Source: Trypanosoma brucei (Eukaryota). From it: a stretch of 64,000 bases of DNA. Positions 1 through 64,000 of the stretch are shown here, piece after piece. The stretch covers positions 1,280,001-1,344,000 of the forward strand of contig CM000207.1 of assembly GCA_000002445.1 (NCBI GenBank). The letters run 5' to 3'. Numbering within the stretch: position 1 is the stretch's first letter; each line of letters begins with the position of its first letter. The notes beneath the pieces were generated by a model, which saw only the letters and a program-made list of their open reading frames with translations, was not told the DNA's origin and ran no database searches. The translations under genes were made by a program, and so were the position numbers.

Positions 1-735
1 TAAGCTCAAACGGATCCGTCGGCACCTCACATAACATCCTGGAAACATTCCGCATGATGCGACACGCCTTAACTTTGAGGTTGAGCGCAGAGATTGCCCA
101 GTTGCGTTTCTCCCCCCCCCCCGCCGCCCTGTTGTTAAGTTCACCGGGGCTTTACGATCGATAACGGGTCCATGCAAACGATAGCAAACACAATCGGGTG
201 TTGCGTTGCCTTCAGTGGTAAATATGCATACATACACACACACATATATATATATATCGAATCAATCATGGCCACTTATATACTCGCTTCGACACCGGGG
301 ACTGCGATACAATGAGCGACGAAACACTTTTTAACCCTTCGCATGCTAGCCGAATGTTGTACAGGCTCAAATGACGCTGCATCGTGTGTTGAGACAACGG
401 AGCTTTGACTCATCGGACGTTTCCAACGTGGGGTGTTCTGCAGTTCATTGATAGAAAAAGTTGTAGGAGCAAGGAAAAAAGAATCGAGCTCCGGCCTGCT
501 TCAACGGAGCATTCAAAGAGCATCACAAACCAAACAGGGCGAAAGGAAATGCAAAGCATAACGGTTTAAACCCCCACAGTGACATGGTTTGGGTGGGTGA
601 TGATAGAGCAGCAGTTGATTGAGCCAGTCGTTGACGGACGGAAAAATGAAGTCGTGGGGAGCAAGCTTGCAGCAGTGTTTGCTTGGTAACAACTGGGAGG
701 AAGAATAGCACAAAGTACCATCTGTACACTTGAAA

Positions 736-2361
736 TTAACACACCAAAAGTTCGCAAATCACTGGTGGGTACGGTTCCCTCAGCCGGTCCGACTTACCAG
801 GCGAAACTTGCGGTAGGGGCGGCCACAAGACACAACCCGGTGCTCGTGTATCACAGAGCTCTAAACCCCCATTCAGCGACACCCAACCCGTCCGCCACGG
901 CACCAGTGTGAGTGTCAGCGTCGTCATTCCGTTCGGCTCAACAACACCCACGGGAACAGCCAGCGGCCCCGCATACACAAACGCTGGCGCCAGCAGCTCT
1001 GGCCGGACCCGCAATGCTAAATCAACGGTTTGTTGCGTGTGGTGGTTGACGATGGCACACTCAAACTTGACAGGGGTTCCCACTTGCGGTGACGTGGGCT
1101 CCATGTTGGTTACATGCAATTCCAACATCGGATGCCTGGGAAGCTCAAGCTGCACGACACCACTACCGTCTCTTCCACTGTCTCCATTTGGCCGCCTCCA
1201 GTCCCAAACCACGTAACCAACGTCGACAATCCGCGGTGCCACGGCACCTACTTGTTCGGCAAGAGGCATCTGTCCCAACATAAGGGAGCGCACCGCCTCT
1301 GGCCTCATGGTAAACTCAAAGAAATATCTACGTTTGTCCTTCGGACTCAGAAAAACGTCGTCTACTACCTCAATTCCACCGCTCAGGTGGCGCACATTGG
1401 CACCACTTATATCACATTCTTCCGCTTCCCCAGCGGAATTTGATTCGCTGTGCGGTCCCGTGGTCACTTGATTCGCCACTGCACTTTTAGAAGACGACAG
1501 TACTTGAAAAGTCTCCCCAACACGTAGCTCCACATTTTCCACAACAATCGGAACCGTTGCGACATTTTGCAGACATACTGTTAATGCATACCTCCTAGAT
1601 GGAAAAAAGGAATCCGATGACCCAACTGAGGCGCTCGGGCCCTTTTCTTGCAACTGCCTATCATTGTCACCACCTCTGCCAAACGACGCGGGGAGAAGAC
1701 GAAGTGACCGACGAACTTCAATTATCGCATGTTCAACCTCAATCGTCGATGCCCATGTCAGTCGTTTTTGCTCCTTGACAACATCAACACATGTGGCCAC
1801 CACGCTGAGGGTATACTGACCAGGGGATGAGAGGAGATGCTCTACAGTAAAGGAGACGTTTCCCCTGGCTTCAATTGCGGGGCACTCATGGTTTACGAGA
1901 GTCACGTGCCGCACGGATGGTGTGACGATATTAATTCGTATTACTGCTGTTGTTAGAGGATACGCTGCAGCGTTGTGGAAACTTAAGATCGCACGAAACG
2001 GTTGACCAACGAAGTGCTTACCGACTACGGACGGCAGCGAAAGAACGGAACTAACGCCTTGCATTGCCAGTCGTGCCGCCTCGCTTCGTCGCTGGGAAAC
2101 CAATGGATCGCCACTCTGTTTGACCGTCACCAGGGGATGGTGGAGCGGATTAGCGAGAACATCAAAAAGAATATCGCCTTCTTCCACTAGTTCTGGTAGG
2201 GACGACTGGGCCAATTCAGGTTTACGAAGTACTGCTGCCCTGACAGTGAGGGGGTTTGCCAAGATGGCGGGCATGTAATCAGTCGCTGAGAATACAGAAA
2301 CTCCCCCATCCTTTTCTCCCTTAGCCCCGTTGAAAGAGGGTGATACACCGTCTTTTGACAT
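736..2361 (-). CDS. hypothetical conserved protein (541 aa); possible Ig-like/beta-sandwich C-terminal region
   Basis: Long uninterrupted ORF on the common coding strand with balanced, non-low-complexity composition. No motif I can name with confidence. Confidence 0.55.
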   Translation of the reverse strand: MSKDGVSPSFNGAKGEKDGGVSVFSATDYMPAILANPLTVRAAVLRKPELAQSSLPELVEEGDILFDVLANPLHHPLVTVKQSGDPLVSQRRSEAARLAMQGVSSVLSLPSVVGKHFVGQPFRAILSFHNAAAYPLTTAVIRINIVTPSVRHVTLVNHECPAIEARGNVSFTVEHLLSSPGQYTLSVVATCVDVVKEQKRLTWASTIEVEHAIIEVRRSLRLLPASFGRGGDNDRQLQEKGPSASVGSSDSFFPSRRYALTVCLQNVATVPIVVENVELRVGETFQVLSSSKSAVANQVTTGPHSESNSAGEAEECDISGANVRHLSGGIEVVDDVFLSPKDKRRYFFEFTMRPEAVRSLMLGQMPLAEQVGAVAPRIVDVGYVVWDWRRPNGDSGRDGSGVVQLELPRHPMLELHVTNMEPTSPQVGTPVKFECAIVNHHTQQTVDLALRVRPELLAPAFVYAGPLAVPVGVVEPNGMTTLTLTLVPWRTGWVSLNGGLELCDTRAPGCVLWPPLPQVSPGKSDRLREPYPPVICELLVC

Positions 2362-2808
2362 TGAGATAGCTAATTTTTTTTTTTAAAGCACGTTACCACA
2401 GTGAGAAAATGCACGTCGAGTGGCCGCGTTGAGACAGAAGAAATGCAAGTGTAAGTGTAAGCACATAACACACCAATTATGAATCGCACCAAGAAAAAGA
2501 CGGTGACAGGGGGAGGCTAAAAATAGACACAATCCCAATTAGAAGCAGGTGGTATGCTATGACAAATGCGTGCAGGAGACAGCAATGTTATACCAGTAAA
2601 CTCAGCAAATGAAGAAATGCAAATAAAGGATGTGGCAGTGTATGGAAAGAGGGCGCAAGCGAGTAGGAACGTATCCCTGCCTCCTTGCACTTGATGATTC
2701 GGACGGCACACACAGGAAATTCAATCGTCCATTCGAGGGGTTCTGTGTGCCATCAACTAACTCCACAGCGTATTTCTTCGTTTAGAGAAAGATGAGCAGC
2801 CAAACTTT

Positions 2809-4539
2809 TTACCAATCGTCATCATCGTCGGTTTTACGTTTCGGCGGAAGTTTTCCGGGAGCCGGTGGTGGCGGTGGCGGAGGAGGAGGAGGAGGCGCAA
2901 CCTTTGGTGGCGGTCCCTTCGGCGGTGGCGCTTTCGGAGGGGGTGGTGGAGGTGGCGGTGGTGGAACTCCACCCTTTTGTGGGGGTGCCGGTGCGTTTCT
3001 GTTTATCGCCATACCCTTCGATGGTCCAGAGGCGGGAGGGCGCCTGCCATGATCGTCGTCTTCATCCTCACCGTCAGAGTGCATTCCCAATATCCCTTTG
3101 CGACGATTCGCAAGCAGAGAAGAAAGCGCATCAAGGTTGCTCTTCGTTGCTGGTTTAGGGGCCGGTTTAACATCCGATTTGGCGGCCGGCTTCGCGGGTG
3201 CCTTTGCTTGCCCGGGTGGTGGTGGTGGAGGAGGCGGGGGTGGAGCCGGTGGTGCATTACCAATTGGTAGTCCTTTCGTCGCAGCTGCTCCGGGTAATGA
3301 AGGCATGGGTGGTGGCGCTTTTATTGGTGGAGGGGGTGGCGCCTTCATTTTTCCCGCAAACATTGGTGGCGGCGGCGGGGGTGGTGGTGGCGCTTTACCG
3401 GGTGGTCGCAATCCACCTGGCGGTGGGGGTGGTGGTGGAAGCCCACTTGGCACGAGAGCACGTGAGGACGGGCCACCTGCTGCATCAGGACCTGCGGTAA
3501 TCGCCAATGCCTCCTGACCTTTCTTTTTATTTCGAGTCGACCCACTGCCACTTCCAACTGAATCACCCCTTTCCCCAAGCCGTCGCTGCCCGCTTGGCGC
3601 GATGTTGTCCTGGTCCTCCAAACTGTAGGCATTCCACGCAACCTCCGCAATGCCTTCAAGGGGCAAGTTTTCTGGGAGATCGTCCATCAGATTCGCCACC
3701 TCCTCCATCAGCGGGACGAAGGCGTATTCATCAGTCGACGCTTGGGTCACGTAATCGCGGTGCACATCTGATGTACCAAGTCGCTGCTTGGTGGCTACGA
3801 CACGCTCTTGCCGCTGTTGCGTCAGCACATCCATTTCATGGTACTCTTTGTAGAGGTTCTCCCTAGTATTAAATAATAATAGCGAGCTGACGCTCATGAG
3901 ATGTGCCGGTAGTCTCCCAAGGCCGCGATCCACACCACTATGATAGCGCCACGTCGCACCAAGCGGCATTAAGCTCTTAACTGTTGCCTCCTGCAATGGA
4001 TGCTGCGGTTTCATTAACCGCTGCTCTGCTCCAGGGCAATCAAGGCGACGGACGGGCTTCGGATATGCATCCTCCCCTTCCTGGCCTCCAAGCTGCCATG
4101 GGTCGGAGCCGTTGCCGCTATCGCCCCCGCTACTGCCCACCACTGGTGATGCACCCGAATCATCTGCTTGAATGATTGCTGGCATGACATACGCCCTTTC
4201 TGGCACACAGCCTCGATCCTCACACGGTGCGCGCCCTATTGGAAGCGTGTAGTGTTTTTGTTTTGGAAATCGAACCCTACTCTTCACCACCATCGCCTCC
4301 CTACGTCCTTGAAGCTGCTCGACTTGATCAGCACAAACCGCGATGCGTCCCTGAAGTTGCTCCAGTGTTTCGCGTGACCGCTCAACAGCCTGTTCAATGT
4401 TACCAAAGACACGTTCGCTTGTTTGATCAAGCCGCCCAAGAGCCCTGATGACGGACAGCATCGACGCATACCCACCATTTGTCAAGGGAACCGGCAGAGT
4501 ATACCCATGTATGGGTGTCATAGTGGTCTCCTTGTACAT
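2809..4539 (-). CDS. proline-rich SCAR/WAVE-like actin nucleation-promoting factor candidate (576 aa)
   Basis: N-terminal segment 'LSVIRALGRLDQTSERVFGNIEQAVERSRETLEQLQGRIAVCADQVEQL' resembles the SCAR/WAVE homology domain ('IRQLGSLSKYAEDIFGELF...RVDRL...V.QL'). Several poly-Pro tracts (PPPPPPPPP) could act as profilin-binding sites. A WH2-like 'LDALSSLLANRRKGILG' is followed by an acidic stretch. The protein ends ...KRKTDDDDDW, an acidic tail with a C-terminal Trp as in VCA domains. Confidence 0.5.
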   Translation of the reverse strand: MYKETTMTPIHGYTLPVPLTNGGYASMLSVIRALGRLDQTSERVFGNIEQAVERSRETLEQLQGRIAVCADQVEQLQGRREAMVVKSRVRFPKQKHYTLPIGRAPCEDRGCVPERAYVMPAIIQADDSGASPVVGSSGGDSGNGSDPWQLGGQEGEDAYPKPVRRLDCPGAEQRLMKPQHPLQEATVKSLMPLGATWRYHSGVDRGLGRLPAHLMSVSSLLLFNTRENLYKEYHEMDVLTQQRQERVVATKQRLGTSDVHRDYVTQASTDEYAFVPLMEEVANLMDDLPENLPLEGIAEVAWNAYSLEDQDNIAPSGQRRLGERGDSVGSGSGSTRNKKKGQEALAITAGPDAAGGPSSRALVPSGLPPPPPPPGGLRPPGKAPPPPPPPPPMFAGKMKAPPPPPIKAPPPMPSLPGAAATKGLPIGNAPPAPPPPPPPPPPGQAKAPAKPAAKSDVKPAPKPATKSNLDALSSLLANRRKGILGMHSDGEDEDDDHGRRPPASGPSKGMAINRNAPAPPQKGGVPPPPPPPPPPKAPPPKGPPPKVAPPPPPPPPPPPAPGKLPPKRKTDDDDDW

Positions 4540-4900
4540 GGAATGTCAAAATATGACACTACAGTTCGCAAGCAATGAGGATAGTACGACCACCTTCCGC
4601 CTGGAATTTCTTCGCAAGGTTGGCCCCTCTGGTTCCCCTTTCCGCCAGTGGCAAGCACACATAATATCATCAAAAGATGGTCGGTATGTTAAATTGAGGG
4701 GGGGGGGCAAAGAGAGAGAGAGAGAGCGAGAAAAAAGGGGGAAAAATTAAACATAAATGCTAGCAAACACCCTGCGTTCCAACATGTGAGTCCAACAACG
4801 TTGCACCACAAGACGACAGACGCAAAAATCATTAAAAGGAACAGTTAAGCAGCAGAAAAGTAGAAATGAACGCTCAATCGAGCAAAAGAGCCGTGGTCGT

Positions 4901-5542
4901 TTAGGCCATGATGTTGTATGGGGTGATCTTACCCTTTGGTGTGATCAGCTTCACGTGGAGGCCGCGTTGTTGCAACTTCCCTGCGTCACGTAACTCCTCG
5001 TACTCATTTCGGAGGATGTTTGTGAAGCCCCAATATTTCGATATCACAATGATTTGCCTACCAGGGAACTTCATCTTAGCACGGCGAAGAGACTCCAGTG
5101 CCTGTGGGACGTATGTGTCCTTTGTCCTCATAGACAAGAGGATCTGACCAATCCGCACGCGGGCGCAGGTCCCATTCGGTTTGCCGTACGACTGCCGCAT
5201 GCCCGTCTGCAGACGATCGGCGCCAGCACACGAAAGCATTTTGTTGATGCGAAGTACGTGGAACGGATGGGCGCGGATACGCATGTGGAAACATTCCTTG
5301 TTGGCACGCTTCACCATATACTTGTTAGCCTGAATACGGGCAGCTTCCAATGCCTCAGATGAGATTTGCTCTAGTTCACGGGACACAACATGGACACACA
5401 CGGGGAACTCATCCACTGGCGCACGGCGCTTACCAATGTCGAAGGTGCGAATCCTCGGGTCCGGTACACCACGACAGAAGCGTGACTTAGGATACGGTTT
5501 GTTCTTGCAGAAGCGGTAGCAACGTGCGGGACGGCGAGCCAT
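4901..5542 (-). CDS. RPL10: 60S ribosomal protein L10 (QM/uL16), copy 1
   Basis: 213 aa beginning '[47 protein letters not shown]', the canonical eukaryotic L10/QM N-terminus. Conserved along its full length. Confidence 0.95.
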
Positions 5543-5568
5543 GACGAATCTTTTGGCCGATCAAACCA

Positions 5569-5640
5569 CTGCAGAAACAAGAAGTATAAGAAAGTACAGA
5601 CAAAGGAAAAAAAGGAAAGATGTGAGGAAAAAGTTATGTT
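5569..5640 (-). promoter_or_regulatory. predicted polypyrimidine tract + AG trans-splice (spliced-leader) acceptor region for RPL10 copy 1 (equivalent: 43165..43236 for copy 2)
   Basis: Minus-strand reading gives 'ctttttcctcacatctttcctttttttcctttgtctgtactttcttatacttcttgtttctgcag|tggtttgatcggcc...ATG'. A pyrimidine run followed by AG about 27 nt upstream of the ATG is the standard kinetoplastid arrangement. The exact AG used is unverified. Confidence 0.4.
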
Positions 5641-5792
5641 AACATCACAATGGATGGAGGATTCACTGTGCACGACTGAGACGGTGGGTCAACATTACGT
5701 GACTCACGTTTAACTTTCAGGCCATTATTTTTAAAAAGGAAATTAAGAAAAAACTTTTCACCTCGGTAATCGCTCACGAAAAGCACTCTCGA

Positions 5793-6359
5793 TCAGTTGG
5801 GATCCATCGTCAGTTCCATGATAGCATTGACGATATCTCCCTTGTTGTTCCGAAGGGCGCGGATTGCTCCAATGCGGTCCGTTTTGCCTTGTGCCATAAC
5901 CACAGCAATCTCCTTATCGTCGAATTCGCCTTCCACAATCTCGACATCGTCGGGAGTCTGTTTGCTCTCAGATGGGGCAGCTGCTGCAGGAGTTTCACCA
6001 GCAAGCTCAGAGGTTTCCTCTCCTGCAGTTCCCACCTCCTCCACAAGGGCGCCAGACACCGCGCGAGCTGCGGCTTCCTGCGTTTGCATCGTTGTGTCGC
6101 CAAGCTGAGCTTCACCAAAGATTAGGAATGTGTTGGTTCCTGGAAAGCGGTACACCTCGGGTTGGTTCACCACAAAAGAGAGCGCCGCACGTTTGCGAAT
6201 GTGTACCTTAGAGATGTTTGGCTCAGGTTTCAAACCCATCTTGGCCATAGCCTTTGCGTAGCGCTTGGATGGCTTGGAAGCCTGTTGAGTGTCAGCAGCT
6301 TCGAGGGTTGGGACCTCGTCGTCTTCCACTGGAGGGTTTTGAACATCGTTAGCGCTCAT
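5793..6359 (-). CDS. NACA: nascent polypeptide-associated complex alpha subunit (NAC-alpha), tandem copy A
   Basis: 188 aa. NAC domain 'KVHIRKRAALSFVVNQPEVYRFPGTNTFLIFGEAQ' and C-terminal UBA-like 'KTDRIGAIRALRNNKGDIVNAIMELT'. Confidence 0.9.
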   Translation of the reverse strand: MSANDVQNPPVEDDEVPTLEAADTQQASKPSKRYAKAMAKMGLKPEPNISKVHIRKRAALSFVVNQPEVYRFPGTNTFLIFGEAQLGDTTMQTQEAAARAVSGALVEEVGTAGEETSELAGETPAAAAPSESKQTPDDVEIVEGEFDDKEIAVVMAQGKTDRIGAIRALRNNKGDIVNAIMELTMDPN

Positions 6360-6760
6360 CGTGATGGTCCGGGTTACTGTTCAGATTGGATGTAGCGAAA
6401 GAAATGTAAGAAGGGAAAAGAAAAGTTGAAATGCGCATAAAACAGGGAGGGAGAAATCTAAAAGCAGACACGCAGAGAAAAACGAAGGAATGAGGCGAAT
6501 GTAGTAGCACAAACATTTTTATAATTTTTGTATCACTTACTCTTTTCTGTTATCACTGTATATTGTTCTCGCACATTCTTTCCTTCGTAACTTACAAGCA
6601 GGTGGCCACGGAAACACTCCTAGGCAGAACCCCACAAATCACTTCTGAGAGTCCACTTCAAATCTCATATTTTTTTCTTACAGTTTTCATTTCCCTCCAT
6701 CCCCCTTATGTCCTTATTGGGGGTTTCACTTACACTGTTGCTCACGAAAAGCACTCTCGA

Positions 6761-7327
6761 TCAGTTGGGATCCATCGTCAGTTCCATGATAGCATTGACG
6801 ATATCTCCCTTGTTGTTCCGAAGGGCGCGGATTGCTCCAATGCGGTCCGTTTTGCCTTGTGCCATAACCACAGCAATCTCCTTATCGTCGAATTCGCCTT
6901 CCACAATCTCGACATCGTCGGGAGTCTGTTTGCTCTCAGATGGGGCAGCTGCTGCAGGAGTTTCACCAGCAAGCTCAGAGGTTTCCTCTCCTGCAGTTCC
7001 CACCTCCTCCACAAGGGCGCCAGACACCGCGCGAGCTGCGGCTTCCTGCGTTTGCATCGTTGTGTCGCCAAGCTGAGCTTCACCAAAGATTAGGAATGTG
7101 TTGGTTCCTGGAAAGCGGTACACCTCGGGTTGGTTCACCACAAAAGAGAGCGCCGCACGTTTGCGAATGTGTACCTTAGAGATGTTTGGCTCAGGTTTCA
7201 AACCCATCTTGGCCATAGCCTTTGCGTAGCGCTTGGATGGCTTGGAAGCCTGTTGAGTGTCAGCAGCTTCGAGGGTTGGGACCTCGTCGTCTTCCACTGG
7301 AGGGTTTTGAACATCGTTAGCGCTCAT
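6761..7327 (-). CDS. NACA: nascent polypeptide-associated complex alpha subunit (NAC-alpha), tandem copy B
   Basis: Protein and DNA identical to copy A (identity block 6740..7443 = 5772..6475). Confidence 0.9.
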   Translation of the reverse strand: MSANDVQNPPVEDDEVPTLEAADTQQASKPSKRYAKAMAKMGLKPEPNISKVHIRKRAALSFVVNQPEVYRFPGTNTFLIFGEAQLGDTTMQTQEAAARAVSGALVEEVGTAGEETSELAGETPAAAAPSESKQTPDDVEIVEGEFDDKEIAVVMAQGKTDRIGAIRALRNNKGDIVNAIMELTMDPN

Positions 7328-8333
7328 CGTGATGGTCCGGGTTACTGTTCAGATTGGATGTAGCGAAAGAAATGTAAGAAGGGAAAAGAAAAGTTGAAAT
7401 GCGCATAAAACAGGGAGGGAGAAATCTAAAAGCAGACACGCAGTGGATAAATAATGTAAAGGAAGATGTGTATGCATGTAGATAAATTCGCTGATTCAAA
7501 TGTAAATATATAAGCAGAGGAAATTCCCCCTCCCTCTCCCCCGATTATAGCTGTCGTTGTCTCGTTTGTGGGATCATGCCGTAGATTGCGTTTGCAGGAC
7601 AAACACCCCTCATGCTTTTCATGAATGCAGCACTAGTCTTGTTATTATTAATATATATATATATATTGCATTCACAGCACAGGCAGGAACCAGGGTAAGA
7701 AATTTACTGATGCCAATGCTACAACATGACTAACTCGCCAAAGGTGAAACAACAGCATTTACCCCCCTTTTTGCTTCGCTCTCCTGCGTCGTCGTACTTC
7801 CCAGCATCTTTCCCGCTGCACGCCAATCGACTACCAATACGGGCGATGGTGTTGGAAAATAACTACAGAGGAATTCCCCTATTTACACGTTACTTAAACT
7901 GCGTTCGTGCCGCTGACCGTCATGATGAAGAAAAAAAATGTGTGCATTGTGTCACCGCTCCCAATGTATGTAGTGAAGTGTAACCGCCAACAACGAAACG
8001 TCAAACGAATGACTTGCTAACAGTGAAGAGAGTAGGATTTCATTCCGCCGCGAAGCCTTTTTTTCTTCTTCGTAGGGAAGATGATCGACACCAAAATATA
8101 TATAAATAAAGGATGCATGTTGAAAAGCGCATGCAACGCGTACTGCACGGCACTTAGGTACTATTGTATGGAAAACATCTGTTCCCCATAGACAACAGTT
8201 CCAGGAGGGGGAAACCGTCTGACGCGATCCAAGTTGTTCTTGACGCGCAGATGTCTATTCGTTCGCTTCACGTAACATTTATGTAGTTTTCACCTCACTG
8301 TGGAGGTACTCAGACAACAATGCAGAGAACACA

Positions 8334-8336
<3 letters not shown>

Positions 8337-8368
<32 letters not shown>
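8337..8368. repeat. (TA)16 microsatellite; similar (TA)n at 245-258, 9721-9746, 25681-25706, 26518-26538, 31283-31300, 35476-35500
   Basis: Seen directly. Confidence 0.95.
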
Positions 8369-8371
<3 letters not shown>

Positions 8372-8411
8372 ACTCTTTATTACTGCAACGTAAAATTTAA
8401 AGTGGCCATGA

Positions 8412-9704
8412 TCACACCACTTCATCAGCCCCCCGTTTCCTCTGCTGATGTTCGCCCGGTACTGTTTCACACCTAAAGCTGTTAGATGCACCCGTGTTGC
8501 GTGGAGACAGTGGTGTGGTTGCCCCACGTTCAGCATCGTCTTCCTCATTCGCAACCCCAAACAACATGGCTTCGTATACCCGAGATGCGGTGCAAAACAT
8601 GATGACTGATGCAAGAAATAAGGAGATAAAGATGACTTGTATGGGTATCACCGCAACAGCTGCTGAAGGATTAAAGCCGTCAGTCCATTTGTTAATCTCA
8701 ACATTGGCTTTTGCCGCAATCATGCATGCCACATATATCATACTGCTGTAAACCACGAAAAGAAACGCAGAGGTACTCTTCTGAGATGCTTGCTGGTTTG
8801 GCTGCTCCACTTTGCTACAGATCATGCAGAAACATAAGTGAAGCAGTGCCTTCAAACCAAGACACGCAATGAGTGGGGAGAACACAATCCAGAAGGAAAG
8901 TGGTTCGTCCTTACTTTCCTCACTCTTTTGCATAGCACGAAGCATTAGAAGCGTGAAGAAGGCAATAGCACACCCCTCCTCAAATAACACCATGACAACA
9001 AACAGACAATATTTCTTGCGCGAAAACGTCACCTCTCCACTGCCATCTTCGGAATTCTGCACAAACCTTGACGGGAACAGATGAGGTATGATATGAAGGA
9101 CACGCACTGCGTAAAACGCTATGGCCGGCGAAAGGGCAACAGGCCATGACAGCGCACCGCACAACCCAGCAACGAATGTTGCAATACTACCAACGAATAG
9201 TAGGATTTCAACCCCGACACATACACATAAAAAGTCCAACTGTTTGATTCCAGCAGCCAACAAACCTAAAGCGAGTAATATGGGGGGTGCCAGGGCAATC
9301 CAAAGAGGAATAAACACCACGGGCCATTTCCAACTCAATTCGTAGTCCAATCGAACAACAACAAGCTCTAACTGGAGTAACAGCAGTAGTATCAACATCA
9401 TAACAAGGAAACACAGGAAACGGAAGGCGGACGGGTTCACAGGTACGTTCATTTCATTAAGTTTGTTTAGGGTAGCAACGCCCTCCCTTCCAAAGGTGTT
9501 GTACGTGCGTCGTTGCTGCTCATCGCTAAGGATGCTGTACGCCTCTTGCAAACGAGTGAACTGCTCTGTGGTTGTGCCATCCGTTTTATCGGGGTGAAGA
9601 ATGAGTGCTAGTCGATGGTACGCACGCTTAATTTCCTGTGGCGTGGCATTTTCGTTCACTTCCATAAGTGTGTACAGAGAGCCACTGCATTTTCGACCCA
9701 GCAT
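8412..9704 (-). CDS. J-domain (DnaJ-like) polytopic membrane protein
   Basis: N-terminal J domain 'SLYTLMEVNENATPQEIKRAYHRLALILHPDKT' with the HPD tripeptide. It is followed by at least 6 long hydrophobic stretches that are predicted TM helices. Confidence 0.8.
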   Translation of the reverse strand: MLGRKCSGSLYTLMEVNENATPQEIKRAYHRLALILHPDKTDGTTTEQFTRLQEAYSILSDEQQRRTYNTFGREGVATLNKLNEMNVPVNPSAFRFLCFLVMMLILLLLLQLELVVVRLDYELSWKWPVVFIPLWIALAPPILLALGLLAAGIKQLDFLCVCVGVEILLFVGSIATFVAGLCGALSWPVALSPAIAFYAVRVLHIIPHLFPSRFVQNSEDGSGEVTFSRKKYCLFVVMVLFEEGCAIAFFTLLMLRAMQKSEESKDEPLSFWIVFSPLIACLGLKALLHLCFCMICSKVEQPNQQASQKSTSAFLFVVYSSMIYVACMIAAKANVEINKWTDGFNPSAAVAVIPIQVIFISLFLASVIMFCTASRVYEAMLFGVANEEDDAERGATTPLSPRNTGASNSFRCETVPGEHQQRKRGADEVV

Positions 9705-11296
9705 CTTTACACTTTTTGGTTATATATATATATATATATATATAGTGTTACACCCTATCTTCCTCTCCTACGCCGTTGCTCAATCGAACACAACTTAGCG
9801 GAATAATATTCGCTGTCACGAAAGAACAGGAGCTCCCCCCTTTTTTTTTGCTTCAGTTGTCACTGCGCCCGTGCTATCGTGTCCGTGTCCGTGTCCGTCA
9901 GTAAGGCTCAAGACAAGATAAACAAAACGTGCCTAAGTATTTATGTATTTACTTGCCCACTATAAATATAAATATATATATTTATATTCCCTTTTCCCTT
10001 TTCCCTTTCTGCCAGAATGTTCTCTCACGGAATTAGTCAATATTCTGCTTCGTATTCTTTCATTAAATTAAAAGATGCAGGGGACAAAGGAAGAAAAAGA
10101 GACAAAAATTAAATATTGCGGTATTCATAGTAAAGAAATGGATAAGAATTGTGAAGGTAATGACGTCAATAATACACCGACAGCACATAGTTGTGCATTG
10201 GAAGCTGTTGAAAACAAAAACCTGAGTAACATGAACGGAGATACGGAAGATCGAAGGGTGAGAACAAAAAAAGCCAGGGGGGGGGAAGAAAAAGAAAAAA
10301 AACAAAAAAAAAGATAAAGATAAAAAAAACTTTAAATGAAAGGTAAAAAAAAAGAAAAAATGAGAAGGTAAATGAATAACCGGCAAAAGAAAATACCTAA
10401 GCTCAACCGGAGGCGCTCTATTTTGCTTTTTTTTCTTTTTACAGTAAGCTACTGAGATCATACCTCCCTAGTTTTTGTTAAAGGTGAAAAAAGGGGGGAC
10501 AAGGAAAGCGGTTAATGGAAGGAAAGAAAAGATTTAAGAAGAAAATGGTAGTACCAAAATATCTCACATACTCAAAAAAAAAAAAAAGAAAATTCTAAAA
10601 GAACGGAAGCCAATCATAGAAAAGGGAAGGAGCAAAGAAGAAGAATAGAAGTTGTATAGTGAACAACCGGTGGTAGAAGTGCTCACACTGCCATGTTTTA
10701 TTTTCCTTGTGGGCGGCGACCCAACCAACAACCCATGTGTTTGCGAATGAAACAACAAAAGCACAAACAGTTAAAAAGAAAAGGAAAAAAAAAAGCATAA
10801 ACACACAAACATAAATATATACACATACATAAAAGCATGGTCATTTAATTTTCATTCGCACGTCTAAATTATGCTCTCCATCTCCTATCTCCTTCCCCGT
10901 ATTTCATGTGAGTTGGGCCCACAAAAGAAAAAAAGAGAGATCATTGGTTTCGTTCCTTACTCCCCTGTTGAGCAAAAGCCTAGTTGTCATCCGTAATAAT
11001 AGAGCAATTCTTCACTTATACGCCTTTTTCAAATTACACAACCACACTGTTTGGTTGCATTTCTTCCTTCCTTCTTCTTTTCTTTTCTTCTTCCTTCGAT
11101 TTGGTTACCCATTCCCCCATAAGACATAAAGTGTGATAATGATCTTGTATTGATGAAACGACAGTAGCGCCTGTAACCCTTTCCATTTTTCTCTTTTTTT
11201 CTTTTTTATTGCAAACTTAGAGCTTTAAACAACCGAGAGTGAATGCACACAAACGCGCTTATACGGACATACACCACCATGCGAGCATTGACGCAT

Positions 11297-13225
11297 TTAT
11301 TTTACACGCTTTGGTGGCTCCCTGCTGAGATGTTTCAGAGACCCGCCCCCAGCCGCAACAGTTGCAACTCCTTTCGTTTTGTTTGTACGATTTGAATCAG
11401 GCTGAGGTCTCGCCGTGCGTGCAGTCGCCCGCTCGCTGGTAGGGGTTCTGGAGGAAGTAGAACGACCTACAGTTGGTTTATCAGTTCTCAAAAAACGTGC
11501 TTTATTTTGATTCGCCGTGTCACGAGTGGCGATGGTGCGCCTTGCAGAAATACGCGGGGCAACGGAACTTTGACCACCGTCCGCTAGACCGCGTTTTTCT
11601 CTTTTCATTTGAGTTGCTGCCAGAAGCTCCGGGTGCGGAGCCGCGAGGAATGTTTGGGGCTCTCGAAGCATGGCTCCACCTTCCGAACATGCATCCGCAG
11701 CATCGGAATCTTGAAAAAATTCTGCATCGTTCTCAGGTACAGCTGTGGCGAGTGCCGCCGATGCGGTCTTGGATTGGTGTTGTTTGTCCTGTTGATATGA
11801 GTGTAAACATCTATTGTCATTTCCTCTAGTATCTTCAATATGTCCATGCAGTGACCTGGGAAATGGTTCCTCTACATCTTCCTCTAACTCCGCTAATCTC
11901 GTCTCAAGCGGTGTGTTTGGTAGGACGTCGGTCACTACACCCACAGGAACTGCACTTCCTTCATCTTCATACTGTCTCGTTCGTTGATCAAATCCAATGT
12001 GCGATGCCATCGGTATTGAAAACCGTGCATTAGACATTGTTAGTTGCGACGGGGCTCGCAACCGCTCTTCACTCAGCATGCTTCTATGTACATCTGTCGT
12101 ATGTGATAAGCTGCGTCCGAGTCTGCTCGCGAGACCAACGCTGTAGCGCACACCCGACTGATAGCGCCACCGCAGGCCACTGTCACCGACTAAAATATGG
12201 ATGTTGGACGTTGATGACAAGTTCGCGACAGCGCGCTGGGCCGCAACCGTTTCTTCATTTTGTCTAACGTCGATCAGGCGCAGGGATCTGAGGCACCGCA
12301 TCTTTTCCTTGTCTTTGCAACCAACGAGCTCCTCCACACATTTGCGCATGCCTATTTGTGACATGTTGTTTTCCGAGAGCCTTATATAACATAGCGACTT
12401 ACAGAAGGTTTGTTCCGCGGCCTCCGCTGCCTGTGATACGGGGGGGTTGCTATCGTTTTCAGCCATGAGAAACTGAAGCGATGTGTAGTTAGTGCTCAAC
12501 CTCTCACGTGCCGAGGGAGACAAACAAAACGACATAATTGAGGATGACCGCGATCTCTGTTCATCGTGTACCAATGACACCGCTGAATGCTGGTGCCTCG
12601 AGTTACCCACGTGCTCCAGAAAGTCACGCACAATCCACGGCCCACTCGCGTCGTCCAACAAACAATGCTGAAGATCCAACAGAAAGAGTTCGTACCGCCC
12701 TATTGGCAACGTACATTCAGCGTCAAGCGGAGTGCTTTCCCTCTTCACCCTCGCCAATTGATCCTCTCTGCCCTCGTCCGACACGTTGTCCTTCATTGCA
12801 AGAACCAATTTGGACAGAAGTGCCGAAAGACATTGCGTAAATACCCGACGGTGTTCGGCAACGTGAAGACGGCGGCCAATGGACGCAGAAGAATCCACCG
12901 CAAGTCCAACACGACCCGCACACTTTGGGCAACACAAAACTTTCTTGAGACGTAAAAATGCCTTGGGGTCTCTCGTGTCAAGTTCGCTTAGAGCAGTTAA
13001 TGTGCACTCCGGAATGAGTACCTCCGGTTCAACACCAAAATCAGACCTCAGAATGGATTCCGGTGCCTCGGGAGAACTCCTGTCCGCAAGCCGCAGCTCC
13101 GTGTACCATTTTAGTTCTTCGGAATCCCTTCCCCCATCGGCTGCTGGGGTCGACTGGTTTTCTTCTTTGGTACAGTCGGGTGCTGCAACACATGTGCGTA
13201 ACACAATGGAAAGATCACTCCCCAT
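11297..13225 (-). CDS. hypothetical protein (642 aa), Leu-rich; N-terminus MGSDLS fits the N-myristoylation consensus MGxxxS
   Basis: Long ORF on the coding strand. Leu-rich segments (LFLLDLQHCLLDD, LRSLRLIDV) are suggestive of LRR-like repeats. Family not recognised. Confidence 0.5.
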   Translation of the reverse strand: MGSDLSIVLRTCVAAPDCTKEENQSTPAADGGRDSEELKWYTELRLADRSSPEAPESILRSDFGVEPEVLIPECTLTALSELDTRDPKAFLRLKKVLCCPKCAGRVGLAVDSSASIGRRLHVAEHRRVFTQCLSALLSKLVLAMKDNVSDEGREDQLARVKRESTPLDAECTLPIGRYELFLLDLQHCLLDDASGPWIVRDFLEHVGNSRHQHSAVSLVHDEQRSRSSSIMSFCLSPSARERLSTNYTSLQFLMAENDSNPPVSQAAEAAEQTFCKSLCYIRLSENNMSQIGMRKCVEELVGCKDKEKMRCLRSLRLIDVRQNEETVAAQRAVANLSSTSNIHILVGDSGLRWRYQSGVRYSVGLASRLGRSLSHTTDVHRSMLSEERLRAPSQLTMSNARFSIPMASHIGFDQRTRQYEDEGSAVPVGVVTDVLPNTPLETRLAELEEDVEEPFPRSLHGHIEDTRGNDNRCLHSYQQDKQHQSKTASAALATAVPENDAEFFQDSDAADACSEGGAMLREPQTFLAAPHPELLAATQMKREKRGLADGGQSSVAPRISARRTIATRDTANQNKARFLRTDKPTVGRSTSSRTPTSERATARTARPQPDSNRTNKTKGVATVAAGGGSLKHLSREPPKRVK

Positions 13226-13845
13226 CTTCCTCTTGAGTATTTAATCCGCCCTTCCACCCCTCAAAATAAAAAAAAAATGAATAAATAAACAACTGCGAGG
13301 TCAACAAATCTCACAAAAAACTCACTCAATTACGGATGTTTTAGTCTCTTGCAGCTCCTAGTCTTGCTTTTTAACAGACTTCAGCAACTGTTGGATTGAA
13401 TGCCTAGCCTACTATATACAATGACAACCAAGTATACTACGTATCTACTGAATATATGTGAATGCGTATTTACCTAACCACTCTTTTTTTTTTGCAGCAA
13501 ATCACCAAATCAGCAAAAAAAAAAAGAAAATAAACAATAAGCACAAGATACATTATTGTAGCCAGAAGGAAAGACAAAGGATGCGTGGCCCACCTTCACA
13601 TCTCGCATACAGTTCATAAATTCTTCGCGTGACCAAGAGAGCACGGAAATGAAATGGAGGGAGGGAGTGAAGGTTGGGCGTGACGACAAAACCCACAACT
13701 AAATGTGAACTTCAATTACACACGAAAAATCTGTGTCGATTCTAAATATATCCCAACAGCATATTATACATTCCGGTAGTGAATCAAGCCCTAATAACTG
13801 CCCCTCCCCCCCCCCCGCTCCATGCAACCTGCACCCACAAAAAAA

Positions 13846-14610
13846 CTACAGGCAATACTTCCGCTCAGTGAAGTATGTGTGGCGACCGAACCGCGACCGC
13901 CCCTCTACGGGCTCTACGGGCGTTTTACCGTGGACAGTCATCGTACATCCTGTTTCCGGGTTACCAGTATATAAGGTGATTGGCTCGTCTGAGAGATAAT
14001 CATTGCAAAGTGAATCAACCACTGGTAACTCCTCCGGCAGGCAGTGAACCTTCTGGTAGGTTGAAAGATACACATTGTTACCATCCATTCCAACGTTTGT
14101 CAGTTGCTTACGCTCAGCTTCTGTCGCGTTCTTTTCCTCACGTGCGGCGTTCAGGGCCACTTGAAGCAGCACTCGACTGCGTGCCCCCAAATCTGGACGT
14201 CGAAGTGTACGGAGATCAGCATTCTTTTCGCAATAGTCCTCACGATTTGTTGTTTGCAGGAATCGAGAGTGGGGATTTCGTGCATCGGATGTTACATAAG
14301 GCGTAGATGAATAACCGCCAGTAAACCGATCGTTTTTCCCTGGGCGAATGGCATCGAGACTCGCTCGCAGTACTGTAGTCGAGGTAAAGTCCATTTGCCC
14401 TTTGGGGTCTGATGGAACTGGTTGTTGCGCGAGGAGATCATCCTCCAGCACTTTTTCCTCCTGCCAGTTTCCACAGAGGACCTTTCGCGAGCACGTTGCA
14501 CCGTCTTTGTGCCGCTCCTTGTTGTAATGTTTTTCTTCAATCCATGTACCTGCGGGGCTGCATGTATCAATTGGCACGTACGGTTTCCGAGAGCGCAAGA
14601 GATGTGACAT
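13846..14610 (-). CDS. hypothetical protein (254 aa)
   Basis: ORF on the coding strand flanked by typical intergenic polypyrimidine regions. No recognisable domain. Confidence 0.45.
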   Translation of the reverse strand: MSHLLRSRKPYVPIDTCSPAGTWIEEKHYNKERHKDGATCSRKVLCGNWQEEKVLEDDLLAQQPVPSDPKGQMDFTSTTVLRASLDAIRPGKNDRFTGGYSSTPYVTSDARNPHSRFLQTTNREDYCEKNADLRTLRRPDLGARSRVLLQVALNAAREEKNATEAERKQLTNVGMDGNNVYLSTYQKVHCLPEELPVVDSLCNDYLSDEPITLYTGNPETGCTMTVHGKTPVEPVEGRSRFGRHTYFTERKYCL

Positions 14611-15439
14611 GTCAGGTCTCTTTTCCCCCTCTCTTCTCTTCTGAGGAGCTCTACGGTGCTGTATTATTTTTTTTTGTGTGTGTGTGTGTTTGTATGTGCA
14701 CCTTTTTATTCTCCTTTACAACACAATAACAGCTTCCTCCTCTCGGTTGCTGGAGTTGCTGGAGTTTATCCCTTGTAATGAATTGTTGCTGCGAATGAAA
14801 TGATGGTAAGAGAGATCAGGGGATTCAAAGTATCGTAATAACTGTTAAAGCATAATCTCAACATTTCTACAATGTTGTGGGTGTCGTGAGGAAACGTCTC
14901 ACTGTCCCCACTTTCCATATTCTTTTTGTTGTTATTATTGCACTCTCCATCCCCTCGTATGGATTGGATGTATTTTTTTTTTCTTTCGCTTTAACTTTCC
15001 TCTTCCCTTTTTTTTTAAAAAAAGACTGTTAAGCGGCGTTATCGGGAATTCGAACATTACTTTAACTAATCTTAAACCGCATCGAACGCTTGTCCTCACC
15101 GTTTTTTTCCCTCCGATTCAAACAACCGTAAACTCCTCACCCTCCCTCTCTTTTTGCGCAACGGCACATGCGAGAGAAATCAATACAAGAGACGGACAGA
15201 AACATTCAGTTTTATGATTGATTCTCTTTCCTTACCACTCACAGTACAATGTGGCTACGGAATGATGAGTTGTGGGCCAAGCGAAGGATCTGCAAGAAGC
15301 CGAAGTAAAAAAAAACCAAGGGCGAAGCGACACACCACAACCTAGACCTTGAGAAACGAGTCAAACACTACGCTCCGAGTGAATTATCCACCGTGAATTC
15401 CCCATAAATGCAAGCAAGACGGGCTTCCGCTCTGCTTTC

Positions 15440-17416
15440 TCAACGCACCCACTTTGGAAGCTTACTGTATGGATTACTGGGTTTCTTCTCCTTCAGCTTC
15501 TTCCCGGCGGCCTCTGCCTTCGCACGTCTTGCCTCCAACTTATTGTTCACGAGTCCACTTCCGTCCTTCGCCGCGGAAATGCGACCTTCTGACAACTGCT
15601 TTGCCTTCGCTGTCAGCATTTTCTCGCGCCTTTCGTTGCCTTGCACAACACCGTTGACCATCTTGTAATATCTCGCAGCCTTTTTGCGGGCAACCTGCAG
15701 TTGCATCTTGCGTGTCGCCACTTCTTGCCGTTTCACATCTGCGAGTTTTCTACGAAGCCGATGTTCATCCGTCTCTTGCTGTTTGCGTGCCTCCTTTGCC
15801 TTCTGCTGTGCCAAGCGCCGACGTGCCACAGCTTCGTTGGTAGGCGCATTCATCAAGTTCAACTCGCGCTGTTGACGCACCTTCAAAGCAGATAATTTGG
15901 TGCGTTCAACAGACTCAGTCACTTGTTCATCCTCCCACTTGGGTCGTCGTCGCGCCTCTTGGAGTTCGTCACCAGAGAGCTGCACGTCGTCGTCTCTGTC
16001 TAGCTCCTGTGCGGCGACGTTCTCCTCGTCACTTTCTTCTTCAAGAAGGAGCTCCGCAGCCTTTCCATCAGGGTCTGTTGGTGTATACTGCGGGTTGATG
16101 AGCTTTCGGATCTCGTGCACGCGCTTTGGAACATATGAAACTATCTTAGGATGATCCCGTCGGGCCTCCTCCACGGCAGCAATGTCCTCCGTGCTGTTGG
16201 TGATGGCCACTGTGAAGGGCGAAACGTGCGGCGGGAGCTCCTCACCAATGCGGTAACCGTTGGGTGGAAGCAGTAGGCGCGCATTGAGACAATCGAAGAG
16301 ATATTGCGGTTGAACGTATTCAATGCGATCATCTTTCTCAAAACCAGGTGGCAGTGCCGGTCGGTCTACTACAAAATGTGTAATGTTTTCGGCGACGTAT
16401 CCTGTTGCAACACGGCCACCGCATGCCTTGATCACAAGTGCTGCATGTTTGTGCGGGACCTCACGCGATATGTAGAAGGAGAGTCCCTCAAATACGCGAC
16501 GTACCTTCCGCAGCTCCTCGTCCATCAGCTCCACCCGTTTGGCAACTTGTCCCACCGTCCCGCCTAACCCTTGAACGGTTTCCTTGTTAGTGGTGTCGAA
16601 ATTCTCTGCGTTTAGGTTCGGCTCTTCCTCCTCCGCTTTCTGCTTCTCCGCTAGGTCACGCTCCAACTTAAAAAGCACGAAGCGCATCAATTCAAGGTAG
16701 AACTCAAGGAAACTGATCATTATATACTGCTGTACACCTGCTGGAAATTTGTGAGCGTACTCATGCGGGCATAACCAACGCACACGCTCGCCACGAACAA
16801 TGGCCTCAAAGTAATACCCTTTTATGGATATAAATCCCTTTGACAAGGCTTGGGCGCGCTCTACATAGCTATTCCACCGTTCGCATGTCTCGCGGGCCCG
16901 TCGATGAAGTCCAGAGGTCAGCGTGTGATGCGTCTCAATGGTACTCTCACTCGCCACTTCGGGACTCAGAAAAGCGTACAATGCAATCATAGACATGGCG
17001 TCATCAATATCCCGCACAGCGTCAGCGAAGTAAGGATAGCGCTCCTTAATTGTGGCAACAAGGCTATACTTGGGTTTAACCTTGTTACTGTGAAGGACTT
17101 TAAGGTCTTCAGTGAGCCTCATAGCCTCCGCCCGGCGAACCTTCTTTTCCCACGCGCGGAACGCCATCATGCGATCCGCCAGGTGATCCCGTACCAACCA
17201 CTTAATTTCACGGGCAAGGTAATATTGCTTGTCATTGCCGCTTTGTTTCTGCTTGCTTCGGTTCAGAGCACGGGGATAAATACCCTTGAGTATGCAGAGG
17301 CGACGAAAGTGAATCGAGTCGACCTGCAGCAAACGCGTTGCCTGCATGCGCGTGAGGTACTTCTTCTTTTGGCGCTCCTTCTTCACGCGCTTTGACCATG
17401 CCTGCTTTCGGTGCAT
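15440..17416 (-). CDS. PES1: Pescadillo homologue (pre-60S ribosome biogenesis, BRCT-domain protein)
   Basis: N-terminus 'KKKYLTRMQATRLLQVDSIHFRRLCILKGIYPR' matches the Pescadillo N-terminal domain. Internal 'ERYPYFADAVRDIDDAMSMIALYA' matches 'ERYPTFIDALRDLDDALSM'. BRCT-like 'FEGLSFYISREVPHKHAALVIKACGGRV' and a Lys/Glu-rich coiled C-terminus. Confidence 0.85.
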   Translation of the reverse strand: MHRKQAWSKRVKKERQKKKYLTRMQATRLLQVDSIHFRRLCILKGIYPRALNRSKQKQSGNDKQYYLAREIKWLVRDHLADRMMAFRAWEKKVRRAEAMRLTEDLKVLHSNKVKPKYSLVATIKERYPYFADAVRDIDDAMSMIALYAFLSPEVASESTIETHHTLTSGLHRRARETCERWNSYVERAQALSKGFISIKGYYFEAIVRGERVRWLCPHEYAHKFPAGVQQYIMISFLEFYLELMRFVLFKLERDLAEKQKAEEEEPNLNAENFDTTNKETVQGLGGTVGQVAKRVELMDEELRKVRRVFEGLSFYISREVPHKHAALVIKACGGRVATGYVAENITHFVVDRPALPPGFEKDDRIEYVQPQYLFDCLNARLLLPPNGYRIGEELPPHVSPFTVAITNSTEDIAAVEEARRDHPKIVSYVPKRVHEIRKLINPQYTPTDPDGKAAELLLEEESDEENVAAQELDRDDDVQLSGDELQEARRRPKWEDEQVTESVERTKLSALKVRQQRELNLMNAPTNEAVARRRLAQQKAKEARKQQETDEHRLRRKLADVKRQEVATRKMQLQVARKKAARYYKMVNGVVQGNERREKMLTAKAKQLSEGRISAAKDGSGLVNNKLEARRAKAEAAGKKLKEKKPSNPYSKLPKWVR

Positions 17417-17681
17417 ATTTTTTCGGTGCTTACCCTATCCTGTATCACCCACACATAGGATAAAAAGAATAATATTAAGAAGTTAACGAAGACAGCAACA
17501 CTGACAAATAGGGATAACCGAAGTGAATTGTAACGAAACTGAGGTAAACGGTAAGGGAAGCGAATAAGTTCATATCCCATATAACAACACAAACACCTTC
17601 GAGTTCAAGAAGGAAACAAATAAATAGTACTGCACCTACCCGTTGAATGGTGTCACACTCCCGATGTTTTGTGTCCTTTGG

Positions 17682-18782
17682 CTACTGAGGGGCGTTATCC
17701 TTCACTGCAACACCACCAGCGGCGGTCTCCTCACAGTGTTCTTGATCTTCTTCATCCACCTCTCCCTCAACTCCATCGTACTCCTCGCTATTCTCCTCAC
17801 GTGTCTTTTCCATACGCCACTGTGCCCGCTGTAGTTCTTCAAACGCAGCACTTTCAATGCGCATGCGCCTGTCATGCTCGCAACCGGGATATATTCCATC
17901 CTCGAACTTCCGGTCGAGGAGTTGAGCATCTTCAACGCTATCCGTGATGAATGTGTAGGGTGGCGTGAAGGTGGTATAGAGGAACGTGCTTCGGGCCTCC
18001 AACGAGGGGTAATCATCAGGCCATTCGCTCATTGTACTAAACCCCTCCAACGGGACGACGTGACTCGTGTCAGGAATCCGACGGGTAAAAAGAATACCGT
18101 TAAGATGGTCCAATTCATGCAACGCCATCCGCGCCCTCATCTTATCGAGGGTAACTTCAAATGGGTTGCCATCTTCTGCAATCGCCCGCACACGCACCGT
18201 TGACGGACGCTCAATGAAATGTAGCAGAAAACAGCAACTGGCACACGGCTCCCATGCAAAACAAGTTTTCCCCTCACGGCGTTTCTTTTCCATCCACAGA
18301 GCTTCAGCCTCAACAAAGGTGATGCTCTTTTGCTTAGCTATTTCCTCCACCTCTAGTGCGTCAAGGTTAATGGGGTTAATGAAGACAGTGCCATCAAAGA
18401 GGGTAAACATCTGCACGTTCCAACCAATCTTTGGAGCACACAAAGAAGGATATTGGTAGTAATGCCGCGCTGCTCGGACTCGGCCAATCATATCATTGAA
18501 CTCACCGCGACGAACAAGAGAAATATCAAGAGGATATTGCTTGCACCATAATGAGCGTGCGGGTAGTTGCACTATGGGGTGCTCAACATGGAGGTTGCTG
18601 CCAGGCATATAAGCTGAGTCTGCATTACTATGAGTTGTGTTACTGTGAGTTCGTTTCGAAAATAACATATGGATGGTCCCCATGCCGTCGGTACCGTTAA
18701 CAAAAGTGGGAGTTGATCTCGCTGAGTCGATACCGCGCATTATGCGACAAGATTGCCTAAAGAATGCATGATGTATACGCAT
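17682..18782 (-). CDS. PDF: peptide deformylase (organellar, PDF)
   Basis: Motif III 'HELDHLNG' (HExxH metal site of PDF). An 'EPCASC' segment sits where motif II (EGCLS) is expected, and a degenerate motif I lies around 'CAPKIGWNVQMF'. The N-terminal extension is consistent with mitochondrial targeting. Confidence 0.7.
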   Translation of the reverse strand: MRIHHAFFRQSCRIMRGIDSARSTPTFVNGTDGMGTIHMLFSKRTHSNTTHSNADSAYMPGSNLHVEHPIVQLPARSLWCKQYPLDISLVRRGEFNDMIGRVRAARHYYQYPSLCAPKIGWNVQMFTLFDGTVFINPINLDALEVEEIAKQKSITFVEAEALWMEKKRREGKTCFAWEPCASCCFLLHFIERPSTVRVRAIAEDGNPFEVTLDKMRARMALHELDHLNGILFTRRIPDTSHVVPLEGFSTMSEWPDDYPSLEARSTFLYTTFTPPYTFITDSVEDAQLLDRKFEDGIYPGCEHDRRMRIESAAFEELQRAQWRMEKTREENSEEYDGVEGEVDEEDQEHCEETAAGGVAVKDNAPQ

Positions 18783-19538
18783 CTCAATCTTAATCCCTCA
18801 ACACTTCCTTTCCTACATGCATGCAGAGAGGCAGCAATCAAGCAGAAATAAATTGCAGGAACGTGTGATGCATGAGTATCATTGAAGGAGGGACATGGAA
18901 ATAGTATCGTTCTTTTTGCAAAAAAAAATCCCATTAAAACGACATGTGGTCTTCTTCCGTTCCTTTGCAAAAAAAAAAAGAAAAAGCGGCGCCCCCCACC
19001 GCAACATTTTTTTTTAATTGCAGTTAAGGGTTAATTCAGAAGCGCCATAGAACCATCTGGGGCAGCACAGCAGATATATATATATGAAAGGAAAGTAATA
19101 GATGCAGAGACGTCTTTTCATTTCTGTTCAAAAATTAAAATATGGTGGCAAAGAAGGGGTTTAAACAGTTATCTATCACAAATAAAGAACGAAACACTGT
19201 TGCTGTGAAATTGAATCTATGTAGGAAAATATGAAAAATCATTCTCTCGCGTTCTTTTTTTTTTTTTAATGTTTCTAGGTAAAAAAGAAAAATGAAAAAA
19301 GATGAGCGACTGTACGTGTATCTAAAACGCACTCACATAACACCAAATGAAAAAAAATGTATGCGAAACTTAAGCAAATATGTTTCCGTGATATTTTACC
19401 CACCCGTGAACAGGAATCAGCGGGTGTCAGTGATGAAAAATTTGTGGAAGAACGAAATGATAAAACACACACATACACACAAAAAAAATCCACAGGCACG
19501 GTGAACAGAGAGTTTCTTGTCTATTCTTCAATGTCACT

Positions 19539-21200
19539 CTACGTCCACACTAATAAATCACGCACTTGCGTTGAATTCAAATGGCTTGTATGGTATGAAA
19601 CCCTCCGTGGTGAGGGTGTTTGGGGTTGGTATGTTTCGCCAAAGACTATATTTGATTTTGTCACATGCTGCCCAGCGACGCGACCCACGCCACTTCTAAT
19701 ACGAGGCGATACCAACACTCCAGCTGGGTCGTAGAAATTATCTCCTCCTCCTGGTGCCGATGTGGCGCTTATGTCTCCTTTGGTTGGTGTGTTGGCGGTG
19801 CAAACACATTGACGGCCGTCCCTATTGTCTTCACCTTCTGAGAAATGTATGGGCTCTCGGCTGCTGGACAAACCACGGGGACCAACTTCCGCTGGAGACT
19901 CATCGCCAAAAGGTGTTGTGCAGTGCCTCCGGTCTGGGGTACTTGTGACACCTGCGGCGGCTGGATAGTTATTTCTCGGAGAATACAATGGTGTGGCAGA
20001 TTGGCTCACAGCCGTCCTCCTCACGTCCAGATCAGTTCGCCCAACCAAGAAAGGTGAAAGAGAACGACAACGCTGCGTCGCTTCTTTACGGCGGCTCCGG
20101 ATACCAAAAATATCATGATCCAAATACCCTGGATGCCCCTGCATCGATTCTGTGACACGGGGAGGCCGCTTACGGGGAGGTAAGGTATGTACGGGTTGTG
20201 TGGCCTCAAATGCATCCACGCCCTTCCTCGTGCGGATGCATGGACGTGGTGTGGTGGCGGCACTCGACCGTTCCTTTACCACAAGATTTCCGCCAAGGTT
20301 ATCCCATCGGTACGTCGACAACTGGTAACGGACTCGGCGCCCGGGTGTGATCGGATTGTACTCCTGTTCGTCGGGTCTGAAAGGATGAAATGTGGCTCTC
20401 CTTTGTGCAACCGTGTTGGGACGCCGCCCCAGTGGTGTTGTTTTTCGGCGCCCCTCTTGGGAATAAATGAACCGCGCCAGACTTCCCAGTCCGTCATCGT
20501 GTTTTACTGCAGGTTGCTTTCGCACAGAAGGGGTTGGAGAGGTAAAATCAAAGATTCGGCTTTTATTCATTTGATTTATTTTTGCGGTATTAGCGCGCGC
20601 CCTGAAGGGGTTCAACTCGGGATCCACGCGATGTTGCATCTCATAGAGGTACCGCACATCCTCCTTTTGGGTCATATCTAATCGATAGGCGTCCGGTCGC
20701 ATGTCCTCTAACCGCGTGTTACATAACAACCTGGATAACAACTGACTGGTCGACATGTTCTCCAGAGAACCATTTGGTTCAGGGGTTGGGTTTCTGCGAT
20801 TACTTTTCCGGTCACCTGAGTTGCTGCGGTTACTTTTCCGGTCACCTGAGTTGCTGCGGTTACTCTTCCGTTCGTTACCAATATGGGATCCTTTACTTGG
20901 AGTAGATCGCTTGCCATCGGTCTTTATGGAGGAACGTCGGTGCTCTGTAGTTTGGTTCACGCCGGTATGAGCCGCTCGACGTGCCGACGATGCACCACTG
21001 GCAACCAAGTTTTTCCTTGTCGGCGTCCCGGACATATGTGCTTCAACTACTGAGGTAACAAGTTCTTTTAGTAAGTAGAAGATCGAAGGAATAGATGAAA
21101 TCACAGAGGATGGGAAATGGGGGTCAGGTTGTTGGTGATTGCACATGTATACGCCTGTATCTGTGTGTGACTTCGTTATGCTCGACACAAAGACCAACAA
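19539..21200 (-). CDS. hypothetical Ser/Arg-rich protein with internal 11-aa tandem repeats (SNRSNSGDRK x3); alternative start at 21035
   Basis: Long ORF. 33-bp tandem DNA repeat at 20789..20880 encoding 'ERKSNRSNSGDRKSNRSNSGDRKSNRRNP'. Confidence 0.5.
   Translation of the reverse strand: MLVFVSSITKSHTDTGVYMCNHQQPDPHFPSSVISSIPSIFYLLKELVTSVVEAHMSGTPTRKNLVASGASSARRAAHTGVNQTTEHRRSSIKTDGKRSTPSKGSHIGNERKSNRSNSGDRKSNRSNSGDRKSNRRNPTPEPNGSLENMSTSQLLSRLLCNTRLEDMRPDAYRLDMTQKEDVRYLYEMQHRVDPELNPFRARANTAKINQMNKSRIFDFTSPTPSVRKQPAVKHDDGLGSLARFIYSQEGRRKTTPLGRRPNTVAQRRATFHPFRPDEQEYNPITPGRRVRYQLSTYRWDNLGGNLVVKERSSAATTPRPCIRTRKGVDAFEATQPVHTLPPRKRPPRVTESMQGHPGYLDHDIFGIRSRRKEATQRCRSLSPFLVGRTDLDVRRTAVSQSATPLYSPRNNYPAAAGVTSTPDRRHCTTPFGDESPAEVGPRGLSSSREPIHFSEGEDNRDGRQCVCTANTPTKGDISATSAPGGGDNFYDPAGVLVSPRIRSGVGRVAGQHVTKSNIVFGETYQPQTPSPRRVSYHTSHLNSTQVRDLLVWT
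20789..20880. repeat. 33-bp tandem repeat (~2.7 copies) inside a CDS
   Basis: 'ttacttttccggtcacctgagttgctgcgg' repeated. It encodes SNRSNSGDRK repeats on the minus strand. Confidence 0.85.
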
Positions 21201-21343
21201 TAGCCGAAGAATATCCGAACGCTGAGTGGTACGTTGCGAGAACGTTCAAAAAAGTCAACTACCCAAATACGTCAGTGACAAACTGTAAAGTGGTGCTAAC
21301 CCACGTGTTGTTCTTGCTTTGGAGCAAAAAAAATTACATTCTG

Positions 21344-22639
21344 TCAAACGGAATTCCTGCGCCTTGACTTCTTCGCATTCCCACCACCCTCACCCGCGGG
21401 CACAATGCCTTCCCCTCTTTCTGCGACTAAGAATTGAAGCGCACAGCACGCACGGGTACATTGCTTCGGAAGCAATGCAGGAGGGTTCTCTTCACCGAAA
21501 TTACGCGACAAAGAGTGAAACACACCATGAGGTATACATTGCCGCACATGTTGGGAACCATTTGCTTCCTCAGCCGCCTCCATGTAACTCACCTGTTGAG
21601 TGTCGCCGCATCCCAGTAAACCACTGTCACCCACTACATTTCCGCAACTGGAACCTGTATCTGCCACAACACCAGTCGATCCACTGTTCTGAAGGGGACC
21701 GGAGCGTGGGTACTTCTCATTTGTGCCTTGGTGCGGCATCAGGGCAGTATCTACAGACGCACGGAGTGAAAGGGAACGCACATCCGCAGCGAGGCGCCTC
21801 TCGATTTGAATTGCATACGCGGCACCATAAGATCCGAAGCCAGCAGTGAAGACAGGGCGTGCCGGCTCAACATTTTCCACATTCACATACGTGGCCCTGC
21901 CCTCGGCGGAGGGTGACGTGTGCAGTGGGAGTGCCACATTCAACTCTGTTGTCTTTGTTGGGTTTGTAGATTCCTCCACCGAAGGTAGACCATCGCGAGC
22001 AACAGAGGGGAACTTGAGGCGAATACCAGTGTGCAGTCGTTTCGGCCTTCCCGATACATCGCACCACGAACCGTTCCACAACCACGAGGGAATTACCTTT
22101 GGAACAACAACAGGCCCACTGTAGTCCGCAATAAATGCAACCTCGTCTTGTACGTTCCACGCAAATCTTTGATACTCCATGTGACTGCAATTCACACTCC
22201 AGTGCTGCAGCTTTCTAAGTCCCATCACCACCAACCCCGTTGTGTGTCTACCATCAAGACAATGAATGTACAAGGGATGCTGTTCCGCATCCGCAAGCAT
22301 CTGTAAAACCTCGCTCATATCTGTGGGCATCAGTTGTGCCTCACCCTTATTCTGTTCTACTTGTATATGACGAATGGTGATGCCTTCAGCGGCGGCAAAC
22401 CTGGAGAGATCATAAGTAGGCTCCTCCGGAGTTAACGACACAATAGTGCGGAGCCCAAGACTGCGGAGAAACGGAAAATTCCGCAATGTGGGGTATGCAC
22501 CCCTGTAAACTCCTTCCTCCACGATGGCAAAGCGCAGTGGCGGTACAACATTCAGCAAAGCCGGGTCGAGTGTGCGAGAGACCATAATCTCACGCGATGA
22601 TTGTGACTCCTGTAATGGGGGCGAGTGAAGACTTTTCAT
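21344..22639 (-). CDS. PFA-DSP/Siw14-type (Tyr_phosphatase_2) phosphatase-like protein with non-canonical P-loop; long C-terminal extension
   Basis: 'FAIVEEGVYRGAYPTLRNFPFLRSLGLRTIVSLTPE' and 'HCLDGRHTTGLVVMGLRKLQHW...EYQRFA' align to plant/fungal PFA-DSP '[22 protein letters not shown]...EYQRFA'. The ORF upstream of Met-51 (22789..22640) is Phe/Leu-rich polypyrimidine, so the start is placed at 22639. Confidence 0.75.
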   Translation of the reverse strand: MKSLHSPPLQESQSSREIMVSRTLDPALLNVVPPLRFAIVEEGVYRGAYPTLRNFPFLRSLGLRTIVSLTPEEPTYDLSRFAAAEGITIRHIQVEQNKGEAQLMPTDMSEVLQMLADAEQHPLYIHCLDGRHTTGLVVMGLRKLQHWSVNCSHMEYQRFAWNVQDEVAFIADYSGPVVVPKVIPSWLWNGSWCDVSGRPKRLHTGIRLKFPSVARDGLPSVEESTNPTKTTELNVALPLHTSPSAEGRATYVNVENVEPARPVFTAGFGSYGAAYAIQIERRLAADVRSLSLRASVDTALMPHQGTNEKYPRSGPLQNSGSTGVVADTGSSCGNVVGDSGLLGCGDTQQVSYMEAAEEANGSQHVRQCIPHGVFHSLSRNFGEENPPALLPKQCTRACCALQFLVAERGEGIVPAGEGGGNAKKSRRRNSV

Positions 22640-23344
22640 TATAATTCCCGCAGACCCGCGAGCAAAACAGTACCGCGAGCACAAGCCCGAAGGGACAACA
22701 CGCAGCGTCCCTTTCGTCAATTTCAAAAAGCAAAAAAAAAGGAGGAGGGAAATAGAGAAAGAGAAGAAAAGGGAGGCAAACTGATACATGAAGGATTAAA
22801 AGGGGGAAAGCAGCAGTAAGGAATTCGGAACATATGTCCGTATCATCCGGTCGAGGAACTCGCCATCACCACCAACTCCCTCCATTTCACACCCTTCGCA
22901 GGTCCGTTAAGCCTTTAAATAATGTGCCAGAACCTACGCTGTCACATCTTTCCCTACGCGTGCATCACAGTTTGTGCCCGATTAACACGCCGCCCTCCAC
23001 TTTCCGCCCCCCCCCTCCTCTCCGACATGTTCGTCTCAGCCCCCTTTACTGGGTCCTCACACCACCTTCACCGACTCCATCCGTCAACATTTATTCTGTG
23101 AAAAAATAATAATAATAATAATACGGGCGACACCCGCCAAGGACACGAAGCATACAAGTGAAAACAAGAACTAAACAAGATGAAGAGTCGCAATGGGTGT
23201 TAAGGTTACAGCAGATTGAATACGTTACTCGTGCTGTTATAAGTGTATATATCTTTCTGCAGAGTTTGGGCTCATTCCCACCTGACGAGAACACCCGACG
23301 AAAAGTTGTTAATTACGAAAACCTTAGCAACCCCCTCCAAGTGG

Positions 23345-24334
23345 TTACAATGCTGCTGTAAGTTTGTCAAGGCCGAGCATTCGGGTTGGAAGGGCCCAAA
23401 AGACGTACGCGACTAAAGCACCACCAGTTGCCGCTCCATGTTCCTCTGGCTTCGTGGTGAAAATGCGCCACACGTCAATAACCATCACAAAAGCAGTGAG
23501 AACTAGGAAAGGAACGGGCGGCTGTTGAATAAAGTTAAGGTGTCTGAAAATGATGCCCTCAACACCCACAAGACCGAGAATAAACGGATTGGGGCCATAA
23601 CATCGACCACGTACCTCCAGAGGATCCATTCCATAATACAACTCAAAGTTTTGGCGTGCAACATGAATAAGACCACCACCAAGTGTACAAAGGGACGCAA
23701 AGAAAGTCATTCGAGCATTGCCGAGAAACCCTAGCATCGTTTTTCCAAACTCCCAGAGAAGCCAGCAGTCAATCAAAAGCTGCAGAAGATTCTCTTGGTA
23801 GAGGGCATTGGTGAAAAAAGGATATATTCTCCCCGCATTTTCATGTGACAGCGTGAAATGTTCGACTATAAAGTCTCGCAGATCATCACTCCCAGAAAAG
23901 TTCATCAGGAAGTACGTGATGACGTTGGCGAGGAAAAGCAGCATCACAACATTGATCGTGTGGAATGGAGGAGGGAATGGTAAGTAACCGGCGCCGGCGT
24001 TACCACCAAACGGATCCTCTTGCTTCTGCTCTTCATCGCCACCTTTATCCCCTTCGTTCCGCTGCTGAACCTGATGGGTCCCAACGAGTTGACCGGAAGG
24101 TTTTTTCGGATCTCGCAGTACAGCACTGCTACAAAAAGTTCGACACGAATCCTTGTAAGCACCCGCGCCCATACGTACGTTTTGATTCCCTTGCATGCGG
24201 TACATCATCAAAAATGTGGACCTCGCCGGTCCCACGAGTGAAACGCCGTTGTCGCGGAGGAATCGGGCTGGAGCACCTGTCACTCGAGGGCCCCTCAATG
24301 TTTTAATTAAATGCATCGGCGAGTACCGTAACAT
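23345..24334 (-). CDS. rhomboid-fold membrane protein, probably catalytically inactive
   Basis: TM2-like 'LLIDCWLLWEFGKTMLGFLGN', TM4 'YGPNPFILGLVG' aligning to rhomboid 'GGLSGVVYALMG', and TM6 'EHGAATGGALVAY' aligning to 'AHIAGLAVG'. The ORF upstream of Met-110 is polypyrimidine-encoded, so the start is placed at 24334. Confidence 0.5.
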   Translation of the reverse strand: MLRYSPMHLIKTLRGPRVTGAPARFLRDNGVSLVGPARSTFLMMYRMQGNQNVRMGAGAYKDSCRTFCSSAVLRDPKKPSGQLVGTHQVQQRNEGDKGGDEEQKQEDPFGGNAGAGYLPFPPPFHTINVVMLLFLANVITYFLMNFSGSDDLRDFIVEHFTLSHENAGRIYPFFTNALYQENLLQLLIDCWLLWEFGKTMLGFLGNARMTFFASLCTLGGGLIHVARQNFELYYGMDPLEVRGRCYGPNPFILGLVGVEGIIFRHLNFIQQPPVPFLVLTAFVMVIDVWRIFTTKPEEHGAATGGALVAYVFWALPTRMLGLDKLTAAL

Positions 24335-24900
24335 CACACCGCCTTCGTCCTCTGAGTGTGCCGGATCGAAGGAGACTCCACAAAGAGAGGGCCGTGTGTG
24401 GTTTGTTGTTTTTTTTTCTTGTTTTGTTTTCCTGAGGAGGGGCTCACGAAACGAAAAAGAAAAAAAACAGGGAAGGGAAGGGAAGGGAAGAAGGATGGGA
24501 AAAAAAAAATAGGGGATGTTAGTGTACCAATACAACAATAAAAGGGCGCAACGAAACAAAAAAAATGCCCCTGAGCACGTGCTAAGGAACTCGCTGCGAC
24601 GTGCTGAGAGATCAACAAACAAAGCACCACTCAGGGTGTCTGTGGCGCCAAACAAACGCAAATGCCAAACACATTAGTAGTCAAGTCGTGAAATGATTCG
24701 CCACTTTTCAATTTATTCTCTGGCCTTCGCATGTCGCGGCACTACCCGTACCAGAATATTCTCAACTTCACGTTGGTCATCTTCCTCCCCAAAACCGTAC
24801 ACGCAAACACACATACATTCAATCACAGTTAAGTGGTGCAACAGGATCAGACACCTCATTACACGTATCCAAAACAACCATGAAGGTCCACAAGGTTCAC

Positions 24901-25557
24901 TCAACACTTCTCTCCCTCCTTATTATCTGTTCTCTCGTCCTTTTGCGCATGTTTCTGCTGCTCTGCATTCTTCATTGCGCTACGTTTCAACTCCAAAAGT
25001 CGCAACTCTAATGCATCTCTGTGAAGGACATCACGCAACCGCATTCGCCGCAGTTTCATGAAATTCATTTTGCTTCGGATCACTGGACTCGGCACCGCCT
25101 TAACGCGCCCGAACGATGGGGGAAGTTGCGAGGCCAAATCTGTAAAACTGATATGTTCTGGTACCCCTATGAGTGCCTTCGCCTCGTCAAGGTCGAGTAC
25201 ATCAACCTTCACTATATGCCGCACTCGCCATATTCGCTTTCGCACTTGCGGAATGTCCGGCACGATGGTTGTTTGTCCCTTGAACTCAAGTCGCAGCTCC
25301 CGCAGCATTCGATTAACTTCCCATGAATGTTTGAATGGATGATCATCGCAATGCACAATGAAAATGTTCCCTACACGGCGATACGGCCCCGGTGCAATTG
25401 CTGCAGCATCATGTAAGTTCATTTCCTCATTAGATGCTGCTGATGTAACACCACTTCCGGAAGGAGTCGAAGCATATGTCAACATTTTCAGCCCCATGGC
25501 GTGGTGTAAATGTTGTTGTTGAGCACTAAAAGTGGGCACCCACATGCGCCGCATCAT
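24901..25557 (-). CDS. mitochondrial ribosomal protein uL30-like (218 aa)
   Basis: 'KHSWEVNRMLRELRLEFKGQTTIVPDIPQVRKRIWRVRHIVKV' follows the L30/L7 ferredoxin-like domain pattern (K..T..L.L.k....v....p...g.i..V.HLV.V). Basic C-terminus. Confidence 0.4.
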   Translation of the reverse strand: MMRRMWVPTFSAQQQHLHHAMGLKMLTYASTPSGSGVTSAASNEEMNLHDAAAIAPGPYRRVGNIFIVHCDDHPFKHSWEVNRMLRELRLEFKGQTTIVPDIPQVRKRIWRVRHIVKVDVLDLDEAKALIGVPEHISFTDLASQLPPSFGRVKAVPSPVIRSKMNFMKLRRMRLRDVLHRDALELRLLELKRSAMKNAEQQKHAQKDERTDNKEGEKC

Positions 25558-27685
25558 TTAACGCTACTGACTTGCACCACAATCTTCATGGAGGGCGCAC
25601 GGGCAAGGAATATATATACATAAAGGAGGATAAAAAGGGAATCAGAAAAGAGAATGAATGAAAGATTTCTGCTTTACAAAGATATATATATATATATATA
25701 TACATATATACATATACAAACATTTGTTCGAATGGATAAACGAAAGAGAGGGGGAAACGAAAGTAACCGAAAAACAAAAAAGAGGGAAGAATAGCAACGA
25801 TAACTATCTTCCCGAGAGCGCGTACAAAAAAAAAAGGTAACTCTTGGCCCACAGCAATAAAGGAGTGAAATGGAAAGTATCCCAAACTTGAAAAGGGGGA
25901 GAAGTGGAGGTTAAGCAGCTCAAAAAGAAAAAAAAACATGAAGTACACACATGTGCCCACTTTTCATGTTTTCCCCATCTCAGCCAACCGCCAGATAGAG
26001 GTTCCAACTCTCACTTTTGTTCTCCCTTTTTCTTTTTTAAAAAACTTTTGTCTCTTGAACTGTTTTTTGTCCTTATTTTTTTTTCTTTTGTCTTGTCGTT
26101 ACATCTCACTAACGCATCTGACCTTTCGCCCTCCTGACGCCTTCACAACTCCATACTTTATTTCCAATATGTTTGATTTAACGCCATGGCAAACATCTGC
26201 TGTCAAAAGAAATACAGATGTGCGGTGGTATAAAGAGATAAGGAAATACGTCGATCAGACGACAGAAAAACGAAAAATAGAAAAAGCTTCCTGCGGCTTT
26301 GTGGTACCCCACAATCAAATATAAACATATAACTGTATCTCGGTTAGTAAGATTCCCGCATGGAGTTCACCGAATTATCAAAAGGGTAAAAAAAAAAACA
26401 TGCTGCTCCACCATGCATAGTAGTACGCCTGATTCTGCCTTTTCCTTGTTGTTGTTGTTGCCGCTTTTGTTTCATTACTTTTGATTTGGCATCGCTGCCT
26501 TCCCACCGATGTATAACATATATATATATATATATATATTCGTTGTTTTGTTCAATATTTGACGGCGTTATCAACCTAGAAAAAAAAATTCCTTCCACTT
26601 CCCTCCTTGTATTATAATGACACCATGTGAGGCGGCATGAAAATAAGAGGTATTGTTTCATCAAAATTAACACATCAAAAAAGGAAGGGGTATCATTCAG
26701 AGGAAATATAGAGAACAGAACTGCAACTAAACTAAAATTAATTGCGAAGGCAAAAATATATAACCAAACAAATACATATATCATCTGACTCATTTGTTTT
26801 CTCCCCTTTCCCCCCTCTTCCATCTCCTTTTCCACTGCGTTCACGAAGAGAACGCGATATGGAATTTTTTTTTTAAAAATGGTTGAAACCAAAACATAAA
26901 GCCAGGTAAAGTGACTTACGTCCCTCACAAATGGTTTTTCTCCCCCTTTTTTTTTCATTTCAAGTAAAACAACAAATTCAGTTCCGTTGTGGAACAGAAA
27001 GGTATAATAAACAAACAGGGGATGTAAAGCACACATCATAATAATCATAATAATTTTTTTAAAAAAAAGTGGTAGGACATATATGCTGACAATGAAGAAT
27101 GGTAACGAGAACGTTACCATTGCTAAATCTGCGAATGTTATGGGCAACAACCGGAAGGATAAACAAAAAAAAAAAGCAGTAATAGAAACCGGACAAAAAC
27201 TAAAGCAAATGAAAAAAAAGGTATATGGGATGCCAAACATGGATAAATTACACACGTTTCAGGTGCTTGAGAGCGAACAAAAAGAAAAACAGAGAAACCA
27301 AAAACTACAATAACAAACAATGTAGAATCACACGGATGCAGCCGACAACAACAATAATAATAATAAACTAAATTCAGAAACCACAGTCGGTGGCCGTATC
27401 TTTTGTTCTTCTCAGAACAGAAATTAATCCCGTGAGGTTTCCGTCGCAGCCGCCGCGGGAAAAGTGCGCCAAATCCTCTTCCTTCGCACGGTGACACGAA
27501 CGAATCCACCTCTAGTGCTGAATGGGGTTCCACTTGAGTAATACATTCCTTACATTCACTTCCAAAAAGGTGTGGAGTCACGCCTCTGCGCTCCCTGTTG
27601 CCATTTCTTTTTTCGTTCTTTTTTTTCCCCCCCTCCTCCCCAACACGCAAACCCAACTGGCCCACTTTACACCAACGACAAAAAA

Positions 27686-29362
27686 TCATCTCTTCCGAGC
27701 CCCGTTCGCTGAATTTGTCCTTGAAAGATCGTTCGATTCGTGGTCCCCTTCTCCATTGAGCAACATAAACAATTGCCTTACCGCGCTATTGGAGCGACTA
27801 CCACACAACGAAAGAAAATCTCCGGATACGCTTGTGGACATGCGCAGTACATCCAATCCATGCGTTTTGATGTCGTTTTCCTCAATATTTTTCTTGCGCC
27901 CACTTGATGTAGTGGAATTGCCGCAGTGTTGTAACATTTGACTAGTTTCATCGAACGCACTTGAGTGCAACGCCGTGCACGGGGGCATTCGAGGGTTAGC
28001 TGATGACACATCTTTCCTTTTCTCTTTCGCACTCGGTAATCTTTTTACATTTAAGGAGGGCGTTTGAGCCACGGGCGCTAGAAATGCTGCGTCCTCCTCC
28101 AACTGAGAGGAACCACTTTTTGTTTTTTTGCTACGCTGAAGGGAAGTGCGGCGTTTGTTAACGCTCGTCTGCACCTCCTCGACACTTCGGTCGTCAACGG
28201 ATGGTTGATCAGCGGGCGCATACTTCACCTTCTTTGAGGTTCGCGTACTGTTGGCGGTGGTGGTTCGCAATGCATTGGGCAGCTCCACTGCAGGAGTGGT
28301 GTTGGATGGTGCCACGGTGGTTTGAGGTCCGGGAGCCTCTTTTGATGCTTGACTTCCTACGCCCGTGAGATTAGGAAGGCATTGCCGAACCACTTCAGGG
28401 GATCCGCATCCACTTTCACTCCCAAAGCGGTAGCTATCAAAACCCCACCAAATACGTGTGGAATCTTTCTTCGGTGGTGTTTTGTCTGTTTTTTTGTCCT
28501 TCGTTGGGCTCTTTTTCACTACCGAATCACTCCTTGAGTATCCACTCACCGACAGGTCGTTCCGCTCTGTCACCACCGGGGCGTTCTTTCCCACAAACGC
28601 GGTGGGTTGATCGGGATTGCGGTGGATATTCGGCAACTCTGCCGCTACGTGTGCACAAGTGCCCAAATACCCCACACGCATGATATCAAGATTTCCACGG
28701 CTCTCCTCGTCTTCACTGCAATGACGCGTCGGATCCCGCATGCGAGAAATGTGCAGAGGTGACCCCGGTGTCTCATCGCGGGCATTATTTTCCCATAGGG
28801 TTGATGTCAATGTTGCGCCTGAATAGGGGGCATATGCTGCCGCTAATGAACTCGAGTCAACAGCTGCGTGACCCGTACGGACGCGCATATCTGTGCGACG
28901 AGATCCAACATCCCTACCGCCAGGAGTCGACTCCACTGAGAAGGGCGGCGTAACCCTTGTTTCCATGACATTCGGTCGTGGTGTGCGTGACAAATTCTGC
29001 TGCAAATGGTGTTGTATGACATTGGCTAGGGGTCTTGAAGCCAACAACGCTGGGGATGGTTGACTGTTCGTTCCCTTGTTGCTCGATGTGCGGGCTGTTC
29101 CACACTTCTGACTGCGTGGTCGCTGTTGCTCAAAAGGAGACATGTCGTATATGTGTCTCTGTTGCCTGATGTGCTGCGGTATTCTTCCACTACAACGCGC
29201 ACGGATTATGCAGCGGCTGATGCAACGTCTCAAAAACAAACAAAAAACAAATGTAACTCGAAAGAATGAATGTTCACGTTGACTTCTGCGTTTGAAGTGT
29301 TGAATGGGAAGCTTGGTGCGCTTCAGAACTCCCCGCCGCCCTCTGGAAACCCACGGCTTCAA
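27686..29362 (-). CDS. hypothetical Ser/Thr-rich protein (558 aa; alternative start at 29143, 'MSPFEQQ')
   Basis: Long ORF on the coding strand, low-complexity S/T/P-rich, basic C-terminal 'KRRTSLQRSKKTKS'. No named domain. Confidence 0.5.
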   Translation of the reverse strand: MKPWVSRGRRGVLKRTKLPIQHFKRRSQREHSFFRVTFVFCLFLRRCISRCIIRARCSGRIPQHIRQQRHIYDMSPFEQQRPRSQKCGTARTSSNKGTNSQPSPALLASRPLANVIQHHLQQNLSRTPRPNVMETRVTPPFSVESTPGGRDVGSRRTDMRVRTGHAAVDSSSLAAAYAPYSGATLTSTLWENNARDETPGSPLHISRMRDPTRHCSEDEESRGNLDIMRVGYLGTCAHVAAELPNIHRNPDQPTAFVGKNAPVVTERNDLSVSGYSRSDSVVKKSPTKDKKTDKTPPKKDSTRIWWGFDSYRFGSESGCGSPEVVRQCLPNLTGVGSQASKEAPGPQTTVAPSNTTPAVELPNALRTTTANSTRTSKKVKYAPADQPSVDDRSVEEVQTSVNKRRTSLQRSKKTKSGSSQLEEDAAFLAPVAQTPSLNVKRLPSAKEKRKDVSSANPRMPPCTALHSSAFDETSQMLQHCGNSTTSSGRKKNIEENDIKTHGLDVLRMSTSVSGDFLSLCGSRSNSAVRQLFMLLNGEGDHESNDLSRTNSANGARKR

Positions 29363-31401
29363 TGATTAGTGCCTTCTGGTTGCCGAGATTTACACCTTTG
29401 GATAGGCAAAAGCGAAAATGGAAAAGAAGATTGCTGTTACCAAACCAGTCAATAGTTATGACAGATAACACATAAAGCGTTGAGACGACTGTTCAGCATC
29501 ACCCAACAGCAAATATTGAATAGATTTAGGAGAGCGCAGAGACAGACACAACAACTATAACCAAAAAAGAAAAAGTGACAGAGGAGGGGGAAAGGAAGGG
29601 AAGAGGTGAGGGGAAGGGAGGGGAGAAGAGGCAAAGTCATCTGCTTTACTTATAGTCGACTCTCACATTTCCATCTTCGCTTCCTTTTTTTTCTCCAACT
29701 CCCCTTCCCTCCCTCCCCCGCCCACAAATATATCTATATATATACCAACGAAACAACAACAACAACAACAAACAAATAATGTCGAAATTCCAAGCACACT
29801 TGTGCTTTTCAGCACAATCAAACTGCAGCGGCCTCTGATTTCCTTCCTCATTCTCTTACCTTCCTTCATACCGCAAGTATAAACATACATAAATAACGGA
29901 ATAAACACGGTGACGGTAGAGATAATATTTCACTTTCAGGGGCTCTGGTAACAAACAAACAAAAAGAAAGAGAGAGAGAATGGGGATTCAGAACACGAGG
30001 GTATGAATAAAATAGCGACAATGACGGCGACGACATAACAGGCTCGTGCAGACAAAAGTAAACTGATCATAGTTTAAAAACAAAAAGAAAAATGCGCCAC
30101 ACTAACGAGCTCGAAGTGGGCCAAGGGGAAAATGTGAAGTAGTTTCATCTAAATCATGAAGAAAAAAAAAACATTCGCGTATTTACACGTGAGTGTAAAC
30201 ATATTCATACAGTCCTGCACGTGCATGCACTATATATGAGTATAAAAGGTGTACATTGGTTGCGGTATGTGAGCTGCATATAATTCATCAACTTTTCCCT
30301 TCTCTTCACAGTTACACTCGATGCGAATTTCATCCCTTCTTTCCACCTCACTTCCGTTGTTCGTTCCCCCACTTTCTTTATTTTCTCCTCCTCCTTTTCA
30401 TCTTTCCTTTTTTTTCCTTTTTGTTCTGCTTTGAGTCCGTTTTCCTCCCTCTTCCTTTCCATACTTCTTTTTGATTCTTCCCTTCAGTGGACCATGTGGA
30501 TACGGCAGAAAATGGAACAGGTAATGGAAAAAAAAAGGCAAAGACAAAGGCAGAAGCAAGGGAATACAAATAACAACGCTGCCACCAACAGGGCAGCGTG
30601 AACGAGTTCAGTAATGCAGTAAACAGACAAAAGGAGTAACAACGATGGAAACAAAAATGTTCGAGATTGCCCACTACCACACAATGACAATAATAATCTA
30701 ACAATGGAATGCGTGAGTTTGGATACACACCTTCCATTGGGTTACACGAGAGTTACATTTTAAGGGCTAAACATTTGGCATTTCCTCTCTTCCCACCGGG
30801 TCTGCACCACTTATGCCTCTGTGTGACGGTAAAATATTACCCACTCCTCCCCTACATCTCCGCTGTCGTGGTCACCACTCCTGACGGTGCAGAGTTCTGC
30901 AACATCTTTATCTTCGTTTTATCTGCTCCTTTCTCGATACTTTTCCTTTTCCTGATCTTTTTTCGTTTTAATTCACTCTCTCCTTTTCCTTCTCTTGTAG
31001 CTTTGAGGGGGTGTTTCATTTGTAATTTCTTTTCTTTTTCTACAAGCACGCGTAAAAAGTCCCCTAAGCGCATCACATTTAAAACTTCTTCACCCTAACA
31101 CCCTCCTTTTCTCTTGACTACTCTTAAGGAAAACACTTCCCTGATCACCTGAAGAAGCAAAAAAAAAAACCTAACTCTAAAACGGATGTGAAGACCGTAC
31201 ATGAACAGCTGCGCAGCTGCACTTACTGGATGTTTCACACATCACAAATATGATATTTTTTCTTACTCACAGCAAACATGAATATATATATATATATATT
31301 AAAACGCCAGAACATCCTTCTGTTCATTCCGTCCTTTGTTTTCCCCCATCCAATGACTCCACATCATCTCACCGCGTCCACACTTGACTCATTAACGCAC
31401 A

Positions 31402-33216
31402 CTACTCGGGTTTCCCCGCTTTCCAGGCGCGGAGGCGTCGTTTGCTATCTCCAGGAGACGACAAATAACTGGAAATGGATTGCACCAATGACTCTGCACC
31501 AACAACTTCCTCACCACCTCCCCGACCACCAACTGTTGTGATTTGCATAGCATTGCCCCTACCCACCTGTTTTGCCGTGTCTCCGGAGGATTGCCGCTGC
31601 GCGGCACTGCCATCCTCGTATGACTCCTCCAAACACTCCTCTCCATTAGAATCCTTATCACTGTCAACCACCTGCTCCGTCACGACACGATGTGTGGTAA
31701 CCGTACGCACCGTCACCACGTCACCCTGATCTGTTTTCTGCATAGTGGTGTCGGTATGTGTATTCCGCGAGTTGCCAACGACGCGCGAGTCATGGATCAC
31801 TACTGTACTGGGGACCGATGTGTGGCTGAACCGACGCCGCAGTACTTCAGGGGACGCATCAGCGTTCGGACTACTTCGTGAAACGGGGATGCTCGGGCCC
31901 CTATCCGGTGTCGTTTCCCCTGTGCTGCCGTCGCCACCAGCCAGCACGGCCCCATCTGGCAGGTCATTCACAAAATCATTTAGGAACGCCATATCTTCGT
32001 TGGTGGCAACCTTTGGCCGTGGCATCCATACGTGACGAGTTACGGTGCGACCAAGTACACTTTCAAGTAGGCACATGGCTCTATACATCTTCCATGTTGC
32101 CTGTATTTTGGTTGCACACTTACCCTTCGACCAATGTTCCATACACTTTACAAGATAATCCGACCGCCGTCGTAGCTGGATAATCCATGGGTGATCGTAG
32201 TCATACACGACGCAAAGAATTCCGAGGCACCGGCGAACCAACAACAAGGCGCGGTTGTACAAGTGCAAGTCCTCGTATATCTGGGCGAGCTCAACCAGGG
32301 CCGGTATGAGGAGCTCCGACTGCCTACGGTGTCCTATTTCCACCACCTCTATACATCGAAGCAGCAGCAACTCACATGGAGATGCCTTGAGTTCACGTGT
32401 CATTTGACTGCGCAGTACAAAGTCATCTTCTGTGGTGTAATTCGGTTTTGTCACCTTCGGGCGAGGAATTTTAACCACACTCACTGTGGGGCCAACTCGC
32501 CGCCGCGGCTGCTTTGGAACGATGGACTTGAGAACCTCCTGATTCAAGCTAAATATACTAGAATCGGATAAAACGCTACTCGTAAACGAAGTATCGGAAC
32601 ACACACTGCTATTTGACGATGTAGGGGGCTGTGCCTGATTGTTCGCAAATGTAAATCCTATGGTGTTTCGTTCCTGCTCGTACCATATCCTCGCCATACC
32701 CACCATAGCTAACACATAGCGCTTCAGAACCATGTACATTTCCTTCTCACCTCGTGCCACGCGCGTCTCAGCGATCTGTATGGCGCGTGCGTATACTGTT
32801 TTGGCGCTCTCTACATCTCCAAGTGAAGCAAAAACGTCACCCTCCTTCTGGTACACTAATACCGCAAGATGATCGAAGCGATGGGCCGGTACCTGCTCAA
32901 GAAGTGGGTAACAGCTGTGAAGAAGCTGAAGTTTAACTGTTCCTCTCACGTCCACCAGCCGTTCGGCCTCCTTGACAGCATTCAGAACCTGCAATGTCGC
33001 CTCATCTGCTTCATCCACTACATGAAATTCCTCGTCACCTCGGGCGACCTCCTCCTTATGGGTTTTATTCGGCTTCTTCACAGCGGTATTTCGACTGATG
33101 ATGGAACTTCTGCTCGACACCTCTCTGGTGTGGCCATTCACAAGAAGTTTAGCCCGTGTATTACTTTTAGCCAAAGCACTGATGGCGGCATTGTCTGACG
33201 ACGCTCCAGCCCCCAT
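31402..33216 (-). CDS. hypothetical protein with IQ calmodulin-binding motif; N-terminus MGAGAS (N-myristoylation consensus)
   Basis: 604 aa. 'ATKIQATWKMYRAMCLL' is an IQ motif. The N-terminal Gly2 and Ser6 fit MGxxxS. Confidence 0.55.
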   Translation of the reverse strand: MGAGASSDNAAISALAKSNTRAKLLVNGHTREVSSRSSIISRNTAVKKPNKTHKEEVARGDEEFHVVDEADEATLQVLNAVKEAERLVDVRGTVKLQLLHSCYPLLEQVPAHRFDHLAVLVYQKEGDVFASLGDVESAKTVYARAIQIAETRVARGEKEMYMVLKRYVLAMVGMARIWYEQERNTIGFTFANNQAQPPTSSNSSVCSDTSFTSSVLSDSSIFSLNQEVLKSIVPKQPRRRVGPTVSVVKIPRPKVTKPNYTTEDDFVLRSQMTRELKASPCELLLLRCIEVVEIGHRRQSELLIPALVELAQIYEDLHLYNRALLLVRRCLGILCVVYDYDHPWIIQLRRRSDYLVKCMEHWSKGKCATKIQATWKMYRAMCLLESVLGRTVTRHVWMPRPKVATNEDMAFLNDFVNDLPDGAVLAGGDGSTGETTPDRGPSIPVSRSSPNADASPEVLRRRFSHTSVPSTVVIHDSRVVGNSRNTHTDTTMQKTDQGDVVTVRTVTTHRVVTEQVVDSDKDSNGEECLEESYEDGSAAQRQSSGDTAKQVGRGNAMQITTVGGRGGGEEVVGAESLVQSISSYLSSPGDSKRRLRAWKAGKPE

Positions 33217-34063
33217 TTACCCCTGATCGAATCTCTTGTTTCTTCTACAAGAATGAGAGTCCTTCACCGGTACCGCCCGCCACTACTCTAATTGTTTGTG
33301 CTACGCACGGACCTAAGAAACCTCCGCAACAATGTAACAATATATGAAAATTTCAGGACCTCACTGCAATTCTTCTCCTTCTACCCAGTTGATTCTTCCC
33401 CACCCCCCTTTTAACTTCCCCTTTGTTTCGACTTCTTGAAGTGTTACTTTCGTCTGCTTGATGTTTTATGTATTTAGAAGTAATGAGGCACCACCACTGA
33501 AGCACCCGGTAATGGAAGGCAACGGAGATGCAACCTCTAATTTTGTTGTCTGCTCCCACCAAACCACGCTTGCAAACAGACAAAAATCAATTGCACACGG
33601 AAAAAAAACAGCGATAATAAGCGCAGTCGTGCAGAACGTTTGTTGATATAGGCAAAAGGCATTGTTCAATTATTGATACGGTCATGAACAATGCGGTCTG
33701 AATGAATGAAATGAAGTGTTTCACATGCATATATACGGAGAGAGGACAACAACAAGGTCCCGTTACGAAATATAACTAAACCCAAAGCTGTAAGAAAATA
33801 TCAGAGCAACACGTAACACAAACAGTGGTGTTCGTGACCAGAATGACCCGAGACTAGAGGAGGAAGTGAGACCAGCGAATACCATAACGTATGAATAGAG
33901 GAGTGTCTTGGCGAAGCGCCTAAAAAAATTTACTTTTTCAATGATAAAACGCAGAAAACAGGTGGTCTGATCCCATCCATTTACACTGGTCAAGCAAGCG
34001 AGAAGAGCCAATTTACTTGTCAGGGGTTCGCTGAACTCGGGTGCTGACAGACACACTGACACA

Positions 34064-34065
<2 letters not shown>

Positions 34066-34101
<36 letters not shown>
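34066..34101. repeat. (CA)18 microsatellite
   Basis: Seen directly. A shorter (GT)n occurs at 14680-14695. Confidence 0.95.
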
Positions 34102-34105
<4 letters not shown>

Positions 34106-34495
34106 TCGAAGGCACTTTCCAAAATCCATTAAAAATCCATTTTGGTACGAAAGCCAGTAGCAGAACTGTTAACCATATATAAAATCAGTCCTCTCCTTCG
34201 CTCCTTCCCTTCCTCCTTGCTACAGCTTTCTGCATCTTATCCTTCACTTTACCTAAACAATCACCTAACATGGTACGCAGTTTGATTGCTCTCCCGTTAC
34301 TTCTCTCGCAAAAGCCAAGGGCTGTGATGAACAGGGCGAAGCGCAAAAAAAAAAAAGAAAAAAAAAGAAGCCAAATGAGTAGAGGGCATCGTCGTTAGCA
34401 TGCACGCATGTATGGGCACGCTATAGAGACGGATGCTGTGTGCAACAACCCCATCATCTCCTTACTTCATTCAGCGCGTGAGTAAATAAATATGA

Positions 34496-34984
34496 TCAAC
34501 AATCCAGGTAATCCGACGCCATCAGCAGCCCCAAAACGATATCCTGATCACTGGATGAAGTGGGGTTTAGCTCACCCAGAAGCGCAAATTCGTCGGTAGA
34601 ATTTACATCTGACGTACTGCGCTGGACTAAATAGCGACAAACCAGCTCCAGTATGCGGCCACTAAGCACTTCAAGAGGAATACATGGCATTGTGCCTATG
34701 TTATTGCTGGCGTGTACAGTTGTATGTTGCTCACCCCGCGCATTTGTCGGTTCCGCAAAACCACCACGCTCTGGGAGTGAATAAACAGCATCTAGCAGCA
34801 TGGCCAGCATTTTGCTTTGGCGCGCTGCAACCTCAGGAAGAACGAACTCCATACCGTCATTAGACTTCAAGCAAACGTACGGCAAGGGTCTTGTGGGGGT
34901 ACGAACCGCAGAACTTTTTGGTGCATCTCCTGCACGCACTGTCTGGGGCAGCAATACCCAATTGCGTTGCATTGTGCTCTTCAC
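34496..34984 (-). CDS. elongin C-like (Skp1/BTB-POZ fold) protein
   Basis: 'YVCLKSNDGMEFVLPEVAARQSKMLAMLL' and the C-terminal '...IVLGLLMASDYLDC' match elongin C ('[29 protein letters not shown]...ALELLMAANFLDC'). Confidence 0.65.
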   Translation of the reverse strand: MKSTMQRNWVLLPQTVRAGDAPKSSAVRTPTRPLPYVCLKSNDGMEFVLPEVAARQSKMLAMLLDAVYSLPERGGFAEPTNARGEQHTTVHASNNIGTMPCIPLEVLSGRILELVCRYLVQRSTSDVNSTDEFALLGELNPTSSSDQDIVLGLLMASDYLDC

Positions 34985-35873
34985 CTTCGTCCTATTCTGC
35001 TTTTCTGTAGTTTACAAGCGTCAGCAGCCCCTTCCCACCCCCGTAAGTGCGTGACGGTGGCTGCTTAAACTCTTCTTTTTTTTTTTTCCTCCCCACCCTG
35101 CTTACTTTTCTTAATATTATTGTGTCCTTGCTCTCCTTTGGTGAATTTTAATCTCCCCTCGAAGGACGTCACGTTCTTACAGGGAAAGAAGAAAATAAAA
35201 GGAAAAAAGAAATGATAATGACCTCCTCTTGTCACCGTTCACTTTGGAGGAAGTCACAACAGCGAAAATGGAAAAAGGAAAAATAAGTAAAAATCAATGC
35301 TACGATCTTGTTTGTTGTTGCCTCTCACTTAACGCAGACAATAACATCTTTTCCTGTTTTTTTTTTCTGAGGGGGCTAATGTTTCCCAGGTACTTCGAAA
35401 GGTGAAAACCCGGGCAGCAACTAACGACATATGCACGCACACAAAAGAAAAAAATGTAAAATTTAACCGACCATTTATATATATATATATATATATATAT
35501 TCTTTTTTTTTCTTCTCGACCCTTCCTGCACACCGTTTGAGTCTCCCCTACCTCACGTAGCAAGTTGCCTGGATATATCCGACAGAAAGGATTATACCCA
35601 CCATTATACACCCCCCCCCAAAAAAAAAAACTGAGTGGTCACGAAAAACAAAAAAAAAGGAGGAAACATTAACTACTGTGGGTTATCGGAGGTTTCCCCT
35701 CCCTCCCTTCCTCGTACACACAAACAAACGTAAACAAAGACGTAAACGAAAATACATAAACATGTAAACCAACACACTGTCCACCTTCGTCGCGCGCTCT
35801 TGCTTAACTTTTTTTTTTTCACCTCTCTCAAACCCCAATGCACTAAACGAACTGATGCCACTTAAGGTCCCCA

Positions 35874-36311
35874 TCATTTTCCCACGGAATTATTATTACG
35901 CGGGATGTAAATGTCAGGGTCACGAAAAACTGTTGGGTTAAGCACATCGACACCGCCTTCCACCTTTAAGCGCTCTCTGACCTTCGTCACGGCCTCTAAA
36001 AGTGGTGGATGCCCAAAAGCTTCATCATATTGTTTCAACCAGTTCCGGAACTGCTGCTCATGCCTTAGCGTTGCCATGGTTTCACGAAATACCCATGTGC
36101 TCTGTTTGTGACGTGTAACGCACTCACGCATGTCAATTAGGCGGCTGCGACAGTCGTAAAGGACGTCGAGTTCCTGGCTCTCACGAATGCAAGTCATCAG
36201 CCGCTGCCAAAACCGTTGGCAATTGTTTTCGTTCAGGTAACTTGCAGAAATATTGGTGATGTCCGACGAAAACGTGTCGTCGGGCACTTCACGGGCACCG
36301 AACATTGACAT
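35874..36311 (-). CDS. twin Cx9C (CHCH-domain) protein, probable mitochondrial intermembrane-space/Cmc1-like assembly factor
   Basis: 'C-QRFWQRLMT-C' and 'C-RSRLIDMRE-C' each have exactly 9 residues between the cysteines, separated by a 12-aa linker. The protein is 145 aa. Confidence 0.6.
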   Translation of the reverse strand: MSMFGAREVPDDTFSSDITNISASYLNENNCQRFWQRLMTCIRESQELDVLYDCRSRLIDMRECVTRHKQSTWVFRETMATLRHEQQFRNWLKQYDEAFGHPPLLEAVTKVRERLKVEGGVDVLNPTVFRDPDIYIPRNNNSVGK

Positions 36312-37218
36312 TGTTCCTTACACCCCTCTCAATTTGTATCGTCTGTGCGTAGTGGAAACAAATAAAAAGGAAACTAAGAACCTGAATGTGTGTTCCCTCT
36401 CTTCTCCTTCGTTGTTCCTTTAAAACTATAATCAACTTGTCAGGTCAACCCAACTAGTTGGATGAGGACAAGGCAGACAGCAATTAAAAAAAAAAAAATA
36501 GGGGAAAATAGTCGTTTCGATTTAACATTATTATTATTATTTTATTTTATTTTGTAACAGAGGATGTAGCACTTGAAAAAAAAAAAAGACAGAAGCACAT
36601 AAAGACAACAGAAAAGGGAGTTGCATTCATTCACCATTAGGAAATGACTAGGAGGGGAGTGGCACAAATCGGTGGGTAGCTTTAGGGATTGTACATGCAG
36701 CAAACGTGACAACATATCAAATGCTCAAAGTCTTCAGGGGGAGTCATATTTTAGAACAGGTGTTGGAATCGTTCGCGCAAAGACTCCCAACACTTCTCCT
36801 CTCCTCCCCCCCCCCTCTCTCTCTCTTCATAACACACAGTATGAGATAGCCTTAGCAAGGAAAAAAAAAAACGCTCAACTGTATCCCCTACAAAGCGGGC
36901 TATCAATATCAATAAACAATTTTTTTGTTATAAAAAGGAAAGTGAGATCAGAGGGCGTGACAACAGAAATGGATGAAAAGAGAACAAAAGCAAGTCGCGG
37001 ATCACATACAAAAAAAAAAAAGAGAAATATAGTAATAAAAACAACAATTATGTATATATTTATATTTATTTATGTGCAGGTGTGTCGATAATGGCTTTCC
37101 CGCGAAACACACATACATTAGCGTACAGAGACATACACACGGTCTTTCTCGACTATTTTGATTGCTGACATACACAAATTATCCGTAACAAAAATCTGTT
37201 TTTCAACCTCTATTGTCC

Positions 37219-38976
37219 TTAGCAACGCCTTGACTGACCCCTGATAATTGACTGGTACTGGGCTAACTTACGCTGGTTTCCGCGAACACTCGGCTGAAGA
37301 GGAACAACATTTTGCCTGCGCTCCTCTCCCCGTGTGTCGCCATCACGCGCCCGAGACTGTGGGGATTCCGCCAAACGCCGCTGGGAGGAGGTCTCATGCG
37401 GTGGATGTGGGAGGTGTACATTACGTCTACTTCTGTTATTTCCACCCATCCGTCCATGACCCCCTGCAACCGCCTCCGGTGGCGTGAGAATACCGCTTTC
37501 GGTCAACGACAGAGAGCTACCCTCTTCCCGCTCATTACGACGACTTCTCAATGCTCTTATGGCGTGCCTGGCATTCCCGGACGCTGGCATAATCGGTTGC
37601 AGGAAGGTTGAGCGGGATTGAGGATTCGCGGAGTCGTTGGTAAGGGATAGGGATCCTGACCTGACGGTGGGACGCGTCACAGCCACAATTTCTGGGACTC
37701 GCGTTGGCAACCCCTCCTCAGCTACGTAGTGTGCTATACGGGTAGAAGTACTCGACACAGGTGGTGATACGGATCTGTTGAGTGCAACTGGTGGCGGTAA
37801 GAAAGTTGTCCCCGCCATCGGTGTATAACGGTTTCCCCGTCGCAGCTGGTCGCTTCGTTCGCTGCTTTCGTTCGCTACCTCAACTGGGCAATCCCTTGAG
37901 TTTCGATTCGTAACATCTGCACTAACAGGAGACAAACTATGAGAGGAAGGGTCAACAGCTTCATGGGTAATGCTCACATTTGACGTCGATGGAGAGAGTG
38001 TTTCGCAGCGCCGCCGTCCGCCATCTACAGTTCGATTAGGGCTGCTAACTGTCCGCGAAGTTTCAGTCCCGGTGCCATCACCCCCGCCTCCACTAATTAC
38101 CTGTGCTACGCCGACAGCTGCCCCAGAGGAAGATAACTGCATTTGCTGTGTCTGTTCTTCCTCTTCTCGCCCAAGTTGCTGAGGGCGCTCCTGGTGGCGC
38201 TGCATCGTGCAGTCGACTGGAACACCAACACTTTGGGTGATTTGTTGGTGCCGACGCGGTGTGGCGCTCGGCAAACGCTCATTTCGCTCCTCTGCAACTC
38301 CAGAAAGCGAGTGCGAAGGGCATAGTGTCCAGTCACCTTTCGTTTCACCAACTTCCCCATCAACCAATCTAGATTCCCACCAGGTTGGCTGTGCCGCGTC
38401 CTTGTACTGCTGCTCCACATCTTGTAGCGTGAACCGACAGTTTGGGCACGTCCTCGTACGCTCCAACCAGTGCTGCATGCACGTCACATCAAAGACGTGA
38501 CCACAGGGCAGGCAGTACACTTCAGACTGCAGCGGAAATGATTCCTGGCAGATGGAGCAAACAGTCTGACCAGATGTTTCCAGACGGTCTAACGTATCGC
38601 GGTCAAGCGTAACACGTCTCAGTTTCTCAACAGCCTCCTGGTCCAGCGGAGCGGCCACACGACGCTGCTGTTCACTGATTAGCAACTGCAAAGCGAGTGC
38701 TTGGAGAAGCAATGGACCCAACTCTGTTATGAGCGGATCTTGAGACGCGGGTGGCATCTGCTCCGTCGCGACGGCCGAAAGCGGGGTGCTTCCAGCCTCC
38801 GCTTCAACTTGGCCAAAAACCAGTGTCACTTGCTCCCTGTTTTCCGCTCCCTCTTGTTGAACCTGAAGGACGATTGGCTGCACCCCCTGGTCACGACGCA
38901 ACATATGAGCCCGCACCAACTGCAGCATCATGTCGTACTCCTCCCGAAGTTCCAATCCTCGCCCATTTCCAATCAT
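37219..38976 (-). CDS. RING-H2 finger E3 ubiquitin ligase-like protein
   Basis: 'CSICQESFPLQSEVYCLPCGHVFDVTCMQHWLERTRTCPNCR' is a C3H2C3 RING. The remainder is low-complexity Ser/Arg-rich. Confidence 0.8.
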   Translation of the reverse strand: MIGNGRGLELREEYDMMLQLVRAHMLRRDQGVQPIVLQVQQEGAENREQVTLVFGQVEAEAGSTPLSAVATEQMPPASQDPLITELGPLLLQALALQLLISEQQRRVAAPLDQEAVEKLRRVTLDRDTLDRLETSGQTVCSICQESFPLQSEVYCLPCGHVFDVTCMQHWLERTRTCPNCRFTLQDVEQQYKDAAQPTWWESRLVDGEVGETKGDWTLCPSHSLSGVAEERNERLPSATPRRHQQITQSVGVPVDCTMQRHQERPQQLGREEEEQTQQMQLSSSGAAVGVAQVISGGGGDGTGTETSRTVSSPNRTVDGGRRRCETLSPSTSNVSITHEAVDPSSHSLSPVSADVTNRNSRDCPVEVANESSERSDQLRRGNRYTPMAGTTFLPPPVALNRSVSPPVSSTSTRIAHYVAEEGLPTRVPEIVAVTRPTVRSGSLSLTNDSANPQSRSTFLQPIMPASGNARHAIRALRSRRNEREEGSSLSLTESGILTPPEAVAGGHGRMGGNNRSRRNVHLPHPPHETSSQRRLAESPQSRARDGDTRGEERRQNVVPLQPSVRGNQRKLAQYQSIIRGQSRRC

Positions 38977-39561
38977 CGTATCTTAAGACGAAGCCAAATG
39001 ACGCAACCAGAAAACCCAAGCAAACGAGGACAGAAAAAAAAAACAAGAAAAAAAGGAGGGGATCAACTACTACTATTTAAATCTACCCACCTATTAGAAG
39101 TTATATAACGCTCTGTTATTCCTATCTTCCGCTTCTTACGCTTGAAGAGGAACGGGACCACCAACACGGGGACACTCCCTCGAGCTCTACGCACTCCTTT
39201 ACGCTCCCCCCCCTCCCCAATGGGAGTTGAATACTTGCTGGGGATTTACCAGCGAAGCTTGCGCTGGCAGCTTTGTTCTCCCCGAGAACCTACAGTTTCC
39301 TACTTTTTATTTGAGTGTTGTTAGCCCCTCAGTATCTGTGCTGATAGTTCTACAAACCTACGAGGCTAAGGAAAGAAAAAAGTAAAAAATAAAAATAAAA
39401 TAAGCGTATATGGGTCTCATGAGGTAAAGTGGAGCGAGATGAGCTGCGGACCGCGGTGGCGATCAATTTGCTGCGCACCAAAGTCTAACAGCAGTGCAAG
39501 GGGAGCAAAGTAAGCACACGTAAGCTATGTACGAGCACCAGTGTACGCGTATATCGTTATT

Positions 39562-39590
39562 GGGAATGGGAATGGGAATGGGAATGGGAA
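39562..39590. repeat. (GGGAAT)5 hexamer repeat in a 1.65-kb intergenic region
   Basis: Seen directly. Confidence 0.9.
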
Positions 39591-40627
39591 GGACCATGGG
39601 ATAACAAACCCATCACAAGCATTCATACACACACATACTGACGCGAACACGAACACATACCACATACACATACACAAACACACGTCAGACCTTTTGTTTC
39701 GAAGCATTATTTCCCCTCAACACGTCCGTCCTCGCAGTACGCGGAGCAAACAAAAAAAAACTTACTGTCTTAAGTCGAACCAACGCCCTCGCCTCTGTAA
39801 GCGTGTGAGAGTTGCAAAGGAACCCCGATTCCTTCTCCCCCCTGCTTTCATTTTTTTTTCCCCCCCGTCCCCTTCGTCACCCTATCCTTCAGATGAAGAT
39901 CAATGGGATCTGGAATAGGCGGCCCCACGGCACCCAGCGGAAAACGTAAGAGAGTTTTGCCATATCGGTTAGGTACAGAGAGAAAAAGTAACAACGGAAA
40001 AACAATTGGTTACTTAGAAGTGTGTATATGTGTATGTGTGTATATGTTTCCGCATCTATGACAGTGCATAAAGGGGAATGCATGACAGAACACCACCACC
40101 CACCACATAAACGCGTCGCTTCCCTTCCCCATCACTCTGTGAAGAAATAATACCCACACAACAAACTCGCCCACGAGCTGCGACCAGAAGTCTACCCGGG
40201 GTCAGCAAGATGTACGCGTGCATGCGTACCAAATGAGAGTTTGTTTTCGCCCACGAGCACGGAATAGTCCCCTTACTACCAAATGTGGAAAAGGATTAAC
40301 CTCTCCGTCAGACCGCTGCAAAGAGGTTATTCCCTTTTCCCTCAACTCCATTCTGAAATCGTTACACCGACTGGTGCAGAGACAGAAGGTTGGACAACGG
40401 ACGCACACTAACAAATGCACACAAACACGCTCACCTCACGCGATACAACCAGGTATTCTTAATACGAAACCTGAGGGAACTCAAAGGGCCTCCTCTCCCT
40501 CCCACCACTTGAGTTCCTCAAACCTCTGCACTCCACAAATTCGCCCATTTCGGTTTGCTTTGCCATACTCGTCATTTATTTACACACACCTGCATACAGA
40601 CCAAAAACGCACGCGGACATATGCTCC

Positions 40628-42010
40628 CTAGGCGGCAAACCAAGATTTGTACCGACCCTTCAGCTCCTGCAATTGCGGATCCGTAAGTTCCAGCGGTTTC
40701 TCGTCCTTTGCAAAGTCAGCAATCAAATTCTTCTGCTTCTCTGTTAATGATTTCGGAAGCAGGACCGCAAAATGAATAAAGAAATCGCCCGTTTTATTCT
40801 GATTTGGCCGATGCACACCCCGACCCCGGAGCACCAGCTTATCGCCTTGCTGAGTACCCACCGGTACCTTTGTTTCCACTTCACCCGTTAGCGTTGGTAC
40901 CCGCACGGCACCGCCAAGAACTGCAGTCGCAAGAGTAATAGGCGTTATTACGTGAATGTCACATCCCTCACGATGAAATACTGGGTGCTCGTCAACACTT
41001 ATCTCCACGTACAGGTTTCCTGGTGGACCGTTTCGAACGCCTGCCTCACCCTTGCCGCTGACCTTCAGCCGTTCCTTGTTGTCAACGCCCTTTGGAACAG
41101 GTAAGGTTTGGACACTACGATCCTTGACAATTCCCTTCCCGCTGCAGTGAGTACAAGAAGACCTGCCAGTTTCGCCCGTTCCGCCACAGTGCGTACAGTC
41201 TTGCTGCATGTGAAAGAAACCTGTGCTCATTACTTTCTTCCCACGCCCACCGCAGTGCACACACTTTGCTTTAGATCCCGAGTCTTGGAAACCACTCCCC
41301 GTACAAGAGCCACAGCGACGGAAGGTGTTGAAGGATATCTCCTTGCTGCACCCATTCACAGCTTCGAGGAAAGAGAGTCGGAGTTTGAAGTGAATGTCCG
41401 CACCTGGCTCCGGACCCTGCGGCTTACGAGTTTTGTCCTTTCCCGCACCACTCATCTTTTGAAAGATCTCCTCGAAGTCATTAAATGAAAACCCTTGCCC
41501 ACCGGCAGCACCCGCAAACGGATTGGCACCCGCCCCAAAAGGATTTTCACCGCCTGCCTGAGCAAAGGGGTTAAAACCCGGACCAGCACCAAATTTATCT
41601 GCAGCACCGGAGTTTCCAGTCATGTCATACATGCTGCGCTTCTGTGGGTCAGACAAGACATCAAATGCCTGCTTCACATCAGCAAAATCCTCTGCAGCAC
41701 GAGGACTGGGATTAACATCAGGGTGGAGTTGCTTCGCCTTCTTTTTGTAGGCCGACTTGATTTCTTCTTGTGTGGCGTTCCGCGCGACACCAAGCACACT
41801 GTACAAGTCTTTTTTCGCATTTGTAGCTGAAAAGCGTCGTGACACTCCCAGTCCTGCTGATACCACAGCAGTGCAAATTATACTCCCCGAAGCACAAACT
41901 GTGTTAGGACGAACTCCAGGGGCGGTAAAGTGTCTACTGGGCACAAGAGAAAATGTAGACGGTATTGCACGCCTGACGTACTGCTGGAACAAAGGACTCC
42001 GTTGCCTCAT
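40628..42010 (-). CDS. type I DnaJ/Hsp40 with N-terminal presequence (mitochondrial Mdj1-like)
   Basis: J domain 'DLYSVLGVARNATQEEIKSAYKKKAKQLHPDVNP'. Gly/Phe-rich linker. Four CxxCxGxG zinc-finger repeats (CGSCTGSG, CVHCGGRG, CTHCGGTG, CTHCSGKG). C-terminal DnaJ_C. Arg/Ser-rich N-terminal 80 aa. Confidence 0.9.
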   Translation of the reverse strand: MRQRSPLFQQYVRRAIPSTFSLVPSRHFTAPGVRPNTVCASGSIICTAVVSAGLGVSRRFSATNAKKDLYSVLGVARNATQEEIKSAYKKKAKQLHPDVNPSPRAAEDFADVKQAFDVLSDPQKRSMYDMTGNSGAADKFGAGPGFNPFAQAGGENPFGAGANPFAGAAGGQGFSFNDFEEIFQKMSGAGKDKTRKPQGPEPGADIHFKLRLSFLEAVNGCSKEISFNTFRRCGSCTGSGFQDSGSKAKCVHCGGRGKKVMSTGFFHMQQDCTHCGGTGETGRSSCTHCSGKGIVKDRSVQTLPVPKGVDNKERLKVSGKGEAGVRNGPPGNLYVEISVDEHPVFHREGCDIHVITPITLATAVLGGAVRVPTLTGEVETKVPVGTQQGDKLVLRGRGVHRPNQNKTGDFFIHFAVLLPKSLTEKQKNLIADFAKDEKPLELTDPQLQELKGRYKSWFAA

Positions 42011-42494
42011 ATTTCGTCAACCGCCAGATTTTCTGCGTCAACGAAAGCAAGGACTATTGCTCGCCCTCTCTCAGCACCCCCTCCCCTTTACTTCAAATAC
42101 TCGTGTGTATATGCCTTCTTTTTCCGCTCCTTATTATTGTTAGTCTAAACTTCAAAAATAAAATAATACACCCCTCCACTTTACTCGTTACTTCGCTACG
42201 CGGGTCCTCAACCACTAAAATACGTCTCCTCACCCATGAAAAGAATGGCGATGCAACAAGCGCACAGAAAAGAAAATAAAGAAATGGCAAAAACAATTCC
42301 GTATACTCGAACAAGATGATCACATCCATAAAAAGTCACCGAAGCAGAAACTGAGACGCACAAAACAGGTGTGCAACGCTTCACTCTGCTATAATTTTTT
42401 TTTGTTACTTTGGCGTAATAACCTTTAAAAAAACATAAAGACACAAACATTAAACAACAAATGTGGTTTCCGGGGCTGCGCTCGTCCTAAAACT

Positions 42495-43256
42495 GTTTAG
42501 GCCATGATGTTGTATGGGGTGATCTTACCCTTTGGTGTGATCAGCTTCACGTGGAGGCCGCGTTGTTGCAACTTCCCTGCGTCACGTAACTCCTCGTACT
42601 CATTTCGGAGGATGTTTGTGAAGCCCCAATATTTCGATATCACAATGATTTGCCTACCAGGGAACTTCATCTTAGCACGGCGAAGAGACTCCAGTGCCTG
42701 TGGGACGTATGTGTCCTTTGTCCTCATAGACAAGAGGATCTGACCAATCCGCACGCGGGCGCAGGTCCCATTCGGTTTGCCGTACGACTGCCGCATGCCC
42801 GTCTGCAGACGATCGGCGCCAGCACACGAAAGCATTTTGTTGATGCGAAGTACGTGGAACGGATGGGCGCGGATACGCATGTGGAAACATTCCTTGTTGG
42901 CACGCTTCACCATATACTTGTTAGCCTGAATACGGGCAGCTTCCAATGCCTCAGATGAGATTTGCTCTAGTTCACGGGACACAACATGGACACACACGGG
43001 GAACTCATCCACTGGCGCACGGCGCTTACCAATGTCGAAGGTGCGAATCCTCGGGTCCGGTACACCACGACAGAAGCGTGACTTAGGATACGGTTTGTTC
43101 TTGCAGAAGCGGTAGCAACGTGCGGGACGGCGAGCCATGACGAATCTTTTGGCCGATCAAACCACTGCAGAAACAAGAAGTATAAGAAAGTACAGACAAA
43201 GGAAAAAAAGGAAAGATGTGAGGAAAAAGTTATGTTAACATCACAATGGATGGAGG
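42495..43256. repeat. second copy of the 762-bp RPL10 duplicate
   Basis: See 4899..5660. Confidence 0.9.
42497..43138 (-). CDS. RPL10: 60S ribosomal protein L10 (QM/uL16), copy 2
   Basis: Protein identical to copy 1. DNA identical across 42495..43256 = 4899..5660. Confidence 0.95.
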
Positions 43257-43568
43257 TAGGTGCGTCCTTTTCAAAGTGAAACATGTGCAAACTCAACGAA
43301 AATATTCCCTGGTACATGGAGGAGAAAGGGTGGGAGAAAGGGAAACACGCACAAAAATAACTGAATCGTGTTGCACCGATGTGCATAATTAATAAGATGC
43401 ACAATATGAAGAAATAATAGGTAGAAACAAGTTGAGGCTTCTACTTATGTTGCCCCTTGATCACATAGTAAAAAAAAGGGTCTTCCTTCTTTTATAAGAG
43501 GGGAAGCAAATCAGACGCGCGGTGGAAAGAAAAGATGGGAAAGGTCCCGACGAAAAACAGTATAAATA

Positions 43569-44186
43569 TCATTTCTTCAGTAGTTCCTCCCCCTCCTTCA
43601 AAAATATTTTCTTGACATCAGCATACACTTCCTCCCGACTGCGGTTACCGTCAACAGTGTATAAACGCCCTTGCTTTTTATAATGTTCCACCACCGGTAC
43701 GCACTGCTCGGCATTCGTCCGGAAGCGGCGACGTATCGTTTCGATATTGTCGTCGTCACGCCCAGAACCAGACGACGCACGGCCGATCAAACGCGCCTCC
43801 ATTGTTTCCTCCGTACAGTCGAAGAAAAGAATGGCCTTAGCGGGCACAATGTCTTCCTCAAACATAAACATCTGATCCATTTTGCGTGGGAATCCGTCAA
43901 TGACATAACCACGGGGACTGGGGTGAGTATTGAGGGCATTTTTCAACAGCGCAACTGTCAGTTCGGATGGCACAATGCCACCCTCCACGAGAATTTGAGA
44001 TATTTTCTGTGCAACCTCAGTTGTTTTGTCTCGACTTGCCTGACGAAGGAGATCCCCCGCGCTGAAGTGCGTATAACCAAACTCTTCAACGAGACGGGCA
44101 CAAACTGTACCCTTTCCCGATCCTGGGCCACCAAGAACAAAAAATACCTTCGGCTTCTCGGTGGATGTCATAGGAGAAGGAGTCAC
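43569..44186 (-). CDS. adenylate kinase / UMP-CMP kinase family
   Basis: P-loop 'FVLGGPGSGKGTVCARLVEEFGYTHFSAGDLLR', NMP-binding and LID-like 'RASSGSGRDDDNIETIRRR' segments. Confidence 0.9.
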   Translation of the reverse strand: MTPSPMTSTEKPKVFFVLGGPGSGKGTVCARLVEEFGYTHFSAGDLLRQASRDKTTEVAQKISQILVEGGIVPSELTVALLKNALNTHPSPRGYVIDGFPRKMDQMFMFEEDIVPAKAILFFDCTEETMEARLIGRASSGSGRDDDNIETIRRRFRTNAEQCVPVVEHYKKQGRLYTVDGNRSREEVYADVKKIFLKEGEELLKK

Positions 44187-44952
44187 GTGGAGCCTGGTAA
44201 TGGATGTTTTAAATCCTGCACTTTGAGGTAGCAGTTACTGTCCTTGTATATACTTTGACCTTTCTGTATAACGAAACACGGGAGTCCTTTAAAAATTAGG
44301 AGTGCTACTAATGTCACAAGGTGATCAATGAGTGTAAGTCGCTCAAACGAAAACAAACAGTAGGAAATGTGCTTGAGCGAATTGCGCCACACCAGCCGCA
44401 TTTGTAGCACACTGCGACCAAACTCAATGTCACTCATAAGTACATGGCCGCCATTCCCACTTTCGCGTGCGGCGTGATACAAATTCAGCCACACCCACAT
44501 GCAATGGAACTTGGTGGAGTTCATTACCTCTTCCAGGCGGCTGGCACCCCGCGGTAAAGGACTCCAAAACCGGCCCCACGCACTACCACCCCTCAGCAAT
44601 GATACCCACAACGACGCGACGCAACAAACGGAAAAGGGTGAGAGAAAGCGAGGGATAAAAACAAAAAGACTAAAAAAAACAGAATGTGAATCATTAGATT
44701 GGCCGCACGAAAGCCCGGTAATGTAGCCACGGAAGAATAAACCAACGATGAACATTTCTCTTTACTAACTCCCTTCACCGACTTTCACTCCATTTAAAAA
44801 GACAGCCCCGAAGCCCCCCTCCATTCCGTGTGTATTCTAATCCCGTTGCACACACACACAAAAAAAAAAAATAAATAACAAAAGGACTGAATGGTACGAG
44901 GTTGTGAATTTTCTAGATTTCCTTCTACCTAAATGGGGCATCCAAATTATAC

Positions 44953-45765
44953 TTATCCTCGGCGCCTCCGACTGTTGCCCCGTGCTGGTCGGCCACAGGC
45001 ATCTACGAGTTGCCCTCGATCATTCCGCCGAACGTAATCACCCGGCCGCCGGTACCGCGTGTCAATGAGGCAGTCCACGATCGCCTCCTGAGCTGTCCGA
45101 CCAACGCAGTGACGTAGCGCGTACTGTCGATCCCACTCACGACCTTTAGGTGCTACACGACTGTATTCATCCGTCATGATCTCTAATTCGGATGGTATTT
45201 CCTCTGCTACGGGTCGCACCAAAAGAACACTGTCATCCTTTAAAACCCCAGGCTCTGTTGGGGATAGTTGTTCACACGAGCTGTCGGAATCCCAGCACCT
45301 CTCAGCGTCTGCTTGGATGCTGTTCAACCCCTTTGCGCAACGACGAATGGGAGAGTCCATACGGCCTGAGTCAAACAAACCGCTGGTCCCCTCCGGAATG
45401 GAACTCAATGGAACTCTCCCAGCGATCAGTTTTTCCCTCAGTCGCCGCTTGGTTTTTGATACGGTGCTACTCTTCCGTACACGCGGCATCGTAAACCAAC
45501 TATAGTCGTAGTCTCTGTCAGCGGGATTGCAAGACAGTGCCGCGGGTATGCTGTCAGCGTACAAGCGATAGTGATGAAAAAGACGTGGGCGCGTCAGGAA
45601 TTGACGAGGTGGAATGGGAACAAAAACCGGTGATGACTGGCAACATTCGCCCACATATCCCACAACAGCTCCATTTTGTGCGGCAGAGTGAAGCCGGCGG
45701 CATCGGCGGATGGTGGCTCCTTCCCACCGTGTGAGATGACTCTGTGAGCTGGTGTGGGTGCTCAT
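44953..45765 (-). CDS. hypothetical protein (270 aa), Arg-rich termini
   Basis: ORF on the coding strand. No recognised domain. Confidence 0.4.
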   Translation of the reverse strand: MSTHTSSQSHLTRWEGATIRRCRRLHSAAQNGAVVGYVGECCQSSPVFVPIPPRQFLTRPRLFHHYRLYADSIPAALSCNPADRDYDYSWFTMPRVRKSSTVSKTKRRLREKLIAGRVPLSSIPEGTSGLFDSGRMDSPIRRCAKGLNSIQADAERCWDSDSSCEQLSPTEPGVLKDDSVLLVRPVAEEIPSELEIMTDEYSRVAPKGREWDRQYALRHCVGRTAQEAIVDCLIDTRYRRPGDYVRRNDRGQLVDACGRPARGNSRRRRG

Positions 45766-46194
45766 TCCCCGGTGTCCAGTGCTGGTTCAAGACTCACCAC
45801 CTCTTAACGTTGGTCTAGCTTTTGTTGCAGCAATTTTGCAGTTGCATTTAGGTTGCAAAGAAAAAAAAAAGAGGGTACGCAGGCGGCAGAAGGAGGTTAC
45901 ACGCATATGAGTTGAGATGCCTCCCCAGATTAACTTTTCTTTATGCGTAAAAAAAAAAAAGAAATGACAAGGGTATTTCACACCTACCTGATAGTGAACA
46001 ATGAACTGGACACTAAAGAATAACTTAATGAAAAGAAAATAAATAACGTCACGATCTGAGAGGGATTTGCCTTTCGCTAACTTCCTCTCTAACTCTGTTA
46101 ATCATGTGTCTGTTCACCTAAAACCGAAAATAAACGATAATTTGGCGCCACGCACTTAACATACCGGTGGTGATAACCGGTCAAAGGTCCTCGT

Positions 46195-47253
46195 CTACTC
46201 CACAGGTTGCAAAGACGGCCTTAATGACTGAGGGCACAAAGAACAGTGCGGAAGGCCGCAACAGACACCGGGCACACCAAACGTATAGACCATGTCCCAA
46301 CGCTCTGTTGCCGACCCTGCCGGCTTCGTTTCAGTAACGAGGAGGTCATCGGTGCGTTCCACCGCTGCTTCTCTCCGCGCATTCGCACCTTCATCCACAA
46401 CGGTAGGAAGTGGGTGACTCACTTTTGAGTCCCCATTAACTCTTAATGAAGAAGATGGCGGTCGCGTTTGTGGTGCAAACCTCACCATCCTGGTAGAGCC
46501 GCCCTTTGGTCTCATATTTCCATCTGTGCCATCCGCCAAAGTGGCATGAAGCCCTGCTTTCGCTGGCTTTGCACTACATATCGGGTCACTAGGCCCTGCC
46601 CTCGACGCCCATTCAGGACAATTCTCTGAATCGTTGTTGCACAAAGATGAACCTACGCCGGAACGAGGGGCCCCGAACATCGATGCAGCACGGGGATAAA
46701 AATTATCGCACTGCTCTGTCGGTGGTGTATCAGGGGGTGCAGTTGGGACATTTAGAAATCTGGCGGTTGCTCTCAGGAATGGGGGGAGGAAAAGTACTTC
46801 GTCACCCTCCTGCTGCCGCGGTTCCAGATTCGTAGAGAACTTTTCAGTCCCATGAACGGAGTTATTCAGCAGCAGCGCTGAAGACGGGGGAATATCCTGA
46901 GCCAGTGGGATCGGGTGCCTCTGTTGCTCCGCTCCATAACTGCTTGACAGGAGAGGCCGTACTGACCGACGACCGGCGGCCACCTCTCGGATGTTGACAG
47001 ATTCCGCGCTTTCCCTGCCACCTGTTCCGATGCTGTAAGGGTTTACTTCGCCTTCCTCGTGTGCTCGCACCATATGGAGTCCCGAACCATTCAAAACGCT
47101 TCCACGTCGAGGTTTTCGAGAAGTGCTGCAACCTTTCGTCCCAATTGTTTTTTGCCCCTGACAATAATGCCGAGGCCGGCAGGAAACCTTGTACACTGTT
47201 GTGTCGAGGACCGTCGCGTATGGTTGTAGAAGTATATGTTCATTTCGGACCAT
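46195..47253 (-). CDS. hypothetical protein (352 aa)
   Basis: ORF on the coding strand. No recognised domain. Confidence 0.4.
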   Translation of the reverse strand: MVRNEHILLQPYATVLDTTVYKVSCRPRHYCQGQKTIGTKGCSTSRKPRRGSVLNGSGLHMVRAHEEGEVNPYSIGTGGRESAESVNIREVAAGRRSVRPLLSSSYGAEQQRHPIPLAQDIPPSSALLLNNSVHGTEKFSTNLEPRQQEGDEVLFLPPFLRATARFLNVPTAPPDTPPTEQCDNFYPRAASMFGAPRSGVGSSLCNNDSENCPEWASRAGPSDPICSAKPAKAGLHATLADGTDGNMRPKGGSTRMVRFAPQTRPPSSSLRVNGDSKVSHPLPTVVDEGANARREAAVERTDDLLVTETKPAGSATERWDMVYTFGVPGVCCGLPHCSLCPQSLRPSLQPVE

Positions 47254-47725
47254 GCCCCCACAGCGTGCACGCTTACCTGGATTAGGGTAGTGAAGAGTTG
47301 AAAAAAAATACTTAATAAACCGATGACCATAAGAAACGATGCGCCCTCTCTGCAGTCGGAAAAACTTAGAAACAAAATAAATAATAAATTGAGAGGAAAC
47401 ATCCGGAAGTGCAGAGGTGCATTTCGTGAAAGCTTACTCTTCGCAAATTGGGAAAGAGGATTAAGAGATGCTACAGTTTCATGAGTGGCAGTGCCTAATA
47501 CGCAATAATGCTCAGCGGCCGCCAGAAGGGAAAAAGTGACCACTCGAAGCACCCGTAACACCGGAGTCAGATGCGATTCCTGAAAACAACACTTGATCAA
47601 CTTTATCGTCTTTCTTTTCCACTATCCTTTTTCATTTGACCAACTAGGTTTATTACGGAAACAAGCACCTCAACCACAAGGTGACGTGCTACGCAACCCC
47701 TTTCCACTTGCCCCTATTAGTTAGA

Positions 47726-49840
47726 TCATCCTTCACTGTTCAGCAGGGGCCACACCACACCACGGAGCAACGGCATTCCTACCTTACTCATATCAAACCC
47801 TTCAACAACTAAACTTGTTGCCTCTCGAAGGGCAGTGGCATGAACCACAGCGAAGCGTAATGAGCAACGTTTACCTCCTCCACATTCGCAGGCTTCGTCA
47901 CGATTACGTAACGCCATGTCGTGATCCTTGACAACAAAACTCCGATAATCCTCATCAGCGATGAGTAATCCCACCGTGTCCGCATGGGCAACAAGGCAAA
48001 GCTCCAGCACGTCCGCATCACACACGCCAAAAACAACCCATTCCTCCCCGTCAAACGCACCAAAAAAATGGGTCAGCAGCGACTCTTGGTTCTTGCTTCG
48101 CGTTATGGGTCTTAGCAACATGTAGCCCACACCAACAGGTGTGATTTTTACAACCACAAACAAACTATCCAGAGGATCCCTTCCACCTTTAGATGAGAGT
48201 TGACTACACCATACAATGTCACCTGCCGCTATTCCGTGGCGGTAGTCGCCTCGGTATGGTTGCCAGCGTCCAACTGGTTGGCGTGAGTCGAGCAGCGCAG
48301 CAGCGGCGTACGGGACAAGGTGCCCATCACAAACTGCCCTCCGTTCCAGTTGCGCGTCGTATTCCTCGCCGTAAGACCACGTCAACAACTGCTCTCCGGG
48401 TTCTATATCAGCCGTGGCAATGAAGAAAGGGATAGTGACAAGGTGACTCTCCTTTTCCAATAAAGTAGCGCGCCCCATAAGCGTTGTTCCGCGATTTGCC
48501 TTCCCACATTTATTAACGCGCTCCCTATGTAGCAAAGGCCTGCGCTTTTTCACGCAGCTTCGGAACCTTTTTGTTATTTTAACCTTGCAATGAGCGTCTT
48601 CCGTCCCTTTAGATAGTTTCTTTGAAGCTTCTTTAAGTGGAGAAAGCTCGCTCGGAATCATTAGCATCAGCGAACACAGCTCAACATTTCCGAACTTGCT
48701 TAAGTTATAACGATGATTGGCGTAGCGCATAAGGCCTTGACCAAAGCACACAACATGCTGCCCCAGTCCCAGTGCATATGTCGCATCGTTTAATGGGAGT
48801 TCATGTGAAGTGGCGGATGCGTATTCATTGTTGTGTGCGGTAGAGCGTAATCCGCGAGCCGACTCTTTGTGTGAATTAGGCAGAGAGGAAGAATAAATTC
48901 CGTTGCATGCTTCCCCGACGTTGTTGCGGGCCTCTAAAGCTTCGGTTGACACGGCAGGACCACAATACAAGAAACAGGTGCCATACGGTATCGGATGTAC
49001 TGCAAAAAGGCCGTACTGTCCCTCACCAAGCTCTGGTGTTTCTTTTATGTCCAGTAGTGTAAACGGGAAACCACCAACGGGTTCAGCCCCCGCGTGCTTT
49101 CTGCCAATACCGTGATAAAATGGAAGTCCTGTCGGCCATCGGGGAAACCATTTTTCTCCATCCGACACACTCTTAGTGGGGTTCACTTCATCAATGTGGC
49201 GTCGCCCGAACGTTCGTTCGTACCATGCTGCCTCATCCAAACACCGATGGTACGAACGAAGGCACAAACGCACAGTGTCACCACTTTTAATAATGGTGGA
49301 CGCCACTATAGCCAAAAGCGTTGCGCGAGGAAAAGCATTTTGATCAACTGATGAGTTGCCCGGGAGGCCATAGTGAAGGGCGATGCAGCGGGCGTTCGGC
49401 CAACAAAGTGGATCGTCTATTGGGGCGTTCCCGTGCTTATTCGTATCTTTAACTGCCTTCTGTACGATCTTATAGAAAAATGCATCCCCTTCCACTGCGA
49501 GTACCGAATGACGCAATCGCTGGCGTCCCGTGAAAATGTCTCCATCAGGGCGGTGTCGACTCGCATTCCCAAGGTTCACGCCGATCATGCTCAGTTGTGC
49601 AGCTTCGCGCAAATGCACCACTCGTTCTTCACTGCTGTATCCAAAATAAGCCGAGAGGAAACGGCCATAGCGCTCCTGGTGAAACTTACAAAGGGGATTT
49701 CTACTTGTTACTCTCCCATCTCCCCTGTCTTTCTTCCCTCTAGTGGAGGAATAACTGTAACTCTGACGAAACATTTCACCACTGCAGTCACATCGCAACT
49801 CGGGTGAAGGCAGATCTTTCATCTCCTCCCTCTTAAACAC
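47726..49840 (-). CDS. SET-domain protein (putative protein lysine methyltransferase)
   Basis: 'GEGQYGLFAVHPIPYGTCFLYCG' (SET N-region), 'RYANHRYN' (NHxC-like) and 'IEPGEQLLTWSYGEEY' (ELTxxYG-like C-region). Confidence 0.55.
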   Translation of the reverse strand: MFKREEMKDLPSPELRCDCSGEMFRQSYSYSSTRGKKDRGDGRVTSRNPLCKFHQERYGRFLSAYFGYSSEERVVHLREAAQLSMIGVNLGNASRHRPDGDIFTGRQRLRHSVLAVEGDAFFYKIVQKAVKDTNKHGNAPIDDPLCWPNARCIALHYGLPGNSSVDQNAFPRATLLAIVASTIIKSGDTVRLCLRSYHRCLDEAAWYERTFGRRHIDEVNPTKSVSDGEKWFPRWPTGLPFYHGIGRKHAGAEPVGGFPFTLLDIKETPELGEGQYGLFAVHPIPYGTCFLYCGPAVSTEALEARNNVGEACNGIYSSSLPNSHKESARGLRSTAHNNEYASATSHELPLNDATYALGLGQHVVCFGQGLMRYANHRYNLSKFGNVELCSLMLMIPSELSPLKEASKKLSKGTEDAHCKVKITKRFRSCVKKRRPLLHRERVNKCGKANRGTTLMGRATLLEKESHLVTIPFFIATADIEPGEQLLTWSYGEEYDAQLERRAVCDGHLVPYAAAALLDSRQPVGRWQPYRGDYRHGIAAGDIVWCSQLSSKGGRDPLDSLFVVVKITPVGVGYMLLRPITRSKNQESLLTHFFGAFDGEEWVVFGVCDADVLELCLVAHADTVGLLIADEDYRSFVVKDHDMALRNRDEACECGGGKRCSLRFAVVHATALREATSLVVEGFDMSKVGMPLLRGVVWPLLNSEG

Positions 49841-50432
49841 ACTTCACGTCATTCAGCTTTGCCATAAACGTCGCGTACATCGTTAGTTTGAAAGGAAAAT
49901 TAAGAAAAGGTAGTGTTAGTGAAAGAAGGATACGTGGTAAATGAGGTGTGTGACTGTGTGTGTGCGGTGTGGAGGTTGCAAAGTAGTGCGACTGGGATAC
50001 AATCAAGGGTCAGTTGCCCAATAAACCTTGAAGGCAGGCCCTAGCAGATCTCCCCGTTACGAGCGCAGGCAAGACAAGACAGGGAAAAAAATTAACAGTG
50101 AAACTGAAAAGAGCACGAAAACTACAATTTGTCCCTTCCAGGCAATGGCAAGGGTAACCTTTCGGTGAGATGCTCTTCCCCAATCTATGAAAGGTGGCCA
50201 TGGAATCGATTTCCTCATGCAGGGGTGGTGCTTTTCTCCAAATTTTATATGCCTGCAAGAATGGCTACATTTTGTGGGCAGCTGCCCTTAAATGAACAGC
50301 CAAAAGAGAAAGGAGAAAAGGAGGAGGGAGGCAAATACCACTGCAAGTCAGCAGTCGCCCGGCAGCCTTCCACAGAGAATGTGAAGAATGTGCAACACAA
50401 ACAGGCAACACACGCCGTAACCAGCTTTCGCC

Positions 50433-50967
50433 TTACTCATCATCAAGAAATTTGGATGTTTTGACCGGAACCTTTTCATCCTTGGTGAAGTACGTCACGC
50501 CACGACCATTCCGCTGGGTACGGTCCAGGTTCAAATCCGCACCATCGGACTGCAGTAACTCCACTTCACGCCTGGCGCGGTAGCGTCGGGCATCCTCCTT
50601 GCTGTACTTTTCAGGATCAAGTCCCTTTTCACGAAACTGTGGAATGAGGTACTTCTCCAGGTATTCTTTCGGCGTCTCCGAGTCTCCACGAGGTCGAAGA
50701 CGGTGACTGAGGTACTTCAAACAACTTGCCATGGCTCGGCAGCGCTGCGTTGTGCCGTCATCGTCATCGTTGCACTCCTCCGTGCGGGGTCGCTTGGTTG
50801 GCTTCTCCTTACCGCTATCGCTGGCACCATCGTCGCCTTTGTGACTGCTACCAGTGCCACTTTCACTGTCTGAGTCTTCCTCGAACTCGTCGTCTTCCTC
50901 TTCCTCGCCATTCTCCTCCTCTTCATCTTCATCTCCCTCACTATCCTCCTCCTCCTCCTCCTCGTCG

Positions 50968-51000
<33 letters not shown>

Positions 51001-51290
51001 CCACCAGTTTTTTCATCATTATCACCTTTATCCCTCCCCGTTTTATCTCCCTTACCGTTATCCTTATTTACGTTATAGAATGAGTCCAACATGTTCGTGA
51101 TAAATTCCCTGCGCAAGTTGATGTACTCCTCTGGGAAGACAGAGATGTATTTAGATCTCAGCAACTGCAGCACAACGTCAGCCGTGAGTCGTTTGTCCTT
51201 TGGGACCCGCTGGCACATGGTATTGACCAGTTCCGTTAGCTTCGCATCTCGTTCTCTAGTCGCAGCGGTGCTCATGATGTTTAAAAGCAC
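50433..51290 (-). CDS. acidic protein with long poly-Asp/Glu tract (nuclear chaperone-like?)
   Basis: 285 aa. 'DDDDDDDDDDDDEEEEEEDSEGDEDEEEENGEEEEDDEFEEDSD' encoded by (GAT)n/(GAG)n at 50870..51000. Helical N-terminal domain and basic C-terminal region. Confidence 0.55.
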
Positions 51291-52369
51291 GCAGTGCGAT
51301 GTATGTGTACCGTGTGTAAGAAGCTATGTGTAGTTGTATATATTTTTTTACGCGCATGAAAAATCGGCCAGTCCCAGAATAATCAGATGTCAACATGGAG
51401 AGACACATATATTTGCGTTACGTGTAGACGATGAAGAAAGACAAAGTAAAAAAATAAAATTAACTGAACTCAGAGCAAATTGCCGAGAACGATGTTGAGG
51501 AGTTAGTAAGTATACTGTTCCACACGCAGTTCCAAGAAAAGTGGAAGAATATGTGCACCCACTAACAAAGCAACTTCACGATGTGTGCGCAAAAAACAAT
51601 TTCTCGTTCCTAACCCAAATAATCAAAACTACCAACCGAAAGCAAAACAAAAGAAACGCAGCCCTTGGCCAGTTACGGTCCCTTGCAGTGGAAACATCGC
51701 TCGCTTCCCAAGAATTTATAATCGACGCCACAATTGGTGATAGTAACTCCTCACGTGCCCTTTTCATCCCCACGAACGTGGAACCACCGACAGTGTTTTA
51801 CACTCCCTTCTACTCTACACCTACACCAGAGTGAATTAAGAAAAAGGAAAAAAAAAGCGTTGTGAAGAGAAGAAAATAAGCGGGTATGAGGGAAAAAAAA
51901 AAGAAACTGTGTGCGTTCCTGGGACTCCACAAAGGATTCGCGAGAAATAGCATTCAGGAATGTTGACATTAAGTACTTTAATCACACGCACTGCTCATGT
52001 GTGGGCAACACACTAAGGTAAGCTCACACCTTTTTTCTTTGAAATTGTCAACACTTCCAGTCCTGGCGGTGTGCTACGTCTGGCGGGAGCCAATGACACT
52101 TCAACTGGGTGAGTAATTTTTTAAAAAAAAACCAAAGGGCAAGTCTGCTTACCTCTTCCCTCTCCTTAATCATATGAGTCGAAGGAAATAAGTACAAAGT
52201 ACCAACCAACCAATAAATACAACTAAATAGCCGCTCTCTGAAACGTTGCTTGCGGCGACAACATCCCATTACCCATCCCATTCTTTCCACGGGTTGTGAG
52301 AGATGCATGCGCACGCACACTCGCCTCATTTCCAATCGGCAAAACGATGAACCAATATGTTGGTTTGCT

Positions 52370-55186
52370 TTAAGGACAAGAGTTGATCGCAGTGACGGTT
52401 GCTTGTCCGTGCTGTTGTGCAACCCTGTCGTGACAGTTGCCGTTAGTGAAAGGACCACGTTGTAGCTCCTCAAACCGTCGATCCAGAACCCTAACGAGAA
52501 GATCCTTCCGCGTTATTATACCTACCACGGTATCTCCGTCTACAACCACCATGTGCCGCAGTCCCATCATGCGAAATGTTTGATAGACCATCTCCAGGTT
52601 AAAAAAGGGGGGAATCACCCACGGACTACGGTTGACGATTAGCGAAATGTCAAGAACTGGTGGAAAACAGGCATCGTTAATCTGAGAGTACTCAGAACTC
52701 CTCTCAGTTGAGCTCACAAAAGCGCTGCCACTTCGGCATTCATCTTCGCTCTCCAATACGGGGGAAGCTGGCTCTAGCCAGTTGGATCCTCCGTTGGCGA
52801 GGAAGAGCGATGATTTGTGTGCTATCCACTCTCTCCACGACACGTTGTTTACCTCCACAACTCCCGCTGTGGGTTGCCTAGAGGATGTGCCGTTGCGCTC
52901 ACGTGATTCCCCAGGCGCAGCCGGCAATTTGCTCAATTGCGGAAGTGAAAGATATATCCGTAGGTCTTCCCGTGTGACCAAGCCCACAAACTTATAGCTC
53001 GTGTAATCATCATTGTCCAACTCAGTCATTTCTTCCTCTAGCTGAGGCAGAGGCGCTACTCCCTCACCTCCCTTCACTGCGGCTCCCTTCTTCCTCACAG
53101 CTTCCACCACAGGGAAAGCGTGATGAGTTGTCGTCTGCAGGGCTTGCATAACAACAGACGTTTTCTCCCTTTGACGCAAACTTATCACACGTGACGTCAT
53201 TACATCAGCAGCCGTCAATTGCTCGAATTCCGGCCGCATCAAGCATGCCCTCAAATACGGAACTGAATCAAGCTGTAATACCTGGTGGTAGAGTGGTTCC
53301 GCTATGAGGCCAGCTACCGCCTTGGCGATGATGATCGCAACCATGGTGGGAAGTAGGTAATGTAACTCAGATGAAAGCTCCATCATAATCACACATATGG
53401 ACATTGTCATGCGCGTGATGCCGGCCAGAAACGCCCCGGCACCGATCAGCGCAAACAGACCAGGATCCATCCATGCGAGTGACGCCATGTAACCGCGCTC
53501 CACGCCGATGTTCCCCATCCCGACGAAACACACGAACAACCCAAAAAGCCGCCCCAACGCGGCGCCAATGACAAGGCTCGGAACCACCAAGCCACCTGAT
53601 ATAGCCATCCCGTTTGACCAACAGGCAAATATAGTGTAAAGCAGCAGCAACACTAAAAGCTGTACCGGGTGATACTGCCATATTGTCTGACGAGAAAAAA
53701 GGTGCCGGATAGTGTCCCTTTCGCTCCCAAGGACAAGTGTCGCGAGGGGTGAAAAGGTGTTATTTTCGCTACATGTTGCCGTAAAGAGACTCGTGGTGTT
53801 CTCGGTGCCCCACACCAATACGTCGCCCCTGTCTTCCATATCCTGGAACGGTGCGCAGCCCGATAACATGGCGAAGAAATACGATAATAAGCTGTACAGT
53901 GTTATTGCAACGACTGGTTCGAGAAACCGTCGAATCGATGATTGACGCATACATCTTCGACGGTACTTAATCAGCACAATGTTCACCTTGGTGAAGAGTG
54001 CCGCAAACAAACCACAGACGATGCCAAGGAAAAACGATGGTGCAATTGAATACACATTGAGTGGAATGCTTAAATTCACTTCGAATAAAACAGATACGGC
54101 GTTAGAGACCCATCCCAGAAGCCTTTGGTCTTCGATAACCGAGCGGAAGATACTGATGATAGAGAAGCATACCATCGTGGCGAGAAATATTTGCCCGCTC
54201 GCACTGTGATCCCAGAAACTCGACACTTCTTCCATCACAAAGAGAAGTCCACCAATAGGTGCTCCAAACGCAGCGCTCACACCGCAAGCAGCGCCCGCCG
54301 TGATAAAATCCCTTCGATCCTTGTTGTTTCGAAATGCCTGGAAAAGACTTGTTTGGCAGCGCAGCGCACGGCTCCTCCCTTGAGTCACGCCGGCACCAAC
54401 GATCGCTCCGAGGTGAATGAGCGGCGCCTCAAGACCAACGGGAAGTCCACCAGCAACACCGCACACACACGATATGCTCTTTACCACAAAGGTGCGAAGG
54501 GTCATCACTTTTGGTACGTGTACGCCGTTCAGGTATGCCATCACGTCGGGTATACCACCACCTGCAGCGCCCGGCTCGAAATAAACCACAACACCTGCCG
54601 CAATCATAACAAACCAAATCGATGTGCAAAGGTCAATAAAGAGAGCCAGTGTGCACCAGCCGAAACCACCCTTGTTCATCAACCTCACCAGCAGATGCTC
54701 ACGGTGATCCTGTATCAGCTCGACAGAGTAAGAGACAATGATGGCTACAACGCCGACGGTAACTGCAATGAAGACGTGTAGAACCCACCTCAACGCCTCG
54801 TTGCGATCATGAGATTTGCGCGTTGTAACAGCATCAAATGTCTGCTCGGGGGGCGTTTCACACGCGCCCTGCACTGAATTGGATTCCACACCATTCTTCA
54901 GATGTTCTTCTCCTGGTGTCAGTGGGGTTTCTACTGTTACCGCGGCGGCATGAGCAGGATCTGTCGTGGCGTATCTGTTACGTGAAGATGGGGCGCGGGC
55001 CCTGACAGACCCTCCGCGAAGATGGTTCATATACATAGTGGGGTACGGTTTATAGTAATCAATGGACTCAAAGCGCGCCTGTCGTTCCGCTTCCTCTTCA
55101 GTGGTAGGCTCCAAGCATTGTGAGTAGGGGTTCGCAGCGGTCCAGAATTCATCAACTACGCCTTGGATGGACATGCTGGTATACAT
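52370..55186 (-). CDS. CLC-family voltage-gated chloride channel/transporter with C-terminal CBS domains
   Basis: CLC signature segments 'GAAGGGIPDVMAYLNG' (GSGIP), 'GLEAPLIHLGAIVGAG' (GKEGP) and 'GAAFGAPIGGLLFVMEEVS' (GxFxP). At least 10 hydrophobic helices. Two CBS-like modules in the last ~300 aa. Confidence 0.9.
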   Translation of the reverse strand: MYTSMSIQGVVDEFWTAANPYSQCLEPTTEEEAERQARFESIDYYKPYPTMYMNHLRGGSVRARAPSSRNRYATTDPAHAAAVTVETPLTPGEEHLKNGVESNSVQGACETPPEQTFDAVTTRKSHDRNEALRWVLHVFIAVTVGVVAIIVSYSVELIQDHREHLLVRLMNKGGFGWCTLALFIDLCTSIWFVMIAAGVVVYFEPGAAGGGIPDVMAYLNGVHVPKVMTLRTFVVKSISCVCGVAGGLPVGLEAPLIHLGAIVGAGVTQGRSRALRCQTSLFQAFRNNKDRRDFITAGAACGVSAAFGAPIGGLLFVMEEVSSFWDHSASGQIFLATMVCFSIISIFRSVIEDQRLLGWVSNAVSVLFEVNLSIPLNVYSIAPSFFLGIVCGLFAALFTKVNIVLIKYRRRCMRQSSIRRFLEPVVAITLYSLLSYFFAMLSGCAPFQDMEDRGDVLVWGTENTTSLFTATCSENNTFSPLATLVLGSERDTIRHLFSRQTIWQYHPVQLLVLLLLYTIFACWSNGMAISGGLVVPSLVIGAALGRLFGLFVCFVGMGNIGVERGYMASLAWMDPGLFALIGAGAFLAGITRMTMSICVIMMELSSELHYLLPTMVAIIIAKAVAGLIAEPLYHQVLQLDSVPYLRACLMRPEFEQLTAADVMTSRVISLRQREKTSVVMQALQTTTHHAFPVVEAVRKKGAAVKGGEGVAPLPQLEEEMTELDNDDYTSYKFVGLVTREDLRIYLSLPQLSKLPAAPGESRERNGTSSRQPTAGVVEVNNVSWREWIAHKSSLFLANGGSNWLEPASPVLESEDECRSGSAFVSSTERSSEYSQINDACFPPVLDISLIVNRSPWVIPPFFNLEMVYQTFRMMGLRHMVVVDGDTVVGIITRKDLLVRVLDRRFEELQRGPFTNGNCHDRVAQQHGQATVTAINSCP

Positions 55187-55430
55187 CCTCTGACACTAGC
55201 CGTCTTCCTTAATTTAAGGTGATTTTAGTTGGAGAAACGAGTAGACATATAATGGATGTACAGCGTCAACATGAAAAGTACTTTGTTTCAACCCTGTTGT
55301 TTGGGGATGCAGAAAGGGTTAAAGACGAGTGAAAATATCATATTACCTCATCTTCACTGTTTCCAACCACCAGCGCCATGACTAATACATAAACTGACTG
55401 ACTCCTCCCTCACAAACATGCCCCTTACGT

Positions 55431-56063
55431 TTATCGGCGCTTTTTCGTCTTACGCTCAACGTACTTGTCTACTGCCCCCTTGCCTCCTTTCTTCTCGAGC
55501 TTATCAAACGTTTCTGCGAGAACCTCGCGTTTCAACTGAGACCGTTTCGGAATGAATGCACGCTGCTTCTTCCCGTCCCGCACAGCCGCCGCCTCCCGCT
55601 TAATTATGCCCTTTCTCACAGCCTGTCGGCGCGCCCGCACTTCACGGTCTTTGGTTCTTGAGATGTAGAGCTGTGATTCGCGTTTCAGTTGCTGCAGTTC
55701 AGCCTTCAAATCCGACGGTGGTCGCAGCATCAGGCGGTTAATCTCGTCACGGTTTTCCTCTTCGAATCTGTCTTCCTCCTCCTCCGACTCTTCGTCTTGC
55801 CCAACTTCCTCTCGTTCGTGACGGCGCAAAGCGTATTTCAGGCACTGTATGCAGTGCTTGCGGCGCGACTGCTCCTCCTCTTCTTGCTCTCGAAGGAACT
55901 TATAGTTATCCTCGAATTGCTTACGGTCGACTGCACCGTACAAGTCACTAAATCGGGGGTCTACGAACCGATGAGGACGCACCGCCGGGACCCCACTTTG
56001 CCGTCGGGGGCGCACACGCGCACTTCGCTCTGGAGGGGGGCCATCCGGATCGTTATGAGGCAT
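55431..56063 (-). CDS. rRNA-processing protein Rrp36-like (DUF947)
   Basis: C-terminus 'GKKQRAFIPKRSQLKREVLAETFDKLEKKGGKGAVDKYVERKTKKRR' parallels Rrp36 'KKPFYLKKSEIKKLELAEKFEELKKSGKLDKYLEKRRKK'. Acidic coiled-coil centre. Confidence 0.65.
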   Translation of the reverse strand: MPHNDPDGPPPERSARVRPRRQSGVPAVRPHRFVDPRFSDLYGAVDRKQFEDNYKFLREQEEEEQSRRKHCIQCLKYALRRHEREEVGQDEESEEEEDRFEEENRDEINRLMLRPPSDLKAELQQLKRESQLYISRTKDREVRARRQAVRKGIIKREAAAVRDGKKQRAFIPKRSQLKREVLAETFDKLEKKGGKGAVDKYVERKTKKRR

Positions 56064-57106
56064 GCCAACGCGACACGACCAGCGTGCTTTCGGGTCGCTG
56101 CTAATAGCTCTGCCCCTACTTGCGAGGTTGCTTCAGAAGGGAAGAGGAAAGAAACAAACAAAGCGGTAAAGGTAAGGATCGAGAGAATAACAAATGTTTG
56201 TATGCGGAGGAAAGGCGACAACGACAGTCCCTCACCTCCAGCGGATGGGCTCACAAGACTAACCGTCAGAGCGGATGCACACGATAGCGGAGAGGTTGTC
56301 ACGTGGAACGTAGAGTCGCGGACGAAAGCAGCAGGGCCCACACTACCAAATATGAACTTAGAAACCAATTCCAACTGCGCATGTTACCCTTGCATAATGC
56401 AGGGCTACTTCCCTCTTCGTCAAACCCACACACATGCGGGGGACAAGAAAAAAGATAACTGAAGGAAGCAATACGTATTTTCCGTTTTCTTTTTTCAATT
56501 TCCCCGATGCTCCTTCGTGTCCAGGTGCGACGTTTCATACACAAGGCGCAGCAGTGATTAAATGGTGAAATAAACTGTCATATAACACTTAAGATCGTGG
56601 CTCTCAAATCGACACACCACGTCAACATGAAGCCACTAAAAAAGAGGTGAGAAAAGGAAGAAGGAAAACGAAACCGCTCACCGTTTTCGTGAACCAAGAC
56701 AAAAAGAAAGAAATAATTTACCATGGCTAACTACGTGTCGGCACTGTTATCCTCCCCTCCCCTCACACACATACACACACGTATTCTTGCATGTGCGTCC
56801 ATTCACTCCCCACTTGTATATTTAACGCGCTCAACGGCACCTACGCAAATCACCGCATCCCACCATTAAGAGGAAAAACAAAAAAAGAAAGGACACAAAA
56901 AACGACCCACATACGTCACGAAGACAAAAAGCACCTGCCACCGTACAAGGTTCAACCCTTTGTGTCAATAAAGGTCCAAACAAACAGGGATTTCAAAAGG
57001 CAGCTAAAGCAAAAGCAACATTATATATTTATATATATGTATACAACACCGAGAAGCTGGTCACTGTAACACAGTTTATGTAGTAGCCGTGTTTCATAAA
57101 TAACCT

Positions 57107-57571
57107 TCACTGATCTTTATATACGGGAAGGTTTACAAAGCAATTCACAACAAACATGAGGAAGCCAAGAACTGTGGTAATCACACAAGATGTGTATCGG
57201 AGCGGTGTGCCACCAACAGCAATAGCACCCAGGAAAATGTAAAAGAGGCCTCGCCCCGAATATGTTGTGAGGAAGTAGAAGTACCTAAGCCACAAATAAA
57301 CTCCACGGCGGATGCCCTCAAATCTACGCAACTCTGCCGACAGGCCCAAGAAGGCGAACACCAACATGTATAGTTCCAAGAAGGTGTCAGCAACTGTGTT
57401 GTTTCGCACAACGAGGGTTACTAAACTGCTGCTGATTACAAGGGCCATCGCAATTGTAGACAAAATAAGGAAGACGAGGGACCAGGCGTCACCCTTCGAA
57501 TCCACAACCCCTTCCTTTGATTGTTTACTTCCGGTCTCAGCAACACCGGCTGCTGTTTCACCTCCTTTCAT
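57107..57571 (-). CDS. small 4-TM membrane protein (TVP15/COPI-associated-like?)
   Basis: 154 aa with four hydrophobic helices. Family tentative. Confidence 0.45.
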   Translation of the reverse strand: MKGGETAAGVAETGSKQSKEGVVDSKGDAWSLVFLILSTIAMALVISSSLVTLVVRNNTVADTFLELYMLVFAFLGLSAELRRFEGIRRGVYLWLRYFYFLTTYSGRGLFYIFLGAIAVGGTPLRYTSCVITTVLGFLMFVVNCFVNLPVYKDQ

Positions 57572-57830
57572 CCCTTATGTATATACCTGATCACTTAAGA
57601 AAACCACAACTCCAGGGGTGAATGGTATGAGAGGGGAGAGAAATGTTGCCATTGGTGTCGCACAACATATACAAGCCCTTACGGTGAAGGGAAGAGAAGG
57701 AGAGAAAGAAACAACAAACTGATAACAGAAATAGAAGGCTGGGAAGAGTATCGACCGGCCACCGGAGTATATATGTAGGGATATACGGCAAAAGCCTTTC
57801 ACTGAGGCTACCACCCCTAGAGAAAATTGC

Positions 57831-58232
57831 TTACTCACTAACGCCCTCAAACAGCGCGTACACTTCCTTTAGGTGGGACTCTGTGATGTGAGGAAGCACA
57901 TTATAGAAGGCGAGCATATTCCTCCGGGCGAGTGACGTAAAGCAATGTCGGTGTGTAGAATCCAATCCATCAGACGCTTTGCGTAGGGATGTCGATGGTG
58001 CTGCCATCATCACCTCCTGATACCGATCATCCTCCAGCATGATACGCATTGCGCGGTGCAAATCCTCTTTTGTCAACCGCTGCTTTACACGTTGAACGTC
58101 GGAAGGAGTTACGCGCGCTAAGTCATCGGCGGTAACGCGGCGTGCGCGTTCCTCCAACGAGAGTACAGGATGAACTTCCATCGGAGTTGATGCACTAGGC
58201 GTGGTCCAAAACCATGACACCATGCTGCACAA
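57831..58232 (-). CDS. hypothetical small protein (133 aa)
   Basis: ORF on the coding strand between two genes. No domain recognised. Confidence 0.35.
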   Translation of the reverse strand: MCSMVSWFWTTPSASTPMEVHPVLSLEERARRVTADDLARVTPSDVQRVKQRLTKEDLHRAMRIMLEDDRYQEVMMAAPSTSLRKASDGLDSTHRHCFTSLARRNMLAFYNVLPHITESHLKEVYALFEGVSE

Positions 58233-58503
58233 TAACTATCACAATTCTCGGCCTGTTGCCTCCTTCCTTCACTTCTCTCCTTCTGCCTTAGGGTAAAGAC
58301 GCGAAGTATGGTAATGAATGAGGATGTGAGGAAAAGTGTTCGGCACTCAAGCTTGAATAGTTGGCTCCTCGCAACATGAGGGCGAGCATCCCGGCGCATG
58401 CACAACATGGGCAGAGTATTCCATCCATATGTTCTCAGCCCATTACTATGCTTCACAACCGTGAATTGATTACTGAAACAACTGCAGACGTTCATGAAGA
58501 GCT

Positions 58504-61029
58504 TCACTGCGAACCGCGCGTACGCCAAAACCATTCATCGTCACCGTCAATGGCATCTTCGAGTGAGAAACTAGATTCCTCTGTGTTCCAGCTACTATCA
58601 GTCACCCACTCGGAGGTATCAGAAGGCTCATCAGACTCGATCTCCTCTAGTCGCCTTTGTCTGTTTCGCCCCGCTACGGGGTCATCGATTCCAGCAGCAC
58701 GCAAAGCTTCACGTAGAGCCATGTCTCGTGTGTTATTCCACGGTAAAAAAGTCCGTAGAAAAAGGGCGATATGATTCTGTTGTTGCACCATTTGCAATTC
58801 ACGACCATCCGTCTCAAACATCATTTCGTATAGAGCAAGCTGCTCCACAGGAGTCCCTACCGTCGGGGGAAGTTCACCATAAAGTGCTCTGAAGCGAAGA
58901 AGCATGTCCTGTTCAGATGGAGTCAACGCGCGTTGGCCGACCCGCCAAGCCTCCTCCCGTGCGTCTTCCGCCGTCACCTCATTAGGATCGAGCAGATGTG
59001 CAGGAATCGCCGCCATTACTGTGCCCATCAGGTCTTCCTCCCTCAACATTTCGTGTTCCCATGGTGTTGGCACATCAGCGCAGGGATTTGCAGCGCTGAC
59101 GCTGAGGGACTTTAGGTAAACACCACTTTCCTCGGTAATAACGCGCCGCAGAAAGCCGCTCGGCTCCGCGGCGTTCCACATCTCTGCATTCCTCGCAACC
59201 CACAGGGTTGCCACACGGAGTCTTTGCCCACCGTTATTATTCATGTGCCCCTTTACTACCTCTTTCCATGCCGCAGGGGCTACACTAGGCTGAGCCTGGC
59301 TTCCTACTTTTTCAACAAGCAAAACAGCGGCGGAGGGGAACCGCCCGATGGCATCAGCCAGCATCACACCAGAAGGTGGGGTGTCGTGGAATGCATGAAG
59401 CTCCGCTGGAGAAATATCCCGTATCACTCTTGACAGTTTCCCACCTTTTTGTGTGTGAGTTGCCTCCTCACGCTCCAGAAAGAGTTTTGCAAGAGCAGCG
59501 CTAAAGAAGAATCCTGGAAGCGTTGACAAGGACAAGGCCAACTCGTGGTTAGACAAGTTACTACACCCACTGTTCACGCACTCTGCGGTTGGGGGAAGGG
59601 TCCTCGAATTAGGGATGCGGCAGGACTCTCGTATCAAAAGGTAGTACACATGAACGAGCCATGCCCATCCTTTCGATCGCAGTGCCAAGTAGTCGAGTAG
59701 AAACAGTGACCCAAATGGATCCTTTGGGTCAAGGGAGTACAGTAATTTGCATGTCTCCCATGCTGTCCTCACTGCCGCTTTTCTGAGGGCGTGGTGTATA
59801 CCACAACGCAGAACTTGAAACAATTGTTTATTCGAAGGTATGCTGAAAGGTACGCAACGCTGCCGCGCCGTTTGACGGAGTGGAAAAGATTGAAGCAACA
59901 CACCCAGGTGATAAAGGGCAAGATCAATAACCTCCAACGCGCGCGGCACGTTTCCCATCGTTTCAAACACGTTACTTACGACGATTAATGTCGGGATGTG
60001 GTATGGCGTTTTGCCCAGGCACCCCATAAGACCATCCACTGCATCCACCAGCTTCTCGCACTCTGCGAGGTCTGCATCCGCACGTTGTGACTCTGGGGCA
60101 GACACATCAAGATAGTACACTTTTGTTCTATTACTACCGTTTCCAGCGATATCGTCATGGTCATCCATCCCCGGTTTCCTCAGCACTAACTTTGTGCCAA
60201 GTCCGTCGTATCGGGGCCAGCAGTAGCGGTTTGGCGTCGACAGAACACTGGAGCGGAAGCGCGGCAGATTATGCATATGCTCCTCAAAAAGTTGGGATGT
60301 GGGTCTACTTTCAGGACGACGAGTTGGAGTTCGACCATCCCCAAGGTCTTCTACCGCTGCTGCCCCAAAGCGCCGGATACGTTCCGAGCGGCTGTTGAGC
60401 ATTTGGGGGTTACACAATGAAAGAAGTCCAAGGAGATCTTCGGATCCTTCTGCGTCACCAGCTCCATTTCGACGGAATGCATTATTCGCCGTATCTTTCT
60501 CCCGCTCTCGCAAGGCTGCCTCCAGCAGAAGTTCTTCCTCAAGTTCTTCCTCGCGCCGCCTGGCCTTCTTCCTTTTGTTTTGCCGCTTCTTTTTGCATTG
60601 CTCCCTTTGCACAATTTGTTGCTGTTGACTCGTCGCATTAAATGACAGGTCCTTTCCCTCAACCTCCATCGCGTTATCATACTCACTCTTAGGCCTAACC
60701 GTGGTCTTCCTCGTTGGTTTCTGTTTCACCAACCCCTGTCGGTCCTCGTCGTTCGTTCCATCGCATTCCAGAGACCGCGGAGATGCACCAGTGGTGCTGG
60801 TTTCAGCTGCTTTCTTTGGCTGCTGCTCCTGAGGTTGATTATCGCCTGCCGCTCCCGCTGGCGCCTTCCGTTGAGCCTTTGATTTACCGACACTCTTTGG
60901 CAGCTTCATAGTTGGCGGATGGTAGTCCTCATCATCGGCGTCAGCGCCTGTTGAGGCCTTCACAATATTCTGCAACCGCCGGATCTGCCGAGTTGACATT
61001 AGCAACGTACTGTGGGGGCTACTCACCAC
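58504..61029 (-). CDS. TCF25/Rqc1-family protein (ribosome quality control complex-like)
   Basis: 'TPYHIPTLIVVSNVFETMGNVPRALEVIDLALYHLG' aligns to TCF25 'HPYHVDSLLQLSEVYRQQGDHSMAADLIERALYSFE'. 'LYSLDPKDPFGSLFLLDYLALRSKGWAWLV' aligns to '...LDP.EDPLGALLLIDFYALRA..YDWL'. Basic/acidic N-terminal region. Confidence 0.65.
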   Translation of the reverse strand: MVSSPHSTLLMSTRQIRRLQNIVKASTGADADDEDYHPPTMKLPKSVGKSKAQRKAPAGAAGDNQPQEQQPKKAAETSTTGASPRSLECDGTNDEDRQGLVKQKPTRKTTVRPKSEYDNAMEVEGKDLSFNATSQQQQIVQREQCKKKRQNKRKKARRREEELEEELLLEAALREREKDTANNAFRRNGAGDAEGSEDLLGLLSLCNPQMLNSRSERIRRFGAAAVEDLGDGRTPTRRPESRPTSQLFEEHMHNLPRFRSSVLSTPNRYCWPRYDGLGTKLVLRKPGMDDHDDIAGNGSNRTKVYYLDVSAPESQRADADLAECEKLVDAVDGLMGCLGKTPYHIPTLIVVSNVFETMGNVPRALEVIDLALYHLGVLLQSFPLRQTARQRCVPFSIPSNKQLFQVLRCGIHHALRKAAVRTAWETCKLLYSLDPKDPFGSLFLLDYLALRSKGWAWLVHVYYLLIRESCRIPNSRTLPPTAECVNSGCSNLSNHELALSLSTLPGFFFSAALAKLFLEREEATHTQKGGKLSRVIRDISPAELHAFHDTPPSGVMLADAIGRFPSAAVLLVEKVGSQAQPSVAPAAWKEVVKGHMNNNGGQRLRVATLWVARNAEMWNAAEPSGFLRRVITEESGVYLKSLSVSAANPCADVPTPWEHEMLREEDLMGTVMAAIPAHLLDPNEVTAEDAREEAWRVGQRALTPSEQDMLLRFRALYGELPPTVGTPVEQLALYEMMFETDGRELQMVQQQNHIALFLRTFLPWNNTRDMALREALRAAGIDDPVAGRNRQRRLEEIESDEPSDTSEWVTDSSWNTEESSFSLEDAIDGDDEWFWRTRGSQ

Positions 61030-61603
61030 CTAAAATCCTTCGCACTTTCATGAAGCACATATCATATTATATGGGAGAAAGGGGTGAAGCAACAAGGGTG
61101 GAAAGTGGAGTTAGCCGGCAAAATAATAATAATGGAGCCAGAATGAGCGCATGTGAGTAAGTTCCAAAAGCAAGGGTGTCACACTTTTCTGCAGTCGCAC
61201 CCTTGCACGACGGAGCGTGAAGGAAACGAATTGCCAAACGCACTTTTCATAGCATCCTCCTTTTCTTTATTATTTTGGGGAGTGAGGGGTGAGAGCTGGA
61301 AGGGAGGCAAAGGGTGGGATAGGCACGCGTGGTTTCTGCCCGGCATCAAATACTATCAGTGATAGTAAGAAAACAGAAAGCTCGCACGCAATCCTCGAAA
61401 CAATATATATATATATATGCACTTGTTTGTATATGGGCCGTTAAGGTCGGAATGACGCATAGCAGGCTGTATCTAGTGTTCGTTCACTCTTATGGCAAGA
61501 TGTAATGAGGTGCGCAAAACTGTGCACGAACAGTACAATAAATGTAAATAAATGAGAACAACAAAGAAAAAATATTTAACTTAGGTCTTCGTCCAAACGG
61601 ATA

Positions 61604-64000
61604 CTAATGCCCCCGAGTTAAACGGAGCCTCGGTGGTGCCGCTGGAGAGGCACTGCCATCGAGGACTGGGTTTCCAGAGCGGGAGCGTGACACACCGCTT
61701 GTAGAAAGCGGGGAGTTAGACAACGTGTCCGGGCTTCGCTTCTTGTTTCCTGTATTTTCCTTCAGGTAGCCGCTGTCAGTAAATACGGGTGGGGAACGCA
61801 GATTGAGCCTGGCAATGTTTACACCCCCAACAACAAACTCTGGCGAAGGGGATCCATGGCGTGAGGACCTCCGGCTCGGTGTGCAAAAAGAGTGTGCGCG
61901 TCTTCTGGCCCTTGCAGAGGTGCTACAGTCGTCAGAACCCTGATGGGGCCGCCTTCGCGTAGCGGAATGTTCTGCTGCCTCCCATGCAAGTTGCTCGGCA
62001 ACACGAAATTTGTCCAACTCACAGTCGGTGGTGGCCGCAACTAACGAAGAGTACGCAATGGTGCCAGCATGTGACCCCACTGAAACGGCTTCTCTCATTC
62101 TTGTAAGTTCAAGCACGGTTCGTTGTGACATCGATACCACCATTCGGCGGAGTTTGTTAGTATCTATATCGCTGCCTGAGGAGGTTGCGTTGCAATTGCT
62201 CCCCAACTCAGGCACCGGAGCAAAAGTTTTCCGCCTCTGCACCACTAAACTGTCGCAGTTTTTGTCCGAATCCTGCATAGTCTCATCACTTATCCCCCGA
62301 TTGATGTTAAAGAGGGTTTCAAGCACTGTTCTTTCTGTCCACCTCTGCTGTTCAGCCTCGCTTCGGGCTTCCGAAAGTGAGCGTCTTAGCTGCTCAATCT
62401 CTTTCTGCAACTGTTTGTTTTGACTACTGATCCTTTGAATGGATGCCTCAGCCTCTGCACGCTCCCTGGCGTGCTGTGCAGCATCAGATTTCTGTATCTG
62501 ACGCAACTCCTCTGCCAGGGATGTTAATTTCTTGAGCTGTTGTTGATGTGTCACCTGCGTGACACTCCCTTCCCGTTGCCGACACGCTCTGAGGCTCTGT
62601 AGTTGCTGCTGCACGACTTTTATTTTGGATGTCATCGCGCTATTTTCACTTCGTAGGTTTTGACACTCTTCTTCGGCTAGTTTCAACTTCTTAGTGTACT
62701 GCGCCAATCTGGCCAATTGCTTCTTACTCTCCTGTTCGTTTTCTTCTTCCTGACGATGTTGGGCCCCCAACACTGCGGTGAGCCGCTCCTGAAGTTCATG
62801 AAACTCCCTCCCGCTGGCCTCCTTTCGCCTGTGCACCTCGGCACACTCTTTCGTAATCAAATCAAGTTGCATTTGCAGAGCGTCACGCTCACGACGAAGC
62901 CTTTCAACCTCCTCTAAAAGACCTTTCTGCTGCACCGCCTCCCCGCGTTGTGAAGAGCGCAGCTCCTCCACTTCCCGCCTTAAACGCTCGATTTCAAGCT
63001 CACGCTTCGCATATTCGTCAGCAAATCGTTGTTGTTGCTTATTTGCCTTTTCCAGCTCCGCTTCACGGAGAGCCAACGCGTCACGATACCGCGATACATC
63101 CAATTCAGCGCTCTGCGCCAGCTGTGCCTCGAACCGCCGTAGTTGATGCCGCTGCTCCTTCTGTTTCTGTAAGAAAAGCCTCCGCAGAGCCTCTACCAGC
63201 CTCTCACACCTCTGTCGGCGCTGCTGAAGCCGCTTGCATATGGCACCTTCTTCTTCGGGTGTTTGACGATCCTTCTGTCGGTTCATTATGCTCGTTACTT
63301 CCCTTCCAGCTCCCAGAGATTCAAGCAGCAACCTGTCGCCAGGCGCACTATCAAAAAACTCCCCGCGAACGCTAGGTCTCGGGATGGTGCTTCCTTTGCT
63401 CCCACCAACTGTATTATTTCCACATGGATCCCCTCCCGCAGCGGTGTTGGCACCACTGCCTACGAATAGCAACCCCAACTCATCCCTCAGCCCTGCTGGG
63501 AACAGCTCACCACGTAAGTTGTGAAGAGACGAGCATTCATGCCCGACGCCGTCGCCTGTTTCTTCCTTTGCCCGTACATTAGAGGACGCAGTGCCATAGG
63601 CTTGCAAACACAGTTCCAACTCACGACGTATCCGTTCAAAGCTGTCGCTCGCCTCGCGCACGGCGTGGCGCAGTGATTTGGTTATTCGCTCAGACTTCGC
63701 CTGTTCCCCCTCCAGCATATAAACGCGATGCATTCTACGACGAACTTCGTCACACTGCTTCTGGAGAGCATCCTCCAGCGACTGAATGCGCGACTCAAAC
63801 TCAAAACGTTTGGTTTGGGTAAAATCTGCAGGGCAAGCAGGTACCTCCCTTCCATCCCGCAATTTCTCCTGCGGTTGAGCCTTCATTCCGCCATGTACCT
63901 GGGTCGCTTCCACAGGCTTTTCCCTTGCAGATTCTACTTCGATACAACGCTGCCGCCATACTAACTGTTCCTTTTTGCACGCCTCCAGCTGCATTATCAA
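61604..64000 (-). CDS. large coiled-coil protein, 5'-truncated by the window edge
   Basis: About 800 aa of heptad-rich sequence (ELEKANKQQQRFADEYAKRELEIERLRREVEELR...). The ORF is still open at coordinate 64000, so the N-terminus lies outside the window. Confidence 0.55.
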   Translation of the reverse strand: MIMQLEACKKEQLVWRQRCIEVESAREKPVEATQVHGGMKAQPQEKLRDGREVPACPADFTQTKRFEFESRIQSLEDALQKQCDEVRRRMHRVYMLEGEQAKSERITKSLRHAVREASDSFERIRRELELCLQAYGTASSNVRAKEETGDGVGHECSSLHNLRGELFPAGLRDELGLLFVGSGANTAAGGDPCGNNTVGGSKGSTIPRPSVRGEFFDSAPGDRLLLESLGAGREVTSIMNRQKDRQTPEEEGAICKRLQQRRQRCERLVEALRRLFLQKQKEQRHQLRRFEAQLAQSAELDVSRYRDALALREAELEKANKQQQRFADEYAKRELEIERLRREVEELRSSQRGEAVQQKGLLEEVERLRRERDALQMQLDLITKECAEVHRRKEASGREFHELQERLTAVLGAQHRQEEENEQESKKQLARLAQYTKKLKLAEEECQNLRSENSAMTSKIKVVQQQLQSLRACRQREGSVTQVTHQQQLKKLTSLAEELRQIQKSDAAQHARERAEAEASIQRISSQNKQLQKEIEQLRRSLSEARSEAEQQRWTERTVLETLFNINRGISDETMQDSDKNCDSLVVQRRKTFAPVPELGSNCNATSSGSDIDTNKLRRMVVSMSQRTVLELTRMREAVSVGSHAGTIAYSSLVAATTDCELDKFRVAEQLAWEAAEHSATRRRPHQGSDDCSTSARARRRAHSFCTPSRRSSRHGSPSPEFVVGGVNIARLNLRSPPVFTDSGYLKENTGNKKRSPDTLSNSPLSTSGVSRSRSGNPVLDGSASPAAPPRLRLTRGH

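What the first reader, a model, noticed from the sequence alone, without database searches (positions are those of the whole stretch)
2809..4539. Candidate SCAR/WAVE-type Arp2/3 activator with WHD-like N-terminus and VCA-like acidic, terminal-Trp tail
Residues about 25-75 (coords about 4317..4470) read 'LSVIRALGRLDQTSERVFGNIEQAVERSRETLEQLQGRIAVCADQVEQL'. This tracks the WAVE homology domain core ('IRQLGSLSKYAEDIFGELF...RVDRLQVKVTQL') position by position. The centre carries four poly-Pro blocks (up to 12 consecutive Pro) that could bind profilin. Near the C-terminus a WH2-like amphipathic segment 'LDALSSLLANRRKGILG' (about 3046..3141) is followed by 'DGEDEDDD'. The protein ends 'KRKTDDDDDW' (2812..2832), an acidic patch with a terminal tryptophan, the hallmark Arp2/3-binding A-motif. 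Nucleation-promoting factors are generally reported as scarce or hard to recognise in kinetoplastids, so a protein combining WHD-like, poly-Pro, WH2-like and acidic-W elements is worth checking even if databases label it 'hypothetical'.
Basis: partly seen in the sequence, partly recalled or inferred. Interest (0 to 1): 0.7.

Follow-up and report, generated by a model that had tools for sequence, protein, structure and literature searches.

The report
Trypanosome WASH protein, not SCAR/WAVE
The gene is the already catalogued Trypanosoma brucei copy of WASH, the endosomal member of the WASP family of Arp2/3 activators; it is not a SCAR/WAVE protein, and its one unusual feature, the lack of an actin-binding WH2 motif, was described in 2012.

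Summary
The ORF is real: 2809..4539, minus strand, 576 aa. The protein is identical to T. brucei TREU927 XP_827149.1 (UniProt Q38EF1, 'WASH1 WAHD domain-containing protein').

Pfam assigns it to WASH_WAHD (PF11945) at E = 1.5e-30, 107 bits against a cut-off of 24. Every hit listed in the two searches that report Pfam domains (69 and 87) carries PF11945. None is SCAR/WAVE.

The resemblance to the WAVE homology domain is genuine but covers only one helix of about 55-60 residues. The same N-terminus scores higher against WASH N-termini.

The 'WH2-like' segment LDALSSLLANRRKGILG is the WASH central (C) motif. No WH2 (V) motif exists, so the tail reads C, acidic patch, proline-rich linker, DDDDDW.

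Kollmar et al. 2012 already reported that Euglenozoa have only WASH and that Trypanosoma WASH lacks WH2.

Most likely function: the Arp2/3-activating subunit of an endosomal WASH complex. Profilin-actin bound to the polyproline tracts probably stands in for the missing V motif. That last step is inferred, not shown.

Verdict: superfamily and function broadly right, subfamily wrong, already known, low interest.

The parts
2809..4539 (-). Complete CDS of T. brucei WASH (WASHC1 orthologue), 576 aa plus TAA stop
   Evidence: ORF list. The sequence is an exact match to XP_827149.1 / EAN76819.1 / UniProt Q38EF1. Pfam PF11945 matches at 107 bits.
4698..4746 (-). 49-nt polypyrimidine tract 158 nt upstream of the ATG; a likely trans-splicing signal
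   Evidence: Read directly from the sequence. The role is inferred from the general architecture of trypanosomatid genes.
4489..4524 (-). N-terminal beta-hairpin, aa 6-17 (GY.VP.PLT)
   Evidence: AlphaFold2 strands 6-10 and 13-17. G12 and P18 are conserved among kinetoplastid homologues.
4252..4464 (-). First WAHD block, aa 26-96: a long helix (24-76) plus the KS..FP motif.
   Evidence: Pfam WASH_WAHD profile positions 18-88, E = 1.4e-12. AlphaFold2 helix with pLDDT of 90-94 over most of its length. Similarity to the WAVE1 helix.
3940..4209 (-). Poorly conserved acidic/Ser-Gly insertion typical of kinetoplastids, aa ~111-200, splitting the WAHD domain
   Evidence: Alignment A1 shows gaps here in all non-kinetoplastid WASH. 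pLDDT is below 50. Only 17% of columns are invariant among five Trypanosoma species.
3586..3939 (-). Second WAHD block, aa 201-318, with the WASH signature motifs GLGRLP..SVSSLLLFNT.EN.YK.Y (3841..3927) and IAPS (3592..3603)
   Evidence: Pfam WASH_WAHD profile positions 143-265, E = 6.6e-18. G206, L207, G208, P211, L220, L221, F223, N224, Y230, A314 and P315 are invariant in 32 sequences.
3214..3444 (-). Central proline-rich region, aa 366-442, with Pro runs of 7, 9, 5, 3 and 10; candidate profilin-binding sites
   Evidence: Run counts. The region aligns with the proline-rich region of all WASH homologues. Profilin binding is inferred.
3079..3141 (-). C (central/connector) motif, aa 467-487, SNLDALSSLLANRRKGILGMH.
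   Evidence: It aligns with metazoan DLMSDLF.KL.MRRKGISG. A C-motif HMM hits aa 472-483. AlphaFold2 helix 468-483. 80% of columns are invariant among five Trypanosoma species, the highest of any region.
3052..3078 (-). Proximal acidic patch, aa 488-496, SDGEDEDDD, with no aromatic residue
   Evidence: Read from the sequence. S488 and D489 are conserved in kinetoplastid homologues.
2842..3051 (-). Proline-rich linker between the C motif and the terminal A motif, aa 497-566, with Pro runs of 10, 3, 3 and 11. Its length varies between species.
   Evidence: K(A/G)PPPP-type repeats are expanded in T. brucei, T. congolense and T. vivax but not in T. cruzi marinkellei or T. melophagium. 6% of columns are invariant.
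2812..2841 (-). Terminal A motif, aa 567-576, KRKTDDDDDW: an acidic run ending in the Arp2/3-binding tryptophan
   Evidence: W576 is conserved in at least 90% of 32 homologues. All kinetoplastid homologues but one end ...D/E-D-W; P0014 ends DDDDFD.

Best explanation
The ORF encodes the Trypanosoma brucei orthologue of WASH (WASHC1). WASH is the endosomal member of the WASP family and, according to the literature, the only member present in Euglenozoa.

Shown here:
- Homology to the WASH family along the whole WAHD domain.
- Presence of a proline-rich region, a WASH-type C motif and an acidic tail ending in Trp.
- Absence of a WH2 (V) motif.

Inferred from established knowledge of human and Dictyostelium WASH:
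- The N-terminal hairpin, the long helix and the conserved WAHD core dock the protein into a WASH regulatory complex (strumpellin, SWIP, CCDC53, FAM21). That complex holds it on endosomal membranes.
- The C helix and the acidic/Trp tail bind Arp2/3 and switch it on. The result is branched actin patches that support sorting and fission of endosomal recycling carriers.

Because no V motif is present, the first actin monomer cannot be delivered by WASH itself. The most likely substitute is profilin-actin captured on the five polyproline tracts of 7-11 residues that lie before C and between C and A. Trypanosomatid profilin carries its own WH2-like helix.

My estimates: WASH identity about 0.97; Arp2/3 activation on endosomes about 0.7; actin delivery by profilin about 0.3.
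For: - Pfam WASH_WAHD matches at E = 1.5e-30, 107 bits against a cut-off of 24.2, in two blocks.
- The sequence is identical to UniProt Q38EF1, 'WASH1 WAHD domain-containing protein'.
- All 69 and 87 database hits that come with Pfam labels carry PF11945, and many are named WASH complex subunit 1. A library-wide HMMER search gives 970 hits at E <= 0.001; that library carries no names, and those I named or inspected are WASH.
- The WASH signature motifs are invariant in a 32-sequence alignment.
- The C motif aligns to metazoan ..KL.MRRKGISG. Within Trypanosoma it is the most conserved part of the protein, at 80% invariant columns, while the linkers stand at 5-17%.
- The terminal Trp is conserved.
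- The gene order RPL10-WASH-TRAPPC13 is kept on an environmental kinetoplastid contig.
- Kollmar 2012 reports that Euglenozoa contain only WASH, that Trypanosoma WASH lacks WH2, and that CA domains were identified in kinetoplastid WASH (PMC3298513).
- Strumpellin is reported in Leishmania and Trypanosoma (PMC11684767).
- ARP2/3 knock-down was compared between two T. brucei strains after a screen found actin-cytoskeleton genes more fitness-relevant in one of them (bioRxiv 10.64898/2026.06.27.734978).
- Leishmania profilin needs its polyproline-binding site and its WH2-like motif for endosomal sorting. Its authors suggest that profilin works mainly with Arp2/3 (PMC10907219).
Against: - No V motif is present. 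In other systems, CA fragments alone are weak Arp2/3 activators (textbook knowledge of WASP-family proteins).
- Nothing was tested here, and I found no paper, on localisation, complex formation or Arp2/3 activation for the T. brucei protein.
- Partner subunits other than strumpellin were not checked.
- The model of the full protein is poor (mean pLDDT 55.6, pTM 0.25).
- The polyproline expansion in the C-to-A linker is confined to T. brucei, T. congolense and T. vivax. It does not track loss of the V motif, which weakens the idea that the linker evolved to compensate.
Confidence: 0.85

Rival explanations
1. SCAR/WAVE-type activator. The N-terminal helix would be a WAVE homology domain assembling with Abi, HSPC300, Nap1 and Sra1, and the tail would be a full VCA.
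For: There is real local similarity between aa 26-87 and the WAVE1 helix 33-94: BLASTP E = 2e-5, hhalign probability 69%, 0 of 2000 shuffles. Trypanosoma WASH helices score higher against WAVE1 (58-77) than other WASH helices do (34-39).
Against: - The similarity stops at the helix. WAVE1 residues 86-180 find no counterpart.
- The second block, aa 201-318, is WASH-specific.
- The N-terminus scores higher against seven WASH N-termini (68-116) than against WAVE1 (58).
- No WAVE protein appears among the 69 and 87 Pfam-labelled hits, all of which carry PF11945.
- In a PDB profile search, WAVE1 is hit only through its V region.
- No WH2 motif is present.
- The literature states that Euglenozoa have only WASH.
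Confidence: 0.02
2. A WASH-derived scaffold that no longer promotes nucleation. Having lost the V motif, it would only tether Arp2/3, or serve the WASH complex in an actin-independent role.
For: The V motif is absent in all five Trypanosoma species, in Trypanoplasma (Cryptobia) borreli and in related environmental kinetoplastids. Kollmar 2012 reports that Leishmania WASH even lacks a hydrophobic residue in its A motif.
Against: The C motif is the most conserved segment within Trypanosoma, and the terminal DDDDW is kept. That argues for continued selection on Arp2/3 binding. Polyproline-profilin offers an alternative route for delivering actin (PMC10907219).
Confidence: 0.12
3. An unrelated proline-rich or formin-like protein whose acidic/Trp end is coincidental.
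For: The protein is 18% proline overall and 38% over aa 380-576. The PDB profile search is dominated by polyproline matches.
Against: No FH2 domain or any family other than WASH_WAHD is found, even at E <= 10. Homology to WASH extends over about 190 non-proline residues.
Confidence: 0.01

Closest known systems
WASH / WASHC1 of animals and Dictyostelium (Pfam PF11945 WASH_WAHD)
   Same: Shared features: the N-terminal helix; the KYP/FP motif; GLGRLP..SSLLLFNT.EN.YK.Y; IAPS; the proline-rich region; the C motif L...L..RRKGI.G; a spacer between C and A; and a terminal acidic run with Trp.
   Different: This protein has no WH2/V motif. It carries an acidic insertion of about 90 aa inside the WAHD domain. 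An extra acidic patch follows C directly. The C-to-A spacer is about 70 aa and holds two long polyproline runs.
Trypanosoma WASH as described by Kollmar, Lbik and Enge 2012 (BMC Res Notes 5:88; T. cruzi shown in their Figure 5)
   Same: This is the same orthologous group. The paper states that Trypanosoma WASH proteins 'miss the WH2 domain' and that CA domains were identified in kinetoplastid WASH.
   Different: Nothing substantive differs. My analysis adds one point. The V motif is also missing in Cryptobia/Trypanoplasma borreli and several environmental kinetoplastids. It is retained in Neobodo designis and Papus ankaliazontas.
SCAR/WAVE (human WAVE1, PDB 3P8C chain D)
   Same: Same superfamily and same logic: an N-terminal helix buried in a regulatory complex, polyproline, and a C-terminal Arp2/3-activating tail. 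The first helices are measurably similar. That fits the proposal of Jia et al. 2010 (PNAS 107:10442) that the WASH and WAVE complexes are structurally related. I cite that paper from my own knowledge: it could not be read here, and only its reference entry was seen.
   Different: The rest of the WAVE homology domain, the basic region and the WH2 motif have no counterpart here. The WASH-specific core is present instead.
N-WASP / WASP VCA
   Same: The junction between the C helix and the acidic run...GILGMHSDGEDEDDD, resembles ...KAIHSSDEDEDEDD. The WASH profile aligns to the V and C regions of N-WASP.
   Different: This protein has no WH1 or GBD domain and no V motif. Its Trp-bearing end is separated from C by a proline-rich linker.

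Membership tests
WASH (WASHC1) | WAHD domain: Pfam PF11945 above the gathering threshold | tested here: met
   107.1 bits against a cut-off of 24.2, E = 1.5e-30. The match falls in two blocks, aa 26-96 and ~201-318.
WASH (WASHC1) | Family signature motifs between the WAHD helix and the proline-rich region (GLGRLP..SSLLLFNT.EN.YK.Y; IAPS) | tested here: met
   These columns are invariant or nearly invariant in a 32-sequence alignment spanning kinetoplastids, animals and other eukaryotes.
WASH (WASHC1) | Database searches return WASH proteins as the nearest relatives | tested here: met
   69 of 69 and 87 of 87 hits carry PF11945, and named hits are WASH complex subunit 1. The HMMER representative search gave 970 hits at E <= 0.001 but carries no names or Pfam labels; named members of the top clusters are WASH1 of Neobodo and Papus.
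WASH (WASHC1) | Proline-rich region followed by a VCA tail: V (WH2) motif | tested here: not met
   A WH2 HMM built from 45 non-kinetoplastid WASH V motifs scores -4.0 in this protein. It scores 3.8 to 11.5 in six relatives: P0008, P0013, P0014, Neobodo, Papus and the unidentified P0138. There is no Pfam WH2 hit. This is the documented exception for Trypanosoma. WH2 is shared by the whole superfamily and does not define WASH specifically, so homology-based membership stands. The architecture is CA, not VCA.
WASH (WASHC1) | C (central) motif of WASH type | tested here: met
   LDALSSLLANRRKGILG aligns with MSDLF.KL.MRRKGISG. The HMM hit is at aa 472-483 and is weak because the motif is short (domain E = 0.02 among 15-19 sequences).
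WASH (WASHC1) | Acidic motif with a C-terminal tryptophan | tested here: met
   The protein ends DDDDDW, and W576 is conserved in at least 90% of sequences.
WASH (WASHC1) | Assembly into the pentameric WASH regulatory complex (strumpellin, SWIP, CCDC53, FAM21) | not testable with these tools
   The literature reports strumpellin genes in Leishmania and Trypanosoma (PMC11684767). The other subunits were not checked. The AlphaFold2 model is largely disordered outside the hairpin, the long helix and the C helix, as expected for a subunit that folds on assembly.
WASH (WASHC1) | Stimulates Arp2/3 nucleation; localises to endosomes | not testable with these tools
   This needs biochemistry and cell biology. 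I found no paper on the T. brucei protein.
SCAR/WAVE | Complete WAVE/SCAR homology domain (about 170 aa: helix, following conserved segment, basic region) | tested here: not met
   Only the helix matches: 62 residues by BLASTP and 53 columns by hhalign at probability 69%. Nothing matches WAVE1 residues 86-180. Pfam has no model for this domain.
SCAR/WAVE | Nearest relatives are WAVE proteins | tested here: not met
   No WAVE protein appears, where every hit carries the WASH domain. The N-terminus scores 68-116 against WASH and 58 against WAVE1.
SCAR/WAVE | Abi, Nap1, Sra1 and HSPC300 partners in the same genome | not tested
   The window holds none of them. The literature says Euglenozoa have only WASH.
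Formin | FH2 domain after the proline-rich FH1 | tested here: not met
   No FH2 hit at E <= 10.

The most novel reading that the evidence does not exclude
Trypanosoma WASH is a 'split VCA' activator. It lost its own WH2 motif in a kinetoplastid ancestor and now relies in trans on profilin-actin docked on its polyproline tracts. In trypanosomatids, profilin has acquired a WH2-like helix that binds the same actin cleft. On this view profilin, rather than WASH itself, supplies the monomer that primes the Arp2/3 branch.

My data add that the V motif is retained in Neobodo and Papus. It is absent in Trypanoplasma, in Trypanosoma and in environmental kinetoplastids with the same gene order. The loss is therefore older than the genus.

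The authors of the profilin study already hint that profilin works mainly with Arp2/3. The link to a WH2-less WASH has not been tested.
Probability: 0.25. Interest if true: 0.55.

Novelty: already known. Interest (0 to 1): 0.15.

Why it matters
As an annotation result it matters little. The protein is already named in UniProt, and its family, including the missing WH2 motif, was described in 2012.

The biological interest lies elsewhere. WASH appears to be the only WASP-family activator available to T. brucei, an organism whose survival in the blood depends on very fast endocytosis and recycling of its surface coat. No functional study of the protein turned up in the literature I could search. 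A natural activator that has C and A motifs but no V motif, paired with a profilin that carries a WH2-like helix, would make a clean system for one question: how much of Arp2/3 activation needs monomer delivery by the activator itself?

Tried and rejected
- Sequence search of the PDB with the protein found nothing. The same search with a family profile returned only polyproline noise plus the V/C regions of N-WASP and WAVE1. I found no solved structure matching the WAHD domain.
- AlphaFold2 on a 32-sequence alignment gave confidence only for the hairpin, the long helix and the C helix. Foldseek against the PDB with that model gave zero matches, so I ran no further fold searches.
- BLASTP of the N-terminus against bear WASHC1 reported no alignment of the helix (E = 52). 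That briefly suggested the helix was closer to WAVE. Smith-Waterman with shuffling showed this was a heuristic miss: 93 against WASH versus 58 against WAVE1.
- Pfam cannot test for a WAVE homology domain, because WAVE1 1-180 itself matches no Pfam family.
- Leishmania WASH was not recovered by any of the three protein searches. I could not check the published statements about its V and A motifs.
- Derivery & Gautreau 2010, Veltman & Insall 2010 and Jia et al. 2010 are not held in the library.
- I could not obtain a trypanosomatid profilin sequence. The test of co-evolution between the profilin insertion and loss of the WASH V motif was therefore not run.
- The ORFs on the plus strand across 3098..3866 (poly-Gly and similar) are shadows of the polyproline coding sequence and were dismissed.
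Full report
**The observation**

The window holds a 576-codon ORF at 2809..4539 on the minus strand, with ATG start and TAA stop.
- The helix segment is aa 28-76 (4312..4458).
- LDALSSLLANRRKGILG is aa 469-485 (3085..3135).
- DGEDEDDD is aa 489-496 (3052..3075).
- KRKTDDDDDW is aa 567-576 (2812..2841).

Proline runs are 7, 9, 5, 3 and 10 in the centre and 10, 3, 3 and 11 in the tail. The longest run is therefore 11, not 12. The protein is 18% proline overall. A 49-nt polypyrimidine tract lies 158 nt upstream of the ATG (4698..4746), as expected for a trans-spliced trypanosomatid gene. All convincing long ORFs in the window are on the minus strand, which indicates a single polycistronic unit.

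**Identity**

The amino-acid sequence is an exact match to XP_827149.1 / EAN76819.1 of Trypanosoma brucei brucei TREU927. GenBank labels it 'hypothetical protein, conserved', and UniProt Q38EF1 labels it 'WASH1 WAHD domain-containing protein'.

Pfam gives one family only, WASH_WAHD (PF11945), at E = 1.5e-30 and 107 bits against a cut-off of 24.2. The match is in two blocks. Residues 26-96 match profile positions 18-88 (E = 1.4e-12). Residues ~201-318 match profile positions 143-265 (E = 6.6e-18).

Database searches agree:
- A single-sequence search returned 69 proteins, all carrying PF11945. They include orthologues in T. congolense (71% identity), T. melophagium (annotated WASH1), T. cruzi marinkellei, T. 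vivax and Cryptobia/Trypanoplasma borreli, plus animal 'WASH complex subunit 1' proteins.
- A profile of the kinetoplastid WAHD regions returned 87 proteins, again all PF11945.
- A library-wide HMMER search gave 970 hits at E <= 0.001. That library carries no names or Pfam labels. Named members of the nearest new clusters are WASH1 of Neobodo designis and Papus ankaliazontas, plus an unnamed Diplonema papillatum fragment.

No SCAR/WAVE protein appears in the two Pfam-labelled searches. An environmental kinetoplastid contig keeps the same gene order, RPL10-WASH-TRAPPC13, as the window.

**The WAVE resemblance**

- BLASTP of residues 1-105 against it gives 27 bits, E = 2e-5, 15/62 identities with no gaps.
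- Smith-Waterman gives 58 against a shuffle mean of 26.3 +/- 4.4, with 0 of 2000 shuffles reaching it.
- A 32-sequence WASH profile aligns to WAVE1 33-85 with hhalign probability 69%.

The similarity ends with the helix. The same N-terminus scores 68-116 against seven WASH N-termini from animals and protists. The second conserved block (GLGRLP..SVSSLLLFNT.EN.YK.Y ... IAPS) is WASH-specific and invariant across 32 sequences.

The helix resemblance is best read as the deep relationship between the WASH and WAVE complexes proposed by Jia et al. 2010. I cite that from my own knowledge: the paper is not held and only its reference entry was seen.

**The tail**

Across WASH proteins from outside kinetoplastids the tail has four parts:
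- a V motif (R..LL..IR....LK);
- about 40 residues later, the C motif (MSDLF.KL.MRRKGISG);
- a spacer;
- an acidic run ending in Trp.

A C-motif HMM built from non-kinetoplastid WASH hits aa 472-483. AlphaFold2 predicts a helix at 468-483.

A V-motif HMM built from 45 non-kinetoplastid WASH proteins scores -4.0 or nothing in T. brucei, the four other Trypanosoma species, the environmental relatives of P0007 (whose contig keeps the window's gene order), and the Trypanoplasma group. It scores 3.8 to 11.5 in Neobodo designis, Papus ankaliazontas, three environmental kinetoplastid-like sequences and one further unidentified homologue, P0138 (names).

The architecture is therefore: proline-rich region, C motif, acidic patch without an aromatic residue, a proline-rich linker of about 70 aa, then KRKTDDDDDW.

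Within five Trypanosoma species the share of invariant columns differs sharply by region:

| Region | Invariant columns |
|---|---|
| C motif | 80% |
| WAHD core | 68% |
| Long helix | 48% |
| Terminal motif | 38% |
| Linkers and the insertion | 5-17% |

This is the pattern expected if complex assembly and Arp2/3 binding are the selected functions.

**What is already published**

Kollmar, Lbik and Enge 2012 make four relevant statements (PMC3298513):
- Euglenozoa contain only a WASH homologue.
- CA and VCA domains were identified in kinetoplastid WASH proteins.
- Leishmania WASH has no hydrophobic residue in its A motif.

Recent Leishmania papers mention only 'a protein with weak homology to WASH-1' (PMC10907219 and PMC12472444). 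I found no functional study of the T. brucei protein. The finding is therefore already known in kind and in detail. What I add is small: loss of the V motif extends to Trypanoplasma and to several environmental kinetoplastids, while Neobodo and Papus keep it. The loss therefore predates the genus Trypanosoma.

**Mechanism**

Shown:
- WASH homology across the WAHD domain.
- C and A motifs under constraint.
- No V motif.
- Abundant polyproline.

Inferred from the human and Dictyostelium systems:
- The hairpin, the long helix and the WAHD core incorporate the protein into a WASH regulatory complex on endosomes. Strumpellin genes are reported in Leishmania and Trypanosoma (PMC11684767).
- C plus the acidic/Trp tail activates Arp2/3 to build branched actin for endosomal sorting and carrier fission.
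- Arp2/3 is present in T. brucei. A 2026 screen found actin-cytoskeleton genes more fitness-relevant in one strain than another, and the authors followed up with RNAi of ARP2/3 components (bioRxiv 10.64898/2026.06.27.734978).

The open step is monomer delivery without a V motif. Trypanosomatid profilin has a WH2-like helical insertion that binds the actin target-binding cleft. In L. mexicana it needs both that motif and its polyproline-binding site for endosomal sorting. Its authors suggest it works mainly with Arp2/3 (PMC10907219). Profilin-actin docked on the tracts of 7-11 prolines that lie before C and between C and A is the most plausible substitute.

One observation argues against the linker having evolved for that purpose. 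Its polyproline expansion is confined to T. brucei, T. congolense and T. vivax, and is absent from T. cruzi marinkellei and T. melophagium, which also lack the V motif.

**Rivals**

- SCAR/WAVE is excluded on domain content and nearest relatives.
- A scaffold-only WASH that no longer activates Arp2/3 is possible, but the strong conservation of the C motif and the terminal Trp makes it unlikely.
- A formin or an unrelated proline-rich protein is excluded: no FH2 and no other family is found even at E <= 10.

**Verdict**

The subfamily is wrong, since it is WASH rather than WAVE, and so is the reading of one motif, which is C rather than WH2. The feature is already known, and interest is low.

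Noticed in passing
window 4901..5542 and 42497..43138 (both minus strand): There are two copies of the ribosomal protein L10/QM gene (Pfam Ribosomal_L16), 37.6 kb apart. The coding sequences are 642/642 nt identical. The duplicated block runs about 4875..5680 at 96% identity including flanks. This suggests a recent duplication or gene conversion.
   Followed up: partly
window 736..5542 (minus strand); contig of P0007 (JGI sample 3300059473): The gene order RPL10 - WASH - TRAPPC13-like is conserved between T. brucei and an unidentified environmental kinetoplastid whose WASH also lacks a WH2 motif.
   Followed up: partly
window 4291..4470 (aa 24-83): The N-terminal helices of Trypanosoma WASH are clearly more similar to the human WAVE1 helix than other WASH helices are. 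Smith-Waterman scores are 58 for T. brucei and 77 for T. cruzi marinkellei, against 34-39 for bear, Trypanoplasma and other WASH proteins. I have no explanation for this.
   Followed up: partly
window 2842..3051 (aa 497-566) and orthologues P0002-P0005: The linker between the C motif and the terminal acidic/Trp motif is built of K(A/G)PPPP-like units. It varies widely in length and proline content between species: long polyproline in T. brucei, T. congolense and T. vivax, almost none in T. cruzi marinkellei and T. melophagium.
   Followed up: partly
P0133 (Neobodo designis), P0136 (Papus ankaliazontas), P0012 (Cryptobia/Trypanoplasma borreli), P0006-P0014, P0076: Among kinetoplastid WASH proteins the WH2 motif is kept in Neobodo, Papus and three environmental sequences. 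It is missing in Trypanoplasma, Trypanosoma and their closest environmental relatives. The published 'Trypanosoma-specific' loss is therefore broader and older.
   Followed up: yes
window 1..64000: All convincing long ORFs lie on the minus strand and no tRNA genes were found. Recognisable neighbours include a DnaJ/Tmemb_185A fusion (8412..9704), pescadillo (15440..17416), peptide deformylase (17682..18782), a Y_phosphatase2 protein (21344..22789), rhomboid (23345..24661), a RING protein (37219..38976), DnaJ (40628..42010), adenylate kinase (43569..44186), a CLC channel (52370..55186), RRP36 (55431..56063) and TCF25 (58504..61029). Several ORFs of 250-650 aa have no Pfam match, for example 11297..13225, 13846..14610, 19539..21200, 27686..29362 and 46195..47253.
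   Followed up: no
window 3098..3866 (plus strand): Plus-strand ORFs of 100-139 aa rich in Gly are antisense shadows of the polyproline-coding region. They are not genes.
   Followed up: yes

Follow-up and report, generated by a model that had tools for sequence, protein, structure and literature searches.

In fungi, syntenic but non-adjacent ribosomal protein (RP) paralogs have been homogenized in their coding sequences repeatedly and independently in each species, and their noncoding sequences have diverged (Mullis et al. 2020, PMC6993855). These duplicates, which stem from whole-genome duplication or retroposition, are usually found on separate chromosomes. Because their introns escape conversion, a cDNA donor was proposed, and their retention was read as an increase in dosage (PMC6993855). 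In plants, concerted evolution of RP paralogs by repeated gene conversion is likewise established (PMC4679983).

Within the trypanosomatids, the β-tubulin genes of Leishmania occupy separate syntenic loci with "conserved and concerted" coding regions, and their noncoding regions are distinct for each locus while the isoforms cluster by species (Jackson, Vaughan & Gull 2006, PMC1533823). Those loci are on different chromosomes, include arrays, and evolve in concert in some species only. The tandem arrays of Trypanosoma brucei combine conserved position with species-wise clustering, and their coding sequences (CDS) and untranslated regions (UTRs) have different histories (Jackson 2007, PMC1855330); unequal crossing-over was invoked there for the invariant arrays, and ectopic conversion was described as "very rare". 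Most RP genes of Leishmania are duplicated, and RP paralogs with identical CDS and divergent UTRs were studied experimentally for the genes S16 and L13a (Borges et al. 2024, PMC11098316). In L. major such paralogs are differently expressed and compensate for each other's loss; how their identity is maintained was not addressed in that study. More template for an abundant protein is the standard explanation of gene duplicates in trypanosomatids (PMC1855330). Our literature search returned no paper on the concerted evolution of trypanosomatid RP paralogs or on the RPL10 pair described here.

Results

Two identical blocks in one polycistronic unit

The window is the whole 64,000-nt stretch of T. 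brucei DNA that was analyzed (GCA_000002445.1, contig CM000207.1, positions 1,280,001 to 1,344,000 of the forward strand). It carries two homogenized blocks of 762 bp, both on the minus strand: copy A (4899..5660), in the order NAC / RPL10 / WASH-like, and copy B (42495..43256), in the order adenylate kinase / RPL10 / DnaJ. The two blocks matched at all 762 of 762 positions, with 0 mismatches, and the match could not be extended by a single base at either end. The edges of each block lay 2 bp beyond the stop codon and 118 bp ahead of the ATG. In the 200 and 1000 bp adjoining the blocks, ungapped identity was 25–28%, which is the random level. The copies were spaced 37,596 bp apart from start to start. 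The first-pass annotation of this DNA had described two perfectly identical blocks 37.6 kb apart, identical at synonymous sites as well, with edges 2 bp after the stop and 118 bp before the ATG and with unrelated sequence on both sides; self-comparison together with the ORF coordinates reproduced each of these points exactly. An exact 762-bp repeat within 64 kb cannot have arisen by chance.

Self-BLASTN of the window recovered two long repeats only, the RPL10 pair and a tandem pair of NAC-α genes. The only other self-matches were (TA)n microsatellites at 8331..8372 and 25676..25719. Scans of the window for Rfam families and tRNAs gave no matches. All long ORFs of the window are on the minus strand, which makes the two RPL10 genes direct repeats within a single polycistronic unit, and approximately 18 ORFs of at least 150 aa separate copy A from copy B.

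The repeated gene encodes RPL10/uL16. The CDS of copy A (4901..5542, minus strand) specifies 213 aa plus the stop, and that of copy B (42497..43138, minus strand; 213 aa) is the same at every site. The ORF encodes a full-length Ribosomal_L16/L10e protein (PF00252, E = 8.1e-34, 116.9 bits against a cut-off of 27.9), and the protein is 67–90% identical over 97–100% of its length to kinetoplastid and fungal RPL10. With a profile score above the curated threshold and similarity over the full length, the gene belongs to the uL16/RPL10 (L10e, QM) family, in agreement with its database name in the Trypanozoon group, including T. brucei TREU927 (60S ribosomal protein L10, putative; EAN76820.1/EAN76845.1). 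The GC content at third codon positions (GC3) of RPL10 was 0.63, the highest in the window, where the other ORFs ranged from 0.48 to 0.60. A high GC3 is compatible with codon selection for high expression (PMC5896881) and equally compatible with GC-biased conversion (PMC1855330); our data cannot separate the two.

The neighbors of copy A have features of their own. Directly upstream is the NAC-α tandem pair, two minus-strand repeats of 704 bp with perfect identity (5772..6475 and 6740..7443) separated by a unique spacer of 264 bp. Each encodes a protein of 188 aa with PF01849 and a UBA domain. The NAC-α block begins at −116, takes in a polypyrimidine tract, an AG, and the CDS, and ends at +21, an architecture like that of the RPL10 block, and the pair fits directly into the tandem-array class of Jackson 2007 (PMC1855330). 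Leishmania also has a tandem NAC pair at locus A (contig L021, 6589..7107 and 8423..8941), with a block of 606 bp, 99.67% identical, from −33 to +54; T. cruzi, T. theileri, and T. melophagium have one NAC gene only at this locus. In T. equiperdum (CZPT02001826.1; L001 8850..9771) one NAC-α gene was found, compared with two in the window, in T. b. gambiense, and in GCA_003543875.1, which reflects either a collapsed tandem repeat or a real difference in copy number. Downstream of copy A lies a gene for a proline-rich protein of 576 aa (2809..4539, minus strand) with the WAHD domain of the WASH complex (PF11945, E = 1.5e-30), whose position is conserved across trypanosomatids.

Both loci are syntenic across trypanosomatids

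The gene order is DnaJ-TM / NAC / RPL10 / WASH-like / TRAPPC13 at locus A and CLC channel ... adenylate kinase / RPL10 / DnaJ / RING protein at locus B. Exact-protein look-up recovered both loci in T. b. gambiense (37,564 bp apart; FN554972.1, which we take to be chromosome 9) and in GCA_003543875.1 (37,524 bp apart), and locus A in T. equiperdum. Both loci, with matching neighbors, were also present in T. melophagium, in T. theileri, in three T. cruzi assemblies (those with the prefixes PRFA and PRFC being presumably strains Dm28c and TCC), and in Leishmania, where they are 68.7 kb apart on chromosome 4 (CP029503.1 and LR812937.1 are presumably chromosome 4 of L. donovani and L. infantum). 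In T. vivax, RPL10 was found at locus B (L017 11089..11726, SOPI01000703.1), where a frameshift, probably due to misassembly, interrupts it and where the annotation lacks it. In Bodo saltans, RPL10 occurs once, among unrelated neighbors, and therefore does not reveal which of the two loci is ancestral. Thus, the paralogs occupy orthologous positions across species, and because both syntenic loci occur in distant relatives, the duplication predates the split between Trypanosoma and Leishmania.

This distribution bears on the alternative that the first-pass annotation had offered beside ongoing conversion, namely a very recent duplication. The 762-bp segment would then have been copied within the T. 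brucei lineage so lately that no mutation has accumulated. A newly made duplicate would be expected to have perfect identity and abrupt edges. The same two loci with the same neighbors are nevertheless found in T. cruzi, T. theileri, T. melophagium, and Leishmania, and their flanks are orthologous between species; the same two sites would have had to receive inserts independently at least five times, which is not credible. The synteny refutes the recent duplication as it was proposed, and we regard its probability as extremely small.

An artefact of assembly or polishing, by which one real copy was pasted into a second place or used to correct it, was also considered. Exact repeats below the read length are typically prone to collapse or over-correction, and the T. 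equiperdum contig seems to have collapsed the neighboring NAC tandem pair. Against an artefact, independent assemblies of the T. brucei group contain the RPL10 pair at spacings of 37,596, 37,564, and 37,524 bp and with small assembly-specific differences, and the arrangement recurs in four other species. The probability that the identity is artefactual is close to nil.

The RPL10 block clusters by species and the flanks cluster by locus

Differences between the paralogs within a genome were few or absent over the 642 nt of the CDS: 0 in the window genome, 1 in T. b. gambiense, 0 in GCA_003543875.1, 0 in T. melophagium, 0 in T. theileri, 0, 0, and 3 in the three T. cruzi assemblies, and 0 in each of three Leishmania assemblies. 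Between species, the same 642 nt differed at 32 positions (T. melophagium vs. T. theileri), 91–96 positions (T. cruzi vs. T. melophagium and T. theileri), 120–127 positions (T. brucei vs. other trypanosomes), and 144 positions (Leishmania vs. T. brucei). Thus, the examination of orthologous loci in relatives that the first-pass annotation had recommended showed paralogs homogenized within genomes and 5–22% diverged between species. At four-fold degenerate sites, T. brucei differed from the other trypanosomes at 50–54 of approximately 95 sites, whereas its own paralogs differed at 0 of 104.

The flanks showed the opposite grouping. Between T. melophagium and T. theileri, the 5′ flank was 55% identical for A–A comparisons and 46% for B–B, and only 17–39% for A–B; the corresponding values for the 3′ flank were 61%, 72%, and 28–40%. 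The CDS of the same two species was 100% identical within and 95% identical between species. Flanks also clustered by locus between the T. brucei subspecies and between the T. cruzi strains, with A–B comparisons at background level. The paralogs were therefore closer to each other within a genome than to their orthologs, at synonymous and noncoding sites as well, and orthology by locus resumed just outside the tract. Species-clustered blocks inside locus-clustered flanks are the classic signature of interlocus gene conversion.

These comparisons also bear on whether an ancient duplication could have stayed identical through purifying and codon-usage selection alone, with no exchange between the copies. 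RPL10 is highly conserved (86–90% protein identity across kinetoplastids), its GC3 tops the window, and purifying selection and codon bias do slow divergence, which is a counterpoint to conversion. Yet approximately half of the four-fold sites differ between orthologs and none between paralogs, and the two T. brucei copies agree throughout the noncoding 118 nt that precede the ATG, a segment unalignable between species. Since synonymous sites and these 118 nt were homogenized too, selection alone is insufficient, and we consider it a highly improbable account. The strain-specific variants found in both paralogs, described below, argue against it as well.

Signs of recent conversion

Three linked variants of the polypyrimidine tract, at window positions 5612, 5610, and 5606, were compared within the T. 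brucei group. The haplotype was T,T,- in both copies of the window genome and C,C,+T in both copies of GCA_003543875.1. T. b. gambiense was split, with C,C,+T at copy A and T,T,- at copy B. One polymorphism thus occurs at both loci, and two strains have become fixed for it in opposite directions. T. cruzi gives an independent parallel: variants specific to a strain were common to both paralogs, for example at CDS position 192 and at several flank sites, and a site 30 nt past the stop remained A-specific or B-specific in all three assemblies. Polymorphisms were therefore shared between paralogs and homogenized in different directions in different strains. Judging from these haplotypes, gene conversion at RPL10 is still active in the T. 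brucei group.

Edges of the homogenized block

Relative to the ATG and the stop codon, the homogenized block extended from −118 to +2 in T. brucei, from −114 to +84 in T. melophagium, from −68 to +62 in T. theileri (with mismatches near the ends), from −140 to between +170 and +180 in T. cruzi, and from −11 to +52 in Leishmania. Its only constant across lineages was that the entire CDS lies inside. The first-pass annotation had called the identity sharply bounded to the CDS and 5′ flank; this is real in T. brucei, but the boundary is not fixed, since the edges vary by lineage, so that the sharp edge at the stop codon is a state of T. brucei and no built-in feature. All assemblies of the T. brucei group had the same edges, and because of this the limit of the tract is not separable from the limit of homology. 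The likeliest reading is that conversion reaches only as far as homology survives. Selection and conversion together would retain homology in the CDS, and indels and substitutions would remove it from the flanks at positions specific to each lineage.

Sequences upstream and downstream of the CDS

In sense order, the upstream 118 nt consist of approximately 27 mixed bases, a pyrimidine-rich tract of approximately 63 nt, AG, 26 nt, and the ATG. A polypyrimidine tract, AG, and a short 5′ UTR are the usual layout of a trypanosome trans-splice acceptor. In copy A, the predicted 5′ UTR of 26 nt (5543..5568, minus strand) starts with the TGGTTTGATC motif, and the predicted AG acceptor (5570-5569) and polypyrimidine tract span 5569..5633 on the same strand, with the pyrimidine-rich part at about 5571..5633. 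In copy B, the corresponding elements occupy 43139..43229 (minus strand), with a predicted 5′ UTR at 43139..43164, a predicted AG at 43166-43165, and a pyrimidine-rich part at about 43167..43229. Use of these splice sites is predicted from the DNA. The predicted RPL10 5′ UTR fits the median of 22 nt for the 5′ UTRs of T. brucei RP mRNAs (PMC4845500).

The upstream 118 nt are the same in both T. brucei copies and, between species, are unalignable except for a motif of 10 nt, AG|(G)TGGTTT(G/A)TC, which directly follows the predicted AG acceptor (5561..5570 and 43157..43166, minus strand). T. brucei, T. vivax, T. cruzi, T. theileri, and T. melophagium all have it where the RPL10 5′ UTR begins, and it was absent from Leishmania. 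Within the window, AGTGGTTTG occurred at the two RPL10 copies only. The conserved motif after the AG may be a control element of the 5′ UTR.

A Logan contig (L006 1..2670, run ERR7929159) carries RPL10 with the 3′ flank of copy B. From 24 nt upstream of the ATG, it continues into unrelated sequence in which an ORF for an RRM-domain protein runs in the opposite direction; close to the junction there are two base differences. We ruled it out as a source of a spliced-leader junction, since RPL10-B is joined there at −24 to the unrelated RRM-protein gene. The contig is probably a chimera, or else a rearrangement or an engineered locus.

The composition of the block bears on the nature of the donor. 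Conversion through a cDNA of the mature mRNA, as for fungal RP paralogs, where homogenization is limited to exon sequence (PMC6993855), would be helped by the abundance of RPL10 mRNA, and the Leishmania block (−11 to +52) probably lies inside the mature mRNA. The T. brucei block, on the other hand, includes approximately 90 nt upstream of the predicted AG, which trans-splicing would remove, and leaves out the 3′ UTR, a component of the mRNA; the blocks of T. cruzi and T. melophagium also include the polypyrimidine tract, and in the trypanosomes all or most of the 3′ UTR lies outside. Thus, with the acceptor as predicted rather than mapped, the homogenized segment is not confined to the mature transcript, and we consider a cDNA donor very unlikely.

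Downstream, the intergenic region specific to copy A (4540..4898, minus strand), with the RPL10-A 3′ UTR and the splice signals of the WASH-like gene, is unrelated to the one specific to copy B (42011..42494, minus strand), with the RPL10-B 3′ UTR and the splice signals of DnaJ. The copy A region is orthologous (90%) to the matching flank of T. b. gambiense. Within it, a (CT)n run followed by approximately 11 C (4690..4750, minus strand) probably contributes to the polypyrimidine tract that serves trans-splicing of the WASH-like mRNA. The downstream intergenic lengths are only 361 bp (A) and 486 bp (B), and therefore both RPL10 3′ UTRs must be short. The T. brucei copies thus have a common splice signal and 5′ UTR and separate 3′ UTRs, identical coding sequences being followed by unrelated 3′ UTRs.

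Discussion

Comparison among genomes makes it very probable that the RPL10 pair is an ancient duplication whose copies have been kept identical by recurrent interlocus (ectopic) gene conversion. Ongoing conversion was one of the options in the first-pass annotation, and it is strongly supported by the synteny of the loci, the species-wise block, the locus-wise flanks, and the common polymorphisms. We infer conversion from these comparisons, not from a directly observed event. All assemblies are haploid consensus sequences of diploid genomes, in which allelic and paralogous variation are not fully separable.

The duplication was already present in the common ancestor of Trypanosoma and Leishmania. 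Since then, one copy would repeatedly have templated repair of the other through homologous recombination of a non-crossover type. Were the copies to cross over, the genes in the intervening 37 kb would be lost or duplicated, an outcome presumably removed by selection; because many genes lie between the copies, crossovers would have to be rare or selected against. Unequal crossing-over, by which a tandem array can be homogenized, is excluded as the mechanism because the copies are not adjacent and lie 37.6 kb apart with many genes between them. A survey of T. brucei tandem arrays in which ectopic conversion was "very rare" (PMC1855330) speaks against our reading of the pair.

The pair would provide a double dose of a single protein where gene-specific promoters are lacking, a benefit in dosage that we suggest from the arrangement. 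Differential regulation through the two 3′ UTRs, the scenario of the first-pass annotation, is plausible in view of the Leishmania RP paralogs that are differently expressed and compensate for each other (PMC11098316). More tentatively, conversion may have continued without interruption since before the split of Trypanosoma and Leishmania, which would be unusually long-lived for dispersed single-copy loci; the lineage-specific edges might reflect more than decay, in that selection could keep the 3′ UTRs outside the tract for paralog-specific post-transcriptional control or dosage compensation, and this could be a general design of trypanosomatid RP genes that awaits systematic description. We regard this wider proposal as possible, with the odds against it.

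The RPL10 pair is a clean, bounded example of interlocus conversion in an organism where homologous recombination has been studied mainly for antigenic variation. With fixed unique flanks and edges known to the base in several species, it could be used to measure the rate and tract length of ectopic conversion in core chromosomal DNA. In practice, reads from the CDS are not assignable to a copy, and only the 3′ flanks (4540..4898 and 42011..42494) distinguish RPL10 A from B; RNAi or CRISPR reagents directed against the CDS hit both copies. No general view is changed by the pair.

Among the described systems, the fungal RP paralogs have in common with the RPL10 pair syntenic and non-adjacent positions, coding sequences homogenized independently in each species, diverged noncoding sequences, and a reading of retention as increased dosage (PMC6993855). 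The RPL10 pair differs in that its copies are 37.6 kb apart in one polycistronic unit, and in that the blocks of T. brucei, T. cruzi, and T. melophagium contain the polypyrimidine tract that precedes the splice site, which points to a donor of genomic DNA. The β-tubulin genes of Leishmania (PMC1533823) resemble it in having concerted coding regions within locus-distinct noncoding regions; unlike them, the RPL10 genes lie on one chromosome, with no more than one gene at each locus, and were homogenized in every genome examined from Leishmania to T. brucei. The tandem arrays of T. brucei (PMC1855330) share with it the conserved position, the clustering by species, and the separate histories of CDS and UTRs, but RPL10 copies are not in tandem. 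Identical CDS with divergent UTRs also characterize the RP paralogs of Leishmania (PMC11098316), whereas the two RPL10 copies of T. brucei have the same 5′ UTR and splice signal and differ on the 3′ side alone. The RPL10 pair is thus an unusually clear further case of a known phenomenon, and its main merits are that it reaches from Leishmania to T. brucei and that its edges are defined to the base.
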